Source of the DNA: a virus
Taxonomy: Duplodnaviria; Caudoviricetes
Reading direction: 5' to 3' (one strand)
IMG/VR virus record: IMGVR_UViG_3300014822_000022
Location: 1 to 61,851 of that record
Length of the DNA stretch: 61,851 bases
A model generated the notes under the pieces. The model searched no databases, was not told the DNA's origin, and saw only the letters and a program-made list of their open reading frames with translations. This document shows, piece after piece, positions 1 to 61,851 of this stretch (the first letter of the stretch is position 1; the number at the start of each line of letters is the position of its first letter). A program made the translations under genes and the position numbers.

Positions 1-18
1 GACATGTTCGATGCTCTC
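1..18. repeat. 18-bp terminal direct repeat (left copy), indicates circular assembly
   Basis: gacatgttcgatgctctc at 1-18 is identical to 61834-61851. Confidence 0.95.
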
Positions 19-354
19 GATGCAAAACTGCGGCGCCTTGCAGCCGCCGGCGAGCTCGATGGTCTCAGCAATGCGGCTGCGCTCACGAAAGCCGCTAAGG
101 CGGTGGTGGAGACCTTCGGAAGTCTAGCATCAAGCAAGGCCGCCGAGGCCAGCGAGAGCAAGCCCAAGCGGCCACGGCCGAAGGCAGAGACGAAAGCTGC
201 ACCGCCGACGCTCACCGACATTCCTGCCGCTGGCGACCAAGAAATCGCCCGCAGCAAATTCGCCGAGCTTGATAATCTCGAAGGCGAGGAACTTGAAGAG
301 GCGGTTGCCAGACTCACGCCTGCCGAGCGGCGAGCGTATGAGGAACTGCAATGA
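1..354 (+). CDS. C-terminal part of probable capsid scaffolding protein (continues from 61228 across the junction)
   Basis: In frame with the ORF starting at 61228; charged and helical; lies between portal and capsid genes. Confidence 0.75.
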   Translation, partial: DMFDALDAKLRRLAAAGELDGLSNAAALTKAAKAVVETFGSLASSKAAEASESKPKRPRPKAETKAAPPTLTDIPAAGDQEIARSKFAELDNLEGEELEEAVARLTPAERRAYEELQ

Positions 355-539
355 AGATTATCGACATCAAGGTCGGAGAATCTGTCTCAATCGAGTTTGG
401 TGAACAGCGGGTGGATATTATTCCGCAACACAAGTCTGGTTCTCGTATGCGTATCGGCATTGAGGCCGACAAGAGTGTGCGCATTGGGAATACAAAATCG
501 CTACTTGAGAGCGGTCTTGTTGACACATCTACGACGTAG
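351..539 (+). CDS. CsrA/RsmA-like small protein
   Basis: 62 aa; KVGESVSI...KSGSRMRIGIEADKSVRI aligns by eye with CsrA RVGETLMI...KGNQVRIGVNAPKEVSV; start overlaps upstream stop (ATGA). Confidence 0.6.
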   Translation: MKIIDIKVGESVSIEFGEQRVDIIPQHKSGSRMRIGIEADKSVRIGNTKSLLESGLVDTSTT

Positions 540-654
540 GCGGTAGCATACGCTCCCAAGGCCAACAATCGGCCTTGGGGGCTGCCGCCTGAAAGGCAAT
601 GGCATGTTCAAGAGGACTTCCCGGCTAAGAAAATAATCTAGGAGGGAAATCCTA
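538..654 (+). promoter_or_regulatory. Structured 5' leader of capsid gene with GGA-loop hairpins and occluded RBS
   Basis: Long stem 538-590; AAG-AGGA-CTT at 610-619; TAGGA-GGGAAA-TCCTA at 639-654 covering the SD and first base of ATG. Confidence 0.55.
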
Positions 655-1760
655 TGGCAGTCACCATTGTCGGCCTTGGCGACCCCAAGGCAATCAAAAG
701 GTGGTCGAGCTCACTGGCTGTTGACGTTGCCCGTAAATCGTACTTCTCGAAGAAGTTTATGGGTAAGGGCGCAGACGCGAGCACTCCGATTCAGTTGTTC
801 AACGAACTGGAGAACGACGCTGGCGACCAGATTACGTTCGACCTGTCCATGCAAATCGCAATGCAGCCGATTGAGGGCGATGACGTTCTCGAAGGCAAAG
901 AAGAAGACCTGAAATTCTACAGCGACTCACTGTACATCGACCAGATGCGGTGCGGCGTGAATACCGGCGGCAGGATGACGCGCAAGCGCACCCTGCACAA
1001 TCTCCGTGCTATCGCCCGTAAGCGTCAGTCGGAATGGTGGGCGCGTGTTCAGGATGAGCTCATCTTCATGTATCTGTCCGGCGCACGCGGAATCAATCCC
1101 GATTTCGTGTTCCCGCTGAACTATACTGGCTTTGCGAACAACCCGCTCACCCCGCCCGACGCAAATCACATCATGTATCCGACCGGCGCCAACTCCAAGG
1201 CGACGCTGACGGCCGCGCACAAGATGGATTTGTCGCTCATCGACAAACTGGTTGCGCATGCAACGATGATGGGCGGCGGAACTCAGGAAGTACCGCAGAT
1301 TCAGCCGATTGAAATCAACGGCGAGAATCATTACGTGCTCCTGATGTCTCCGTGGCAGGCATACGACCTTCGCACCAACACGAATGCCGGCCAGTGGCTC
1401 GACATCCAGAAGGCCGCAGCAGCCGCAGAAGGGCGCAACAACCCCATCTTCAAGGGCGCTCTCGGCATGTACAACAATGTCATCCTGCACGAGCACAAGG
1501 CTGTTATTCGGTTCGACGATTACGGCGCCGGCGGCAACGTGCAGGCAGCCCGCGCGCTGTTCCTTGGCGCTCAGGCATGCGCAATGGCATTCGGTTCCCC
1601 GGGGACCGGCATGCGCTATCAGTGGCACGAAGAAACGCGGGACAACGGCAATCAGGTGGTTATCACTTCCTCTGCTATTTGGGGATGCAAGAAGTGTACG
1701 TTCAACGGCACTGACTTCGGCGTCATTGCTGTTGACACCGCAGCACAGCAGCCCGCATAA
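654..1760 (+). CDS. Major capsid protein, N4-gp56/DUF4043 type
   Basis: 368 aa; motifs ELENDAGDQITFDL, EGKEEDL, IDQMR, NPIFKGALGMYNNVILHEH, ARALFLGAQA; strong RBS; position after scaffold. Confidence 0.9.
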   Translation: MAVTIVGLGDPKAIKRWSSSLAVDVARKSYFSKKFMGKGADASTPIQLFNELENDAGDQITFDLSMQIAMQPIEGDDVLEGKEEDLKFYSDSLYIDQMRCGVNTGGRMTRKRTLHNLRAIARKRQSEWWARVQDELIFMYLSGARGINPDFVFPLNYTGFANNPLTPPDANHIMYPTGANSKATLTAAHKMDLSLIDKLVAHATMMGGGTQEVPQIQPIEINGENHYVLLMSPWQAYDLRTNTNAGQWLDIQKAAAAAEGRNNPIFKGALGMYNNVILHEHKAVIRFDDYGAGGNVQAARALFLGAQACAMAFGSPGTGMRYQWHEETRDNGNQVVITSSAIWGCKKCTFNGTDFGVIAVDTAAQQPA

Positions 1761-1774
1761 GGAGGTAGTGAATC

Positions 1775-2230
1775 ATGGCACTTATTAAAGGGCAGAATAT
1801 CGACCGCAGCCGCCCCGCCGTTTCCACCGATGACTCCGATGTTGTATCGGTCATCGGGCGGCATACGGTGACGGCGGCAGAGGCAGCGGCAGCAGCGGCT
1901 GGCGATGTCATCCAACTGGTCAAGCTCCCGGCGGGCTCAAAGATTGTCGATGCAATCGCGTACTCGTCGGCGGCCGAAACCGGAACCGCAGATGTTGTCG
2001 AACTGACGGATGCCGCCGGCGCGGCCATCCCGACCTCGACCATTGTTGCGGCCGGGGCAGTTCTGGACGGCGCGCTGCATCGTCTGGACAGTCCGCAGGC
2101 ACTTGACCTGTCACCGCAGTCAACGGAGACCTACGCCTCCGTTGTCTTGGGTGCGGCAACGCCGAGCCTGACGGCGGGAACAGTCATCAGCCTTGAGTTG
2201 CGTTATCGCAACAACTGGCTCGGAGACTGA
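1775..2230 (+). CDS. Probable capsid decoration/cement protein
   Basis: 151 aa directly after MCP; AAGDVIQLVKLPAG motif; RBS AGGAGG; followed by terminator. Confidence 0.6.
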   Translation: MALIKGQNIDRSRPAVSTDDSDVVSVIGRHTVTAAEAAAAAAGDVIQLVKLPAGSKIVDAIAYSSAAETGTADVVELTDAAGAAIPTSTIVAAGAVLDGALHRLDSPQALDLSPQSTETYASVVLGAATPSLTAGTVISLELRYRNNWLGD

Positions 2231-2246
2231 TTCGCGGCAATGTGAG

Positions 2247-2274
2247 AGAGGGGAGGGCAATCCTCCCCTCTTTT
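2247..2274 (+). terminator. Rho-independent terminator
   Basis: AGAGGGGAGG-gcaat-CCTCCCCTCT followed by T run. Confidence 0.8.
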
Positions 2275-2302
2275 CGCATAAAAACACTCAAGGGGAGATA
2301 CC

Positions 2303-2659
2303 ATGCTAATTGAACGCAAGCTGAAAACACCGGGCGGAACCGTGGTCGAGATTGACGGGGAAGAATACCATTTCAAGCCGCAGAACGGCGACGATGACAA
2401 CCCGCACGTCTGCGAAGTGAGGAATCCGGCGCACATCAAGCTCCTGCTCGCCGTTGATGATGGCGAAGCCTATGTCGAGGTGCCGTCGAGCACGCAGCCA
2501 GCGAGCGATATTCCGAGCGAGTTCGATGGGATGACGAAGGCGCAACTGTGCGAACTGGCCAAGGAAGAGTTCGGCGTCGAGCTCAAGAAGAACAAGGCTG
2601 TCCGCACCCTTATTGCGGAGATTATGGAACTCCGCAAAGAGCGCGCTGAACAGCAATGA
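2303..2659 (+). CDS. Hypothetical head-module protein with small C-terminal helical (Rho-N/HeH-like) segment
   Basis: 118 aa, RBS; FDGMTKAQLCELAKEEFGVEL pattern. Confidence 0.55.
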   Translation: MLIERKLKTPGGTVVEIDGEEYHFKPQNGDDDNPHVCEVRNPAHIKLLLAVDDGEAYVEVPSSTQPASDIPSEFDGMTKAQLCELAKEEFGVELKKNKAVRTLIAEIMELRKERAEQQ

Positions 2660-3327
2660 ATCTGCCGGAGCTCATCGCCGCTGCAAGGGCAATGCTCGAC
2701 GACCCCGATGTAGGGGGCGACGAGAGAGACTTGCTCTGGAGCGACGATGAGCTCGTCAGGTGGATAAACGAGGCGCAGCAGGAGGCGGCCAGACGCGCCT
2801 ACCTCTTGTTCGATGACACATCATCCATAACACAGGTCCAGATTGACTCTTCGGGCAACAGGTTCCCTGTAAACCAGCGCGTCATCAGGGTCAATGGCGC
2901 GCGCCTTATCGGCGGCATTCACCCATACCTTATCCCGGCAAACGAAGACGAGTTGGATATTCGAGACCCGCAGTGGGGCAAACGCCAAGGTGAGCCGACG
3001 AGATACGTCAACCGAGACAAGCATATCCTTCTCGACAGAATCCCAACTGGCCCCGGCGTCATCCAACTGGAAGCCTATATCCTTCCGTCTGAGCTTGCCT
3101 TGGGAGTGAATGAGACGCTGGACATAGACCCTCAGCACCATGAGGCATTGCTTTATTGGGTGAAGTATCGCGCCTATGACAAAGACGATACAGAGACGAA
3201 GAATGCCGAGAAATCAGCCATCGGCAGCAATCAGTTCACCTCACGATTTGGACGCAGAAGGGATGCATCAGAAGAGGTGACAATACGCTCTGCGCAGGCT
3301 AGGCGGTCTGCAATCCACTGGTTCTGA
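2656..3327 (+). CDS. Probable head-tail adaptor protein
   Basis: 223 aa; LWSDDELVRWINEAQQE and HHEALLYWVKYRAY motifs; position. Confidence 0.7.
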   Translation: MNLPELIAAARAMLDDPDVGGDERDLLWSDDELVRWINEAQQEAARRAYLLFDDTSSITQVQIDSSGNRFPVNQRVIRVNGARLIGGIHPYLIPANEDELDIRDPQWGKRQGEPTRYVNRDKHILLDRIPTGPGVIQLEAYILPSELALGVNETLDIDPQHHEALLYWVKYRAYDKDDTETKNAEKSAIGSNQFTSRFGRRRDASEEVTIRSAQARRSAIHWF

Positions 3328-4538
3328 TGGCTGTCGAATTTCAACCGATTATCTTTGGGCGCTCGAAGGGCGTTGACAACAAACACGACCTTGCCGGCCT
3401 CGACTATCTGAGTGTTGGCGTCAATGTTGATATTGACGCGAACAACAAGATAAGGAGAAGGCGTGGCCACAATGTTATCCTGAGCGGCGACATCCACAGT
3501 CTTTGGTCCAATGGCGATATTTGCCTATTCATTGAAGGTGGCAACCTAAAGAGGCTTCACAGCGACCTCCAGACAGTCGAGGTGCTTGCGCCTGTCAAAG
3601 GGCCATGCGCTTACCTTTCGGCCATAGGGAAAGTCTATGTGACAGACGGTTCATCCGGGCTTGTCATTGAGGATGGGGTGGCTAGGAAGTGGGGGGTGGA
3701 TAGCCCCCCACCGCCAGATGTGGCTCCGGCCACGGGTGGGATGAGGGCAGGCAGGTATGGTGTATGCCTGACTCATGTTATGCCGGACGGAAGGGAGAGC
3801 GGGGCTTCGACCCCCGTGTTTTTTGAGGGAAGCGGCGGCATCGCCGTGTCCGGCATAACTCACCCACCTTCCGGTTTTGTCAGGGTGTATGTGACACCTC
3901 CAGATGGCGATACATTCTTCCGCGTGGCAGAGCTCCGCAACGGAGAGGCAACCGTCACATATACTGGCGCCACCTCTGACATTCCGCTGAGGTTTCCGTA
4001 TCTGTCACCGCCACCGGCAGGACACATGCTGTGCTATTTCAACGGGCGGATTTATATCGCGGTTGGGAACTTGCTTTATTACACCGAGGCATATCAGCCT
4101 GAGAGATGCGATATTGGCTACAGCTTCTTCCGCATGAATGGCAGAATCACCATGCTGATGCCAGTAAAGGATGGCCTTTGGGTTTCCGATGGGCAGATAT
4201 GGTTCCTCCAAGGCTCAGGGCCGGAAGAGTTCAGCAAGATGCTCAAGGCTCCATATAACGCAGTTGAGGGAACTGCATGCAGAATAGACGGAAAGTACGT
4301 TGATACACCCGGCGACGGCGTGATTGTCACAACCGAAATGGGCATCTGCGTTTGTGGCAATGGCGGCTCATTCAAGAACGAGACAGAGGACAGGGTGGCA
4401 TTTGCGGCCGCAAAACATGGAGCCGGCCTTGTTCGCAGGCACGATGGTATGGTGCAATACCTTGGCATTGTAAATGGGGATGACGGAAGGCCCGTAAACA
4501 CATATAATCCGCAAGTAGGACAAATCGAATACAGGTAG
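3327..4538 (+). CDS. Probable tail nozzle/tubular protein
   Basis: 403 aa beta-rich; GVDN...NVDID...RRRRG N-terminus, FNGRIYIA; follows adaptor. Confidence 0.55.
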   Translation: MAVEFQPIIFGRSKGVDNKHDLAGLDYLSVGVNVDIDANNKIRRRRGHNVILSGDIHSLWSNGDICLFIEGGNLKRLHSDLQTVEVLAPVKGPCAYLSAIGKVYVTDGSSGLVIEDGVARKWGVDSPPPPDVAPATGGMRAGRYGVCLTHVMPDGRESGASTPVFFEGSGGIAVSGITHPPSGFVRVYVTPPDGDTFFRVAELRNGEATVTYTGATSDIPLRFPYLSPPPAGHMLCYFNGRIYIAVGNLLYYTEAYQPERCDIGYSFFRMNGRITMLMPVKDGLWVSDGQIWFLQGSGPEEFSKMLKAPYNAVEGTACRIDGKYVDTPGDGVIVTTEMGICVCGNGGSFKNETEDRVAFAAAKHGAGLVRRHDGMVQYLGIVNGDDGRPVNTYNPQVGQIEYR

Positions 4539-4549
4539 GGAGGAACACT

Positions 4550-4981
4550 ATGGCAATTCGACTTTCAACAGGTCTGCGAAACCAGCTTCTTGATACCGGC
4601 TCGCTCAAAACCATCTTCACGAACGCGAAGCTGGAATACTTCACGGGCGCGCAGCCGGCGTCCGCTGACGACGCAGCGACAGGAACCAAACTTCTCACCA
4701 TCGACAACACGACCGGCATCAACTTCGAGCCTACCGCAGTCAATGGCACGCTGAGCAAACTGGCAACCGAGGTGTGGTCGGCCACCGCCGCCAACTCCGG
4801 CACGGCCGGATGGTTCAGACTTTCATCGCTGGCCGACGCGAATGCGGCATCGACCACGCTTCCGCGAATTGATGGGAGTATCGGCACATTCGGGGCAGAC
4901 CTGAATCTGTCCAGCACAAATATAGTTGCAGGGGCGACCGAGACTGTCACGGCCTTTGATGTGACCCTCCCCGTCCAGTGA
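4550..4981 (+). CDS. Virion structural protein, paralog family copy 1
   Basis: GAQPASADDAATGTKL...GTAGWFR...LSSTNIVAG shared with 28542 and 28961 ORFs. Confidence 0.65.
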   Translation: MAIRLSTGLRNQLLDTGSLKTIFTNAKLEYFTGAQPASADDAATGTKLLTIDNTTGINFEPTAVNGTLSKLATEVWSATAANSGTAGWFRLSSLADANAASTTLPRIDGSIGTFGADLNLSSTNIVAGATETVTAFDVTLPVQ

Positions 4982-4999
4982 TAAGAGTGGAGGTGGCGC

Positions 5000-5782
5000 A
5001 TGGCCGTACAACTTCAAGACCTTAACCTGTATCTCTCGGGAGGGGCCACCAACACGGACCCGAATCTGTCGCTTGGCGGCGTGATTTCGGGGACAACGGT
5101 AAAGTCAGAGCTCGCAACGGCTCCAGTGAACATTACCGGAGTGACCATTTTTGACGCCATCGGCAATGGCATTGGCGCCGGCACCCTCACGTTTACGCTG
5201 ACGGGTCAGACCTTGCAGTGGACCCCTCCGGGCGGCTCCATTGGCGCGGCCGTCACGGTGTCAACCGATGGGCGATACACCATTCAAGGCGCCGGCGCCG
5301 GATATTTGATTGTCGATGTTGTGACCGCATCCCTGCCGACCGCCAACGCAACCGACACCATCACTATTTCGGCGAACAAGAACGGCATCTTCGATGATGT
5401 GTTGAAAACTGAGAGCTTTACTGGAGACATCGAATATCGGTGCCTGTATCTCAAGAACGATAACCCAATCGACACGGCATTCGATGTTCTGGTGTATATC
5501 GGCTCCGAGCCAACAGGCACAGACAGCGTTGACCTTATGGTTGACCCGGCCGGCGCCGGCGATGGCGTGACGACTGGTGTTGCTCAGACGGTGGTAAATG
5601 AGAATACACCTCCGGCCAACGGAACCTTCTCCCGACCGCTTGACATTGCCAATGCGCTGTCTCTTGGCCAGCTTAACCCCGGACAGGCAGCAGCGTTCTG
5701 GATTCGCAGGAGCGTTCCGGCACTCAACATTACAACGACCACCGGAGATACATTCACGCTGAGCTTCAAAGCATTCGTATAA
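5000..5782 (+). CDS. Virion structural protein
   Basis: 260 aa Thr/Gly-rich; DPNLSLGG, EYRCLYLKN, FWIRR motifs; RBS GGAGG. Confidence 0.6.
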   Translation: MAVQLQDLNLYLSGGATNTDPNLSLGGVISGTTVKSELATAPVNITGVTIFDAIGNGIGAGTLTFTLTGQTLQWTPPGGSIGAAVTVSTDGRYTIQGAGAGYLIVDVVTASLPTANATDTITISANKNGIFDDVLKTESFTGDIEYRCLYLKNDNPIDTAFDVLVYIGSEPTGTDSVDLMVDPAGAGDGVTTGVAQTVVNENTPPANGTFSRPLDIANALSLGQLNPGQAAAFWIRRSVPALNITTTTGDTFTLSFKAFV

Positions 5783-5797
5783 TACGGGGAGGCGGAT

Positions 5798-7522
5798 ATG
5801 GCCGTGCAAGCGTATAAATTCTATCGCCTAAACATATCCGCCTCCGCCTCGAACTATCGGATATGGATTGCTGAGCTCTACCTTTACAGCTTTGGAGCAA
5901 ACAAGGCTGCATCGGCAACCATTACGGCAAAGAATTACTGGTCAACTTATTACCTGCCTCAGAATGTGGCAGATGGAGCCACAGGCAATGGCTGGCTAAG
6001 CAACGCCTATTCGTTTCCGAACTGGATTCAGTTTGAGTTTGCCCAACCCGAACTGATTGATTCCTATGCCATTGCAACAGGAACGTCTTTTTCGGGTGAT
6101 TATCCAACATCGTGGACGCTTGAGGGCTCAAATGATGGAACGAACTGGACCGTTGTGCATACCGTATCCAGCGGCGCGTTGGCATATAATACAACATCTA
6201 CGTTTACCATCCTCAACGTCGCCGGCATCGAGCTTCCGGCATCCTATGATGTAAGCGCGCCATCTGAACTCAATTTTGCCACTGATTGCGTTTACGACCT
6301 GAACGCGCCAACCGTCCTGCAATCAGACCGCTGGCGTGTTGTGTATGATGCGGTCAAAGCGGATACGGTCGATAAACCGATAGATGCAACGTATGACGCC
6401 ACTGGCGTCACGGAGGTCTTCGCAAGAAGGCTTGCGATATACGACATCCTGCCGAGCTATACATCCATCGAGTGGAGCACGTCAGTCGATTATGTGATTG
6501 CTCCACATGTAGGCACAGCACACCTGTCGCTTCCCGCCATCAAGGCCTCTGCGAGAGGCGCGTCACATGCGTCAATAGCACTCCCGGCACTATCCGTTTC
6601 CTCGACTGGCGCGACCGGAACAATGGGCAGTGCCAGCATCACCCTCCCGCGCCTCTCTGTACAGCCGCGAGCAGCAACCAAGGCAGCCATCAATATCCCT
6701 GCAATCACCGCATCTATTGACGGAACTGTAGGCACATCGGGCTCAGCCTCTCTCACCTTACCATCATTCATTGTTGGTGTGGCAAGCGGCAATGATGGGA
6801 TTGGTTCAGCGCACGTTTCTCTGTCCAGTCTTGGTGTGTCCGTTTCAGGGGTTGTCGGCACTGTAGGCGCCGCCGACATTTCGATACGGCCATTCACCGT
6901 ATCTGCCACAGGAAAATCCGGCCACACAGGCGCCGCGCTCGTGGCCATGCCGCCACTGTCCATATCTGGAAGCGGCATGGCATCTCATTCCACAGCCGTT
7001 TCGATAACGCTCCCGGCGATGAAGATGGCCGTCTCCAGCAGGACGGCAGATGGGTTGCCGGCTTTTTCTGGATGGGCTCTCAACATCGAAAACTCGGCCG
7101 TGACCGAATATACAGGGCTGTCTTTCAATTCCATGGCGGTGTTCAACGGCATTGAGCTCGCCGCCTCATCAGACGGCATATCGACGCTTGGCGGAGACAG
7201 GGACAACACCTACGCCATCAATGCAGAAGCGCTGACCTCGGCAACGGACTTCGATTCTCACTTTATGAAGAGGGTGAGGGACATGTATATCGGGCTGCGG
7301 GCCGATGGGCCGATTGTCATCGAGACTGTGACTGGCGAGAATATCATCAGAACATATCCAGTCGATAGGGTTGTTGACGGCATCCATGAGCAGCGCGTTA
7401 AGTTGCGTCGCGGGGTGAAGTCGCGGTACTGGCAATTCGGCGTCAAGAATGTGGACGGGGCATATTTCGAAATCGACCGCATGACGATTGAGCCAACCGT
7501 GCTTGAGCGGAGAACGGCATGA
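5798..7522 (+). CDS. Virion protein with N-terminal discoidin (F5/8C)-like domain and central GxAxxxLP repeats
   Basis: WIQFEF...PTSWTLEGSNDGTNWT motif; repeated G-x-A-x-I/L-x-L-P units. Confidence 0.65.
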   Translation: MAVQAYKFYRLNISASASNYRIWIAELYLYSFGANKAASATITAKNYWSTYYLPQNVADGATGNGWLSNAYSFPNWIQFEFAQPELIDSYAIATGTSFSGDYPTSWTLEGSNDGTNWTVVHTVSSGALAYNTTSTFTILNVAGIELPASYDVSAPSELNFATDCVYDLNAPTVLQSDRWRVVYDAVKADTVDKPIDATYDATGVTEVFARRLAIYDILPSYTSIEWSTSVDYVIAPHVGTAHLSLPAIKASARGASHASIALPALSVSSTGATGTMGSASITLPRLSVQPRAATKAAINIPAITASIDGTVGTSGSASLTLPSFIVGVASGNDGIGSAHVSLSSLGVSVSGVVGTVGAADISIRPFTVSATGKSGHTGAALVAMPPLSISGSGMASHSTAVSITLPAMKMAVSSRTADGLPAFSGWALNIENSAVTEYTGLSFNSMAVFNGIELAASSDGISTLGGDRDNTYAINAEALTSATDFDSHFMKRVRDMYIGLRADGPIVIETVTGENIIRTYPVDRVVDGIHEQRVKLRRGVKSRYWQFGVKNVDGAYFEIDRMTIEPTVLERRTA

Positions 7523-9525
7523 GGAAGATTCTCGCAGGGCACAATGCTATCGCCCTGTACTCGAAGGCCGATGGATTCGCAAAGAAAGGGCAGAGAAAGC
7601 GCTTTCGGGCCACCGAGTACCACATGGAAGAGGCAGATATGCCTCAGCGCAAGGATTATTTCGAGGTCAGGCCACATCCTGTGGAGACCTCCGGCATCGT
7701 GATGACAAACAGCGACTCGGCGACAGTTGTTGCCGATATTCCAGAACCCCTTGGCTCGCGTCGAGTCAGCGTTGATGGCAGTCAGAACTTCCTATTCCAC
7801 ATGTCTGGCGATTGCACTGCGCCGATATTCACAATCACATCGGACAGCGCCGGCAAAACTGTATCCATTGACGTTCAGGAGATTTATCCACGCTGGAGCG
7901 ACAATGATGCATACTCGTGGTCAAGCGGAACTGGCACCACATCAACATCACTTACATTGTCCGGCAAGAACGATGGCTGGTACATAGTCAAAGCAACCAT
8001 AGGAGCCAACGGAGATGCCGAACGAACCGGCATTCTGGAAACAGACTGCGGCGAATTCTTCAAGCAGAAAAATGTGTTCAAGACGCGCGGCTGGAGAATG
8101 ACAGATGGCGCGTTCTTGGAGAACTATTATGGCAGTAGCCACTATATCGAGCTTCCAGTTCCGGCAAACACAGAGGTCACTTTACACCTCCTGTCCCACA
8201 CGTCCGGGGCGGCTTGGTGGTTTACATACAACGCCATTCATGAGTCCCAAACAACAGTTTCGCAGTCATGGAATGGAGGTGAGGAACTGACCGCAACCCT
8301 AGAAGCCAGACCAGAGGACACGCTGTACTACATCGAGGTTTCATCTTATAGCGCTCAGGATGACAGAGCAGACTTCTGGCTCGAATCAGACAATGAAAAT
8401 GTGTACATGTACTATGATGGCGAATACTACATCAAGCGCACCGTGGCTCATGTAAGCCCATCGGCAAACGCATGGTTTTGGGTTGACGACGACAAGGAGC
8501 ACAGGATTTCCCTGACGCGACTGGATGATAACAGTTATACATGCGATGTATCCATTGTGAAGGGGTCAGACACATTGCAGTTGGAACATTGGGGTTCAAA
8601 CACTCTCGACATGTCTGTTCAGGGGAACAAGGGCGACTCATTCTCCCTCCACCTTTCATCAACACAGACACACCTTGGCCCCGGGCCATTCGTCAGCCCA
8701 GACGCTCCGCTGTTGACAACCCGTTGGCCAATACTGAGTGGCTTTTGGGGGCTTAGCTCATCCATTCCAGAGTCTTGGTGGATGAAGTTTCAGACAGGAG
8801 GGCGCTGGACACTCAGAGGCTCGACATGGGTTTTTGAAGGTTCTGGCATACCGCCTGTACACTCAATCACGGGGCCAAGTGTCCCTAGTTCACCCGATGT
8901 TCAATATACCGCGACACGAGAATCAGATGGACAGCAGATAACGGTGACTGCGGCTCAGTTGATGATGAAGGACAATGTTGAAAGCAATCCGCCGGTCTCG
9001 AACAGGTATATTAACGTATGGCAATCGGATGGCACGCTGAAAGCATCCATTTCACCCATCAGGGACCATAAAACCGGACCGCTTCATTACACCGGCTTCC
9101 CGGCCGTCTATGAAGAACACAAGTCAGGGTTCAGAGACACCCTGAATTACACATGGACACCATGGCCGCATCCCAATGATATTTATTTCATGGTGACATC
9201 AGAGGAAGGTGTATCAAGCTGGAGTCATGTCGGCAGGTTCAGGGTTTATACCTACAACGATGATACACAACAGGGTCAGACGTTCGACCCGTCAGTGACA
9301 AGGTTTTCGCCCCACCCAGACCCTGCCGATGCCGGGCCTCCAGAAAGGTTTGAGACCCTTTTTTGGGACTATGAGGGAGGGATTCTCATATATGATGGCG
9401 CCATAATGGCGACCAGCAAGAATTGGACAAGCAGGCCGATTGGTCCCAAAATCATCGACCGGCAAACCCTGATTGATGAGGTTGGAGATGTTCTGGCGAT
9501 TGTTTATGGTTGGGCCAGCTTCTGA
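7519..9525 (+). CDS. Large hypothetical tail-module protein, beta-rich
   Basis: 668-aa ORF coupled by ATGA overlap; Trp/Tyr/Ser/Thr rich; no recognised motif. Confidence 0.6.
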   Translation: MRKILAGHNAIALYSKADGFAKKGQRKRFRATEYHMEEADMPQRKDYFEVRPHPVETSGIVMTNSDSATVVADIPEPLGSRRVSVDGSQNFLFHMSGDCTAPIFTITSDSAGKTVSIDVQEIYPRWSDNDAYSWSSGTGTTSTSLTLSGKNDGWYIVKATIGANGDAERTGILETDCGEFFKQKNVFKTRGWRMTDGAFLENYYGSSHYIELPVPANTEVTLHLLSHTSGAAWWFTYNAIHESQTTVSQSWNGGEELTATLEARPEDTLYYIEVSSYSAQDDRADFWLESDNENVYMYYDGEYYIKRTVAHVSPSANAWFWVDDDKEHRISLTRLDDNSYTCDVSIVKGSDTLQLEHWGSNTLDMSVQGNKGDSFSLHLSSTQTHLGPGPFVSPDAPLLTTRWPILSGFWGLSSSIPESWWMKFQTGGRWTLRGSTWVFEGSGIPPVHSITGPSVPSSPDVQYTATRESDGQQITVTAAQLMMKDNVESNPPVSNRYINVWQSDGTLKASISPIRDHKTGPLHYTGFPAVYEEHKSGFRDTLNYTWTPWPHPNDIYFMVTSEEGVSSWSHVGRFRVYTYNDDTQQGQTFDPSVTRFSPHPDPADAGPPERFETLFWDYEGGILIYDGAIMATSKNWTSRPIGPKIIDRQTLIDEVGDVLAIVYGWASF

Positions 9526-9549
9526 TAGCATGCGCGCAAGGGAGGGAGT

Positions 9550-11358
9550 ATGGCTCTAAAGGATGATGTTCAGCAGCAGATAGACAGGAATGTCTCTTGG
9601 GCCGACGACGCCATCAACAATGCGAATTCGTTTCTCAATTACCTCAACGATGTTGTCCGCTACAGAAGCATCTCCTATGCTACTCCGGTCACATTCAACG
9701 AGATTAGCTTTTCGATTGACCAGATTGCAGACACATTCACCGAAACGCTAACCATTGATGACATTCCCTCACTGAACGCGACATACACGCCGGGGGCTAT
9801 TTACCAGCCAAACATCATCACTGTGCCTGTGCTGGAAGCAGTGCCGCCAGTTGTCACCATGCCAACGCCGCCAGATGCCAATATGCCGGCAACACCTCCG
9901 ATGCCGCCTGTGCTGGAAAACATCGTCATTCCCGACACCCCGGCCACCACGCTGCCGCCGGCGCCGACAATTCAGGACATCATCATTCCTGAGCCGCCAT
10001 CTATTACCTTGCCTGTGTTTGATGGCGCGCTTCCAGACCTGCAACTGACACCGCCGGATGTTCGCTTCGAGTACAACGAGGTTCCATATTCGAGCGAACT
10101 ATTGACCAAACTGGCCGCATTTCTGTCAAGAAAGCTCGATGGCGGCACCGGTCTTGCTCCAGATGTTGAGGCGCAGATTTGGGATAGAGCGCGGTCGCGC
10201 GAGGGCGTGGTTAGCGATGCCGCAATAACCAAGATGATTGAGAGCATGGCGGCCCTTGGCTTTGATGCACCTCCGGGCGCGGTTGAGAGGCGCATTGCTG
10301 AGGCTCAGCGCGAAGCGGAACTCAAGGCATCGTCTCTATCGCGCGATATTGCCATCAAGCAGGCCGAGCTTGAGCAGGAGAACGATAAGGTCTTTGCCTC
10401 TCTCGCGCAGCAGTTCGAGAGCATGTTGATTGCTCATTCCGACAATGTTGCCAACAGGGCGCTGGATGTGGAGAAGGCCCGCGTCGAGTTTGCGATTTCA
10501 ATCTTCAACACACATGTGGCCCGGTACAACGCTGAGATTGCCCGCTATCAGGCACAGGCTCAGGTCTTTTCGGAGTTGGTTCAGGCCGCCCTTGCCAACG
10601 CACAGATTTACCGGACGCAGGTGGAGGCCGCAAAGCTCAATGTTGATATTCAGCAGGCGTACATTGAACTCTATCTCGCTCAGTTGAAAGGAATTGACTC
10701 GATTGTCGGCATTTACAGGACGGAAATGGAGGCGGCCAACGTCAGAATGGAAATCGAGCGCAACAAGGTTGAGGCGTTCCGCGCACAGATTTCAGCATAT
10801 CAATCGCTCGTCCAGTCCAAGGTTGCGGAGTTCGAGATGTACACCGCACAGGTGAATGGAGAAAAGGCCAAGGTCGATGTTTACAGTGAACAGGTGAAAG
10901 CCTTTACCGCCGAAGTGGAGGCGCAAAAGGTGGCGGCGAACATCGAGGAATCGAAAGTGCGCGCTTCCGTTGAGGCCGAGCGCGCAAACATTGAAAGCTA
11001 CAAAGCCACGGTCGATGGGTATATGGCAACACTCAGAGCGACAGAGGCGGCTATTCGTGGTAAGATTGGCAAGTATGAGGCTGACATCAAAGCCTTTGAC
11101 GCTGGCATTAGGGCCAAGATTGCAAATGCAGACGCGCAGGCGAAGGATGCCGACATCAAGCTGCGACAGGAAATCGCAAAAATTGAGTTCAGCATGCAGG
11201 ATGCAATCGAGACCACCAAGCGCTTCATCAAGGAGGCCGAGATTGATGTGCAGGCCGCTGAGTACGGCGCTAACGTGTACGGCAATATCGCTCAGGCTGC
11301 GGCACAGGGCGCAACTTCTATCATTCAGATAGGCGCTCAAGAAATTACGCAAGCGTAA
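9550..11358 (+). CDS. Virion protein with Pro-rich linker and long coiled coil
   Basis: 602 aa; Pro-rich N-half, Ala/Gln/Glu helical C-half; RBS. Confidence 0.65.
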   Translation: MALKDDVQQQIDRNVSWADDAINNANSFLNYLNDVVRYRSISYATPVTFNEISFSIDQIADTFTETLTIDDIPSLNATYTPGAIYQPNIITVPVLEAVPPVVTMPTPPDANMPATPPMPPVLENIVIPDTPATTLPPAPTIQDIIIPEPPSITLPVFDGALPDLQLTPPDVRFEYNEVPYSSELLTKLAAFLSRKLDGGTGLAPDVEAQIWDRARSREGVVSDAAITKMIESMAALGFDAPPGAVERRIAEAQREAELKASSLSRDIAIKQAELEQENDKVFASLAQQFESMLIAHSDNVANRALDVEKARVEFAISIFNTHVARYNAEIARYQAQAQVFSELVQAALANAQIYRTQVEAAKLNVDIQQAYIELYLAQLKGIDSIVGIYRTEMEAANVRMEIERNKVEAFRAQISAYQSLVQSKVAEFEMYTAQVNGEKAKVDVYSEQVKAFTAEVEAQKVAANIEESKVRASVEAERANIESYKATVDGYMATLRATEAAIRGKIGKYEADIKAFDAGIRAKIANADAQAKDADIKLRQEIAKIEFSMQDAIETTKRFIKEAEIDVQAAEYGANVYGNIAQAAAQGATSIIQIGAQEITQA

Positions 11359-11363
11359 GGGGA

Positions 11364-12791
11364 GTGGGTATGGATGTGTTCGATTTCAGGAAGAAAGGAC
11401 TCGGAAGAGCCGCAACATCAAGCATTCAGGAGCCCAAACTGTCCGACTCCGGCGAAACGGTGAAACAGCGCGTGGAGCGCGTGACGGGAGTGTCACGCAA
11501 ACCGCTCAACTACAAGCCGCGTCCGGCAAGCAACCCATTCCTTCGGTCTAACGATGAATACAGACAGGCTGCGAAAGTCATGGCGCGAGACTTGTCGAGA
11601 AAGTTTGGCCCGACATTGAAGAATGTCGGAAGCAAGATTGCAACCAGCGCACGATTCGCAAAGGGGCTTGCGCTCAATCCGGTGACGGCGGCGGCGTTGC
11701 TTCCCGAGGCGGTGGCGTCAACTGCGGCTGCGGCACACAGTGTCAGGCCGTTCGAGAAAAACGATGTGCGCGGAGGTGGAAACCCGCTGGCCGCAAATTT
11801 TGGGCGGTTCCCGCATGACGCAGACCTGTCGCCGGAGGTAAGTGCCGATATTGGCCGGGTTCTGCGCGCCTCACCAGACAAACACGTTGCCATGAAGAGC
11901 GAGAAGCCGCCGATGTTTGCCGAGCGCAAACAGGGAGAGGCTGCGGCCGAGCAACAACCGGAGTCACAGCAGCCGGCCGTGGGGCCTGCTACGACGCAGG
12001 GGACGGAAGCAGCCCTACCCCCGCTCGTGGAGATGTCGCCGGAAGAGCGCGCCAAGATGGATGCAGGCATGTACCCGGGCGAGACGCGCGAGAACACCAA
12101 CAAGCGCGGAATTGCACCCATATCCGCAAGCGGAACCTCCTTTGTCGAAGACAACGGAGCCATTCAGAGGTTTGCGCTCGGCCTTGGTAGGAAGAGTCAG
12201 GAAGAATTCAACGCCGGCCTGAACAACCCTTATGTTGGCGGACAGGCAAGTGTCATGTCTGGAACAATCAATGGCCGGCCGATGGAAGAGGTTGCAGCCG
12301 AGCGACGCGCGGCTGCCGCAGCAGGCTTGGGCAGACAGAACCAAACCAACATGATGGCCAAGTACCAGCAGAAACTGGAAGAGCTTTCCCGCGCTCCGAC
12401 AAGGGCTGTCGCAAACCGAATCAAGGCCGAGCTCGACGCCATGAGGCCGCTCATTTTTGGCTCGGGGGATAAGGGGGAGGCCGCGCTGAACGCCGCTCGA
12501 ACGAAGGCGGAGCAGGCCAAGATTGAAAAACTGAATGCAGAGACCTTGAAGTTAAAGAATGAGGCTGAGCAGGGGCGCACTTCAACCAAATCGTTCAAAG
12601 CCATTCGGGATAAGTATCTCGATGTCCTCAAAGAGGCTCCAGACATGGCTAGGGAGTTTGCGGAAACCCTGTACGGCCCAATGACAGATGAGCAGTTCAG
12701 CATCTGGAGCAAGGGCATGGCTTCTGGCACACCTTTCAGCATTCAGGATTGGGAAGAGGTGAAATCGAAATATCCAGCTAAGGAGGCTTAG
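11364..12791 (+). CDS. Probable internal virion (ejection) protein
   Basis: 475 aa low-complexity helical protein directly before the giant gene. Confidence 0.5.
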   Translation: MGMDVFDFRKKGLGRAATSSIQEPKLSDSGETVKQRVERVTGVSRKPLNYKPRPASNPFLRSNDEYRQAAKVMARDLSRKFGPTLKNVGSKIATSARFAKGLALNPVTAAALLPEAVASTAAAAHSVRPFEKNDVRGGGNPLAANFGRFPHDADLSPEVSADIGRVLRASPDKHVAMKSEKPPMFAERKQGEAAAEQQPESQQPAVGPATTQGTEAALPPLVEMSPEERAKMDAGMYPGETRENTNKRGIAPISASGTSFVEDNGAIQRFALGLGRKSQEEFNAGLNNPYVGGQASVMSGTINGRPMEEVAAERRAAAAAGLGRQNQTNMMAKYQQKLEELSRAPTRAVANRIKAELDAMRPLIFGSGDKGEAALNAARTKAEQAKIEKLNAETLKLKNEAEQGRTSTKSFKAIRDKYLDVLKEAPDMAREFAETLYGPMTDEQFSIWSKGMASGTPFSIQDWEEVKSKYPAKEA

Positions 12792-12794
12792 TCG

Positions 12795-15700
12795 GTGGCT
12801 GATTTCGAGAATGGCTTGAAGCCGAAGGACCAGTTTGTCCCAACAAAGAGGGTGAACCCACTGCTTTCACTCATCGAGGGTGAACGTCAGCAGACATCGC
12901 CGGAGGCTGCCCCGACAGTCAATCCCTTAGCGTCAATCAAGCCAACGCCGGCGCCGGCAGAACCACAGAGCCCGGCATCGGGGCTGGCAGGCGGTGTCGC
13001 TGACTTCTCGAAGGGGTTGGCCGGTGGTGTGTTTGAGACGGGCGGAATGATTGGCGATACCGCCACGTTCGCGTCCAGAGGGCTTGCTGGCAGAAAGGAT
13101 GCCGAAGCCGGCAAGGGATTGGCCGACGCATCACGCAGGACTGCTGAAAAGCTCGGGTTGGTTCAATCCGAAGAGGGCAAGAAGGCTGCGGAAGACCCGT
13201 TCAGCGTAAGGGGCGCGGCCTTCTCCGCCGGTCAGATGGTGGCACCAAGTATCGCCATGCCTCTGGCGTTTGCCGCCGCCGGACGGAAGATTGCGGGAAT
13301 CAAGGGCGCCGCCATCGGCGGGTTGCTCGGATTTGGCGCATCAATCGCCACGTTCTTCGGAAATCAGGCCAAGTCCACATACGACAAGGTTTTTGAGGCC
13401 AAGAAGCGCGCCGGGTTGGATGATGAGGCCGCTCATGACGAGGCTATTGCAGCGGGCGTCAAGACCGGCGCCATCGAGGCGGCCGGAGAGACGGCGGCCG
13501 ACTATCTCACGTTCAAACTGTTCAGGCTCCTTCCGTCTGGCGTCAAAGAAAACGTGGTCCGCGCGGCCACAAAGGCAATTCGAAACCCTTGGGAGATGGC
13601 GAAAGATATTGCCATCAATACATCAGGGCAGGTTGGCACCGAGATTGCACAGGCCGCCGGCCAGCAGGCAGTAGAGGCAAACGCCGGCGCAGAGGAGGCC
13701 CCTTCGTGGGATTCGGTCAAGGGCGTCATTGTGCCGGCCGCAATCATGTCTATTTTCATGTTCGGTGGCGGCGAGATGGTTGGCTCCATGCGCAGAAGGG
13801 ATGCGTCCAAGGCCCTATCCGACCCCGAAACGCCAGTGGAAAAGCGGCGAGAGGCCATGTTTGCAGTTGCAAATGAGGTGGCCAAGCACGACCCGGCTCT
13901 GGCCGAAAGGTTCATTCAGGATGCCAACACCTCAATCAATCAGGGCAAGCCCGTTATTCCCGATGAGGACGAGGTGTATGCCGAAGAGAAGCGCATGGTC
14001 GCACGTCAGGAAGCGCGAATCAGGGCGCGCGCCTCCAAGGACAGCAGGAAGCGCGTGGCATCAATCCCTGATGAAAAGCTCTATGACGCACTGGTGTCTG
14101 AGAATGACAGGCTTGAGAAGGCCATGCAGTCCGGCGATGAACACGGCATTGCCATGGCGTCTGAGGCAATCGCGCTAATCAACGGCAGGCTGGACAAGGC
14201 GGAGGCCGCCGGTAAGCCAATCTCTCAAAGCGTTGACGACCTGAGCCGCGATATTGGTGCTCAGGTGGATGAGGCACTGTCATCTCCAGATGTGTTGCAG
14301 AGGCAGTCTCAGGAAAATGAGAGCGCCGAGGGCTCTGCCGAGCCGACAGCACAAAGGTCAAAAGACATTGAAAATAAAGATGTCGAGGCCAGTAGCAAGG
14401 CCGAGCCGGAGGTGCAGAATGATAGTGAAGACACCACAGGGCTATCAGGTGAGAAGCCACAGCGGGAAGAATCTGTCCAAGCCAAACCTGACGAAAGCGG
14501 AAGCAATCAGGAGGCTAAGGCAGGTGGAAATGTTCAAGAGGGGGTTGAAGAAGGGGGCACTTCACCCGCTGCACAAGAAGAATCCAAGGTAAAATCCGCC
14601 GAGGAAAAAACCGTTGACGATTTGGCCGACCTCCTTGGCATCAACGATAAGACTCGGAAGAAGGGGCGTAAGCCCGAGAAAAACAAGACCGCCAAGCCCG
14701 AGACCCCGGAGCAGCCGGAGCAGCCCGAGGCCGCCAAGCCCGAGACCCCGGAGCAGCCCGAGGCCGCCAAGCCCGAGACCCCGGAGCAGCCGGAGACCCC
14801 GGAGGTCGCCAAGCCCGAGACCCCGGGGGTAGCGATTGATGCGGAGGCGCTTGCTGAGAAGGAGGCCGAATACAAGCGGCTCGCCGACATCAGGTATCGT
14901 CTGAAAACAAAAGAGCTCGACACCAAGAGTGCGCTCAAGGAGGCCGGCGTTAAGCGCCGCGCGCATCTTGACCAGAGGATAAGCGAACTGGCCGATGAAA
15001 TCAGCGCACTCAAGAGGGGTGAGGGAGCTCAGGAGAAGAAGACACAGGAGCCCGAGCCATCCAAGCGGGCCAAGCCACACGGGGACGAGGCAGCAAAGCG
15101 CGCTGAGAAAGCCCGCGAGTCAGGTGGAGACGCGATTGACGTTCTCACTTCGCTTCTTGAGGGCGATACCGGAGGGAAGACTGGACCACACCATCCGCCA
15201 AAGAAGGTGACTCGACCAAAGAAAGAAGAGAAGAAGACGACGACTTCCAGCGAGACATCGGACGAGAAGAAGTCACCCGAGCAGCTTGCCGCAGAGGTTG
15301 GCGAATCGAAGAAGAAGCTGCGCAAGCGGTTCGAGGAACACCTTGCGACGCTCGATAAGGAAGTGCGCAAGGCATTCGATATTGATAAGCCGCGCGCCCT
15401 GAGCGTCAAGAACAAGACACTCACCAGCACGGACGGCAAATACAAGCTGGTCTGGCGCGTCAGGAAGAACCCCGAAGCCGAGATTTCACCGGATAACGAG
15501 CAGCGCGAAGACGGTTATGTGGAGCTTGTCACCAAGGAGAAAAAGAAGAAGCAGAGCAAAGCTGAGCTTGAGCAAAGTCGGCGGCTGAAACTCATCGGCA
15601 TGGGTGCTGACGTGCGGCGCTACATGGGCCGCAAGGTCAGAATTGAGGGGTCTCCAGAGGTGGTTGTCAAGCAGTTGGTCAAGATGACGCTGCGCAAGTC

Positions 15701-18700
15701 AAACTGGATAATCAAAAAGACCGACTCCAACACCTTTGGTCAGGAGCGGTATCTTACCATGTTGCGGGATGAGATGCTGCCAACATGGCAGGAGTGGTAT
15801 GGCTTCACGCTTGGCGCATCTCGCCGGCGTTGGGGCACAAAGCCGCTCGACGCCATCATTCAGAAGGCTTCCACACCGGAAGGGATGGACGAGGTGCGCA
15901 ATTCCGCCGCCGACTACATGTCAGTGCTGACTCAGTTGGAAGGGGCTGTGTCAAACGCCGGCAATGTCTATGAGGCCAGAAAGGCACTCATTGAGGCGCT
16001 GTTCTTCCGCCCCGAGCAGTTGGAAGATGAAGATGCGGCCAAAAAGGCTGAGAGGCTGCACGAGTGGCTGGAAGACCCGGAAGCGTCCATATACGAGACA
16101 TCAGCAATCAGCAGCACGGACATTGCAACAGGCCTTGGCAAGAAGGTCTTAGAATATGTCGATGGCCCACGAAAGTATAATGATGCCAAGCAATATGTCG
16201 CTTGGTGGCTGCGCAAAAAGACCGCTGATGACTATGCCAAGTCAGAGCATGCCGAGTACAAGAAGAAGAAGAACTTTGCGACAACAAAGCGTGTGAAGCT
16301 GAGCGACATTCACCGCTCGGAAGACCTGCCGGACTATTGGCTTATGGACGGCATGGACAAACTGGATGCCACGCCGCCAGAAGAGGACATTGAAATCGCC
16401 AAGAAGCTCGCTGGATTGGGTGAATCGAGCGCAAAGGATGGGGAGTATGGTGCGCTCCTAGCGAAATTCAAGGGTTCTGAGCTTGAGCGCGCCATCGTCA
16501 AGAAGTTCGGTCTGGCCGGAATCGGATACGGGCAGTATGTGAATCGTGAGGAACAGGCGCTGTTCTTGCGGCATCTGTACAACTCGCTGCACGACTACGC
16601 CGAGATGAATGGCATTCCAACGGAGGCTGTTGGGCAGGGTGGCAAACTGAGAATCGCGTATGGCGCGCGCGGGCATGGCCGCTTCGCGGCTCATTACGAG
16701 CCCGGCACGCGAATCATCAACCTGACGAAAGATAAGGGCGATGGCTCCCTGCTGCATGAGCATTCGCATTCCCTTGAGAATGGTCATGGCCTTACAGGCC
16801 CGGCCGCCGATAAGGCCATGAGCGACATGTACACCATCCTGAAAACATCGTTCAACGATGAGAAGATGGACGAGGTTCTTGAGGAAATCCTTGCCGGCAA
16901 GCGATACACCCCAAGGCGAAGGGGGCGCAAGGAGCAACTGCTGAATGCAGCCAAGTCTTTCCTGAAAGGCGAATGGAAGGATGCAGATTATGGCGTCATT
17001 AGCGAGACAGACTTCTTCGCAAACGCAAAATCGTTAGGGGAATACTGGTCTCGCGCTGCGGAGCTTTGGGCGAGAGCGAACGAGGCCCGTGGCGCCATCA
17101 AGCTCGGTGATTCATCGCCATTCCTTGTTGGCTCCCACGCCAACATGAACTCGCCTGATGGTTGGCGTGAAGAAAATGGGTATATCGGTTCGCCATACCC
17201 CACCGGAGAAGAAGCGGAGGCGTTCTCTCAGGCCATCGACTACCTCTGGCATAACGTTGAGACTGTCGAGAACGAAGATGGCTCAGTATCCCTCGTCATC
17301 AACAAGTACGAGAGCCTTATCGACGCCAAGATGGACCAGCTTCAAGAGCGAGCAGACAAACTGCTTGAGAAACTGAGTGAGATGTATGACGCGCTCAACG
17401 CACCCAAGTCCAAGGATGGTCTTCATTGGTACAGGTTCACTTTCGGCTCTCGCGGAAAGAACATGCAGCCGAACGGCTACTATGCATTCGACGATGCAGA
17501 AAACACCGTGGGGTACGCGAGGATTCTGGAGCAGAACGAGCTTGATATGTTTGGTCTGGAAGGCATCACCTTCGAGGCAACGGACAAGACGGTGTACCTA
17601 AAGGAGGTCTTCGATGAAGGGAATGGTGAAGGCGCACTGGAAAAAGTATCGCCCGAACATGGTGGCGCACATGGTGAGGAAAGGGATTCTGAATCAGGCT
17701 CTGGAAATGGCGATAGACAAGGCGGCCCGGGAGAAGGCGAGGCTGGCGTCGGCGGTTCCGGCAAGTCTGAGTCCGCAGGAAAGGGCGGGGGCAATGGAGT
17801 CGATACGGCAAGAAGTGAACAGCATGTATCTGATGCTGCCGGAGGAAGAGGCGGTGCCGAAACTGCCGAGAAATCGAGACCCGCTGGACGGGATTACCGC
17901 CTGACAGGCAGCGATACAACGCTTCACGCAGACAAAGACGCTGAGTTCAAGGCGAGCATTGCAGCCGTGAGGGCGCTGATGGCGCTTGACGGCAGAAAGG
18001 CGACAGCCGAGGAACAGGCGGACATTGCGCCGTACTCGGGCTTCTACAACACGGTAAACGACTATTATTTCAGGTATGCCGACAGTGTGCAGCGAGCCAT
18101 GCTTGAATCGACCTTGCCGCAGGAGATGTTCGAAGAGCTCAGGAGGCAGCAGAATGGATGGCAGTTCATCCCTGCCGAAATGTTGCTGGCCATCTATGAC
18201 TCGCTCGAAACCATGGGCTTCGAGGGCGGCAAGGTTGCCCACATCAACACGGGCGCCGGCCGCAGTGCCGGTATGATGCCGGAGGGCATGCGTAAGAATT
18301 CGAGCAATGTCATCATTGAGCGCACAACCCTCGACAGGATGGTTGCTAAGGCTCTGTATCAGAAATCGAAGGTGATGGACAAGGGGCTTGCCGAGACAAA
18401 TCTTGCGCGCGGCTTCTTCGATGGCGTCATCATCAATGCGATTGGCGGAGAAGAATATGCCAAAGACACGGCATTCAACAAGACGGGCATGTCAACTTGG
18501 ACCTATGCCTTCTCCAAGGCTCTCAGCGCAACTGCGGAAGGCGGTGTTGTTGTCGGAATCACGGATAGCGGCATGCTTGGGGATGATACTGCCAAGTCAA
18601 CGCTCGCTCGTAGCGGTGAGCTCATTGCTGGCATCAGGCTCTCTCCACAAAAGGGCTTTGACGATGGGTTCCACAGGTTCGACATCCTGTTCTTCAAGGC

Positions 18701-21700
18701 AACGAAAAATCCAACCGGAACCTACCTGACGGACAAGAGGGACTACTTCGAAGAGCACCCCGAGATGGTTATCGGCTCGCCGGTGCCACATTCCCTGATA
18801 ATCGAGAGAAGGCACGGGGAGACACCGAGCGATGCTGCCCGCAAGATGCCAGCAGGAGCCCTGAAAAAGGAAGAGGTGAAGTTCGAGAGGCCGGACCCTT
18901 ACGAGAACATTCTGGATGAGAACGAGGTTTTTGAGGGCAGTTTCACCGAGAAGGACGGCAAACTTTATCAGCGCCTTGAAGGCAAGGATGTCGAGGTGTC
19001 TGTGTCCGGGGCGAAGGAAAAGCTCATCAAGGATATGATTGGGCTGCGCGGCATTCTCCGAAGCTATTACCGCAAGGCGTTCTCAGGCGAAGACTCGGAA
19101 GCCGAGCGCAAGAAGCTCAACAAGGCATACGATGCTTTTGTGAAGAAGCACGGCGCGTTGTCCAGCCCGAAGAATATCGCCGCGCTCGACTCAGACCCGG
19201 ATTACCCGCGCCTGATGGCAATCGAGAATTACGACTTCATCGAGGACAAGGCAGAGAAGACAGAGGTGTTCTTCAAGGCTCCAAGCCTCGTGAACGGCAC
19301 GCCTGACCATGTTGATAGTGCAAAAGAGGCGCTGAAATGGTCTCTGAACGACATTGGCCACATCGACTTCGACTACATGCGCAAGCTGACCGGCAAGACG
19401 CCGCAGCAGTTGCAGCTTGAGCTCGCCGGTGAGATTTACAACAGCCCCGAGACGGGTTGGGAGACGAAGGAGGAATACCTCTCCGGCAATATCGCGTACA
19501 AACTGGAGGTGGCCAAGGCAGCCGCCGAGGTTCAGCCAGATGTCTTTGGAATCAACGTCAAGGCGCTCGAACTGGCTATGCCGACCCCACTTCGCCCGGA
19601 GGAAATCAAGGCAAAGCTCGGCGCATCATGGATTCCAGATGATATTGTAAACGACTTCATATCCTATATTGCGCCGTTCTCAAGCATCAGCGTTCGCGGC
19701 AACCGCATAACTGGAATGTGGAAGCTCGGCTCGCGATACGCGAGCAGCAAGAGCGCAGAGAAGCGAATCATACGCGATGAGAAACAGTCAACTGTTGCCA
19801 CGGCGGAATGGGGTACATCCTATAAGAATGGGGATTTTTTCAGCTTGCTTCTGACCACGTTGAACGGAGGCGTGGCGCGCGTACCCAAAGACCCGGCCGG
19901 CACAAGGGCTGTACAAGTGGCTCAGGAGCGCATCAAAGCCGAGTTCGAAACTTGGGCTATGGCTGATGAAGAGAGAGCCAAGAAGCTCGCTGACATCTAC
20001 AACAAGACTTTCAACAGTTATGTTGAGCCGGAATACTCGGCAGAACACCTGACCTTTCATGGAATGTCGCGCTTTATCGAGCTACGCAAGCACCAGAAGC
20101 GCGCTGTCTGGCGTTCGGTTGTCGATGACAATGTGTACTTTGCCCACGAGGTAGGCACCGGCAAGACGTACACCATGATTGCCAGTGCGATGGAAAACAA
20201 GCGGCTCGGCAAGGTCAAGAAACCTGTTATCGCCGGCCTGAATGCAAACATCGACATTATCAGGCGAGACATCTTCCGGCTGTATCCGACTGCTAGAGTT
20301 GATTTTATCTTTGTGCCGACAGATACGCAGGGAATACAGAAGGCAATTAGGAAAATCCAAGCCTCCAATGCGGACATCATCGTGATGAACCACGGCTCGC
20401 TATCCAGATTGTCTGTGTCCGGCACATACAAGGTCTCAATGCTGATGCAGGAAAAGGCCCGCCTCGAAGACGCCCTTGGCGCCGAGCGGTTTGGCGGGAG
20501 CGACGACATCAGGAACTCAATCACGCGAGCGATTAAGAATCTCGAAGAGCAAATCGAGGAAGCCAAAAATGAGGCTTTTGGCAATCCTCTGTCATTCGAG
20601 GATACTGGCATCGACATGGTTCTGATTGACGAGGCGCATGAGTTCAGGAAGCTCAGCGGCAAGTCGGCACTCGAAAGCCGTGGTGTCAAAGGCATTGATA
20701 TGAAGGGGCCGGAGTCATCCACGCGGGTGTTCGAGCAAACGCAATATCTGGCGGACAACGGTGGCAAGGTTGTGTTTGCGTCGGGCACTCCGATTGTGAA
20801 CTCCGTGACCGAACTGCATTCGATTTCGCGGTATCTGCAACCGGATAGGTTGAGAGCCCTGAATATCTACAACTTCGACCAGTGGGCTTCGACGTTCGGA
20901 AACATCGGAACCACGATTGAATACAGGCCGGAAGGTGGCGGATACGAAGAAATCGTCATGTTCAAGGGCTTCGACAACGTGCCTGAGATGGTAGGTATCG
21001 TTCGGGAGGTCATGGATACCGTCACCTCAGAGCAGATGGTAGCCGAAGCCAAAAAGGCTGGAGAGAAAATCTCCATACCGGGCGTCAAGGGCGGAGAGCC
21101 GAAGGTTGTGGTTGTCCCGCAGACTCCAGAGCTTGAGAAGTACACCAAGGAAACCCTTATCCCGATGGTGCGCACCATCAAGGAGTCACCGAAGGAGGCC
21201 GCCGCAAGGGGCTTCAACATGCTCAAGGTGACGACCGACAGCAGGAAGGCCGCGCTGGATACGCGACTGGTTGACTCCAGCCTCATTCCGAGCGGTGAGA
21301 CCAAAGCATCCATGGCCGCGAAGAATGCGCTCAAGGAGTGGGAAGCATCGAAGGACATCAAGGGCACGCAGTTGTTCTTCCTCGACACCTCGATTCCGGC
21401 CAAGGACCGCTTCAACGTCTATCAGGAAATCAAGGACAAGCTGATGGAGGGCGGTGTTCCCGAAAAGGAAATCGCATTCATCCACGACTATGGCAATGAG
21501 CGCAAGCGGATGAGGCTGTTTCACGATGTAAACAAGGGAAGCGTGCGTTTCCTGATTGGCTCGACCGAAAAAATGGGGACCGGCACAAACGTACAGGAGC
21601 GCGTTGTTGCCGTTCACCATATCGACATCAGATTCAACATTGCAGCCTATATTCAGCGCAACGGGCGCGCATACAGGCAGGGCAATATCAATAGCGACGT

Positions 21701-24700
21701 GTCGCTGTATGTGTATGTCACCGAGAAATCGGCCGACGTTTTCATGTGGGATAAGGTGGCGTTGAAGGCCAAGGCGTTCTCGGCACTGTTCACGGGCGAC
21801 AGGAACATTCGTAGCACCGAAGACGTGTCATCGACCGAGAGCATGGATGCCGGCGAGTTTACCGCCATTGCATCTGGAAACCCGCTCATCAAGGAGCGCT
21901 CCGAGCTTGAGAGGGAGATTTCCTCACTCAAGGCGGAGAAGCGCAGTTTCAACCTCAGCATCAAGAGCTTGAAGGCCAAGCGCGCAGAGCGATTGGCATT
22001 CGAGGAAGCATACGGCAAACGCAAGGAGGCAGGGGAAGAAGAGCTCGCGCTTTGGGAGTCAATCGAAGCATTCTCCGGCAAAGAGGATGAAGAAAGGTTC
22101 AAGATTGGCAGCAAGGCCATCACGGAGTATGTCGATGCCGCCATCAAGGAGTTCGAGAAATCCGAGCCGAAGAAGGGTGATTCGACTGAGCTTGGCTACC
22201 TCTCTGGAGAGAAGGGCAATGTTTCACTCGCCCTGCATTTCAATGGCGAATCAACTGTTGTCACCGGCAGCGCGTTCCAAGGCACAAGCGTTGGCAGACT
22301 CATTGCAAACGCCAAGGCGAAACTCACCTCGGCCCTTGAGTCTCTTGATAGCGAGAAGGAGGAAAACGACAGAGAGCTTAAAGCTATCGACGAGGCTTTG
22401 AAAAAGACGTTTCCCAAGGAAGAAGAGCTCTCCGCCAAGGAGAAGAGACTGGCGGAGGTCGAAGCCAGTCTTGCCGGCGAAGAAGACGATGGTGTGCTTC
22501 GCAGTCGCGCCTTGTTCAATGCGCCTCCGGCTGACTCGGAGCCCATGCTTTTCGGTGGTGTCAGTTCATTCAACAAGGTGAAGCCAACGGCGGCCGCCGG
22601 CGGTACGGATTACATCATCAGCAAGGACAAGCTACAGGAGCTTGTTGACAGGCATGGGGACGGGTACATCTACCGCGTCACGCTTCCTGAATATATCTCT
22701 GACGGCATCGACACCCCGGCCTATTCGCATCAGTACAAGTCAGGCGATGTGAACAAAACCCTGTCATTCACTACGAACTTGGAGAATGCCATCGCCTATG
22801 TGGCCGACAGAAGCAGGATGGATGGAAGGCCAACTGGAGATTACATCATCTATCGCGTTCGCCCCGAGAGCCTTGGTAGTAAGCCGCTGCGCCTCATTGT
22901 CCCGACCGAGCGCGGCGATACCCTGACGGCACACATCCATTCGGTTGAGCCCGTCAATGTTGCCGACATTGTGATGTCCGGCACGGAGCTTGCCAATGCG
23001 GCTGATAGAGTGCATAATGACTACATAGGAGATGAATATGACAGCATTGAGCAAATCAGCGCAGCGCTTGCAGAGCTTGGAGTCGAAGGTGTCGAAGCTC
23101 AGGGATATGCTGGAATCGCAGGAGAGCACACTGTCGAAGGAGGACAGGGCGAAGGCCGAGAAGGTTTTGGCCGCATTTCACCGCAAGACAGACCTTCTGT
23201 AGGGCCAGTCAGAAGCAGGGGTTCGATTCGACCGTCCGCAAGCTCGACGGAAGAAGCGCTCTCAGAGGTTGTTCGCATCGTCGGGGACGCTGCGACCCCA
23301 ACGGCGGTTGATAAACTTCCCGGCGATACTCAGGGGCAGTTCCGCGTTGCTGAACGCCTGATTGAGATTGCCAAGAACATTGACGACCCCAAGCAGATTG
23401 CTTGGCACGAATCATTCCACGCCTTGCAGAGGCTCGTTTTCAACAGCAAGCAGATTGCTGTTCTGAACAAGGCTTTCTCAACAGGAAAGCCGCTGCGCCG
23501 ACGCATCGAGCGCCTGATGCGGGAGCAGGGCTTCCATGATGTCTTGAAGTCGGGCAAGGACTTCAACAATGAGGAAGCTCAGGCTTATGCGTTTCAGGCA
23601 TACATGAGCGGGAACTTTGCTCCGAGGGGCATTATACGCGCGATGTTTGCGAAGCTGCGCAGAATCGTGGAGGCAATCGGCAATGCTATTCGCGGGCGCG
23701 GCCTGCAAACAGCGGAAGGTATCTTCGAGCGCGCCGGCCGGGGCGAATACGCCAAGGGATTCGAAAGGCTGGAGACCGACAAGAATGTGATTGCCCATTC
23801 GCGCTCCAAGGAGAAATTCCCGGGCGACTATGGCATCGAAACGGCGCGCTTCCCGAAGGTTGCAGTTCCGGTATCGCTCCTGAAAGAACTGACGCTTCCC
23901 GGCGGCAAGAAGGCCGGACAGTTCCCGCCCAAGAGGAAGGCGCTGGAGAAGTCGGTGGCAGAGCGCGGCTACGATACAAACAGTATCATCGACATAATCG
24001 TTGGCGCAGACGGCGTGGCCAAGGTCAGGGATGGCGGGCACAGGATAGCGCTGGCCGACGCACATGGTATCGAGAAGCTGCCGGCAAGGGTGACGTACTA
24101 TGACGGCGCAGAGGATGTTGCCGGTGAATTCTCACCATCCAATCTGGTGAAGGGGCTGTACAGGTCTGCCGACGATGTGCATGAGGAACTGTCGCGGGCG
24201 CGCGCATCGTTCGGGTATGAGATGCGGCAGGCGCTCATCGAGGCATTCAAGCGCAGCCATAATTACACCGAGCACAAGCACCCAAAGGAAGCCATAGACG
24301 CTGCGCGTGACACCTTCACAGAGAGGCTTGTGACCAGCAATGGTGCCCCTGAGAGCATGGGTATCGAGACCGCATCATTTACGAAGGTGACGGTATCAAC
24401 TCGCCATATCGCCGGCCTGATGGGGTATCGTTCTGGCTCCCTGAACCTCGACGGCAACAAGGTTCAGGCTATGACCCGCGATATGAGCCTGAACGGGTAT
24501 GACTTCGATGAGCCCATCGAGATTGGTGTAAACCAGAATGGCGAGGCTTTCCTTGTCGATGGCGCCCATCGTCTCGTGGCCGCATTGCGAGCCGGATATT
24601 CGGCCATCCCGGCAAACATCCGGTACTTCAATGGTGGCGAGAAGCAGCCCGGTCCATTCTACCCGGACGACTTGGCCATGCGCGGCTCCGGCGCCGATGA

Positions 24701-27479
24701 GTTCGATGTCCAGCGCAGTCGCGGCGACTTCGCAGCCTATAGCGACAAAGAGCTTGACGCTTATGCAAGCGCAATGAAGAAAATTGGCAGGAAGGCCGAG
24801 AAGAAGCCACTCAAGGAGAGGCTGTCAGAAGTTGCCGGCGCGCGCGCTCGTCTTGCATGGACCGTCACTTTTGTTGACCGATTCAACGCCATGTACGACT
24901 ACGAGCTCCGCAGATTTATGGAAGAGAATCCGGGCAAGGGGCGCAAGGACTTTGCGATGCATGACTCAAAGGCATACATGTCCATGCGCATGGCCGTACA
25001 TTCCGGCAAGGTTGCCGAAGCATGGCTTACCATTGGTCAAATGAAATGGAAGCGGGATAGCAATGGAGAGATTACGGTTCCAGAGCTCATCGAGGGCAAG
25101 CGCGCGCTGTTCGACATCATTGGAGACCTGCACGATGACGCGGATTCGTTCCTGCACTGGATGGTTGGCATGCGCGCCAAGAGGCTCATGGAAGAAGGGC
25201 GCGAAGGGCAGGTTGACGAGGAAGGGAATGCGCTCAATCTGTTCACTCCCGAAGAGATAGATGCGCTCATCAATCAGGCGCCGCCGGAGAAACTGGACAA
25301 GTTCAAGGCCGTTCTTGACGAGCTCAATGAGTATGACCGGAACAAGCTGCAATTCCTCAAGGATGCCGGCGGCCTGTCCGAGAGTGGCATGGAGGCCATG
25401 CTGAAATATGGCGACTACATCCCATTCTATCGCATCATCGAGGATGCGATTGCAGGCCCCGGCAAAACGAAGCCGCTACAGCAGGGCAACGGGATATATC
25501 GCCTGCACGGCGGCCGACTGAACATCGGCTCGCTGATTGAAAACATGTACATGAACACCAACGTCATCATTGACGCTGCGTTTAAGGCAAAGGCATTCAA
25601 GCGAGCCGACGAAGCATTCAGGCTGCCGGACGGGAAATATGATACGTCCGTTTGGGAGCCGCGCGGTCTGGTGATAAAGAAGGGGCTTGCAACCGCCGGC
25701 TCGGCTTTGGATTCCATGCAGAACCATGATGTGCTCGCCGAGATGGCGCTGCGCGAGGATTTCGACATGGAGGCCATACCCAAGACGGCCCGAAACGAAC
25801 TGCTTGAGGTCATGGCTGCGATGGTCCCAAGCGACAGCACGACCATTTCGTTCATCAAGGACGGCAAGAGGGTGTATCGCCGGGTGAATGACCCGCTGAT
25901 TCTCCGCGCTTTCAACGGTCTGTCCCACAAGAAATCCAAGGCACCGGAATGGGCCAAGGCGCCCAAGCAGTTGCTGACCAGACTGGTGACAGTTGACCCT
26001 GCCTTCGGCATCGCCAACTCCATACGAGATGCGCTTTCGGTTGCGGCAACAACTGACGTGAAGCTCAATGTCGGCGATGTTCTGAAAGGCTGGTCGGCAT
26101 CGTTCAAGAACGATGAGCGCTATAAGCGAGCTTGGATTTCAGGCGCGCTGCCGACCGTTGGGTATCTGCACGGCGCCGATGAGGCGCAGCTACAGGCCCA
26201 CATTCACCGACTCAAGGAGTTGAAGGTGGGCGACGGCAGGGTTGGCGCCACTCTGGCGTCGCTGACCGAGATGGTTGACAGGTGGAGTGGACACTTCGAG
26301 AACGCAGCGCGCTTGGGCGTGTTCACCTCAGCCATTGAATCCGGCAAATACACCGATGAGCAGGCCGCATTCCTTGCGTTGGATACGCTGGATTTCGGCA
26401 TGCATGGTGACGGCGACGCGGCGCTGTTCCTGATAGATACGGTTCCGTTTATGAATGCCCGCATTCAGGGACTGTACCGCCTTGGAAGGGGGTTCATCGA
26501 ACATCCCGACGCCGTGCTCAAGGTTGGCGGCGCCATCATGGCCGCAAGCATGCTGCTTGCGCTGGTGAACGGCGACGATGACAGATACAAGCGCCTGCCC
26601 GAGTACGACAAGGACACCTACTGGCACATCTGGATTGGCGGATACCAACTGCGCATACCCAAGCCGTTCGAGGTTGGGGCCATCACGGGGACGCTTCCTG
26701 AGCGGCTGATTGAGTTGATTCGCACAGGCGACTTGGACCTGTTTGCCGACCGTGTGTTTTTCGCGCTCGAAAACACCTTCAACCTCAACCCTGTGCCACA
26801 GGTGGCCAAGCCCATCATTGAAGAGTTCGCCAACAAGAGCTTCTTCACCGGGCGTCCGATTGTTCCGATTGGCCAGCAGCATGTTGAGAGGGAACTGCAA
26901 TTCAGCCCATGGACATCGCCGACCATGCGCGAACTTGCACAAGTGACCAAGTACCTTCCCGAGAACGCCATCACGGAGCCCTTGCAGTCTCCGAAGCGCA
27001 TGGAGCACATGTTCAAGGGGTACTTTGGCACAGTGGGCGGATATGTGCTCAGCGGTCTAGATTATGCCGTCAGGCTTGGTTTTGGCTATCCAGAGCGGCC
27101 GGAGGGCAAGATTGAGGATGTCATGGTACTTGGGCGGTTTGTTCGCTCCGAGTTTTCGAGGAACACGAAATACACCGCCGCTCTGTACGACATGTACGAC
27201 GCCATTACGGAGGTGAATTCAACGCTCAAGCAGTACCGGCACGATGGCGATTTTGAGGCCGCAAGGGCTTACCGAGAGAAGAAGGCTGAGATTATCAAGG
27301 CGAGCCCACGGATTCGCGCCGCAATGAGTCAGATTCGACGGCTGAACAGGCAAATGAAGCGCCTGTATGAGAACCCGGGCCGTCTATCCTCGGAAGAGCT
27401 TGGGCGCCGGGTTGATGACATCAACAACAAAATCAATAGCATAGCAGAGAAGGTGTATCCTTTGCACACACACTTCTAA
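12795..27479 (+). CDS. Giant DarB-like polyvalent virion protein: LPD1/metallopeptidase, DarA-C-like, degenerate N6-MTase, SNF2 helicase, second HExxH peptidase, two ParB/Srx-like domains, LPD38-like C-terminus
   Basis: 4894 aa; HEHSH (~16755), AHEVGTGKT (~20142), DEAH (~20628), SGTP, QRNGRAYRQGN, HESFH (~23406), DGGHR and DGAHR, LRIPKPFEVG. Confidence 0.85.
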   Translation: MADFENGLKPKDQFVPTKRVNPLLSLIEGERQQTSPEAAPTVNPLASIKPTPAPAEPQSPASGLAGGVADFSKGLAGGVFETGGMIGDTATFASRGLAGRKDAEAGKGLADASRRTAEKLGLVQSEEGKKAAEDPFSVRGAAFSAGQMVAPSIAMPLAFAAAGRKIAGIKGAAIGGLLGFGASIATFFGNQAKSTYDKVFEAKKRAGLDDEAAHDEAIAAGVKTGAIEAAGETAADYLTFKLFRLLPSGVKENVVRAATKAIRNPWEMAKDIAINTSGQVGTEIAQAAGQQAVEANAGAEEAPSWDSVKGVIVPAAIMSIFMFGGGEMVGSMRRRDASKALSDPETPVEKRREAMFAVANEVAKHDPALAERFIQDANTSINQGKPVIPDEDEVYAEEKRMVARQEARIRARASKDSRKRVASIPDEKLYDALVSENDRLEKAMQSGDEHGIAMASEAIALINGRLDKAEAAGKPISQSVDDLSRDIGAQVDEALSSPDVLQRQSQENESAEGSAEPTAQRSKDIENKDVEASSKAEPEVQNDSEDTTGLSGEKPQREESVQAKPDESGSNQEAKAGGNVQEGVEEGGTSPAAQEESKVKSAEEKTVDDLADLLGINDKTRKKGRKPEKNKTAKPETPEQPEQPEAAKPETPEQPEAAKPETPEQPETPEVAKPETPGVAIDAEALAEKEAEYKRLADIRYRLKTKELDTKSALKEAGVKRRAHLDQRISELADEISALKRGEGAQEKKTQEPEPSKRAKPHGDEAAKRAEKARESGGDAIDVLTSLLEGDTGGKTGPHHPPKKVTRPKKEEKKTTTSSETSDEKKSPEQLAAEVGESKKKLRKRFEEHLATLDKEVRKAFDIDKPRALSVKNKTLTSTDGKYKLVWRVRKNPEAEISPDNEQREDGYVELVTKEKKKKQSKAELEQSRRLKLIGMGADVRRYMGRKVRIEGSPEVVVKQLVKMTLRKSNWIIKKTDSNTFGQERYLTMLRDEMLPTWQEWYGFTLGASRRRWGTKPLDAIIQKASTPEGMDEVRNSAADYMSVLTQLEGAVSNAGNVYEARKALIEALFFRPEQLEDEDAAKKAERLHEWLEDPEASIYETSAISSTDIATGLGKKVLEYVDGPRKYNDAKQYVAWWLRKKTADDYAKSEHAEYKKKKNFATTKRVKLSDIHRSEDLPDYWLMDGMDKLDATPPEEDIEIAKKLAGLGESSAKDGEYGALLAKFKGSELERAIVKKFGLAGIGYGQYVNREEQALFLRHLYNSLHDYAEMNGIPTEAVGQGGKLRIAYGARGHGRFAAHYEPGTRIINLTKDKGDGSLLHEHSHSLENGHGLTGPAADKAMSDMYTILKTSFNDEKMDEVLEEILAGKRYTPRRRGRKEQLLNAAKSFLKGEWKDADYGVISETDFFANAKSLGEYWSRAAELWARANEARGAIKLGDSSPFLVGSHANMNSPDGWREENGYIGSPYPTGEEAEAFSQAIDYLWHNVETVENEDGSVSLVINKYESLIDAKMDQLQERADKLLEKLSEMYDALNAPKSKDGLHWYRFTFGSRGKNMQPNGYYAFDDAENTVGYARILEQNELDMFGLEGITFEATDKTVYLKEVFDEGNGEGALEKVSPEHGGAHGEERDSESGSGNGDRQGGPGEGEAGVGGSGKSESAGKGGGNGVDTARSEQHVSDAAGGRGGAETAEKSRPAGRDYRLTGSDTTLHADKDAEFKASIAAVRALMALDGRKATAEEQADIAPYSGFYNTVNDYYFRYADSVQRAMLESTLPQEMFEELRRQQNGWQFIPAEMLLAIYDSLETMGFEGGKVAHINTGAGRSAGMMPEGMRKNSSNVIIERTTLDRMVAKALYQKSKVMDKGLAETNLARGFFDGVIINAIGGEEYAKDTAFNKTGMSTWTYAFSKALSATAEGGVVVGITDSGMLGDDTAKSTLARSGELIAGIRLSPQKGFDDGFHRFDILFFKATKNPTGTYLTDKRDYFEEHPEMVIGSPVPHSLIIERRHGETPSDAARKMPAGALKKEEVKFERPDPYENILDENEVFEGSFTEKDGKLYQRLEGKDVEVSVSGAKEKLIKDMIGLRGILRSYYRKAFSGEDSEAERKKLNKAYDAFVKKHGALSSPKNIAALDSDPDYPRLMAIENYDFIEDKAEKTEVFFKAPSLVNGTPDHVDSAKEALKWSLNDIGHIDFDYMRKLTGKTPQQLQLELAGEIYNSPETGWETKEEYLSGNIAYKLEVAKAAAEVQPDVFGINVKALELAMPTPLRPEEIKAKLGASWIPDDIVNDFISYIAPFSSISVRGNRITGMWKLGSRYASSKSAEKRIIRDEKQSTVATAEWGTSYKNGDFFSLLLTTLNGGVARVPKDPAGTRAVQVAQERIKAEFETWAMADEERAKKLADIYNKTFNSYVEPEYSAEHLTFHGMSRFIELRKHQKRAVWRSVVDDNVYFAHEVGTGKTYTMIASAMENKRLGKVKKPVIAGLNANIDIIRRDIFRLYPTARVDFIFVPTDTQGIQKAIRKIQASNADIIVMNHGSLSRLSVSGTYKVSMLMQEKARLEDALGAERFGGSDDIRNSITRAIKNLEEQIEEAKNEAFGNPLSFEDTGIDMVLIDEAHEFRKLSGKSALESRGVKGIDMKGPESSTRVFEQTQYLADNGGKVVFASGTPIVNSVTELHSISRYLQPDRLRALNIYNFDQWASTFGNIGTTIEYRPEGGGYEEIVMFKGFDNVPEMVGIVREVMDTVTSEQMVAEAKKAGEKISIPGVKGGEPKVVVVPQTPELEKYTKETLIPMVRTIKESPKEAAARGFNMLKVTTDSRKAALDTRLVDSSLIPSGETKASMAAKNALKEWEASKDIKGTQLFFLDTSIPAKDRFNVYQEIKDKLMEGGVPEKEIAFIHDYGNERKRMRLFHDVNKGSVRFLIGSTEKMGTGTNVQERVVAVHHIDIRFNIAAYIQRNGRAYRQGNINSDVSLYVYVTEKSADVFMWDKVALKAKAFSALFTGDRNIRSTEDVSSTESMDAGEFTAIASGNPLIKERSELEREISSLKAEKRSFNLSIKSLKAKRAERLAFEEAYGKRKEAGEEELALWESIEAFSGKEDEERFKIGSKAITEYVDAAIKEFEKSEPKKGDSTELGYLSGEKGNVSLALHFNGESTVVTGSAFQGTSVGRLIANAKAKLTSALESLDSEKEENDRELKAIDEALKKTFPKEEELSAKEKRLAEVEASLAGEEDDGVLRSRALFNAPPADSEPMLFGGVSSFNKVKPTAAAGGTDYIISKDKLQELVDRHGDGYIYRVTLPEYISDGIDTPAYSHQYKSGDVNKTLSFTTNLENAIAYVADRSRMDGRPTGDYIIYRVRPESLGSKPLRLIVPTERGDTLTAHIHSVEPVNVADIVMSGTELANAADRVHNDYIGDEYDSIEQISAALAELGVEGVEAQGYAGIAGEHTVEGGQGEGREGFGRISPQDRPSVGPVRSRGSIRPSASSTEEALSEVVRIVGDAATPTAVDKLPGDTQGQFRVAERLIEIAKNIDDPKQIAWHESFHALQRLVFNSKQIAVLNKAFSTGKPLRRRIERLMREQGFHDVLKSGKDFNNEEAQAYAFQAYMSGNFAPRGIIRAMFAKLRRIVEAIGNAIRGRGLQTAEGIFERAGRGEYAKGFERLETDKNVIAHSRSKEKFPGDYGIETARFPKVAVPVSLLKELTLPGGKKAGQFPPKRKALEKSVAERGYDTNSIIDIIVGADGVAKVRDGGHRIALADAHGIEKLPARVTYYDGAEDVAGEFSPSNLVKGLYRSADDVHEELSRARASFGYEMRQALIEAFKRSHNYTEHKHPKEAIDAARDTFTERLVTSNGAPESMGIETASFTKVTVSTRHIAGLMGYRSGSLNLDGNKVQAMTRDMSLNGYDFDEPIEIGVNQNGEAFLVDGAHRLVAALRAGYSAIPANIRYFNGGEKQPGPFYPDDLAMRGSGADEFDVQRSRGDFAAYSDKELDAYASAMKKIGRKAEKKPLKERLSEVAGARARLAWTVTFVDRFNAMYDYELRRFMEENPGKGRKDFAMHDSKAYMSMRMAVHSGKVAEAWLTIGQMKWKRDSNGEITVPELIEGKRALFDIIGDLHDDADSFLHWMVGMRAKRLMEEGREGQVDEEGNALNLFTPEEIDALINQAPPEKLDKFKAVLDELNEYDRNKLQFLKDAGGLSESGMEAMLKYGDYIPFYRIIEDAIAGPGKTKPLQQGNGIYRLHGGRLNIGSLIENMYMNTNVIIDAAFKAKAFKRADEAFRLPDGKYDTSVWEPRGLVIKKGLATAGSALDSMQNHDVLAEMALREDFDMEAIPKTARNELLEVMAAMVPSDSTTISFIKDGKRVYRRVNDPLILRAFNGLSHKKSKAPEWAKAPKQLLTRLVTVDPAFGIANSIRDALSVAATTDVKLNVGDVLKGWSASFKNDERYKRAWISGALPTVGYLHGADEAQLQAHIHRLKELKVGDGRVGATLASLTEMVDRWSGHFENAARLGVFTSAIESGKYTDEQAAFLALDTLDFGMHGDGDAALFLIDTVPFMNARIQGLYRLGRGFIEHPDAVLKVGGAIMAASMLLALVNGDDDRYKRLPEYDKDTYWHIWIGGYQLRIPKPFEVGAITGTLPERLIELIRTGDLDLFADRVFFALENTFNLNPVPQVAKPIIEEFANKSFFTGRPIVPIGQQHVERELQFSPWTSPTMRELAQVTKYLPENAITEPLQSPKRMEHMFKGYFGTVGGYVLSGLDYAVRLGFGYPERPEGKIEDVMVLGRFVRSEFSRNTKYTAALYDMYDAITEVNSTLKQYRHDGDFEAARAYREKKAEIIKASPRIRAAMSQIRRLNRQMKRLYENPGRLSSEELGRRVDDINNKINSIAEKVYPLHTHF
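14691..14827 (+). repeat. Coding tandem repeat (AKPETPEQPE units) in giant protein
   Basis: gccaagcccgagaccccgg occurs four times with in-frame spacers. Confidence 0.9.
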
Positions 27480-27488
27480 GGAGGGTAT

Positions 27489-27842
27489 ATGGCAGCCGGG
27501 AAGCACAACATCACGATTGAGGAAGGCTCCACGTTCAGTCAGCGCTGGACATACAAGGATGTGAACGGGAACCCAATCGACCTCACCGGGTACACGGCGA
27601 GAATGCAGGTGCGAGAGAAGCACTCATCCTCTACGGCCGTGATTGATATTTCCGATGGGAACGGCATCACGCTTGGAGGCGCGGCCGGCACGATTGACAT
27701 CGAGATTCTTCCGGCCGCAACAATCAATCTAGCACTACCGAAAGGCTTTGGTGTTTACGACATGGAACTCACCCCGCCGGACGGAAAGACATTCAGACTC
27801 ATGGAGGGAGGCGTGAAGTACACCCGTGAGGTGACGCGATGA
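27489..27842 (+). CDS. Virion structural/fibre-attachment protein
   Basis: 117 aa; PIDLTGYTARMQVR and GVYDMEL motifs common in phage structural proteins. Confidence 0.6.
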   Translation: MAAGKHNITIEEGSTFSQRWTYKDVNGNPIDLTGYTARMQVREKHSSSTAVIDISDGNGITLGGAAGTIDIEILPAATINLALPKGFGVYDMELTPPDGKTFRLMEGGVKYTREVTR

Positions 27843-28213
27843 GCAACATGTTTCCAGACGAGCTTGAGGTGCGTATATGCGACGATAACCCACGCGAGAG
27901 AGAACTGGTCAAGGACTTTCGCTTCAATGGGATGAGGCCACTCACCATCCCGGCCGGATTCAGAACGGACTTCGCCAGCATCCCGGCGCCACTTCGCATG
28001 TTTTGGGATGACACAGGGCGCTACACCAAGGCTGCTGTTGTCCATGATTACTGCTACAGGAACGGTCTTTTCAACCGTGAGATTTGCGACAACATATTCC
28101 TTGAAGGCTGCCTTGCTCTCGGTGTGAACTACCCGCTGGCCGTGGCCATGTATCTGGCTCTGCGCGCCTTTGGCCGTAGGGCATGGAGAAGGTCCAGATG
28201 CTCGTCGAGGTAA
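27839..28213 (+). CDS. DUF1353-family protein
   Basis: IPAGFRTDFASIP and AAVVHDYCY motifs. Confidence 0.8.
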   Translation: MSNMFPDELEVRICDDNPRERELVKDFRFNGMRPLTIPAGFRTDFASIPAPLRMFWDDTGRYTKAAVVHDYCYRNGLFNREICDNIFLEGCLALGVNYPLAVAMYLALRAFGRRAWRRSRCSSR

Positions 28214-28530
28214 ACAAGAACGAGGTTGTTGTCCAAGCGGAATCAAATCAGGTTGAGGTTGTTTCCGTTGGAACACAGGGGCCAAGTGCCGCGCTGTACA
28301 TACCCGGGGTCACTCAGGCCAATCAGGATGTGCTCTTCGACATGATTTCGCAGAACCCTGTCACCGTGCTTATTGGCATGGCCACGCCCGGGTCGCTTAC
28401 ATCAGACCCGGTATGGAGAATCAAGAAAATTATCGTGCATAGCGCGTCAAATATGAATATACTATGGGCCGACGGGAACACGAACCCGGACAATGTTTGG
28501 GATAATAGGGCAGTCTTGAATTACCTGTAA
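28183..28530 (+). CDS. Hypothetical virion-associated protein
   Basis: 115 aa; PVWRIKKI...WADGN...VWDNR motif seen in phage tail regions. Confidence 0.55.
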   Translation: MEKVQMLVEVNKNEVVVQAESNQVEVVSVGTQGPSAALYIPGVTQANQDVLFDMISQNPVTVLIGMATPGSLTSDPVWRIKKIIVHSASNMNILWADGNTNPDNVWDNRAVLNYL

Positions 28531-28541
28531 GGGAGGAAAAA

Positions 28542-28949
28542 ATGGCAAATCTTCAACTCAATGACCTTCTTCGCTCCGCCATGGTCGATGGTGGCTTGGC
28601 AAATTTTGACGGTGGCGTGCTGGAAATCTACGATGGCACGCAGCCGGCGAATGCGAATACCGCTGTGAGCACGCAGACACTGCTGGCTTCGATAAACCTC
28701 GGCACCCCGGCATTCAACGCGGCCGTCAATGGTGCGGCCGCCATTCCGGCATCAATCAGCGATACATCAGCGAATGCTACCGGAACGGCCACATGGTTCA
28801 GGATTCGAGATGCGGCAGACACCTACCGTTTCGATGGTGACATCACCGCTACCGCAGGCGGCGGCAACATCGAGTTGTCCAGCGTAAACCTGCAAGCCGG
28901 CGGCAATGTGACCATCACCAGCTTTACGTTCACTCAGCCTGCCGCATAA
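28542..28949 (+). CDS. Virion structural protein, paralog family copy 2
   Basis: LEIYDGTQPANAN...TGTATWFR...ITSFTFTQP; RBS GGAGG. Confidence 0.65.
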   Translation: MANLQLNDLLRSAMVDGGLANFDGGVLEIYDGTQPANANTAVSTQTLLASINLGTPAFNAAVNGAAAIPASISDTSANATGTATWFRIRDAADTYRFDGDITATAGGGNIELSSVNLQAGGNVTITSFTFTQPAA

Positions 28950-28960
28950 GGTAGCCAGCC

Positions 28961-29359
28961 ATGGCTATCTATCGGAAGGCCATTGCAACGCGCAATGCAA
29001 AACTGGACGCTCAGACAGCCCGATACAATGGCGGCACCCTGAACTGGTACACGGGCGCCATTCCGGCCACGCCGGATTCGCCCGCTACCGGCACCCTTCT
29101 GGCAACCAACTCTTGCGCCAACCCGGCCTTCTCTCCGGCGGCAAATGGTGTTGCGACTTACAATCCCGATACACCCAACACGCAGGTGGCAACCGGGAAC
29201 ATCGGCTACTGTCGGGTTCTGGATTCTGGCGGCGCCGTTGTCGCTGACTTGGATGTCACTCTGACAGGAGGTGGAGGCGCAATCGAGGTTGACAAGCTGG
29301 CTATCGCCGCCGGCGAGAATGTCACTGTCACCTCGTTCACGCTGACGGAGCCGATGTGA
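28961..29359 (+). CDS. Virion structural protein, paralog family copy 3
   Basis: YTGAIPATPDSPATGTLL...VTSFTLTEP. Confidence 0.65.
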   Translation: MAIYRKAIATRNAKLDAQTARYNGGTLNWYTGAIPATPDSPATGTLLATNSCANPAFSPAANGVATYNPDTPNTQVATGNIGYCRVLDSGGAVVADLDVTLTGGGGAIEVDKLAIAAGENVTVTSFTLTEPM

Positions 29360-30735
29360 TGCCTGCCGCCGAAAAGGCAGCGACCGCATTGAGCAACGGA
29401 AGGATTGACCTTGCCATCAAGAATGCGCGAAAAATACCGGATGTTGCAGAAAGAAACGCTGCGCTAGCCGCCTCATACAGAGAGCTTGGCGATGACGAAA
29501 AGGCTTTCAGATATTTGAGGAAGGCTTACCTTGCCAGCAAGGATTGCGCCATCGCCGTTCTGTATGCCAGAGGGTTGATTGAACGAGGAAGAGCCAAGCA
29601 GGCCGTCAAGATTCTTGCTGACCACCCAACGGTCGATGGGCGCATGGCGCTGGCCTCCGCCTATGTCTCTTTGTCCGAGATAGACAAGGCGTGTGATATA
29701 TACCGAGAGGCAATTAGAAGGTTCCCCGACTACCTTCCGGCATATCTTGCTCTGGCCCCGCTGATGAGGCATGACAAGAGCACTCCATGTCAACCTGATA
29801 AGCTCAAGGGGTTTCTCGAATCAGTGGAGGTGCCTGCCAGCAGACTTGACAACATACACTACTGCCTTGGCATAGTGTATGAGGACTTGGGTAAATACAG
29901 ACAGGCATTTAACCACTACTCCAAGGCGGCGGAAATGAGGCGCAAGCAGTTCCCTGAGTGCATTATACCTCAACATAAACAGCAGCTTGCCAAGGTGAAA
30001 TCTCACTTCACAAAGGAGCTTCTGGCCGAGGTGCCGCCGCAGCGCCAGCATTGCCCGCTGGTGTTTGTGTTCGGAATGCCGAGGTCGGGCACGACGCTGA
30101 CTGAGCAGATTCTTGTCGCGCACCCCGAGATTGAAACACTCGGTGAATCGCCAAATGTGATGGATGAAATCGAAGCCATCCGGCAGGGCGACTTCGACGC
30201 AGACGACCCCGACGCTGCGACACGGCTCTATGTCCAGCGGCGCATCGGTGAGCTTCGCTCACGCTTTATGGTGGATAAGATGTGCGGCAACTGGCAATAC
30301 CTTGGGTTGATGTATCAATTATTCCCTGCCGCTCGATTTGTGTACGTCAAACGCGACGCGCTCAACAACTGCTTTGCTACATGGTCAACCCTATTCGCAC
30401 GCGGCCACGCCTATTCCTACACCTTCGAGGAAATGGCCGCCGAGTACAAAATCCATGAGGAATACATGCGCCACTGGTTCAACGTGCTGCCTGCCGGAAC
30501 CATACACGAGGTGCGCTACGAAGAACTAGTGACGGACCGTCAGCACCAGACGCGACGCCTGCTAGACTACATTGGTGTGGAGTGGAACGATGCATGTATG
30601 GAGCCGCATAAAATCAAGCGAGATGTGAAAACAGCTTCGCTGGCACAGGTTGTGCGCCCCGTTTACACATCGAGCGTGGACCGCGCCGCGCGGTTTGGTT
30701 CCATGCTCGACCCGCTGCGGGAGGCGCTGGCATGA
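29356..30735 (+). CDS. TPR-containing PAPS-dependent sulfotransferase (Sulfotransfer_3/TPST-like)
   Basis: N-terminal TPR-like helices; 5'-PSB loop VFVFGMPRSGTTLTEQIL; DK, KRDALNNCFA, VRYEELV, VKTASLAQVVRPVY motifs. Confidence 0.9.
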   Translation: MMPAAEKAATALSNGRIDLAIKNARKIPDVAERNAALAASYRELGDDEKAFRYLRKAYLASKDCAIAVLYARGLIERGRAKQAVKILADHPTVDGRMALASAYVSLSEIDKACDIYREAIRRFPDYLPAYLALAPLMRHDKSTPCQPDKLKGFLESVEVPASRLDNIHYCLGIVYEDLGKYRQAFNHYSKAAEMRRKQFPECIIPQHKQQLAKVKSHFTKELLAEVPPQRQHCPLVFVFGMPRSGTTLTEQILVAHPEIETLGESPNVMDEIEAIRQGDFDADDPDAATRLYVQRRIGELRSRFMVDKMCGNWQYLGLMYQLFPAARFVYVKRDALNNCFATWSTLFARGHAYSYTFEEMAAEYKIHEEYMRHWFNVLPAGTIHEVRYEELVTDRQHQTRRLLDYIGVEWNDACMEPHKIKRDVKTASLAQVVRPVYTSSVDRAARFGSMLDPLREALA

Positions 30736-31049
30736 CCTACGAAGAAGCGAAAACAGCTATTGACATCACGACGCTATGGGCTGAACTACGCGACTACGTG
30801 GCCACGCAGCCAATGGATGACAACAGCCCAATGACGCGGACGCAGGCGCTCGCTGTGGTTGATGGCGCGGCGCAGATGGAGAGTCAGTTTGCCGACCCGC
30901 GCTTCGAGGTGTTCGATTTCGTTCGCCGGGAAATGCAGTTCAAGGTGTTGGACGGCACCTCAATCCGACAAGACCATCCAGAGATAGCAAAGTGGCTGGT
31001 CAATCGCCGTTCGGTACTTGCTGACCCTGCAATACGGGGGGCTAGATAA
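30732..31049 (+). CDS. Hypothetical protein
   Basis: 105 aa; translationally coupled on both sides. Confidence 0.55.
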   Translation: MTYEEAKTAIDITTLWAELRDYVATQPMDDNSPMTRTQALAVVDGAAQMESQFADPRFEVFDFVRREMQFKVLDGTSIRQDHPEIAKWLVNRRSVLADPAIRGAR

Positions 31050-32032
31050 TGGCAAGCTATGTATCGCGCATTGCGGCCAGCGCCGCTATCTTCTCGGGCT
31101 TCACGACCACACCCGTCACGAACCGCTGGTCAACAACGGGCGGCAACACTGGCCGGAGCACGACCTACACCGGCACGGGTGCCAACATCGCTACGGCCCG
31201 ATTCACGGCGGCTGCGGTCGCATCCAATCCGGCTGGACTGGGCGCGCCAATCAAGCTCAAGATGCTGACTGGCACGACACCTGCCATCACACAGACGGCG
31301 AAAATCAAGGTCACGGGCCTGAACTCCACGAACACGAACTGGTGGGAATGGGTGAGCCATGCCAAACCGACTGCATACACGCAGGCGATGAAGCTGTCCG
31401 GCGGCCAGTTCAAGATAAAGTACAAGCGAGCCGGAGGCATGCGAGCATTTGCCGAGGCTTACGATTCGGCAGGCGTGCGGCAGGCATCCACGCAGATTGC
31501 AACGGGCGCAAGCGCAGGCGGCGGCTCGCTTTCGGTCACGGTCGCGGTCCCGACCACGAAGGCCATCACTGTTCCGGCTGGTGGCTATGCGGTGGTCAGG
31601 ATTCAGGGCAGGGGCAACACATCAAGAAGCAAAATGACGATGATGCTCGGGCAGACCGCCAACGGCGGCATGCTCTGGAGTCCGACTGAGGCCCCGGCCA
31701 TTACAGGGCCGGCCGCAAGTGGCGCGGTAGTTGATGGCTCAGATATTGCCGCAGCCACAGCCCATGTCGGCAAGATTCAGGCGCAGGCGACGTTCCGCAA
31801 TGCTTCTGGCACACCGTACCCCGATGGCATCATGGTGACGGCATATCTGGCCTCCGATTGGGCGAGCGGCACGGCATCTCCTGTTGGTTCAGCGGCCATT
31901 GCCGGCGGCGCCGGTGCCGTTGCCATCGACGTTCCGACCACCGCCGATGTGGTGCTTGTCTGCGACCCTCTGGCTGCCGGGATTGGCAACGAGGTTGCCA
32001 TGACCAAGGCTGTCACGCCAACGGTGATTTAA
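31049..32032 (+). CDS. Probable virion protein, Ala/Gly/Thr-rich
   Basis: 327 aa; basic N-domain, beta-rich C-domain. Confidence 0.55.
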   Translation: MASYVSRIAASAAIFSGFTTTPVTNRWSTTGGNTGRSTTYTGTGANIATARFTAAAVASNPAGLGAPIKLKMLTGTTPAITQTAKIKVTGLNSTNTNWWEWVSHAKPTAYTQAMKLSGGQFKIKYKRAGGMRAFAEAYDSAGVRQASTQIATGASAGGGSLSVTVAVPTTKAITVPAGGYAVVRIQGRGNTSRSKMTMMLGQTANGGMLWSPTEAPAITGPAASGAVVDGSDIAAATAHVGKIQAQATFRNASGTPYPDGIMVTAYLASDWASGTASPVGSAAIAGGAGAVAIDVPTTADVVLVCDPLAAGIGNEVAMTKAVTPTVI

Positions 32033-34318
32033 GTGGCTGTCTGGTATGGTCGAAACCCGGGCTCAGGCCCTTGGGACGGCTTTGACCCGACAGTTCAGGG
32101 TGGCGCGCCACCAATAACGGGTTCAGGAAGCGCAACAACCGCCGCGTCTTCTGTTGTTTCTGCTGGCACATACACACCACAACCCGTGAATGGTACAGGC
32201 TCTGTTATCAATCCGTCCGTTGTGGCGTCGGCAGCCGGCAGCTACACGCCGCCGGCCCTTTCCGGCTCGGCAACCATCAATGCTCCGCCGGCCGCTGTTT
32301 CTTCCTCCGGTCTTTACACCCCTCCCGCGAAGACGGGCATTGGTAGCGCCAATGCTCCGTCTTCTGCTGTGTCTGGCGCCGGCAGCTACACCCCTCCGAA
32401 CATCACCGGCTCAGCCTCTGTAAATGCGCCTCCAGCCACAGCCGTTGGCTCAGGCGTCAACATCGACGCCATCTCCGGGTCTGGTTCGGCTGTTGCACCG
32501 GCATCTTCTGTATCTTCTGCCGGCACATACACTCCGCCAGCCAAAACAGGCACTGGCTCAGTTCTTGCGCCCTCATCGTCGGCTCTCGGAAGCGGCGCAT
32601 ACACGCCTCCGGCCAAGACTGGTTCTGGTGCCACACTATCGCCAGCGGCAACAGCATCTGGTGCCGGCGCATACACGCCGCCGTTAAGGTCGGGCTCTGG
32701 TTCTGTCTCTGCAACGCCGGCGATAGCGACCGGCTCTGGCTCCTACACCCCGCCGGCAAAGACCGGCTCCGGTATCGCATCCTCTCCGGCGGCGCTGGCA
32801 TCAGGCTCGGGCACCTATACGCCGCCCGATATTATCGGCTCGGGAAATGCAACCGCCGGACCCGCCACCGCTTCTGGCTCGGGTGTCAATATCGACGCCA
32901 TATCAGGCTCCGGCTCTGCAACCGTACCGCCGGCTGTCGGTGCTGGAGCGGGCGCATACACGTCGCCTGCAAAGACAGGTTCTGGTGTGGCGTTGTCTCC
33001 GGTCTCGACTGTCTCTGGCGTCGGCACATATACGCCGCCAGCCAAAACAGGCTCCGGCGCAGCGCTCTCTCCGGCTGCATCGGCGTCCGGTGTTGGTGGA
33101 TACACCCCGCCGGCGGTATCCGGCAGCGGAAGCATCACCTCGCCGGTCACTGCCGCATCTGGCGCCGGCACATATACACCTCATGCAAAGACTGGTTCTG
33201 GCTCGGCAGTCACACCGGCGGCGACAGCATCCGGCTCAGGCGCATATACACCTCCAGACATCCTTGGCTCTGGTCAGGCTATTTCGCCGCCGGCTACCGC
33301 ATCGGGCTCGGGCTCCAACACCGGCGCTGCATCAGGCTCTGGTGCGGCCACTGCACCAGCCGCCACCGTAGCTGGTTCCGGTTCCTATGTCCCGCCGGCC
33401 AAGACCGGCTCTGGCGCGGCCATCGCCCCGGCGGCGGCAGCATCTGGTTTGGCGACTTATACGCCGCCAGATATTGTTGGCGTTGGGCAGGCATCGCCGG
33501 CTGCGGCTGGTGTTGCGGCCTCTGGCTCCTATACCCCGCCACCTGTCATCGGCTCTGGCTCGCCATCGGCTCCTTCCGCCACAGTATCCGGCGCCGGCGC
33601 ATATACGCCTCCCGATGTATCAGGTGTCGGCTCGGTCTCTTCCGCAGTGCCGATTGCTGTTGGCTACGCATCCTATATTCCGCCGAACATCACCGGCTCC
33701 GGCTTGGTGGTCGCACCGGCCGTGTCTGCCATTGGCAGCGGCGCATATCAGAATGCCCCGGGGTTCTCCGGCTCTGGCGCGGCCATTTCTCCGCCGGCGA
33801 TTGGCTCTGGCGTCGGCACATATACGCCGCCTGATGTCACCGGCACAGGCTCCGCATTTTCGGCACCGTCGCTCGCCATCGGTTATGGTAGCTACACCCC
33901 GCTGGCTGTCACCGGCGCCGGCAATGTATCTGTCCCGGCGGCCGTTGCCTCTGGCACTGGAGGGAGCTTTGCTTCCGGTAGCGGCGCGGCCGTGTCTGCG
34001 CCGGCGATTGTGTCCGGTCAGGGCGGCTTTACGCCACAGCCAGTCACGGGCTCGGGCGGGGTGTCGGCGCCGGCAGTCACCGTCACAGGCTCTGGCGATT
34101 ATGTGCCGGCATCCGTGTCTGGCTCTGGCTCGGCTATCGCTCCGACTCCAACAGCAAGTGGCTCAGGCAACAGTGTTGGTGATATAATAGGCGGCGGCTC
34201 TGTCATTGCGCCGGCAGCAACTGCTCACGGAACAAGCGCTTACAAGGCTCTGGTTTACGTTGACCTGCTCACCGGGAATATCATGCTGATGGTTCCGTTG
34301 GGGGAGACAAATGCCTGA
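32033..34318 (+). CDS. Fibre-like protein of about 30 24-aa repeats (GxYTPPxxxGSGxAxxP)
   Basis: 761 aa; repeat visible directly in the translation. Confidence 0.75.
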   Translation: MAVWYGRNPGSGPWDGFDPTVQGGAPPITGSGSATTAASSVVSAGTYTPQPVNGTGSVINPSVVASAAGSYTPPALSGSATINAPPAAVSSSGLYTPPAKTGIGSANAPSSAVSGAGSYTPPNITGSASVNAPPATAVGSGVNIDAISGSGSAVAPASSVSSAGTYTPPAKTGTGSVLAPSSSALGSGAYTPPAKTGSGATLSPAATASGAGAYTPPLRSGSGSVSATPAIATGSGSYTPPAKTGSGIASSPAALASGSGTYTPPDIIGSGNATAGPATASGSGVNIDAISGSGSATVPPAVGAGAGAYTSPAKTGSGVALSPVSTVSGVGTYTPPAKTGSGAALSPAASASGVGGYTPPAVSGSGSITSPVTAASGAGTYTPHAKTGSGSAVTPAATASGSGAYTPPDILGSGQAISPPATASGSGSNTGAASGSGAATAPAATVAGSGSYVPPAKTGSGAAIAPAAAASGLATYTPPDIVGVGQASPAAAGVAASGSYTPPPVIGSGSPSAPSATVSGAGAYTPPDVSGVGSVSSAVPIAVGYASYIPPNITGSGLVVAPAVSAIGSGAYQNAPGFSGSGAAISPPAIGSGVGTYTPPDVTGTGSAFSAPSLAIGYGSYTPLAVTGAGNVSVPAAVASGTGGSFASGSGAAVSAPAIVSGQGGFTPQPVTGSGGVSAPAVTVTGSGDYVPASVSGSGSAIAPTPTASGSGNSVGDIIGGGSVIAPAATAHGTSAYKALVYVDLLTGNIMLMVPLGETNA

Positions 34319-34613
34319 AACGGTTGTGATAACTGAGAAAGTCATTGTTGCAGACACCGGGAACACCGGTGCCATTGACATAGTGGAGCAGCAAACAACC
34401 GTCGAAATTGGCGACAAGATAGTCGAGGTTATATCGGCCGGGCAGATAGGCCCGCCCGGTCCGCCGGGTCCGCCGGGACAGCCCGGCTCCGGCATCAACG
34501 CACAGCAAATCCAGTCTATTCCAGTCTCTTCGGCTACACCAAACGAAGGCGACGTGTTAGTATCGCACGGAGGGACATGGACGCCAGAAAGATTGAATGG
34601 TGGCTATTTTTAG
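34311..34613 (+). CDS. Short collagen-repeat virion protein
   Basis: GQIGPPGPPGPPGQPGSG; ends NGGYF. Confidence 0.65.
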   Translation: MPETVVITEKVIVADTGNTGAIDIVEQQTTVEIGDKIVEVISAGQIGPPGPPGPPGQPGSGINAQQIQSIPVSSATPNEGDVLVSHGGTWTPERLNGGYF

Positions 34614-34622
34614 GAGGGAGTC

Positions 34623-35774
34623 ATGGCACAAACAATCCAAATCAAACGGTCTCTGGCTGCAAGCCCGCCGGTATCGCTTGCGGAGGGCGAGCTTGCCTAC
34701 ACCATGGGTGCGGGCGGGAAGATTCTGTATATCGGCTCGACCGGCGCGACCATTGAGATTATCGGCGGCCAGCATTACACCAGCCAGTTTGATAATGTTG
34801 CTTCTGGCACTCTGAAAGGACGGGTCACGGCCGGCGCCGGCGCCCTTGAGGAACTTACGCCGGCGCAGGTGCGCACTCTCATCAATGTTGCCAACGGGGC
34901 CACGGCAAACTCCACGGACGCATTCCTCCTTGACCGCGCCAACCACACCGGAACGCAGCTTTCGGCCACCATTTCTGACCTTGCAACAACGGTGCAGGCA
35001 TACACACTCGACCTGTTTGCAGCGCCGGCTGCGGCACTGAACCTGAACAATCAGGTTATCAGCAACCTTTCAGACCCGGTGGCAAATCAGGATGCGGCCA
35101 CCAAGGCGTATGTCGATTCGGTTGCTCAGGGCCTCGATTTCAAGGATTCATGTCTAGCGGCAACGACCGCGAACATCACGCTCTCCGGCTTGCAGACCAT
35201 CGACGGCATCACGCTCGCCGCAAACGACAGGGTTCTGGTGAAGAACCAGACAGCAGCAGCCGAGAACGGTATCTATCTGGTCAAGAGCGGCGCTTGGGTG
35301 CGGGCAACGGACGCTGACGTTAGTTCCAAGGTCACGACCGGCCTCATAACCTATATCGAACAGGGAACCACCAACGGCGGAGCGCAGTTTGTTCTGAATA
35401 CGCCGGGGCCAATCACACTCGGGACAACCGCCCTCACCTTCGTGCAATTCGGCGGAGGCCAGACATACACGGCCGGCAACGGCATCACGCTGACCGGCAC
35501 GCAGTTCATCGTGCAGGCCGGCGCCGGATTGCAGCAGGACGCCGGAGGATTGTCTATCAGCCCAACGTATGCCGGCCAGCCCAGCATTTCAACCGTTGGC
35601 ACCATCACCGCCGGAATATGGAATGCCTCTGTCATCAATGTGGCCTACGGAGGCACGGGCGTATCAACACTCACCGGCATCGTCAAGGGCAATGGCACTG
35701 CCGCATTCACGGCCGCCGTGCCGGACGTGGATTATCTGTCACCGACATCGGTTATCGACGGAGGCACGTTCTAA
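34623..35774 (+). CDS. Tail/head fibre protein 1
   Basis: MAQTIQIKRS...LAEGELAY N-domain; DAATKAYVD, DRVLVKNQT...ENGIY motifs; ends IDGGTF. Confidence 0.8.
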   Translation: MAQTIQIKRSLAASPPVSLAEGELAYTMGAGGKILYIGSTGATIEIIGGQHYTSQFDNVASGTLKGRVTAGAGALEELTPAQVRTLINVANGATANSTDAFLLDRANHTGTQLSATISDLATTVQAYTLDLFAAPAAALNLNNQVISNLSDPVANQDAATKAYVDSVAQGLDFKDSCLAATTANITLSGLQTIDGITLAANDRVLVKNQTAAAENGIYLVKSGAWVRATDADVSSKVTTGLITYIEQGTTNGGAQFVLNTPGPITLGTTALTFVQFGGGQTYTAGNGITLTGTQFIVQAGAGLQQDAGGLSISPTYAGQPSISTVGTITAGIWNASVINVAYGGTGVSTLTGIVKGNGTAAFTAAVPDVDYLSPTSVIDGGTF

Positions 35775-35827
35775 GTGCATACATAAAGACAAAATCCCGC
35801 GCTATATAGCGCATTTAGGGAGGCCAC

Positions 35828-37807
35828 ATGGCACAGACAATTCAGTTGAAGCGTTCGGCCGTTCCGGGGAACGTGCCAACCACGGCGCAACTCGGCTTGG
35901 GCGAAATTGCCATCAACACATACGATGGCAGGCTGTTTTTCAAGAAAGACCCCGGCACACCATCCATTGTCGAAGTATCGCTTGTCGGTCACAACCACGA
36001 TGGGGTGTATGAGCCGTTGCTTGGCTACACCCCCGTCAACGTGGTCGGCGACACCATGCTTGGAGCCCTTGATTTCAGTTCGGGAATGAATGGCGGGTGG
36101 ACAATCGAGGGTGGCAAGCATTTCTTTACGACGAATGACGGGAAAGGGAACGTAAACCTCCGCGTTGGACATAATCCATCCGAGCTCTGCACGGAAGCTG
36201 GCTATGCCTTCCACATGGAGTTCTCTCAAAATCTCGGTCAATGGCAGTTCAATGTATCTGACGTATCTCTGGCCGTGAATGACCCGATAACGTGGGTAAA
36301 AGCGTTGCAGGTCACGGCGGCCGGCATCGACGTGGTTGGCAACATCACGGTCACGGGAGCGGTGGATGGCCGCGACATAGCAGCAGACGGCGCAACCCTA
36401 GATTCCCACGTTGCAAATCTGTCGAATCCTCATGGTGTGACAGCAGCTCAGATTGGGGCTGTGGAAGTGGCCAACGGTACTGCGATTATCTCAGGCACGG
36501 CCTCAGCATCGCTACATCTCCGTTCGACAAACGCCTCTGGTGTAATACAGTTTATGGATAACCTCGTAAACACTTGGAGGATTAGAGCGCACAAAGCAAG
36601 TGGCGTGTTCGATATAACGAGGTATGACTACAACACAGGGGCCTACCTTGATACCCCTATCTCCATATCTCAGCTTACGGGAACTGTCACAGTTGCTGGC
36701 AGGGATGTTGGGGCAGACGGCGCAACCCTAGATTCCCACGTTGCAAATCTGTCGAATCCTCATGGTGTGACAGCAGCTCAGGTTGGGGCAGTGGATATAA
36801 CTGGCGGAAGTATGTCGGGCAATCTTGGCATACGAAAAACAGGCTCCGCAGTGCTTTACTTAGACAGCACAGATGCGAGTGGCAGTAGTCAGATAAACCT
36901 ACAGAAAAGTGGGATAAATAACTGGGTTATTAGGGAGGCGACCGGCTCTAGCGACCTCCAACTCAGGAGGCACGACGCCACTGGAACATTCTTGGATATA
37001 CCTTTCAGGGTCTATTTTTCATCCGGGGCGATAACCACTTCATCTACAGTCAACGGGCGGGACATGGTGGCGGATGGTGCGAAACTGGATGGTATAGAAT
37101 CGGGCGCAAACCTTGGCGAGCCCCCGCTTGGGAATCCTGCTGCTGATGGCTATGTGCTGTCATCCACGGCGGCCGGTGTGCGCAGTTGGGTTCCTCAGCC
37201 GGCCGGCGGCGGTGACATGTTGAGTACAAACAACCTGTCTGATGTTGCCAGCGTATCCGCATCGAGAACCAACCTTGGTCTTGGAACAGCGGCAGTCAAG
37301 AATGCCGACACGGCTTACAATTCGTTTGGCAACGGCACGGTCCCCATTCGGCATCCAGCAGGCTACCTGTACAGCAACTATTTCAACATGTCATCAAACA
37401 ATACCACGGCCACGCCATCACGGGTGGCCGTCGAGGCGAACTCGGACGGGTTTCTGCGCTGGCAGACATTCGGCCAATTCAAGGCCAACCTTGGAGTCAC
37501 CTCCGGGCCGACCACGGTATCGTCGGGGCTCATAAGTCTGGCAACATCAGGTGTTAAGACGTTTTCCCATGGCCTTGGCGGGGTTCCAACATCCTACAGC
37601 GCAGTGTTCAGATGCAAGGTGGCCACAGGCGGATTTGCCGTTGGTGATGAGATAAATGTGCATTCGAATACGGCAATGGCTCCCTATGCCAATGCGAGCG
37701 TTGTCGGCGTCTATTGGCTTGCCAGTTCGTACATAAGAGGAAACAATGGGCAGTATGTCACCGTCTCAGCAGCCAATTTCGATTTGAAATTCTATGCAAC
37801 ACTGTAG
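35828..37807 (+). CDS. Tail fibre protein 2 (probable receptor-binding protein)
   Basis: MAQTIQLKRS...LGLGEIAINTYDGRLF N-domain; NPHGVTAAQ, DGAKLDGIE, NNLSDV...RTNLGLG fibre motifs. Confidence 0.8.
   Translation: MAQTIQLKRSAVPGNVPTTAQLGLGEIAINTYDGRLFFKKDPGTPSIVEVSLVGHNHDGVYEPLLGYTPVNVVGDTMLGALDFSSGMNGGWTIEGGKHFFTTNDGKGNVNLRVGHNPSELCTEAGYAFHMEFSQNLGQWQFNVSDVSLAVNDPITWVKALQVTAAGIDVVGNITVTGAVDGRDIAADGATLDSHVANLSNPHGVTAAQIGAVEVANGTAIISGTASASLHLRSTNASGVIQFMDNLVNTWRIRAHKASGVFDITRYDYNTGAYLDTPISISQLTGTVTVAGRDVGADGATLDSHVANLSNPHGVTAAQVGAVDITGGSMSGNLGIRKTGSAVLYLDSTDASGSSQINLQKSGINNWVIREATGSSDLQLRRHDATGTFLDIPFRVYFSSGAITTSSTVNGRDMVADGAKLDGIESGANLGEPPLGNPAADGYVLSSTAAGVRSWVPQPAGGGDMLSTNNLSDVASVSASRTNLGLGTAAVKNADTAYNSFGNGTVPIRHPAGYLYSNYFNMSSNNTTATPSRVAVEANSDGFLRWQTFGQFKANLGVTSGPTTVSSGLISLATSGVKTFSHGLGGVPTSYSAVFRCKVATGGFAVGDEINVHSNTAMAPYANASVVGVYWLASSYIRGNNGQYVTVSAANFDLKFYATL
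36383..36781 (+). repeat. 69-bp perfect direct repeat (36383-36451 and 36713-36781) within tail fibre 2
   Basis: Identical DNA, 330-bp in-frame period. Confidence 0.9.
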
Positions 37808-37808
37808 G

Positions 37809-37837
37809 TTGCCCGCATATATCGGCAACTGTAGAAT
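37809..37837 (+). promoter_or_regulatory. Putative lysis-cassette promoter TTGCCC-17-TAGAAT with overlapping palindrome
   Basis: Sigma70-like spacing; GTTGCC...GGCAAC inverted repeat 37808-37829. Confidence 0.45.
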
Positions 37838-37857
37838 GCCCCTCATGGGAGGGATTC

Positions 37858-38220
37858 TTGGAATTCGGGCGTCAGAAAACATCAATCGAAGAACAGGAAG
37901 AGCTCATTCGCAGGGTTGTCGAAGCGACCTTGAAGGCGTCACGCGCCGAGATTGCGGGCATCATTGACGCTCACATCAGCACGGCGATTTCAAAGAGAGA
38001 AACCCTTGAGAGAGAAATGGTCAAGCAGTCGGTTGATTTAGCAATCAACGACAGACTTGGCGAAGACTGGCATGACGTGGTTGACTTCGTGCGCTCCCTC
38101 CACAGGCACGCAAACGGCCTGAGCTCCGGCTTCTGGTCAACACTTGGTAAGATGCTGGCCACCGCCTTTGTGGCCTTTATCGGCTTCATTATATGGGCGA
38201 TGGCTTGGAGGAATGGGTGA
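37858..38220 (+). CDS. Membrane protein of lysis cassette (holin/antiholin-like)
   Basis: TTG start after GGAGG; C-terminal TM helix; directly precedes endolysin. Confidence 0.5.
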   Translation: MEFGRQKTSIEEQEELIRRVVEATLKASRAEIAGIIDAHISTAISKRETLEREMVKQSVDLAINDRLGEDWHDVVDFVRSLHRHANGLSSGFWSTLGKMLATAFVAFIGFIIWAMAWRNG

Positions 38221-38762
38221 TGCTTCCTGATATTCAATCATACACAATCGACACCCCGCTCCCAACGAAGGCGGCTCGCAACTTCGCCCTGCACGAGCTC
38301 ATCATCTCCGATACCGCGCTTCGACTCGGCATATCAAACCATTTCAGGTGCAACAGACACGTCCACAACGCTGTTTTTCTGGCAAGAGAGGTCTTGCAGC
38401 CAGTGCGAGACAGATTCGGGCCGTACAGGCCAAACAGTGTCTTTCGCTGTCAACAGCTTGAACGGGCGTTGAAGCATAAGCCAGACGATTGGGTGAGCAC
38501 CAGTCAGCATACGGAAGCCGAAGCGGCAGATATTGAAGTTCCGGGCGTGCATAACATGCGGCTTGCCGAGTGGATAAGGGACAATCTCGAATTCGACCAA
38601 CTTATCCTTGAGTGCCACAACCCCAAGCTTGGCCCCAACTCTGGATGGGTGCATGTATCTCGACGAATGCATGGCGAGAACAGAGGTGAGGTTCTGTCGA
38701 TGGTCATGGCGCACGGCGCTTACAGGTACTTCGATGGCCTGATTCTTGATGTTGAGAGGTGA
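38220..38762 (+). CDS. Endolysin, peptidase M15A family
   Basis: LQPVRDRFG, NSVFRC, SQH...AADI, FDQLILE, GWVHVS zinc-peptidase motifs. Confidence 0.85.
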   Translation: MLPDIQSYTIDTPLPTKAARNFALHELIISDTALRLGISNHFRCNRHVHNAVFLAREVLQPVRDRFGPYRPNSVFRCQQLERALKHKPDDWVSTSQHTEAEAADIEVPGVHNMRLAEWIRDNLEFDQLILECHNPKLGPNSGWVHVSRRMHGENRGEVLSMVMAHGAYRYFDGLILDVER

Positions 38763-38766
38763 TGAC

Positions 38767-39330
38767 ATGTTAGGGACAGCGCTTGCACTTGTATCTCAGT
38801 TTGCACCCTCAATCATCGGCATGCTGGCCGGCAAGAAGGCGGAAGAGAGAGCCGAGGCGGTGGTTGATGTGGCCAAGCGAATCACAGGCGCGGCCACCCC
38901 TGATGAAGCCCTGAAAACCATCGAAAATAATCCTGAACTCGCGGTACAGTTCAGGCGGCAGGCAGTACAGTTGGAAGAGGCATGGCTGAAAGAGCAGGCA
39001 GCCGTGTTCCAGACGATTTTTGCGAACGAGAAGGACAACCCGCACACCACCAGACCGAAAATCGCATGGTGCTCGTTTCAGATTCTCGCGGCCGGGACGA
39101 TGATTGTGCTCGGCTTGTGGGGCTATGCTGTTGGCGTAGAGAACAAGGATATGGTCAAGACAGTCATGGATGGCTGGCCGTTCGTGGTGGCTGTGCTGGC
39201 GCCGTTCGTGGCTCTTCTTCGTGCCTACTTCGGGATTCTGCGCGACGAGAAGAAGGCTCACTTGCAGGCCGGCACAGGGCAGCCGGTTCAGTCCGGGCTC
39301 GGCGCCATCATTCAGGCTTTCAGGAAATGA
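38767..39330 (+). CDS. Holin-like membrane protein
   Basis: N-terminal amphipathic segment, TRP motif then two TM helices ending AYFG; follows endolysin. Confidence 0.6.
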   Translation: MLGTALALVSQFAPSIIGMLAGKKAEERAEAVVDVAKRITGAATPDEALKTIENNPELAVQFRRQAVQLEEAWLKEQAAVFQTIFANEKDNPHTTRPKIAWCSFQILAAGTMIVLGLWGYAVGVENKDMVKTVMDGWPFVVAVLAPFVALLRAYFGILRDEKKAHLQAGTGQPVQSGLGAIIQAFRK

Positions 39331-39617
39331 GCGTGCAGAAACTGTCAGCCATTGTGGCGATTGCTGCAACGCTTGCGTCCGGCATCTACTGGATTTCTCA
39401 GAATGTTGTTTGGGCCGGCGACTACAGAGAGCATGTCAGGGCATCGGAAGAGCGCTGGATTATGTACCAGCAGGATAAGCTCTGGAGAGAGTACAGAGAG
39501 CTCAAGTCTCAAGATTTGTTGTCTCCGTTCGAAAAAGAAAGAATGGCGGCCATCGAGCGTGCCATGAGGGATAACGACATCCGCCTGAAATCACTCATGG
39601 GAGGTAGCGATGATTAA
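39327..39617 (+). CDS. Membrane-anchored coiled-coil protein of lysis cassette
   Basis: N-terminal TM; ATGA overlap with previous gene. Confidence 0.5.
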   Translation: MSVQKLSAIVAIAATLASGIYWISQNVVWAGDYREHVRASEERWIMYQQDKLWREYRELKSQDLLSPFEKERMAAIERAMRDNDIRLKSLMGGSDD

Positions 39618-39661
39618 GTCGATTTACATGAGCCCCGGCCGACTTGGGGTTGCCGCATACA

Positions 39662-39701
39662 TTTTTTCGTTCGCCTTGATTTCAAGGCCGAAGCGAAAAA
39701 A
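39662..39701. terminator. Probable bidirectional terminator
   Basis: T6-cgttcgccttga-tt-tcaaggccgaagcg-A6 imperfect inverted repeat between convergent operons. Confidence 0.6.
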
Positions 39702-39746
39702 GAGCCCTGATTAAGACCTTATCGAAACTGCAAGCACTTACGAAAA

Positions 39747-40214
39747 TTAGAACGGAATATCATCATCATACAGCCCGTCATCTGCTGGCGGCTCACTGCT
39801 GAAAGGGTCGCGTTGGTCTGAGGTTCCGGCTCTATTGGCGCCCCTCTCCGGTGTGGGTGAGGCGCGGCCGCCCCGATTGCCTTCCTCACCCTTGCCGCTC
39901 AGCATCTTCATGTTCGAAGCCTTGATTTCGGTTGTGTACCTATCATTGCCATCGCGGTCCACCCACTTCCGGGTTTCAATCTTCCCTTCGATATACACAC
40001 GAGCTCCTTTTTGCAGGTACTCGTTTGCAATCTCCGCAAGGCGACCCCAAAGAACGACCCTGTGCCATTCGACACGCTCCTGCATCTCGCCGTTCCTGTC
40101 CTTGAATCTTTCGGAGGTTGCCACGCGCAGGTTGCAGACACAGGTTCCATCCTGAATAAATCTGGTTTCAGGGTCCGAACCGAGGTTTCCAATCAGAATC
40201 GCCTTGTTAATCAT
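39747..40214 (-). CDS. ssb: Single-stranded DNA-binding protein
   Basis: [34 protein letters not shown]-terminal DDDIPF. Confidence 0.95.
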
Positions 40215-40443
40215 AATTACCTCGCAGCACATATTGTGCGAAACTGCATTTTTCACCGAATTTATTGACGGCCTGCTTCCTCTTCGTTTCAATGCTGAAA
40301 CCAGCTTTTCTCAACTTATGGATGACGGACGACAGTCTGTAAACACCAAGCTCACTCCACGCCTCAACCGGGTCAACACTGCCGACAGCCATGAGATGCA
40401 TGACTACCCTTTCTTCCTGTTTCGACAAGCCTTTTGTCTTCAA
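40207..40443 (-). CDS. Small winged-helix DNA-binding protein
   Basis: [27 protein letters not shown] pattern. Confidence 0.7.
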
Positions 40444-40454
40444 AGATTTTCTCC

Positions 40455-41576
40455 TTACGACACGACGATTGTGCGCTTCTTTGTCAGTTCAACTCCCGGG
40501 ATTTCCTTACCGGTAGCAACGGCCTTTTTGACTGCCGTTTCGTCCACAACGACCTTCTTATACTCAGCCGGCACAGCGTCAATATCAAGCACTTTTACCG
40601 ATACATTCTGCCTCACAGCCATCTTTCCTGTCGCACCCATGGCCACGAGCTCGCCCGTATCCTCAAGATACCCATCGACTTTCGATTTGAGAGCCGTGAG
40701 GCAGTCGCCCAACGGTTTCGAGAAAACCTTGAACTTATCGTTTATCTCCTTGATGTGCTTGTTGTGCGGTTCGACAATCTCCTTGCGCTTCGACTCCAGT
40801 TTCTTTTGAAGCTCCGCGATTGCCTTGCCAATATCGGCTGCCTTCGCGGCGCCACCTCCGTCCGAGACCTCAATCTCAGATGCTATCGCAATAAGGCCAT
40901 TCACAGCCTCCACGATGGTGGCGGGCACATCCTGAATCTCAATGGCCGGCGCGGCCTCTGTCGGGGCTGATTCCGCCACCATCCTTTCCACCTCAGATAG
41001 GCCATCTGGCCACTCGCGCGCTTCAACGCGGCGCCAGAACTCATCCAGTTTCTCTACCATTCTGGCGATGTACTTGTTGTCGCGCTTGATGACCTGCTCA
41101 TGGTACGGTTCATCGGCGCCGGGCTGATACGATACGAAGTACCACTCCTTGAAGCCGAACACATACATATTCTGCTGCATTTGATGGTAGTACGCCTGTT
41201 CGACAGTGCCCTTGCAGTGGTTGGCATGAACATCTTCGGATGTCGGACACTTGATTTCCACGCCGACCTTCTCCTTTCTGTTCACTCCATCGGCCGATGC
41301 GCGGATGTGGCGCCTCTGCCCGCACATAGGCACCACTTCAACCATGTGCTTTGCTTCGAATATCTCGCGCGCCACCTCTTCAAGCTCGCTTCCGCGACGC
41401 ATGGCTGCATTCTGGAAATCCTTGCGCTTCTTCTGACCTGTCTTCTCAAGCCACAAGTCGCGCGAGAAGTTCATGGCGCGCAGACCTTCCGAGGCACCAA
41501 TTCCTCCATTTCTCCAATCGTGCCATTCCGGCGAGCCCTGTTCGAGGTTTACAACTCTAAGTCTTGGGACTCCCAT
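40455..41576 (-). CDS. YqaJ/lambda-type exonuclease with C-terminal Gp157-like coiled coil
   Basis: QGSPEWHDWR, IGASE, ASADG, EIKCP, QMQQNM; C-terminal VPAEY...KAVATGKEIPGV. Confidence 0.85.
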   Translation of the reverse strand: MGVPRLRVVNLEQGSPEWHDWRNGGIGASEGLRAMNFSRDLWLEKTGQKKRKDFQNAAMRRGSELEEVAREIFEAKHMVEVVPMCGQRRHIRASADGVNRKEKVGVEIKCPTSEDVHANHCKGTVEQAYYHQMQQNMYVFGFKEWYFVSYQPGADEPYHEQVIKRDNKYIARMVEKLDEFWRRVEAREWPDGLSEVERMVAESAPTEAAPAIEIQDVPATIVEAVNGLIAIASEIEVSDGGGAAKAADIGKAIAELQKKLESKRKEIVEPHNKHIKEINDKFKVFSKPLGDCLTALKSKVDGYLEDTGELVAMGATGKMAVRQNVSVKVLDIDAVPAEYKKVVVDETAVKKAVATGKEIPGVELTKKRTIVVS

Positions 41577-41798
41577 TCCAATTCCTCCGATTCGTCCAAC
41601 TTTGGAATCATGTTGCTTTCAAGCGCATCTTCGACGCCGTACTGAATCTGGTCGCACACCTCTTCAACATCGGCGTATGTGAGATGCTTGTACCCCGACT
41701 CCTGCGGTCCGTTATTCCGAATCTCCAGACTCTGACGAATCCACAGCCTTAGTTCCGCCGCTATCGACTCCTTGATTTCCACTATTATTGCCATTCCC
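41549..41798 (-). CDS. Hypothetical protein overlapping recT 3' end (start approximate)
   Basis: ORF fills the gap between recT and exonuclease. Confidence 0.4.
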
Positions 41799-42680
41799 AT
41801 CCTCCACAATTTCAGCATCCTCTGCGGAATGCTTCTTGATGAACTCGATACACTCGTCGATGCTCATACCCTTGATTGAATGCACACCGATTGACTTCGC
41901 GTATGCCATCATGGGCTTGCCGGCGCGCGCAGCCTCTTCTTTCAGGATTCTGCCGACCTCCCGCTGCTTCTCAAGGAGTTCATCCTTGGCGGTACGCTCG
42001 GAGGTATCGCCGATGGCGGCATCCACCAGACCTTCGGTATCGTCGAGAACATGAACCGCCTGACTCAGGCGCTGAGTCTTCGGCCAATACTTGCTCGCGC
42101 GCTTAACAACGGTCTTCCTCGCCATCTCCGCATAATCCGTGACCCAAGGCCCGGTTGATGCCTTGGAGCGCTTGCGCACGGCGTCGATTTCATCCTTCGA
42201 CATGATTTCATGCATGGTAGTACCATCGGCAAGCGTGGCAACGCAATAGACGCCGAGGATGTCATCGTCGCTCTTGTTCTTGGAGAACGGGTTTGGCTTA
42301 TGCACGATGCGTTCTTCCGTACCCTGAATCACCTCGAAGAAGTCATCTCGATATACAACGCGAGAGACGACTGACTTCACGCTTCCTGAATCTGTTGCGA
42401 TTTTGATGAGGCCCATGTAGCTGATGTCCAGACATGCCCGACCACCACGAGGGACAAGATAGGCCAGTTTCATGGCCGGGTTCAGGGTGATGTCGATGAG
42501 CGCTACATTCTCGATGGCGCTGCGAAGGGAGGGAATCATGCCGGGCTTTTGCAGGGCTGGATTCGCCTCGACAATCTGCGCCGCAAAGCGCGCCTCTCGC
42601 TCAAAATCAACGCTCGCTCGCTTGAATGCCGGAGCGGCCTGCTTGATGGCGTGGATGTAGGGTTGGATGGCGTTTGACAT
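41712..42680 (-). CDS. recT: RecT-family single-strand annealing recombinase
   Basis: LNPAMKLAYLVPR, ISYMGL, PWVTDYAEMARKTVVKRASKYWP; RBS GGAGG. Confidence 0.9.
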   Translation of the reverse strand: MSNAIQPYIHAIKQAAPAFKRASVDFEREARFAAQIVEANPALQKPGMIPSLRSAIENVALIDITLNPAMKLAYLVPRGGRACLDISYMGLIKIATDSGSVKSVVSRVVYRDDFFEVIQGTEERIVHKPNPFSKNKSDDDILGVYCVATLADGTTMHEIMSKDEIDAVRKRSKASTGPWVTDYAEMARKTVVKRASKYWPKTQRLSQAVHVLDDTEGLVDAAIGDTSERTAKDELLEKQREVGRILKEEAARAGKPMMAYAKSIGVHSIKGMSIDECIEFIKKHSAEDAEIVEDGNGNNSGNQGVDSGGTKAVDSSESGDSE

Positions 42681-42704
42681 TGTGACCTCCTGCCGAGAAC
42701 GGCC

Positions 42705-42733
42705 AAACTACCCTAATGAGAATCAGTTGTCAA
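42705..42733 (-). promoter_or_regulatory. Sigma70-type promoter for recombination operon
   Basis: TTGACA-17-TAGTTT on - strand just upstream of recT. Confidence 0.65.
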
Positions 42734-42775
42734 CATGCAATGGTGGTCACAACGATTGACGAAAGAATGTTGCGC

Positions 42776-42803
42776 TTGACATAGGGGAGTCGGTGAATAT
42801 ATT
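42776..42803 (+). promoter_or_regulatory. Sigma70-type promoter for replication operon
   Basis: TTGACA-16-TATATT, divergent from recT promoter. Confidence 0.6.
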
Positions 42804-42911
42804 TCGGGAGTAGCGGCTATATCGCGGGTCGCTCCCGCGATGAAGCAACCTCCCCCTCGGTGGCGCGCCGCTCCTTTTTCTTCTATCTCAGGAGGGGGGT
42901 GGCGAGGGGAT

Positions 42912-43115
42912 ATGAGCAGCAAAGAGGCAATCGAATCAATAGCTCCCGGGAGCGCTAGAGTCACAACCTCAAACGGCGATGTTTACGAGCACGCATCCAT
43001 AATCTCCGTCGAGAGATACACAATCCAAGCAGTTGTTGATGGCTCTCCGATTGTGTTCTTCAAGGCCGGAATTGTATCCATCGAGGATGAACGTCAACAC
43101 AGGACAGCCAACTAA
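42912..43115 (+). CDS. Hfq/Sm-like small protein
   Basis: 67 aa; VTTSNG...IISVERYTI...VFFKAGIVSI matches by eye Hfq IYLVNG...IESFDQFVI...MVYKHAISTV. Confidence 0.55.
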   Translation: MSSKEAIESIAPGSARVTTSNGDVYEHASIISVERYTIQAVVDGSPIVFFKAGIVSIEDERQHRTAN

Positions 43116-43946
43116 ATGGAAAACGGCTATGTGCTGTTGTCCCGTTCGCTATGCGAGCACTGGATGATTGCCTCCGACCATGATGCTCTGGCGGTCTTTA
43201 TCTATATCCTACTCAACGCGCGGCATAAAGAAGGAACGGCAGTCATTGACGGGTCCATTGAGACCCTTCGGCCGGGTGAGCTTATCGGTGGTCGCAAGCG
43301 CATCGCTCAGGCCACAGGGCTCACCGAAAAGCAGGTGAGAAGAATTTTGAGGTTGCTGGAAAAGGGCGGAATTACGGCCAGCAGAACGGCCAATGGAAGG
43401 GCCAATGGTGTGGGGATAATTTCCCTTGTAAATTGGGAACTTTACCAAACCGAGGTGAATTATAGGGCCAACAAAGGGGCCAGCAGACGGGCGCACGAAG
43501 GGCCAACGAAGGGCCAACGAAGGGCCACAAACAAGAATGGTAATAAGAGAGATATATTAGATGTTGGAGATAGTGATAGGTATGGAGATAATGGAAAGGT
43601 AGATACCGATTCGGGCGAATCGGTTTATCTGACTCGCAAGCGTCGCAAGCTGACAGGGAAGCGGCTTGAGACGTTCAACATGTTTTGGGATGCGTTCGAC
43701 TACAAGGTTGGCAAAGCGGATGCGGCCGATGCTTGGCTGGATATTCCGAACATGACCATGGCTCTGGTCCACAAGATAATCGCTGCGGCGAGAGTCGAGG
43801 CAGCCCGTCGCGTCAACGTGGAGAATCCCAAGATGGCTCAGGGATGGTTGTCGGCTCGCCGATGGGAGGATGAGTTGCTGTCTGGAAGCCCGCCTGCCGC
43901 AACCCATAGGGGGTACTCCGAAGGGAAAAAGAAGGAGGCGTTGTGA
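43116..43946 (+). CDS. Phage replication initiator protein
   Basis: GYVLLSR N-terminus, wHTH (IAQATGLTEKQVRRIL), ISLVNWELYQ, C-terminal FNMFWDAF...GWLSARRWEDE; precedes DnaB. Confidence 0.8.
   Translation: MENGYVLLSRSLCEHWMIASDHDALAVFIYILLNARHKEGTAVIDGSIETLRPGELIGGRKRIAQATGLTEKQVRRILRLLEKGGITASRTANGRANGVGIISLVNWELYQTEVNYRANKGASRRAHEGPTKGQRRATNKNGNKRDILDVGDSDRYGDNGKVDTDSGESVYLTRKRRKLTGKRLETFNMFWDAFDYKVGKADAADAWLDIPNMTMALVHKIIAAARVEAARRVNVENPKMAQGWLSARRWEDELLSGSPPAATHRGYSEGKKKEAL
43375..43605 (+). repeat. Iteron-like repeats plus AT/purine-rich tract: probable replication origin
   Basis: ACGAAGGGCCA x3 tandem at 43495-43527, further GGGCCAA/GGCCAGCAGA copies upstream; lambda-O-like location inside initiator gene. 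Confidence 0.65.
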
Positions 43947-45172
43947 GTAAAATTGCTGAGCGCGCGTTCATTGCGAATGCCATTGTGTTCGGAGGGCATG
44001 ATGAATTTGCCCTGACACCGGACCATTTCGAGGACAGGCTGTGCTCCGAGGTCTGGCGCGAGATAATGGACGCCAGCGAAATAAGCACACTCGAACTGAG
44101 CAAGAAGTTCGGCGAGGCGCCACTTTCAAAGCTGATTGAGTGCGCCCAAGCGCACAGCAAGATGCCCGAGCTTTACAAAGACATTGTTGATGACCACGAG
44201 AGGCGCCAGTTTATCCGTGAAATCGAACTTGCGAAGGAGATGGTGTCGAAAGGAGCCCCGTTAGAGGACGTACAATCGACGCTGAGCGGTTTTTCACCGT
44301 CGAGTAGTGGTGTGGGTGCCATGACACTCGCAGAAGGGCTTAGAGAGGCTTACAGCGAGATTGAAGCCATCAGTCAGGGCGGGAAGGACTGCCGGTTGTA
44401 CATACCGACAGGAATCAAGAGCTTTGATGATGTGTTCTTCGGGCTTGAGCGCGGCGCCTACACCGTGATTGCCGGCCGGCCATCGCAAGGAAAGACGGCG
44501 CTGGCTACAAAGATTGCGACGGAGATTGCGCTGTCGGAATATAACGTGTTGATGTTGACCCTTGAGATGAGCAGGCAATCCTTGGTGTACAGGATTCTGT
44601 CATCCTATGCTGGCCTTGACCTCCAGTTGCTGCGAAAGGGCGCGGTGAAATCCCCAACAGCGTGGTCGAATCTTGCCAACGGCGTTCAGAAACTGGTTGG
44701 CGCAAACCTGTGGATTGATGATGAGCCGTTGATGACAGCAGGAAAGATTGCAGCCAAGGCCAGAAGGCACAAGCGGATTCATGGTCTGGACGTTCTGGTT
44801 ATTGACTACATTGGACTTGTCAATGGCGAGGGAATGGGCGAGAAGCGGCACGAGCAGGTGTCGGAAATATCGCGTCGAATGGCAAGTCTGAGCAAGGAAC
44901 TGGATTGCGCGGTGGTAGTGCTTTGCCAGCTTGGGCGCGATGTCGAGAAGCGTGTCGATAAGCGTCCGCTGATGTCTGACCTGAGAGATTCCGGCTCGAT
45001 TGAGCAGGATGCAGATGTCATCATGTTCGTGTACCGGGATGAATACTATCACCCGAAGCCGGAGAACAGGGGCATCGCGGAGGTTATCGTGTCGAAGAAT
45101 CGCAATGGCCCCGTTCACACCGTGAAGCTCCATTTCAGACATGACACAGCAACATTCGAGTCATTCAAGTAG
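43943..45172 (+). CDS. dnaB: Replicative DNA helicase
   Basis: AGRPSQGKT, LEMS, IDYIGL, QLGR, DLRDSGSIEQDAD, KNRNGP. Confidence 0.95.
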   Translation: MSKIAERAFIANAIVFGGHDEFALTPDHFEDRLCSEVWREIMDASEISTLELSKKFGEAPLSKLIECAQAHSKMPELYKDIVDDHERRQFIREIELAKEMVSKGAPLEDVQSTLSGFSPSSSGVGAMTLAEGLREAYSEIEAISQGGKDCRLYIPTGIKSFDDVFFGLERGAYTVIAGRPSQGKTALATKIATEIALSEYNVLMLTLEMSRQSLVYRILSSYAGLDLQLLRKGAVKSPTAWSNLANGVQKLVGANLWIDDEPLMTAGKIAAKARRHKRIHGLDVLVIDYIGLVNGEGMGEKRHEQVSEISRRMASLSKELDCAVVVLCQLGRDVEKRVDKRPLMSDLRDSGSIEQDADVIMFVYRDEYYHPKPENRGIAEVIVSKNRNGPVHTVKLHFRHDTATFESFK

Positions 45173-45181
45173 GAGGACGCA

Positions 45182-45517
45182 ATGAGTCTGGATGCGAAAG
45201 AGGTTGCATATTATTCGGTGGAGCACGGGTTTACCGAGACATGCAAGAAGTTCAGGTGTTCGCGCAGCACGGTGGTTAAGGCAAGGCAGAAGTTTGGCAT
45301 CAGGGAGCAGACCAAGACTGATGCCTTTGAGCGCGCCATGAGAGACGTTCGCGCCGGCATGAGCAGAGCGGAGGCAGCGCAGAAGCATGGCGTGAGCGTA
45401 TCCCGGCTTGGTGAGTATCTTCGCGGCAAGGTCAAGCGTTCGTCCAGCAAGTTCTACGCCAGCGATAGCGCCAGACTCCACCCCGCATTGCTGTTGTTCA
45501 AAAGGAGGGCCAAGTGA
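45182..45517 (+). CDS. HTH-containing protein
   Basis: Two HTH-like segments (KFRCSRSTV; SRAEAAQKHGVSVSRL). Confidence 0.55.
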   Translation: MSLDAKEVAYYSVEHGFTETCKKFRCSRSTVVKARQKFGIREQTKTDAFERAMRDVRAGMSRAEAAQKHGVSVSRLGEYLRGKVKRSSSKFYASDSARLHPALLLFKRRAK

Positions 45518-45723
45518 GCGCATACAAATGTTTTCGTGGAGCCAAGGAGAAGCGCAGCAGGCTGTCACGCTATCTGGCTCCAGATGGGTTCACGTTTAAC
45601 GGGCCATTCCACCGCATTCAGAAACTGGTTCGGATTGAGACGAAGTGGAAGGACATCGACTGCGGGCACATCACGAGCAATATCGACCCGAACTGTGAGG
45701 GTTGCTGGTTTCGCAGACCGTGA
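45514..45723 (+). CDS. Small Cys-containing hypothetical protein
   Basis: RBS GGAGG, GTGA overlap, DPNCEGC. Confidence 0.45.
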   Translation: MSAYKCFRGAKEKRSRLSRYLAPDGFTFNGPFHRIQKLVRIETKWKDIDCGHITSNIDPNCEGCWFRRP

Positions 45724-45891
45724 GGCCAACGGGATTCAACAGCGCCGGAACCTGTGAAGGTTGTGGCAAGTGGCGCTCGATTCGGGATGCCTACACCATA
45801 AGCAAGGACGGAAAGTGGTGGGGGAACGGGCTTAGTGATGCCTCTTTATGCAGGGAGTGTCATCGCAAGCGCAAGCAGAAAGGAGAAAAGG

Positions 45892-46230
45892 ATGAGGGAT
45901 AAGGAATACTTGAAGCCCAAGGACGGCCAGTTGTGCGCCTACCACTACCTTGGCGGTTGTATGGGCGATGTGGTTTTTCATCACATCCGCGTCAAAGGTC
46001 TTTGTGGGGTTGGGTTGAAGATGGAGGATGAGTTTACCATCCCCGTGTGTTGGCTGCATCACCGGGCCTGTGACGCCCGCACCATCCCGACGCATGACCA
46101 ACTGAAAGAGATGCTGTGGTTCTGGTTTGGAACGATTGCTGAGCGCGATGGTTTGGCGCCGGCACTGCAAGCGTTTGGCGATGCCTACGTGGCAATACTG
46201 AAAGGAGGCAACAATGCAGAATCCGTTTGA
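45892..46230 (+). CDS. DUF968/Ref-like HNH-type zinc protein
   Basis: C...C, HHIR, GVGLK...D.FTIPVCWLHH motif. Confidence 0.6.
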   Translation: MRDKEYLKPKDGQLCAYHYLGGCMGDVVFHHIRVKGLCGVGLKMEDEFTIPVCWLHHRACDARTIPTHDQLKEMLWFWFGTIAERDGLAPALQAFGDAYVAILKGGNNAESV

Positions 46231-46690
46231 TGTGGAGGGCTCAACAATCAATATCGAGATGATGAACCCCAATTTGGCATTCAAGAGCTTGAAGTCCGGT
46301 GACAGGTTCTTGTTGACCGTGGAGATTAAGAAGGAGGTGTGGGAGTTGTTGCAGGAGTGTCGAAGCAGGTCCGGTATGCTTCTGGATGCCGATGTGACCG
46401 TGGTTGCTGTGAACGCACAAGGAGCAGCGAAGCCGGATGAGAGGGTTGCGCCGAAGAGGCTCACGCCGGCGAACATTCTGCATCAGACATTCCTCAAACT
46501 GCCCGAGTTTTGGGAGTTCGTGAGTGAGGTGACTGGCGAACTGATTGAAAACGATGTGGAGTGCAAGGCCGCCCTGAAACGCTTTCTGGATGTTGGTTCG
46601 CTGTCAGATGTTGACGAGCAGGCCATGACAAAACTCATGGCAACCTTCAAGCGATTCTGCGAGAATCACGGGTATGTCAGCGACGAGTAA
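46214..46690 (+). CDS. Hypothetical protein
   Basis: 158 aa; RBS GGAGG; coupled to neighbours. Confidence 0.6.
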   Translation: MQNPFDVEGSTINIEMMNPNLAFKSLKSGDRFLLTVEIKKEVWELLQECRSRSGMLLDADVTVVAVNAQGAAKPDERVAPKRLTPANILHQTFLKLPEFWEFVSEVTGELIENDVECKAALKRFLDVGSLSDVDEQAMTKLMATFKRFCENHGYVSDE

Positions 46691-47057
46691 ATACCGGAAC
46701 AGAAAGATTGAGGTCGATGGTTTAACATTCGATTCGGAAGGTGAGGCTCAGCGCTGGTTTGAGCTCAAGTATCTGGAGAGAGCCGGCGCAATATCCGACT
46801 TACGCCGTCAGGTTCCGTTCGAGCTCCAGTCTGGATTCAGGTACAACGGGGTTTCCTACAGGCCGATTCGGTGGGTTGTCGATTTCGCCTATAACAAGGA
46901 TGGCATGCCCTGTGTGGAGGACTTCAAGCAGCCCAAGACCGCAAGTGAGGCAACATTCAGATTGAAACTGAGGATGTTCCTGTACCAATACGGGGCCACC
47001 TACAATGTGTTCATCAGCCAGAAGTCGCGTGGACGGATAACTGTGGCGCGCGTTTGA
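46674..47057 (+). CDS. DUF1064-family PD-(D/E)xK nuclease
   Basis: KYRNRK...DGLTFDSEGEA, RQVPFEL, VDFAY, VEDFK. Confidence 0.85.
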   Translation: MSATSKYRNRKIEVDGLTFDSEGEAQRWFELKYLERAGAISDLRRQVPFELQSGFRYNGVSYRPIRWVVDFAYNKDGMPCVEDFKQPKTASEATFRLKLRMFLYQYGATYNVFISQKSRGRITVARV

Positions 47058-47082
47058 CTTTATATTCACTTTCGATTACAGT
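47054..47082 (+). promoter_or_regulatory. Putative sigma70 promoter
   Basis: TTGACT-17-TACAGT upstream of tandem-HTH gene. Confidence 0.5.
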
Positions 47083-47104
47083 TCGTTGCTCAGAGGAATA
47101 CTTG

Positions 47105-47506
47105 ATGGCTACTTCTATACCGATTTCTCAGGATGAAATGTCATCCATGCTGAAAGCCGCGCGCCTGTCCAAGCAGGAATTGGCAGAACGGCTTGGCCAC
47201 TGGTCGCACGCCGCGTCGAGATGGAAAGACTCGGTGCCAACCTATGTGGTCGAGTACCTTCGCATTCGTGGCTGCATATTCGGCATTGTGGAGCATATCG
47301 AGTATGGCACGGTGCCGAAGTCGTTTGACTTCATTGGCGCGCTCAAGGAAATGAAGCTCAAAAAAGCAGAACTGGCCCGAATCCTTGGCGTATCCAAGCA
47401 TTCTGTGACACGTTGGGGCAATGAGCCGCCGCAGTATGCCCTTGAATATGTGTACTGTCGGTGGTTGATGGAGAGGTGTATCAATGGATACGAAAGAGCA
47501 GAATAA
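47105..47506 (+). CDS. Tandem XRE/Cro-like HTH regulator
   Basis: Two copies of L.K.ELA..LG.....s.W....P.Y..EY. Confidence 0.7.
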   Translation: MATSIPISQDEMSSMLKAARLSKQELAERLGHWSHAASRWKDSVPTYVVEYLRIRGCIFGIVEHIEYGTVPKSFDFIGALKEMKLKKAELARILGVSKHSVTRWGNEPPQYALEYVYCRWLMERCINGYERAE

Positions 47507-47723
47507 TCAGCAGTCGGTGTGTGAACGTCAGGCTTCGAGCCTGCAAGCTGCCGTGACGCTTCTCACGGATGGTATCAATGCCACCTTGCAGGCTATGGGT
47601 AGCATGGAGAAGATTATCCAGCAGCAGCACGAGCAGATTCAGCGACTGAACGCTGAAATCGCAGCGATGAACAAGGAGTCGAGAGGCGAGCCCACGGTTG
47701 AAAGCGAGCCGGCAGAAGGATAG
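47484..47723 (+). CDS. Small coiled-coil protein
   Basis: 79 aa, Gln/Glu heptads, RBS GAGG. Confidence 0.5.
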   Translation: MDTKEQNNQQSVCERQASSLQAAVTLLTDGINATLQAMGSMEKIIQQQHEQIQRLNAEIAAMNKESRGEPTVESEPAEG

Positions 47724-47782
47724 GATAGCCATCACCGCCTGCCCCACCCTCCCTCCAGCATCCCTATGGCAGCGGTGAATAA

Positions 47783-47813
47783 GAAAGGCCCGCATTTCGC
47801 GGGCCTTTCGTTT
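47783..47813. terminator. Probable bidirectional terminator
   Basis: GAAAGGCCCGC-atttc-GCGGGCCTTTC between convergent operons. Confidence 0.75.
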
Positions 47814-47827
47814 GGCGCCTTAACTAG

Positions 47828-48022
47828 CTATTCCGCAAGACCATTCTCAACCATGTTGACAATAGCGATTTCGTTCGCTTCATCCGTTGAAGCGACAGCA
47901 TCCGGGTTGTTCATGGCCCACCGTTCGGCATCTTCCCTTGTCCGAAACCATTTCACCGGCTCGGCGTAGGAGTTTGCATTAACCGCATAGGCGTCACCAA
48001 CTTTGAAGACTGGACTTTTCAT
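47828..48022 (-). CDS. Small early hypothetical protein
   Basis: RBS GGAGGT; 64 aa. Confidence 0.55.
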   Translation of the reverse strand: MKSPVFKVGDAYAVNANSYAEPVKWFRTREDAERWAMNNPDAVASTDEANEIAIVNMVENGLAE

Positions 48023-48023
48023 T

Positions 48024-48260
48024 TCACACCTCCTTTGGCACTTCGGCGTAGTCAACAAGCTCGCCGGTTTCTTCGTTGATGACCCATGCCGGGCCGCTTT
48101 CGGGCACAACAATCGCGCGAGCCCACCTATCACCTCCGGCGCGCTCTTTCTTCAACCGGCGCCGCAGCGCGCGCAGAGTGCGACGGCCATAGAAGGGTTC
48201 GAACGAGCCCGGACCGTCACCCTCACCGGAGAGAATCAGAATTTTCTTCGCATTTTTCAT
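48024..48260 (-). CDS. Small early hypothetical protein
   Basis: RBS AAGGAGGT; 78 aa. Confidence 0.6.
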   Translation of the reverse strand: MKNAKKILILSGEGDGPGSFEPFYGRRTLRALRRRLKKERAGGDRWARAIVVPESGPAWVINEETGELVDYAEVPKEV

Positions 48261-48334
48261 TCTTTACCTCCTTTACAGGGTTGAGATAAGCGCGAGCACA
48301 AGGCATATCCAGATGAAAATCATCAGAGCAGTCT

Positions 48335-48640
48335 TCATACCTGAGACCTCCATTCCTCGATAATCCGAGAGATTTCCTCGTTCATCCTTTCGCGCACGCC
48401 GTAGTAGCGCGCCCGATATTGGGATGTGCGGCCGATGAATTTCAGCTTGAACACCTCCGGCTCGGCGCCTATCGGCAGCAAGATGTTGAACTCCAGCCAG
48501 CCGTTTGCCTCTTTGCAGTGAACCTTTCCAGAGATAACGATATTCCGGTAGTTCACCCGGATGCTCCGGTTTGCGATTTCACCTGACAGCGACTTGATGA
48601 TGTAGGTCGCCGCCATGATTCCATTGTTCTGCATGGTCAC
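48335..48640 (-). CDS. Early hypothetical protein
   Basis: RBS GGAGGT; GTGA overlap. Confidence 0.55.
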   Translation of the reverse strand: MTMQNNGIMAATYIIKSLSGEIANRSIRVNYRNIVISGKVHCKEANGWLEFNILLPIGAEPEVFKLKFIGRTSQYRARYYGVRERMNEEISRIIEEWRSQV

Positions 48641-48855
48641 ACCTCCTTGTCGATATATGATGTGATACTCACAGGGAGAATCAGCCTGTCTTCACCGGGC
48701 TTTGCTTCGTTCAACGCGTAGCGAAGAGCGGCGATGACCATGAGTGCATCGTCTCTGCTTATATTGGGAAGATAATCCCGGGATGAGGGTGTGCCGATAC
48801 CAAGAGAGATTGCCCCGCTTTCATTGACACCAACTACAACATACCTATTTGCCAT
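48637..48855 (-). CDS. Early hypothetical protein
   Basis: RBS AAGGAGG; 72 aa. Confidence 0.55.
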   Translation of the reverse strand: MANRYVVVGVNESGAISLGIGTPSSRDYLPNISRDDALMVIAALRYALNEAKPGEDRLILPVSITSYIDKEV

Positions 48856-48972
48856 GATGTGCCTCCTTTTTTGTTGATATTACTCGCTTTTTCGAGTATC
48901 ATCAGAGCCTGTTCTTTACAATCCGAACAAGCCCAAGTGGGCCGGCTCTTCCGTGAGCTCGGCCCTATGGGC

Positions 48973-49221
48973 TTACTCATTGACACCGGGGATGTGTGAC
49001 CAATACACCACCGTGCGCATGCCCATCGAATCGGTGCTGGCACCTGTCAAGCCGGCTTGTGCGGCCTTTTCAATGACTGCGTTTGGATTGTGGGACACAA
49101 TGGCCACGCATGTTCTGCCATACATACCCCGGCCGGTGTAGTCTTCACGCACATCACCCGGGTGTTCTGCCAGCCCATATAGGATGTCCAGAGCTTCTTC
49201 TGTAGAGATTTCATATCCCAT
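48973..49221 (-). CDS. Early hypothetical protein
   Basis: RBS AAGGAGGT; YTGRGMYGRTC...DSMG...VVYW motif. Confidence 0.6.
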   Translation of the reverse strand: MGYEISTEEALDILYGLAEHPGDVREDYTGRGMYGRTCVAIVSHNPNAVIEKAAQAGLTGASTDSMGMRTVVYWSHIPGVNE

Positions 49222-49256
49222 TTTGCACCTCCTTTGATGTTATGTGTGTCTCACTA

Positions 49257-49631
49257 TCACCAGTCCTTGATGCGCTTGCAGTACGCGATTTCGGTGTTGT
49301 GGCCGTAGCGTACCCCGTGCCATAACTGGCCGTGGAACCGGAACCAGAAGTCAACCCGGACACCGGCGATGTTGTGGCGTCCCTCCTTGTGGTAGAAGGG
49401 ATGAATCGACAGCGAGCCCGGCCAGTTGATAACCTTGTAGCCGCCGCGCTCCCGGTCTTCCGTGAGATACAGAGTGGCGCGCCCATCCTTGAGCATACTC
49501 TTTTCATCACGCTTGCCGGCGCATGCGTAGCAAATCTTGTGGCCGTTTCGCATCACACCATACCCGGTGCCGATGGAGTTGGCCGGCATCGGCAGGGTGC
49601 GCTTGCAGTATGAGCAATAGAACGTGGTCAT
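49257..49631 (-). CDS. Early Zn-finger-like hypothetical protein
   Basis: CSYC...CYAC; RBS GGAGG. Confidence 0.6.
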   Translation of the reverse strand: MTTFYCSYCKRTLPMPANSIGTGYGVMRNGHKICYACAGKRDEKSMLKDGRATLYLTEDRERGGYKVINWPGSLSIHPFYHKEGRHNIAGVRVDFWFRFHGQLWHGVRYGHNTEIAYCKRIKDW

Positions 49632-49641
49632 GGTCGCCTCC

Positions 49642-49935
49642 TTAGAGTCCTTGGATGTGCATCAGGAAATTGCGCAACCCATCCAGAGTCTCATCGAGCT
49701 CTTCAATGGACTGCTCCAGCTTGGTCTTGATGGCTTCCGCATCATTGATTGTCTGCGTGACTCGCTCGCAGATGTCCTCGACCTTGAGCTCCAGTTCTTC
49801 GAGCTCCTTTTCCTTGGCTTGGTTGTCCTCGTGCAGGTTTTCGAGCTCGCGCGCCAGCATCGTGGATTCTTCGCTTGCATCGGGATTGGCAAGCGTATCG
49901 CGCGCCAGTTCAATCGGTTTGATTCCAACAATCAT
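49642..49935 (-). CDS. Early acidic coiled-coil protein
   Basis: RBS AAGGAGG; Glu-rich heptads. Confidence 0.6.
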   Translation of the reverse strand: MIVGIKPIELARDTLANPDASEESTMLARELENLHEDNQAKEKELEELELKVEDICERVTQTINDAEAIKTKLEQSIEELDETLDGLRNFLMHIQGL

Positions 49936-50009
49936 TGTGTGCCTCCTTATCGAGCCAGTTGCTCGGGGAGGCCAGCGCCCGGAGACGCTGGCTAACCCGA
50001 ATCACCGGC

Positions 50010-50726
50010 CTAGACGCCTAGCCCGAGCTCGCGCGCGGTGTGGCGATAGATGGCCTTTTCGAGCTCGCGCGCGGCGTGCTCGGCAAACCAGTCATCGACC
50101 GAGACACCATCCATCCATGCCCGAGCGCATTCCCTCGACATGCGGGAGACATGGAACTCCTGAACGGCATTTACCAGCAGGCTCGGGACATAGTACCTCT
50201 CTTCGAGGTGCAGTTTGATGTGTCCGCGCATGATTGACCTGCCATTGTCATCGAGCAGGCGGCAGCCGAAGCAATCACCGGGGCCGGGACGCCCGACCTT
50301 GCCGGCGCGTAGAGCTTCGATGAAGTCGTGCGCATATTTTCGCGCGGCCTTCTTTGCTTCTTTCAGGCGCTTTACCACTGTCTTGGAGCCGGCCCCATGG
50401 ATACCGCCACGCGGACCGATGCGCATGCCTTCGCGGAACGGGTGCGAGAAATCGTCCCAATTCCGGGCCAGATACCAGATGCCGCCCTTTTTCAGGATGA
50501 AGAACCCGTCAAGGTTCTCATTCATTCTTGCGCTTGTCGTCATCGTGCGCCAGCCGCCGGTTTTCAGCGTGGTGCTTCCGTCCGGGTGCATAGTGATGAT
50601 GTCAGTCTGATGCAACCTGATGGCAATGTCGCCACCGTGCCGGCGCTCCAGATATGTGTTGTTTGCCAGTTTCCGAGACTGAGCACAGCGCCCGGAAAGC
50701 ATGGCGTTCGCTTCTTTGTAATTCAT
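50010..50726 (-). CDS. Early hypothetical protein
   Basis: 238 aa; KLANNTYL, IRLHQTDI, GGWRTMTT motifs. Confidence 0.65.
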   Translation of the reverse strand: MNYKEANAMLSGRCAQSRKLANNTYLERRHGGDIAIRLHQTDIITMHPDGSTTLKTGGWRTMTTSARMNENLDGFFILKKGGIWYLARNWDDFSHPFREGMRIGPRGGIHGAGSKTVVKRLKEAKKAARKYAHDFIEALRAGKVGRPGPGDCFGCRLLDDNGRSIMRGHIKLHLEERYYVPSLLVNAVQEFHVSRMSRECARAWMDGVSVDDWFAEHAARELEKAIYRHTARELGLGV

Positions 50727-50730
50727 GGCT

Positions 50731-50937
50731 TCACCCCCTTGCCGCCTTGACTTCATCGCGCGTGATGGTGTGCCAGTCTTCCCGGTCGATGTCGAAGACC
50801 GGCAGGAGATAGGCCCCGCCTTCGAACTCAATCGGACCGACAAGCCCGAGACGGTCGAACAACTCGCGCGCCCGTCCGGTTGTCAGCCGGCCAGCATGGA
50901 CCGCTGCAACAATGCTCACTACTTTTGCTCTTTTCAT
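50731..50937 (-). CDS. Early hypothetical protein
   Basis: RBS GGAGGT. Confidence 0.5.
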   Translation of the reverse strand: MKRAKVVSIVAAVHAGRLTTGRARELFDRLGLVGPIEFEGGAYLLPVFDIDREDWHTITRDEVKAARG

Positions 50938-51018
50938 GGTTAAACCTCCGCCAGATATTCGAGCCAAGCGGCTCGCCACTGCCGGCGCCATGGAAGACAC
51001 CGGCAGGGCGCGAGACGC

Positions 51019-51480
51019 CTAACGCGCACTCTTGGCCGCCGGTTGCAGCGAGTAAAAGACCGTCCCGCTATTGCTGTGCTCACACTCGCCAACCCGGACC
51101 AGCCGGAAGCCAATGGCCTCGAGAATGCGCTCCATGCAGCTAGAGCCGCACGCGCCATCGAGCCATGCTTTGTCGGTTTTCGAGTTGTAAAACAAGCCGT
51201 AGAAAGTCTTGCTTTGCTTGTAGGTCCGGCGCCGCCCATTGCACTTTCGTTTGGCCAGCGCATGCACCTCAGCCGGAAACACTCGGATGATAAACTCGCC
51301 GAGAGCCGACCCAAACCGGTCATACCCGCAGCCGGTCGCCCGTGCAATCAGGTTTCCGCGCGCATCAAGGATGCGGGAAGAGCCATAGCCGCGCGTGCTC
51401 CACTTGTGCGCGATATGCTCAAAGCGCCAGTTATTGTCCAGCCATTCGCGTTGCTTGCTTGCCTCAATAATAAATTTCAT
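51019..51480 (-). CDS. Early hypothetical protein
   Basis: RBS GGAGGT; GCGYDRFG and LDGACG motifs. Confidence 0.6.
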   Translation of the reverse strand: MKFIIEASKQREWLDNNWRFEHIAHKWSTRGYGSSRILDARGNLIARATGCGYDRFGSALGEFIIRVFPAEVHALAKRKCNGRRRTYKQSKTFYGLFYNSKTDKAWLDGACGSSCMERILEAIGFRLVRVGECEHSNSGTVFYSLQPAAKSAR

Positions 51481-51481
51481 G

Positions 51482-51595
51482 TCACACCTCCAGTCTTTGA
51501 AAAGTATAGGTAGAGCACTCACATGGCATCACCTCCGGGCTTGCGTCATGCGTGTGCATAAACCCCGAGTCATCCGCCACTTGGATTTGTCTCAT
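51482..51595 (-). CDS. 37-aa peptide, first ORF of early operon
   Basis: GGAGGT RBS directly after the strong promoter; below ORF-track cutoff. Confidence 0.4.
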   Translation of the reverse strand: MRQIQVADDSGFMHTHDASPEVMPCECSTYTFQRLEV

Positions 51596-51624
51596 GTGTT
51601 GCACCTCCGCCAAGAGATAACCCT

Positions 51625-51663
51625 ATTATAGCGCCTCCGCATTGCGTGTCAAGCATTTTTTTT
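51625..51663 (-). promoter_or_regulatory. Strong early promoter
   Basis: Perfect TTGACA-16-TATAAT on - strand with upstream A8 tract (UP element-like). Confidence 0.85.
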
Positions 51664-51948
51664 ACTCTTGTGTTGCGATACTGCAAAAAAGCGGACGCAT
51701 AGAATCGCCGCTAAGCGCTTTTTGAGAGGCCGGCAATACCTCAGCACCCCCGAAATCCTTGCAATTTCCAGCCTTTTCAGGCATAATCATTGAGGCCGGA
51801 GAGCACACGCCAGACCCACACAGACCACAGACCTACACCAGACAGAGAAGCCACCCAAGCCCGGGGGCGAAACCGGAACCCGGGGACGGTTTTCCACCGA
51901 ATCCCGGTCAGCGCTGCCGCAACAAAAAGGGCCGCAGGCCCGCCCGGC

Positions 51949-51978
51949 TTGCCCGGGCCACACCCCTCAAGCTAGAAT
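51949..51978 (+). promoter_or_regulatory. Putative promoter for terminase small subunit
   Basis: TTGCCC-18-TAGAAT, 8 nt before ATG. Confidence 0.45.
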
Positions 51979-51986
51979 CTCACCCC

Positions 51987-52553
51987 ATGGCCACAGACAA
52001 CAAACACACCAAGAACCCCGACAGAGCCCAAAGGCAGGCCGAGAGAGCCCTAGAGCTTGCCAAGCATCAGCAGACAGACAAACTGCCGCAGAGCATCAAG
52101 CAGATAGGCAGGCCGGCCACAGCAAAGCCGCTCAGCGAAGAGCAGAAAAGCGCCATCCTTGCGCTATTGATGGAGGGCCACACGCTCACCAAGATTTGCC
52201 AGATAAAGGGCATGCCGACGGTGTATGAGGTTGGGAAGCATGCGAGCACTTCAAGCACCTTTGCCGAAGAACTCGCGCGCGCGCGTGAAATCGGGGCTGG
52301 TGTCATGGCCGATAAAATCATTGATATTGCTGACGAAATCGCCCTAGATAGCGCCGCAGTTCAACGCAACCGGCTACGCATCGAGGCCCGCGCCCGCGTT
52401 GCAGGATGGTACAACAAAAAATTCAGCGACAAGAGCACGCCCGAAGAGGTAGCCGGAATCGTCGCAGCCACCATCGAAGCGGCCCGCGCGCGATATAATA
52501 AGAAGCGCAAACCCATCGACATCACACCTAAACCCTTGAAAGGTAAGGGATAA
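51987..52553 (+). CDS. Terminase small subunit
   Basis: IGRP, EGHTLTKIC...GMP, ARAREIGA...IIDIAD, RNRLRIEAR motifs of Sf6-type TerS. Confidence 0.75.
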   Translation: MATDNKHTKNPDRAQRQAERALELAKHQQTDKLPQSIKQIGRPATAKPLSEEQKSAILALLMEGHTLTKICQIKGMPTVYEVGKHASTSSTFAEELARAREIGAGVMADKIIDIADEIALDSAAVQRNRLRIEARARVAGWYNKKFSDKSTPEEVAGIVAATIEAARARYNKKRKPIDITPKPLKGKG

Positions 52554-52869
52554 TTAGCCACAGCATAACTTGACACAATACACATTATGCGACACACAAG
52601 CGCAAAGAATCGCTTAACCACAACAACAAGCGAGACACACGCACGCACCAGCAGATAGACCGCGCGGCCGCCGGCACCCGGGGCAAAAAGGAGTCTCTAG
52701 GGGCATAGGGGGGCACATGTGTGATTTGCGCCCTGAATCTATCGACATGCCCCCCTCTAAATCTCGGCCCCACTCCAGATATATTGCGCTTTCGGTTGCA
52801 GGATGTACACGGTGATACCTTATTTCCCCGGGGTTATCCGCATCACCCTTTGCACAATGTACATTTTAC

Positions 52870-52897
52870 TTGACAAGAATTCTGGATGGTGTAGATT
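52870..52897 (+). promoter_or_regulatory. Putative sigma70 promoter
   Basis: TTGACA-16-TAGATT. Confidence 0.5.
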
Positions 52898-52971
52898 GAG
52901 CCTGCCTTGGCGGAGGCTTTCCTGAAAATTTTTTGGCTCCGCCGTGGATATATTGACTGCGGGGGTTTCGC

Positions 52972-53280
52972 ATGGCCAAGAAGAAGGATGACAAGCCCAA
53001 GTATGTATGGTTTCGGGCAGAGGTTGTTCCGCCGAGACAGGATTTGACGCTGCTGCCTGACGGTGTTTACGCACCCGGGAGGGCGGCTGTTGCATCTGTT
53101 GTGGCGGGGGCGCCGGTGTGGCTCACGACGCCCGGGGACGGGTTCGTGTTTGTGGACGAGCCCCCGGAGCCCGAGGGTGGCGGTGTGGATGGTGGCGTGT
53201 TCTTGAAGGCGCTGGCCATCGTGCGCGATGACAAGTCAGGGGCTGACGAGATTATCCGGGCTCTGGATGGTCGGAAATGA
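52972..53280 (+). CDS. Hypothetical protein
   Basis: 102 aa; ATGA coupling to next gene. Confidence 0.5.
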   Translation: MAKKKDDKPKYVWFRAEVVPPRQDLTLLPDGVYAPGRAAVASVVAGAPVWLTTPGDGFVFVDEPPEPEGGGVDGGVFLKALAIVRDDKSGADEIIRALDGRK

Positions 53281-53723
53281 GTGCGACTGAGTATATTGGG
53301 CGGCTTCGTGGGCTGCTGAGCACGATTCGGGCTGAGACGGCGCCTGTTCCCGGGCACGTTGACCCCGGCGCGATTGAGGATTGCTGGCTTTGGGTATCTG
53401 AGCTCGTCAATGACATCGACAGTCGCTTTGGGCAGAGCGACATCAATGCTATTGCCGCGCGACAGTGGCAGTGGGTGGAGAGCGTTGGCTGGCACAAGGA
53501 CAAGCGACCGCTCGAATTCGTGGCGCTGATTGCCAGCGAGGTCGGTGAGGTTGCGAACGAGTGCCGGGACGATGTTCCGTCTGATGCGCTCGGAGAAGAG
53601 CTTGCCGATGTGATTCTCCGCGCGCTGGACATGGCACACCATTTCGGCCTCGATATTGAGGCGGCGATACACAGGAAGATGGTCATCAATGCCGAGCGTG
53701 GTACGCGCGGAAGGAAGAAATGA
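53277..53723 (+). CDS. MazG-like NTP pyrophosphohydrolase
   Basis: LIASEVGEVANE...GEELADVILRALD...KMVINAER. Confidence 0.8.
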   Translation: MSATEYIGRLRGLLSTIRAETAPVPGHVDPGAIEDCWLWVSELVNDIDSRFGQSDINAIAARQWQWVESVGWHKDKRPLEFVALIASEVGEVANECRDDVPSDALGEELADVILRALDMAHHFGLDIEAAIHRKMVINAERGTRGRKK

Positions 53724-53746
53724 GATTGAATCCTTGGAGGCGACAA

Positions 53747-54099
53747 TGAAGCTGATTGACTTGGTGACGTTTCAGGACAGGCGGGTGTTTCATATTGACG
53801 AGCTTGGCCTTTCCTTGCCGGCGGTGGAGACAACCGTTGAGGACATCACGCAATCACGGGATGTGTTTGCGCCTGTCCATGAATATCAGATGGAGTTGCG
53901 GTTATTCGGTGAGTTCAGGTGCCGGCCGTGCGACTTGAGAGAGGCCAAGAGGGTTCAGATTGCGAAATGGCATGACATGCTGTTTGCCGAACAGCAGCGC
54001 CTGATGCGCGAGTTGAAGGCTGCATTCCTTTCTCGCAACATCAAGAGGATTAAGCAAGCGATTTCCGAGCTCGAAGAATCTCTGGAGGCGGGCGTATGA
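53747..54099 (+). CDS. Hypothetical protein
   Basis: RBS GGAGG before MKLIDL. Confidence 0.5.
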
Positions 54100-54296
54100 G
54101 ATGCCAGTCTGGAATCCATGAGTGGAACAATGCCGCCTGCGCGCGCCGCTGCTGCGCACCGGGATGGCGGCTCGAACTGCGGCTTGACGCCGGTGACATT
54201 CAACCCGGCGACGACGAGGCAACCATCGTTTTTCTGTCCCGGCGGGGCGCATTCTTCGTGTTCACCAGCCGGCCGACCGACAAGGAGGATGTATGA
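54096..54296 (+). CDS. Small Cys-rich hypothetical protein
   Basis: ATGA coupling on both sides. Confidence 0.45.
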   Translation: MRCQSGIHEWNNAACARRCCAPGWRLELRLDAGDIQPGDDEATIVFLSRRGAFFVFTSRPTDKEDV

Positions 54297-54427
54297 GCAT
54301 AATCTTACCTGAGTGGATGGCGTATCTTGTTGGTATAATTTTAGTGCTTCGTCTCGCGGAGATTGCTCTTGGTTTTACCGTCTTCCTGCTTGAACGAAAG
54401 AAGGCCAAGTTGCTGAATAAGGGCTAG
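54293..54427 (+). CDS. 44-aa membrane peptide
   Basis: RBS AAGGAGG; hydrophobic helix then basic tail; below ORF-track cutoff. Confidence 0.5.
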   Translation: MSIILPEWMAYLVGIILVLRLAEIALGFTVFLLERKKAKLLNKG

Positions 54428-54590
54428 CAGAGTAGCAATGCCGTGATGGTAAGGAAGCTCATTCATTCATGTTTATCGGCGACCCGTTCACAAACGCCAG
54501 CATCAGCGGCCCACATATTGTAAGATTCGCCAGAGCGATTGAGGACAGGATTCTCAATACCGAAGAACCACACAACAAGGAGAACGACGT

Positions 54591-55001
54591 ATGAGATTTC
54601 ACATAGGCGACCGCGTATATTCCCGATATTTCGGCGCCGGCACAGTCATTGATGATGACGGGGTGAGAATGTATGTCCGGTTTGACAGGCGCACCCACAA
54701 CAAGTTTCACGTCACAGTCCCGTACCTGAGCGATGGCAGGCGCTCGCTCTTCGATATGATGCCTGAGATTGTTCCTCTCGGCGACGACATCCCTGAGCTC
54801 AATATAGGTGATGAAAAGCCACTCTCCATGCGCGTCATGGAGGCCGTTGCAAAGGCCATTTTCACGGTCGAAGAACAAGGTGGCGACAAGATGGACCTCA
54901 TCATAAAGGTTTCCGAGAACATTATGCAGGAATTGCGCGAAAGTGGGAATAGCAGGCACAGCACGGGAGAGCCGAAATGGTCGCGGCCAACATCAACTTA
55001 A
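54591..55001 (+). CDS. Hypothetical protein with SH3-like N-terminus
   Basis: FHIGDRVYSRYFGAGTVI pattern; RBS AAGGAG. Confidence 0.55.
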   Translation: MRFHIGDRVYSRYFGAGTVIDDDGVRMYVRFDRRTHNKFHVTVPYLSDGRRSLFDMMPEIVPLGDDIPELNIGDEKPLSMRVMEAVAKAIFTVEEQGGDKMDLIIKVSENIMQELRESGNSRHSTGEPKWSRPTST

Positions 55002-55005
55002 ACGC

Positions 55006-55033
55006 TTGACCGTGAATGAAATGCGAATATAAT
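55006..55033 (+). promoter_or_regulatory. tRNA promoter
   Basis: TTGACC-16-TATAAT followed by GC-rich discriminator. Confidence 0.75.
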
Positions 55034-55038
55034 GGCGG

Positions 55039-55114
55039 GGCGGGCGGAAGGCTGGTGGTCTAACGGAGACCCATAATCTCCAAGAGGCCGGTTCGATTCC
55101 GGCGCCCGCAACCA
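55039..55114 (+). tRNA. Atypical tRNA with CAU anticodon (Met/fMet-like)
   Basis: Acceptor GCGGGC/GCCCGC with G1.A72 mismatch, anticodon arm GGAGA-CCCATAA-TCTCC, T arm GCCGG-TTCGATT-CCGGC, encoded ACCA. Confidence 0.8.
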
Positions 55115-55267
55115 ATCCGGCTACGGCCGGCGGCCATCACCATTCAATGTGCCTCCGCCAGAGCATTGGGTGATGGCCAACTTCGGAAGGGGCGCGAGAG
55201 TGGGTGTAGCGTGAGCAGCCCCGTCAGAAAAGCTCTCGCAGTCTCTTGGCTCAGGAGGGCCGCATAT

Positions 55268-55579
55268 ATGAAACTCAAGGAACTGGCGCGCGAGGCCCCG
55301 GAAATGCTCGGGGAAATCCTCGACAAGGCGGACTTCAACGGCACTGAAATATTCCACATTTACTCCACAATCAGCGACGACAGCAAAATCCCGCACAGCG
55401 AGAAGCCGGTCGAGCTCTGGCTCCAAATCGGAAACCTCGTGGAGGCTGCTCAGGACGTTCTCGATGAAGAGGCGGCCCGCAACAATGAGTGTCCCTACTG
55501 TCACGGGAGTGGCGGCGGGTATATGGGTGGTTCTGAGCCCCGCTGCACTTTCTGTAATGGCACCGGGGAGAGGCAATGA
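55268..55579 (+). CDS. Hypothetical protein with DnaJ-type CxxCxGxG zinc finger
   Basis: CPYCHGSG...CTFCNGTG; RBS AGGAGG. Confidence 0.6.
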   Translation: MKLKELAREAPEMLGEILDKADFNGTEIFHIYSTISDDSKIPHSEKPVELWLQIGNLVEAAQDVLDEEAARNNECPYCHGSGGGYMGGSEPRCTFCNGTGERQ

Positions 55580-55776
55580 AAGGCAGCCTCAAAGATATTC
55601 AGGAGCTTGGAAGGGCCTTTGTAGCACTTGGAGAGACGCTACAGAAGCCCGAATCCACACTCGGCGACATTGCCGCCGCCGCGCATGCATGCGGCCTGAA
55701 TGTCGGCTTCACATACGCATCCAGAACCGCGAGCGACGAGCCAACCCCGATAGACGAAGAAGACCTCCACCTGTAG
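55576..55776 (+). CDS. Hypothetical protein
   Basis: 66 aa, ATGA overlap. Confidence 0.5.
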   Translation: MKGSLKDIQELGRAFVALGETLQKPESTLGDIAAAAHACGLNVGFTYASRTASDEPTPIDEEDLHL

Positions 55777-55894
55777 CATAAGCAGACTCGCCCATGGGCT
55801 CTTCCCCTTCCATGGCGAGACGCTTGCGTGGAGCGGGCAAGAGTCCGCTCCGACAACGAAAATAACACCAATGTTTACATACAGCAGAAAATAG

Positions 55895-55923
55895 TTGACG
55901 AGAGGAAACATCTGGTGTAGCTT
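55895..55923 (+). promoter_or_regulatory. Putative sigma70 promoter
   Basis: TTGACG-17-TAGCTT upstream of AAGGAGG RBS. Confidence 0.5.
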
Positions 55924-55944
55924 GTGTCTTCCAAGGAGGCAGAC

Positions 55945-56418
55945 ATGAGCGGAGACACAAAATCTTGCAAGACATGCGTTTTCTCAGCTTCGAGAGAAGA
56001 ACCTTTCGAGGGTGCGATATTCGAATGCAGGAAGAGGCCACCATCACACAGGGGGTGGCCGGAGGTCAACCCGGATACCGGATGGTGCGGTGAATTTACA
56101 CCCAGTGAAGGCCCGGTGGGTGATGCGCAGGCCATAGGTTTCGACATTATCGTCCCTGCTATCGCCAAGTCAGCCGATGACAATGAGGCGCCGTGGCCGC
56201 GCAATCGCTGGCGCCGCTGGACAGAGGATGAAGACAAGGCCATCATCAAGTGCTTCAACGACATGAGGGAGCGCGGCTTCATGGTGGAGCGCATTGCCGA
56301 GACGGCTGCGAAGCTCGTGCAAAGGACGCCGGGGGCAACGCACTACCGCCTCATTCGGCTTGGCTGCATCACGAGGGCGCGGTATGCAAACAAGGAGGGT
56401 GACAATGAGCGACTTTAA
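55945..56418 (+). CDS. Cys-rich N-domain plus Myb/HTH-like C-domain protein
   Basis: CKTC...ECRKRPP...WCGEF; RRWTEDED...RTPGA...RL..LG. Confidence 0.55.
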   Translation: MSGDTKSCKTCVFSASREEPFEGAIFECRKRPPSHRGWPEVNPDTGWCGEFTPSEGPVGDAQAIGFDIIVPAIAKSADDNEAPWPRNRWRRWTEDEDKAIIKCFNDMRERGFMVERIAETAAKLVQRTPGATHYRLIRLGCITRARYANKEGDNERL

Positions 56419-56875
56419 CATAATCGCGGCCAATCTGGAGTCGGAGGAACTGGACGATGCTGCCGTGGCGACATTCAATATCGCCGGCCGATTGCACGAC
56501 CTGTACATGGCCAACATCAACAACAAGAGAGACCTCGACCAGATGCATTATTACCACCACTACTTCTACGGGTTCCTTGGTGGTGTGAGGGTGATGGCGT
56601 CCAAGCGCAGCGACATCATTTCATTGGGCGAGCAGACCAAGCAGCGCATCGTGGCCGCCGGCCTGTGGGCTGTCACTGACGTGGTGGACTCTGGACAGTT
56701 CGATGCCATCAATCTTGAGGGAAGTCGCTCGGTGCGCGCCAGTTTCAACTACCTGTCGCTGATGGCGTGCATCGAGCCGGAGGAAATTGGTGTCGAGGTG
56801 TCCAAGGAGCAGAAGGAGCTCGAAAAAGAGGTTGGGGAGGTGAAAGGAAATGTCATTCCACTCAGGCCGCGCTGA
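56405..56875 (+). CDS. Hypothetical protein
   Basis: RBS AAGGAGG; C-terminal NVIPLR. Confidence 0.55.
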   Translation: MSDFNIIAANLESEELDDAAVATFNIAGRLHDLYMANINNKRDLDQMHYYHHYFYGFLGGVRVMASKRSDIISLGEQTKQRIVAAGLWAVTDVVDSGQFDAINLEGSRSVRASFNYLSLMACIEPEEIGVEVSKEQKELEKEVGEVKGNVIPLRPR

Positions 56876-57188
56876 TGTGGTTGGATACCCCGAGGTCAGG
56901 TTGTGTCCATTCAGAACAGAAGACCTGCTTTGCTCCCATCCTGAGCACCCCCATCCAGATGAAGCAAAGTGCCGGGTGTGCTTCTTCAATATCCTCTGGA
57001 TATACAGAAGAAGCCACAGGTCGGCCACCGCGTCTGAACTGACAGATGGCGCCATGGCGCTATGGAAGGCTGTGGATGCTGCGGGAGCTTAAAGCACATT
57101 GGGGCACGCTTTTTCTGGCGATTGCCGTATATTCGGTCGCATTAGCGCTGGTTATTGTTGCCGCAATAAAACTTGGATGGAGGCCAAA

Positions 57189-57383
57189 ATGGCTAGAGTG
57201 AAGACGAAGAAGAGGGAATACCAGTTGAATCGCGCTGAGCGCAGGCGCCTGAAAAGCAAGCGCGCTCAGAAGGACATGCAGATTCGACAGGAGGTGGCTA
57301 TCGCAACCATGCGAACCATCAACGACCTTCCGTTCTTCAAGCGGCTGGCTTTCTGTCTGAGTGCATTGTGTAAGCGCCTATGA
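57189..57383 (+). CDS. Small basic hypothetical protein
   Basis: RBS GGAGG; LNRAERRR. Confidence 0.5.
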   Translation: MARVKTKKREYQLNRAERRRLKSKRAQKDMQIRQEVAIATMRTINDLPFFKRLAFCLSALCKRL

Positions 57384-57607
57384 GGTATGTTGAGTGCGAA
57401 CTGAGCCCGCTGCTCGAAAGGGCCGGCATCAACAGGTCAGAACTGGCGAGACGCATGGGCGTCACAAGGGGCGCTGTCTCCAAGTGGAAAGGCAGAATTC
57501 CAGCGTATGCATACAGCTACCTTGTGTTGCTCATTGCACACAATAAGTTGCTGGTCGATACTGGTACATGTACCATTGAGGGATGTCATCGACGGAGAAG
57601 CAGCTAG
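57380..57607 (+). CDS. XRE/Cro-like HTH protein
   Basis: GINRSELARRMGVTRGAVSKW...PAY; similar to domains of 47105 gene. Confidence 0.7.
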   Translation: MRYVECELSPLLERAGINRSELARRMGVTRGAVSKWKGRIPAYAYSYLVLLIAHNKLLVDTGTCTIEGCHRRRSS

Positions 57608-59013
57608 CCGAAGACATCGCCGACTTTTACGCAGACCCGCTCGGGTTTGTCATGTACGTTTTTCCTTGGCAACAGGAAGGCGGACCGCTCGAACATCAGA
57701 CAGGCCCCGACGACTGGCAGGTTGACATATTAACCGAGATTGGGAGGGGGGTCGAAAGCGGCGACCTCGAATCAGCGTTGCGTGTGGCCGTATCGTCTGG
57801 CCACGGTATCGGAAAGAGTGCCCTTGTTGCGTGGATTATTCTCTGGTTCATCTCAACGCGCCCACATCCGCAAATCGTGGTGACAGCAAACACCCAAGGT
57901 CAGTTGTCCACAAAGACATGGCGAGAGCTTGCTAAATGGCACCGACTGGCAATCAATCGCTCGTGGTTCCAATGGACCGCCACGAAGTTCTACCTCAAAG
58001 AAGAGCCAGAGACATGGTATGCATCGGCTATTCCATGGAGTGAGAAGAACTCGGAGGCGTTCGCCGGCACGCATGAAGAGCACGTCATGGTTATCTTCGA
58101 CGAGGCGAGCGCTATCGCAGACTGTATATGGGAGGTTTGCGAAGGCGCCATGACAACGCCCGGCGCTATGTGGTTGTGCTTCGGGAATCCAACAAGGAAC
58201 ACCGGCCGCTTCCATGACTGCTTCACGGAGCAGGCCCATCGGTGGATTACTCGCCATATTGACTCCAGAACAGCCAAAATGGCCAACAAGAAGCAGCTGC
58301 AAGAGTGGGTTGAGGATTACGGCGAAGACTCCGATTTTGTTCGCGTCCGTGTTCGCGGCGTGTTTCCTCGCGCCGGCTCCAATCAGTTTGTACCTTCTGA
58401 TGTTGTTGAGAACTGTGCGAGATACAAGGCGGAGGGATTCGAGAACGAACCCCTTGTCTTTGGCTGCGACGTGGCAAGATATGGCGACAACAAGTGCGTT
58501 ATCGCAAAGCGGCGCGGGCGTAAACTCATTGAGATGAAGAAATGGCTCGGAATATCCACCATGGAGTTTGCAACCCATATCTCAAGGGAGATTCTGTCGG
58601 ACGCACCAGATGCGGTGTTTATCGACGGAGCGGGTGTTGGCGGCGGTGTTATCGACAGGCTTGACCAGCTTGGCTTCAATGTCATTGAGGTGCAGGCTGG
58701 TGGTTCGCCAGAGGATGATGACAGGTACACAAACAAGCGAACAGAGTGCTGGTCACGGATGAAGGAGTGGCTGTCGAAAGGTGCAGAGATTGGAGATGAT
58801 AAAGACCTCCAGCGCGGCCTTGTAGGCCCCGAATACTATTTCAACGCGCAGAACAAGATTCAGCTTGAAAGGAAGGAGGATATGAAGGCAAGAGGCTTGG
58901 AGTCTCCAGACGAGGCCGATGCATTGGCTCTCACTTTTGCCGAACGTGTGTTATCATTCGCCAAATCGACGTTGCGCACACGACAGCAGAATCGCGGCTG
59001 GAGAGTTGTGTAG
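57583..59013 (+). CDS. Terminase large subunit
   Basis: SGHGIGKS Walker A, IFDEAS Walker B, GNPTR, GCDVARYG, SPDEADAL nuclease motifs. Confidence 0.95.
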   Translation: MSSTEKQLAEDIADFYADPLGFVMYVFPWQQEGGPLEHQTGPDDWQVDILTEIGRGVESGDLESALRVAVSSGHGIGKSALVAWIILWFISTRPHPQIVVTANTQGQLSTKTWRELAKWHRLAINRSWFQWTATKFYLKEEPETWYASAIPWSEKNSEAFAGTHEEHVMVIFDEASAIADCIWEVCEGAMTTPGAMWLCFGNPTRNTGRFHDCFTEQAHRWITRHIDSRTAKMANKKQLQEWVEDYGEDSDFVRVRVRGVFPRAGSNQFVPSDVVENCARYKAEGFENEPLVFGCDVARYGDNKCVIAKRRGRKLIEMKKWLGISTMEFATHISREILSDAPDAVFIDGAGVGGGVIDRLDQLGFNVIEVQAGGSPEDDDRYTNKRTECWSRMKEWLSKGAEIGDDKDLQRGLVGPEYYFNAQNKIQLERKEDMKARGLESPDEADALALTFAERVLSFAKSTLRTRQQNRGWRVV

Positions 59014-59022
59014 GAGGGATAA

Positions 59023-61224
59023 ATGGCAGGGTTCGAAAAGGGAGGCACAAAGAGCGCGCACGAGCCGGGGGTGATGGATGAAATGCCCGGTCGGCCAGAT
59101 GGCGGAATAGCCGAAAAGCACGAGGCCAACAGCGAAGAGCAGTCCATTGTTGAAAAGGTAAGGATGTTCTGGAATGAGGCCAGAATACGTCAGGCGGATG
59201 CCAGATATGAAATGGCGCTCGATGAAGATTTTTACGATGGGCTCCAGTGGTCACGAGAAGATGAACTGATTTTGCGTGAGCGTGGGCAGAGCCCTCTAGT
59301 CATCAATGAAATCAAGCCAACAGTGGACTGGATTCTCGGAACAGAGAAGCGCACGAAAATCGACTACAAGGTACTCCCGAGAAAGAACATACGCGAACAC
59401 ATCATTGCCGCAGCCGCCAAGTCGCAACTGTTGAAATATGTACAGGATGTCTCCTACGGGCAGATTGAGAACTCCGATGCATTCAAGGAATGCGTTGTGG
59501 CCGGCCTTGGCTGGCTGGAGATTGGCATTCGTGGCGACTCCACCGATGACCCGGTTTTCATGCGACACGAAAGCTGGCGAAACATCTGGTGGGATTATCG
59601 TTCGAAGACCAAGACGCTGGATGACTGCCGCTATGTCATTCGGGCGAAGTGGCTCGATTTGGATATTGCGAAGGCGATTTTTCCAGACCACAAGGAATCC
59701 CTTGAGCTTGCTGCAAGGAACTTTGATGCTGTGGCCGAGGATGAAATCGAATTCGCCACTCAGTCGCAAAACATAGACGGCACGGCGGTATCGGCATCAT
59801 GGACAACCCCTGTCTTTGCTGACGACTTCAATGTGGTGGACAACAGGCGCAAGATTGTTCGGGTTATCGAGTGCTGGTACAAGGAGCCAACGAAGACAAG
59901 GGTTATTCGTGGCGGATACTTTGACGGGGTTGACGAGGATAAGGCCGACCCCGACTTGCTGAAATACGAGATTGATTCAGGTGTGGCGTCATTGACGGAC
60001 ACCATCGGTATGCGCGTCAAATTCGCAACCATCACCGGAAACATCCTTCTTCACGCCGACAACTCACCATATTTCCACAACCGATTCCCATTCATCCCGC
60101 TGTTCTGCTATCGGCGCGCACGGGACGGGGCGCCGTATGGCGTTGTCCGCAACATTCGTGGCGTGCAGGAAGATTTGAACAAGCGTCGGTCCAAGGCGCT
60201 GCATATCCTGTCCACCAGAGGCATCATTGCAGATGTCGATGCCGCCAGCGTAAGCGGATGGAAGGCCATCGAGGATGAGCGGAATCGCCCCGACTACCTG
60301 ATTAAACTGGACGGCCGCAGAGGCGCGAGATTTGAAATCAACGAGGACAACGCCTTGGCGCATGAGCACGTTGTTCTCATTGAGCAGGATAAAGAGGCCA
60401 TTCGTGAGGTTGGCGGGGTCACAAACGAAAATCTTGGGCAGGACTCCAACGCCATTTCCGGCAAGGCGGTTCTCGCCAAGCAGAACCAAGGCTCTGTGGT
60501 CACGGCTGAGATTTTTGACAACTTCCGCTTTTCTCAGCAGCTTCAAGGTGAGGTTTTGCTTTCCCTTATCGAGCAGTTCTACACCGAAGAGAAGACCATT
60601 CGAATCGCCGGCGAGCGCGGCCGATATACTCACACGACAATCAACCGCGTTGAGCCGGACGGCAGCGTCATCAATGATACCACCACGGCTAAGTCTGATT
60701 TCGTCATTTCCGAGCAGGATTACCGCGAGTCGCTGAGGCAATCCATGTTCGAGACGCTTTCGGATATGCTCACCAAGCTCTCGCCAGATGTTGCATTCAA
60801 TCTGCTTGACCTCGTGATTGATATGAGTGACATCCCCGGGAAGAGCGATATTGTCGAGCGAATCCGCAAGCTCAACGGGCAGCGTCCGCCGTCTGATGAT
60901 TCCAGCGTCGATATTACCGACAGACATGAGATGTCACCGGAAGAGAGAGCGGATGCCGAAGCCGAGCAGAGACAAGCTGAGCTTGAGGCAAGAATGCAGC
61001 AGCTTGAACTTGCACTCAAGGAGGCCGGCGTGCGCAAGGAGATGGCAGACGCCATTCTCCGCGAAGCCAAGGCAGAAACCGAGCGGGCAAAGGCAAGGAA
61101 GACAAAGACCGATGCTCGTGTCACCGAGCAGTCTCACAATATCAACATGGGCGAAAAGCTCGGCATTGTGAAACCTGCAACAAGCAGCGATGGCGACAGC
61201 CATAAACCAGAGAAAAGGGGATAA
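59023..61224 (+). CDS. Portal protein, P22-like
   Basis: FYDGLQW, INEIKPTVD, FPFIP, PYGVVR, QEDLNKRRS, NAISGKA motifs; follows TerL. Confidence 0.9.
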   Translation: MAGFEKGGTKSAHEPGVMDEMPGRPDGGIAEKHEANSEEQSIVEKVRMFWNEARIRQADARYEMALDEDFYDGLQWSREDELILRERGQSPLVINEIKPTVDWILGTEKRTKIDYKVLPRKNIREHIIAAAAKSQLLKYVQDVSYGQIENSDAFKECVVAGLGWLEIGIRGDSTDDPVFMRHESWRNIWWDYRSKTKTLDDCRYVIRAKWLDLDIAKAIFPDHKESLELAARNFDAVAEDEIEFATQSQNIDGTAVSASWTTPVFADDFNVVDNRRKIVRVIECWYKEPTKTRVIRGGYFDGVDEDKADPDLLKYEIDSGVASLTDTIGMRVKFATITGNILLHADNSPYFHNRFPFIPLFCYRRARDGAPYGVVRNIRGVQEDLNKRRSKALHILSTRGIIADVDAASVSGWKAIEDERNRPDYLIKLDGRRGARFEINEDNALAHEHVVLIEQDKEAIREVGGVTNENLGQDSNAISGKAVLAKQNQGSVVTAEIFDNFRFSQQLQGEVLLSLIEQFYTEEKTIRIAGERGRYTHTTINRVEPDGSVINDTTTAKSDFVISEQDYRESLRQSMFETLSDMLTKLSPDVAFNLLDLVIDMSDIPGKSDIVERIRKLNGQRPPSDDSSVDITDRHEMSPEERADAEAEQRQAELEARMQQLELALKEAGVRKEMADAILREAKAETERAKARKTKTDARVTEQSHNINMGEKLGIVKPATSSDGDSHKPEKRG

Positions 61225-61227
61225 ACC

Positions 61228-61851
61228 ATGTCAGATGAAGCGCAAGCATTGAGCACAAACAGGGTCGCAAGGGTGGACCTTGACGACAGCTTCTCGGAAG
61301 AGGATTTCTCTCTCCTGTCCGAAGAAGAGCGTAAGGCTCTCGAAGAGAACGTGGAGGAAGATGCCAAGGTTGTGGATAACCAAGACTCCGACGAAGGCAA
61401 TGCCGGCGATGGCCGCACCGATGAAGAAGGCACCGATGAAGAAGGCACCGATGAAGAAGGCGCCGATGAAGAGGGCGCCGGCGAAGAGGGCGCCGGCGAA
61501 GAGGGCTCTGACAAAGAGGATTCCGACACTTCGAAGGCCAAGTCGCCGGAAATCAAGGATGTTGTGGAGGCGAAGACTGACTCCTTCACGCCGCAGCTTC
61601 CCGAGGATTTCGTCGAGAACTACGAGGAAAAAATCGCCGAACTGGCAGCCAAGTACGAAGACGGCGAGATTGACCTAGCCGAGTACACAAAGGCCACTCA
61701 GGCGCTTGCAACTCAGCAGGCACTCGCAGAATCCAATCGCAAGACAAACGAGATGCTTGCGGCTCAGCGATGGGAGGCCGACAAGGCCGCGTTCTTTGAG
61801 CTCAACCCGCAGTTCAAGGAAGAGGTCAACCCTGACATGTTCGATGCTCTC
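61228..61851 (+). CDS. N-terminal part of probable scaffolding protein (joins 19-354; about 319 aa in total)
   Basis: ATG at 61228, open to the window end, in frame with GAC-ATG at 1; very acidic. Confidence 0.75.
   Translation, partial: MSDEAQALSTNRVARVDLDDSFSEEDFSLLSEEERKALEENVEEDAKVVDNQDSDEGNAGDGRTDEEGTDEEGTDEEGADEEGAGEEGAGEEGSDKEDSDTSKAKSPEIKDVVEAKTDSFTPQLPEDFVENYEEKIAELAAKYEDGEIDLAEYTKATQALATQQALAESNRKTNEMLAAQRWEADKAAFFELNPQFKEEVNPDMFDAL
61415..61506 (+). repeat. 15-bp coding tandem repeat (GTDEE/GAGEE x6)
   Basis: gcaccgatgaagaag units drifting to gcgccggcgaagagg. Confidence 0.9.
61834..61851. repeat. 18-bp terminal direct repeat (right copy)
   Basis: Identical to 1-18. Confidence 0.95.

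Follow-up and report, generated by a model that had tools for sequence, protein, structure and literature searches.

We describe a small gene of a podovirus-like phage whose product of 67 amino acids (67 aa) is predicted to fold in the manner of Hfq-type Sm proteins and to associate with itself through the surface by which Sm proteins build rings. The gene heads the replication operon, and its stop codon directly precedes the start codon of a DnaD-like replication initiator. Judged by its residues, the protein is not a canonical Hfq. The reading we tentatively put first is a small Sm ring that would take part in the early replication/recombination programme by binding single-stranded nucleic acid, made in step with the initiator and with a ligand code unlike that of Hfq.

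Genome and gene neighbourhood

The window, by which we mean the whole stretch of DNA analysed, is the entire IMG/VR record IMGVR_UViG_3300014822_000022 with 61,851 bases and an estimated completeness of 98%. It represents the genome of a podovirus-like phage of roughly 62 kb, which encodes a portal of the P22 type, an adaptor of the SU10 type and a major capsid protein of the Phage_capsid_3 type, as well as a polyvalent protein of 4,894 aa. Portal relatives with 41-43% identity occur in Pseudomonas phage Itty13, the Erwinia phages PEp14 and Pavtok, Burkholderia phage JC1, Gervaise and Ralstonia phages. RNA sequencing runs containing the stretch were searched for and none was found; the sole run in which it was present (X1) is a DNA run and may be the source sample. 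The finding is built on this single metagenomic genome and on predictions only. The features relevant here, with profile match values in brackets, are the following:

351-539, plus strand: CsrA-like gene (phrog_8397, 1.7e-6; Pfam CsrA 19.2 bits, below the cut-off of 27)
39747-40292, minus strand: SSB (7.8e-38)
40455-41576, minus strand: YqaJ exonuclease (5.8e-19)
41712-42680, minus strand: RecT recombinase, divergent, heading the recT/YqaJ-exonuclease/SSB arm (PF03837, 6.3e-34)
42776-42803, plus strand: candidate sigma-70-like promoter of the rightward early (replication) operon, TTGACA-16-TATATT, 11 of 12 matches
42808-42911, plus strand: presumed 5′ leader with a hairpin at 42816-42846 (inverted repeat I5) and a terminator-like GC hairpin plus T-run at 42858-42872
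42912-43115, plus strand: orphan open reading frame (ORF) of 67 aa with a predicted Hfq fold, ATG 42912, TAA 43113-43115
43116-43946, plus strand: DnaD-like replication initiator/helicase loader, 276 aa (phrog_2514, 1.3e-19; phrog_270, 1.4e-13)
43943-45172, plus strand: DnaB-type replicative helicase (PF03796 DnaB_C, 1.4e-85)

The initiator additionally gave wHTH matches in Pfam, which were weak. DnaB was assigned to the operon of the initiator because its gene overlaps the initiator stop by 4 nt. Between recT and the 67-aa ORF lies an intergenic control region of 231 nt (42681-42911). A preliminary description of this locus had reported a 67-aa ORF whose stop adjoins the initiator ATG and had taken it for the first gene of the operon, with a CsrA-like companion gene elsewhere in the genome. 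All three statements held: the TAA of the ORF is immediately followed by the initiator ATG at 43116, the ORF is the first one downstream of the only sigma-70-like site within 42400-43400, and the CsrA-like gene is present at the position given above. The promoter does not exceed chance expectation and is a consensus match only, since one site was found compared to 0.7 ± 0.7 in shuffled sequences.

Coding status and translation signals

The coding status of the 67-aa ORF was evaluated with a codon-usage model trained on 16 long genes of the same genome. The frame scored 0.294 bits per codon, which lies at the 38th percentile among true 67-codon windows and was attained in wrong-frame windows in just 0.1% of cases; all five alternative frames of the stretch gave negative scores. 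The frame looks coding, and the ORF is a real early gene that is translated. Its start codon ATG 42912 has a purine-rich ribosome-binding region on its 5′ side. A longer version of 91 aa starting at ATG 42840 was rejected because this start is without a ribosome-binding site; no Shine-Dalgarno sequence precedes it, and it falls within the leader hairpin.

The initiator start is preceded only by AGGA, located 11 nt upstream, whereas the other genes inspected carry AGGAGG-type sites 3-8 nt upstream of their starts. From this we infer translational coupling at the TAA-ATG junction, by which translation of the initiator would depend on that of the small ORF.

Sequence searches

Within the databases searched, the 67-aa protein appears as an orphan by sequence. 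Neither Pfam (hmmscan, E ≤ 1) nor PHROGs assigned it to a family, and in a word-indexed search of 5.8 billion proteins it matched itself only. HMMER against 1.84 billion representatives returned five matches at E ≤ 1e-3, consisting of the protein itself and four long repeat proteins. The latter (723-2382 aa, each matched in 4-12 stretches) were discarded as low-complexity or repeat artefacts; one of them is made of tandem repeats of ~23 residues, which we take to be of the MORN type, and has the word NGDVYE in common with the 67-aa protein. At E ≤ 10, no match was obtained by phmmer against PDB sequences or by tblastn against 50,697 phage records, and a pattern scan of IMG/VR yielded 28 stretches with no relative among them.

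Searches confined to related loci gave the same picture. Among 4,939 ORFs from 80 loci carrying DnaB or initiator relatives, phmmer detected only the protein itself, the next match having an E-value of 5, and the best match among the ORFs of four metagenome loci had an E-value of 1.3. When four structural relatives and one relative of the replication module were searched in six frames, no match to the 67-aa protein turned up in any of the five. In the opposite direction, the profiles Hfq (PF17209), Hfq_1 (PF21979) and LSM (PF01423) had no match at E ≤ 10 in the six-frame translated phage genome, while matching the control genomes; the ROF profile (PF07073) likewise found nothing in the genome at E ≤ 10, and its control recovered E. 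coli's own gene. BLASTP of the 67-aa protein against E. coli Hfq gave no match. As no homologues were found, neither conservation nor covariation is available for the fold or the oligomer.

Predicted fold

Structure prediction points to an Hfq-type Sm fold. The ESM Atlas model (pLDDT 0.69, pTM 0.54) matched two clusters of Hfq (PF17209) at TM 0.82/0.76 and 0.82/0.77 and one cluster each of Hfq_1 (0.76/0.73) and DUF2642/YuzF (0.78/0.66), and the feature search of the Atlas gave an Hfq cluster at 0.90. Single-sequence AlphaFold2 reached a best mean pLDDT of 81.4 with a pTM of 0.68; the mean pLDDT values of the five models were 81.4, 81.3, 67.5, 50.7 and 39.5, the last two models being poor. The AlphaFold2 model comprises a helix (residues 3-8), five strands (13-19, 24-33, 37-42, 45-50 and 54-59) and a 3-10 turn (51-53). 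The N-terminal helix followed by five strands is the order of elements in Sm proteins, and the strongly bent five-stranded antiparallel sheet that together with this helix characterizes the Hfq fold is present in the prediction.

Foldseek against the PDB gave Hfq, from nine organisms, as 26 of the 27 matches listed. The top match was the Hfq of Methanocaldococcus jannaschii (E 1.3e-3, rmsd 0.7 Å over 45 columns, 29% identity); no Foldseek match against the PDB or BFVD reached an E-value of 1e-3. Hfq was likewise the best structural match in a VIA search of the PDB. The earlier proposal of an Hfq/Sm-like fold is thus borne out at the level of prediction, with an Sm topology from three structure predictors, Hfq first in the fold searches and, as described below, the Sm ring interface in the self-association model. 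In BFVD the fold matches comprised at least 50 rows with E-values from 7.1e-3, among them proteins between 56 and 86 aa long that belong to crAss-like viruses, to viruses of Mycobacterium and Streptomyces and to archaeal viruses. No sequence relative of the 67-aa protein is among these BFVD matches.

These predictions also bear on the question of whether a functional protein is made at all. The 67-aa ORF might be open by chance, or it might encode a leader peptide that merely delivers ribosomes to the initiator start, as translation of whatever ORF lies in front of a stop-start junction would feed the initiator and as all searches yielded zero homologues. This is hard to reconcile with a codon usage typical of the genome and attained by so few wrong-frame windows, and with three predictors producing a confident, compact and known fold from a single sequence, which would be unusual for a random frame. 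We consider this explanation very improbable.

Predicted self-association

Self-association was modelled with four copies of the protein, whereas the calibration had used two copies, so that the job differs from its calibration. Of 30 proteins solved as one-chain pairs, 21 attained the calibration mark, and of 23 solved as single chains none did. The four-copy model of the 67-aa protein passed this mark with a score of 0.44 (0.44, 0.51 and 0.21 in the three runs), compared to 0.00 for the best of three controls. Contacts agreed by at least 94% between the four-copy runs, and the pLDDT of the partners was at least 78. The contacts with the least predicted error connect residues 51-59 and residues 3, 6 and 7 of the helix with residues 47-50 of the neighbour, placing strand 5 against strand 4′. 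Edge pairing of strand 4 with strand 5′ of the next subunit is the interface that builds Sm and Hfq rings, according to the excerpted text of 10.1101/140376. The model therefore predicts that the 67-aa protein self-associates through the Sm ring interface. Since Hfq rings are solved structures, the four-copy pass may reflect a learned likeness, and as four copies were modelled the result is silent on ring size and closure.

Residue-level comparison with Hfq

Hfq contacts RNA through residues of a proximal pocket, a distal face and a rim. Starting from E. coli Hfq, a homology search contributed little to a profile, as the 120 matches listed were all 88-100% identical; eight plasmid and phage hfq genes were added instead. 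The resulting Hfq alignment (A1) contains 12 sequences, of which four are from enterobacteria (E. coli and three more), five from plasmids and three from records of phage collections. It has ten invariant columns: Q8, G29, G34, D40, Y55, K56, A58, I59, S60 and T61.

The preliminary description had recognized an Sm1-like (SNG...IISVERYTI) and an Sm2-like (VFFKAGIVSI) pattern in the protein, and both occur in the translation. The register with Hfq that it proposed was reproduced by hhalign, which placed ORF residues 29-59 on Hfq 35-64; the support for this register is weak, with a probability of 3.7% and P 0.011 for a single comparison. The aligned positions are:

E34, facing Hfq D40: conservative
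Y36, facing Hfq F42: aromatic retained
F50, facing Hfq Y55: conservative
K51, facing Hfq K56: identical
A52, facing Hfq H57: changed
G53, facing Hfq A58: conservative
I54, facing Hfq I59: identical
V55, facing Hfq S60: changed
S56, facing Hfq T61: conservative

The alignment covers seven of the ten invariant columns, two of which are identical (Lys and Ile), four conservative and one different (Ser to Val). Of the Sm2 motif [YF]-K-H-A-I-S-T the protein keeps only the Lys and the Ile and has Ala in place of His57. When the alignment was extended manually from the shared Asn-Gly, G29 was kept and no counterpart of Q8, Tyr25 or G34 was found. In this extension Ser, Ile and Pro face R16, R17 and R19, the rim arginines of Hfq, which are named as such in the available part of PMC3753642. 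The protein as a whole is acidic, with a pI of 5.14 and nine acidic residues (three Asp, six Glu) versus six basic ones (two Lys, four Arg), and it has no basic rim or arginine patch like that of Hfq. Together with the missing match to an Hfq profile, the residue comparison argues that the 67-aa protein is not a canonical Hfq.

The likeness to Hfq is closest for the short archaeal Hfq of M. jannaschii (PDB 2qtx, 4x9c, 5dy9), with which the protein shares predicted topology and size; its Sm1-like and Sm2-like stretches are in register, and the predicted subunit contact is that of strand 4 with strand 5′. It differs from Hfq in its acidity, in its N-terminal helix, which is shorter and spans six residues in the model, in three substitutions (His57 to Ala, Ala58 to Gly, Ser60 to Val), in having neither Gln8 nor the arginine rim, and in the location of its gene, which heads a replication operon of a phage.

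These observations weigh on the original proposal that the phage may carry mimics of Hfq and of CsrA, which might act on RNA to control the synthesis of the capsid as well as replication. As a functional mimic of Hfq, the 67-aa protein would be either a chaperone of sRNA-mRNA pairing or a poison of host Hfq through mixed rings. Hfq is the best structural match throughout, the aromatic residue and the Lys corresponding to F42 and K56 are retained, the predicted interface is that of Sm rings, and the CsrA-like gene shows that the phage carries at least one look-alike of an RNA regulator. Against mimicry of the host protein stand the absence of profile and BLAST similarity to Hfq, the preservation of only the Lys and Ile as identical residues among the covered invariant columns with His57 replaced, and a net negative charge with no basic rim. 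Moreover, phages seldom carry a canonical Hfq gene; with E. coli Hfq as query, tblastn gave matches in 7 of the 50,697 phage records, and 2 of these 7 bear bacterial organism names. Mimicry of host Hfq is therefore improbable in our view, and the preliminary interpretation as a whole is partly supported, in its account of the gene, its position and its predicted fold but not in the mimicry of host Hfq.

Upstream region, leader and replication-module relatives

Another possibility is that the 67-aa protein is a DNA-binding autoregulator of the early operon, a small beta-barrel that has taken the place of the ribbon-helix-helix (RHH) or HTH repressor found there in related replication modules and that would have its operators within 42681-42911. 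The leader in this region contains a pyrimidine tract that faces the purine-rich ribosome-binding region. Its fold has an MFE of -51.7 kcal/mol with a z of only -1.45, and 16 of 200 shuffles folded equally well; fold statistics do not establish a secondary structure of the leader. Rfam found no family in the whole window. With respect to operators, no repeat is conspicuous as a candidate, and 55 of 200 shuffles equalled the best inverted repeat (42671-42686/42960-42975, 14 of 16 nt). The word TTGTGAC has three of its nine genome sites clustered at 42680-42966, the genome total of nine being ordinary compared to 7.0 ± 2.5 in shuffles.

Initiator relatives were found in one IMG/VR locus and four metagenome loci, and 241 DnaB relatives were found, of which 78 loci were kept; an initiator relative is present in only 5 of the 79 non-self loci. 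None of the four portal relatives Itty13, PEp14, JC1 and Gervaise has this DnaB, from which we conclude that the replication module is mosaic and that these phages offer no syntenic orthologue of the 67-aa ORF. In the two loci with the closest initiator relatives (L008, phmmer 1.8e-30; L005, 2.1e-29), an ORF of 56-57 aa lies directly upstream of the initiator. The copy in L005 gave weak RHH signals (SeqA_N 0.0039, RHH_1 0.026), whereas that in L008 gave none. Upstream of other initiator relatives, a CI-type HTH gene (2.8e-4) was found in L098 and an SH3-like barrel occupies the slot in L096. By analogy, these cases suggest that the slot upstream of the initiator may usually hold a small operon regulator, which is a weak argument in mosaic genomes.

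An autoregulatory role would agree with the 56-57-aa ORFs and the CI-type HTH gene in the equivalent position, and a precedent exists on plasmids, where an RHH gene upstream of the replicase represses the co-transcript, as stated in the excerpted text of PMC3543421. On the other hand, the protein is acidic, its fold matches are RNA-binding Sm proteins and not DNA-binding barrels, no operator-like repeat exceeds the shuffles, and the slot analogy carries little weight in mosaic phage genomes. Taken together, this role seems to us distinctly unlikely.

Comparison with known Sm-like systems

Sm-like proteins of phages have already been described, and the 67-aa protein is a further viral Sm-like protein that is an orphan by sequence. 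One parallel comes from phage T4. As gene 41 of T4 encodes the replicative helicase, an effect of the variant GoF(D25Y) on its mRNA would parallel the linkage of the 67-aa ORF to DnaB. According to the accessible part of PMC12152347, GoF, together with MotB.1 and Frd.2, belongs to a family of Tevenvirinae early proteins with an LSm-like fold, GoF(D25Y) stabilises the gene 41 mRNA, and GoF mutants permit growth on restrictive rho alleles. The same portion of the paper describes early proteins without sequence similarity to Hfq that are recognized by their predicted fold only, which resembles the present case. It also reveals differences: the T4 proteins have two domains, a barrel of about 82-91 aa being joined to a C-terminal domain, whereas the 67-aa protein is a bare single Sm module; their nearest structural neighbours are SH3 barrels of the FeoA type instead of Hfq; and AlphaFold3 is stated there to have given no confident homo-oligomer, whereas the 67-aa protein passes the self-association mark. 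The T4 family was compared by description, and PHROGs, which covers the T4 proteins, gave no family for the 67-aa protein.

Mobile elements of archaea provide a second parallel. As far as the excerpts of PMC3543421 go, Hfq-like genes of Thermococcus plasmids adjoin helicase genes in one transcription unit, and on Thermococcus and methanococcal plasmids the Hfq-like gene is located directly downstream of the helicase gene. Most of these plasmid proteins, in the same excerpts, carry an N-terminal zinc finger and are detectable by sequence, whereas the 67-aa protein, a sequence orphan with a single domain, is encoded upstream of the initiator. An Hfq-like variant of Pyrobaculum spherical virus (ORF137, PDB 2x4j) is mentioned in the available parts of PMC3543421 and PMC3710371, the latter of which also cites a cyanophage pentamer as Sm-like. 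This pentamer and the BFVD entries are likewise viral proteins that are short, Sm-like in fold and without an assigned function, and none is a sequence relative of the 67-aa protein. Adephagia gp39 is called Hfq-like in the excerpted text of PMC11373665. The literature searched yielded no case in which an Sm-like protein of a phage is coupled to an initiator of the DnaD type, which does not prove that none has been published.

Rof acts as a monomer. It offers a precedent for a different use of the barrel, since Rof (YaeO) is described in the accessible parts of PMC11018626 and PMC11018607 as an Sm-like Hfq homologue that inhibits Rho. The Sm barrel of the 67-aa protein could accordingly be a protein-binding module, either a Rof-like plug of the RNA site of host Rho that allows read-through of the early operon, or an accessory of the initiator or DnaB. 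This would suit an acidic protein without most of the residues by which Hfq contacts RNA, and the growth of T4 GoF mutants on restrictive rho alleles, the terminator-like hairpin in the leader and the probable translational coupling to the initiator all fit with it. However, the protein has no match to the ROF profile (PF07073), nor does anything in the genome, the Foldseek matches listed are filled by Hfq and not by Rof, and ring-type self-association is predicted. We regard a protein-binding role as rather unlikely.

Proposed function and significance

The explanation we favour, with the reserve expressed at the outset, is that of a small ring binding single-stranded nucleic acid. The 67-aa protein would act in the manner of an Sm/Hfq module and not as a copy of host Hfq. 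Its target may be early replication/recombination transcripts or single-stranded DNA at the replication module, and termination-reinitiation at the TAA-ATG junction would keep it at a fixed ratio to the DnaD-like initiator. Because the protein is acidic and without most of the canonical RNA-holding residues, we expect it to differ from Hfq in ligand and specificity.

In a wider and more speculative form, which we hold to be doubtful, the 67-aa protein would be the first representative of a whole class of Hfq-fold rings, minimal and acidic, that are devoted to the replication modules of mobile elements, produced stoichiometrically with a DnaD-like initiator and applying a ligand code of their own to replication/recombination transcripts or origin single-stranded DNA. 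Archaeal plasmids and T4, the latter through GoF and the gene 41 mRNA, would then have arrived independently at the same solution.

To our knowledge, few RNA-binding regulators of phages are known. Sm-like folds among hypothetical phage proteins are only now being recognized through structure prediction, as in the T4 GoF family (2025), Adephagia gp39 and the BFVD entries. The present case is unusually clean, consisting of a bare Sm module whose nearest structural neighbour is Hfq, with predicted ring-like self-association and with physical linkage of its gene to an initiator and a helicase. If binding of RNA or single-stranded DNA proves true, Sm chaperones would be linked to the control of phage replication genes, and a small tractable protein would be at hand for their study. 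If instead the protein binds another protein such as Rho or the initiator, it would represent a further reuse of the Sm barrel as an inhibitor or adaptor.

Presumed leader of the putative Hfq-like gene, and inverted repeat

In the region upstream of the 67-aa ORF with a predicted Hfq-like Sm fold (42912-43115), the MFE fold base-pairs a C/U-rich tract (~42849-42858) with the purine-rich ribosome-binding region of the ORF, and a GC hairpin with a T-run is located at 42858-42872 of the leader.

42808-42925 (+): leader region of the Hfq-like ORF, with MFE fold and terminator-like site

Since the fold of 42808-42925 was no better than those of shuffled sequences (z = -1.45; 16 of 200 shuffles equally stable), the pairing and the hairpin provide only a lead, which may point to translational or attenuation control of the Hfq-like ORF.

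A 16-nt inverted repeat with 14 of 16 positions matching has its arms at 42671-42686 and 42960-42975, the first lying over the start codon of recT and the second over codons 17-21 of the Hfq-like ORF. As the two genes are divergent, both mRNAs would bear the repeat word in the same sense. This repeat is within chance expectation, a match of 14/16 being reached in 55 of 200 shuffles.

CsrA-like gene and further genes of the genome

The preliminary description had mentioned a companion CsrA-like gene, which was confirmed directly 5′ of the major capsid gene (654-1760).

351-539 (+): CsrA-like ORF, 62 aa, with PHROGs and Pfam matches

Its existence follows from the matches to phrog_8397, a CsrA-like regulator (1.7e-6), and to Pfam CsrA (E = 7.6e-5), the latter with 19.2 bits staying under the cut-off of 27.

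Elsewhere in the genome, a single ORF of 4,894 aa (12795-27479, +) encodes a giant polyvalent protein with the domains LPD38 (3.2e-41), LPD1, ResIII and Helicase_C. A 459-aa protein (29356-30735, +) consists of TPR repeats fused to a sulfotransferase domain (PF13469, 1e-37), an enzyme uncommon in phage genomes. The only tRNA gene is a tRNA-Met with anticodon CAT (55039-55114, +).

Replication operon and module exchange

The rightward operon comprising the Hfq-like ORF, the DnaD-like initiator and DnaB extends into the DUF1064 and HNH genes.

45835-46230 (+): DUF1064 Holliday-junction-resolvase-like gene (phrog_190, 4.5e-32)
46674-47057 (+): HNH endonuclease (phrog_131, 7.2e-12)
47054-47506: Cro/C1-type HTH protein, next after the HNH endonuclease

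No integrase was detected among 58 ORFs scanned against Pfam, which included some of the small ORFs.

At four loci from other genomes or metagenomes carrying related DnaD-like initiators, the small protein encoded upstream of the initiator differs by lineage.

L005:1606-1776 and L008:1603-1776: ORFs of 56-57 aa; the one in L005 gives weak RHH signals, the one in L008 none
L096:1137-1331: predicted SH3-like barrel (AlphaFold2, pLDDT 72.5)
L098:1904-2191: CI-type HTH protein

The portal protein of the phage shares 41-43% identity with those of the phages Itty13, PEp14, JC1 and Gervaise, and a relative of its DnaB (43943-45172) was found in none of these four. Compared with the portal-sharing phages, the replication module is swapped relative to the structural module.
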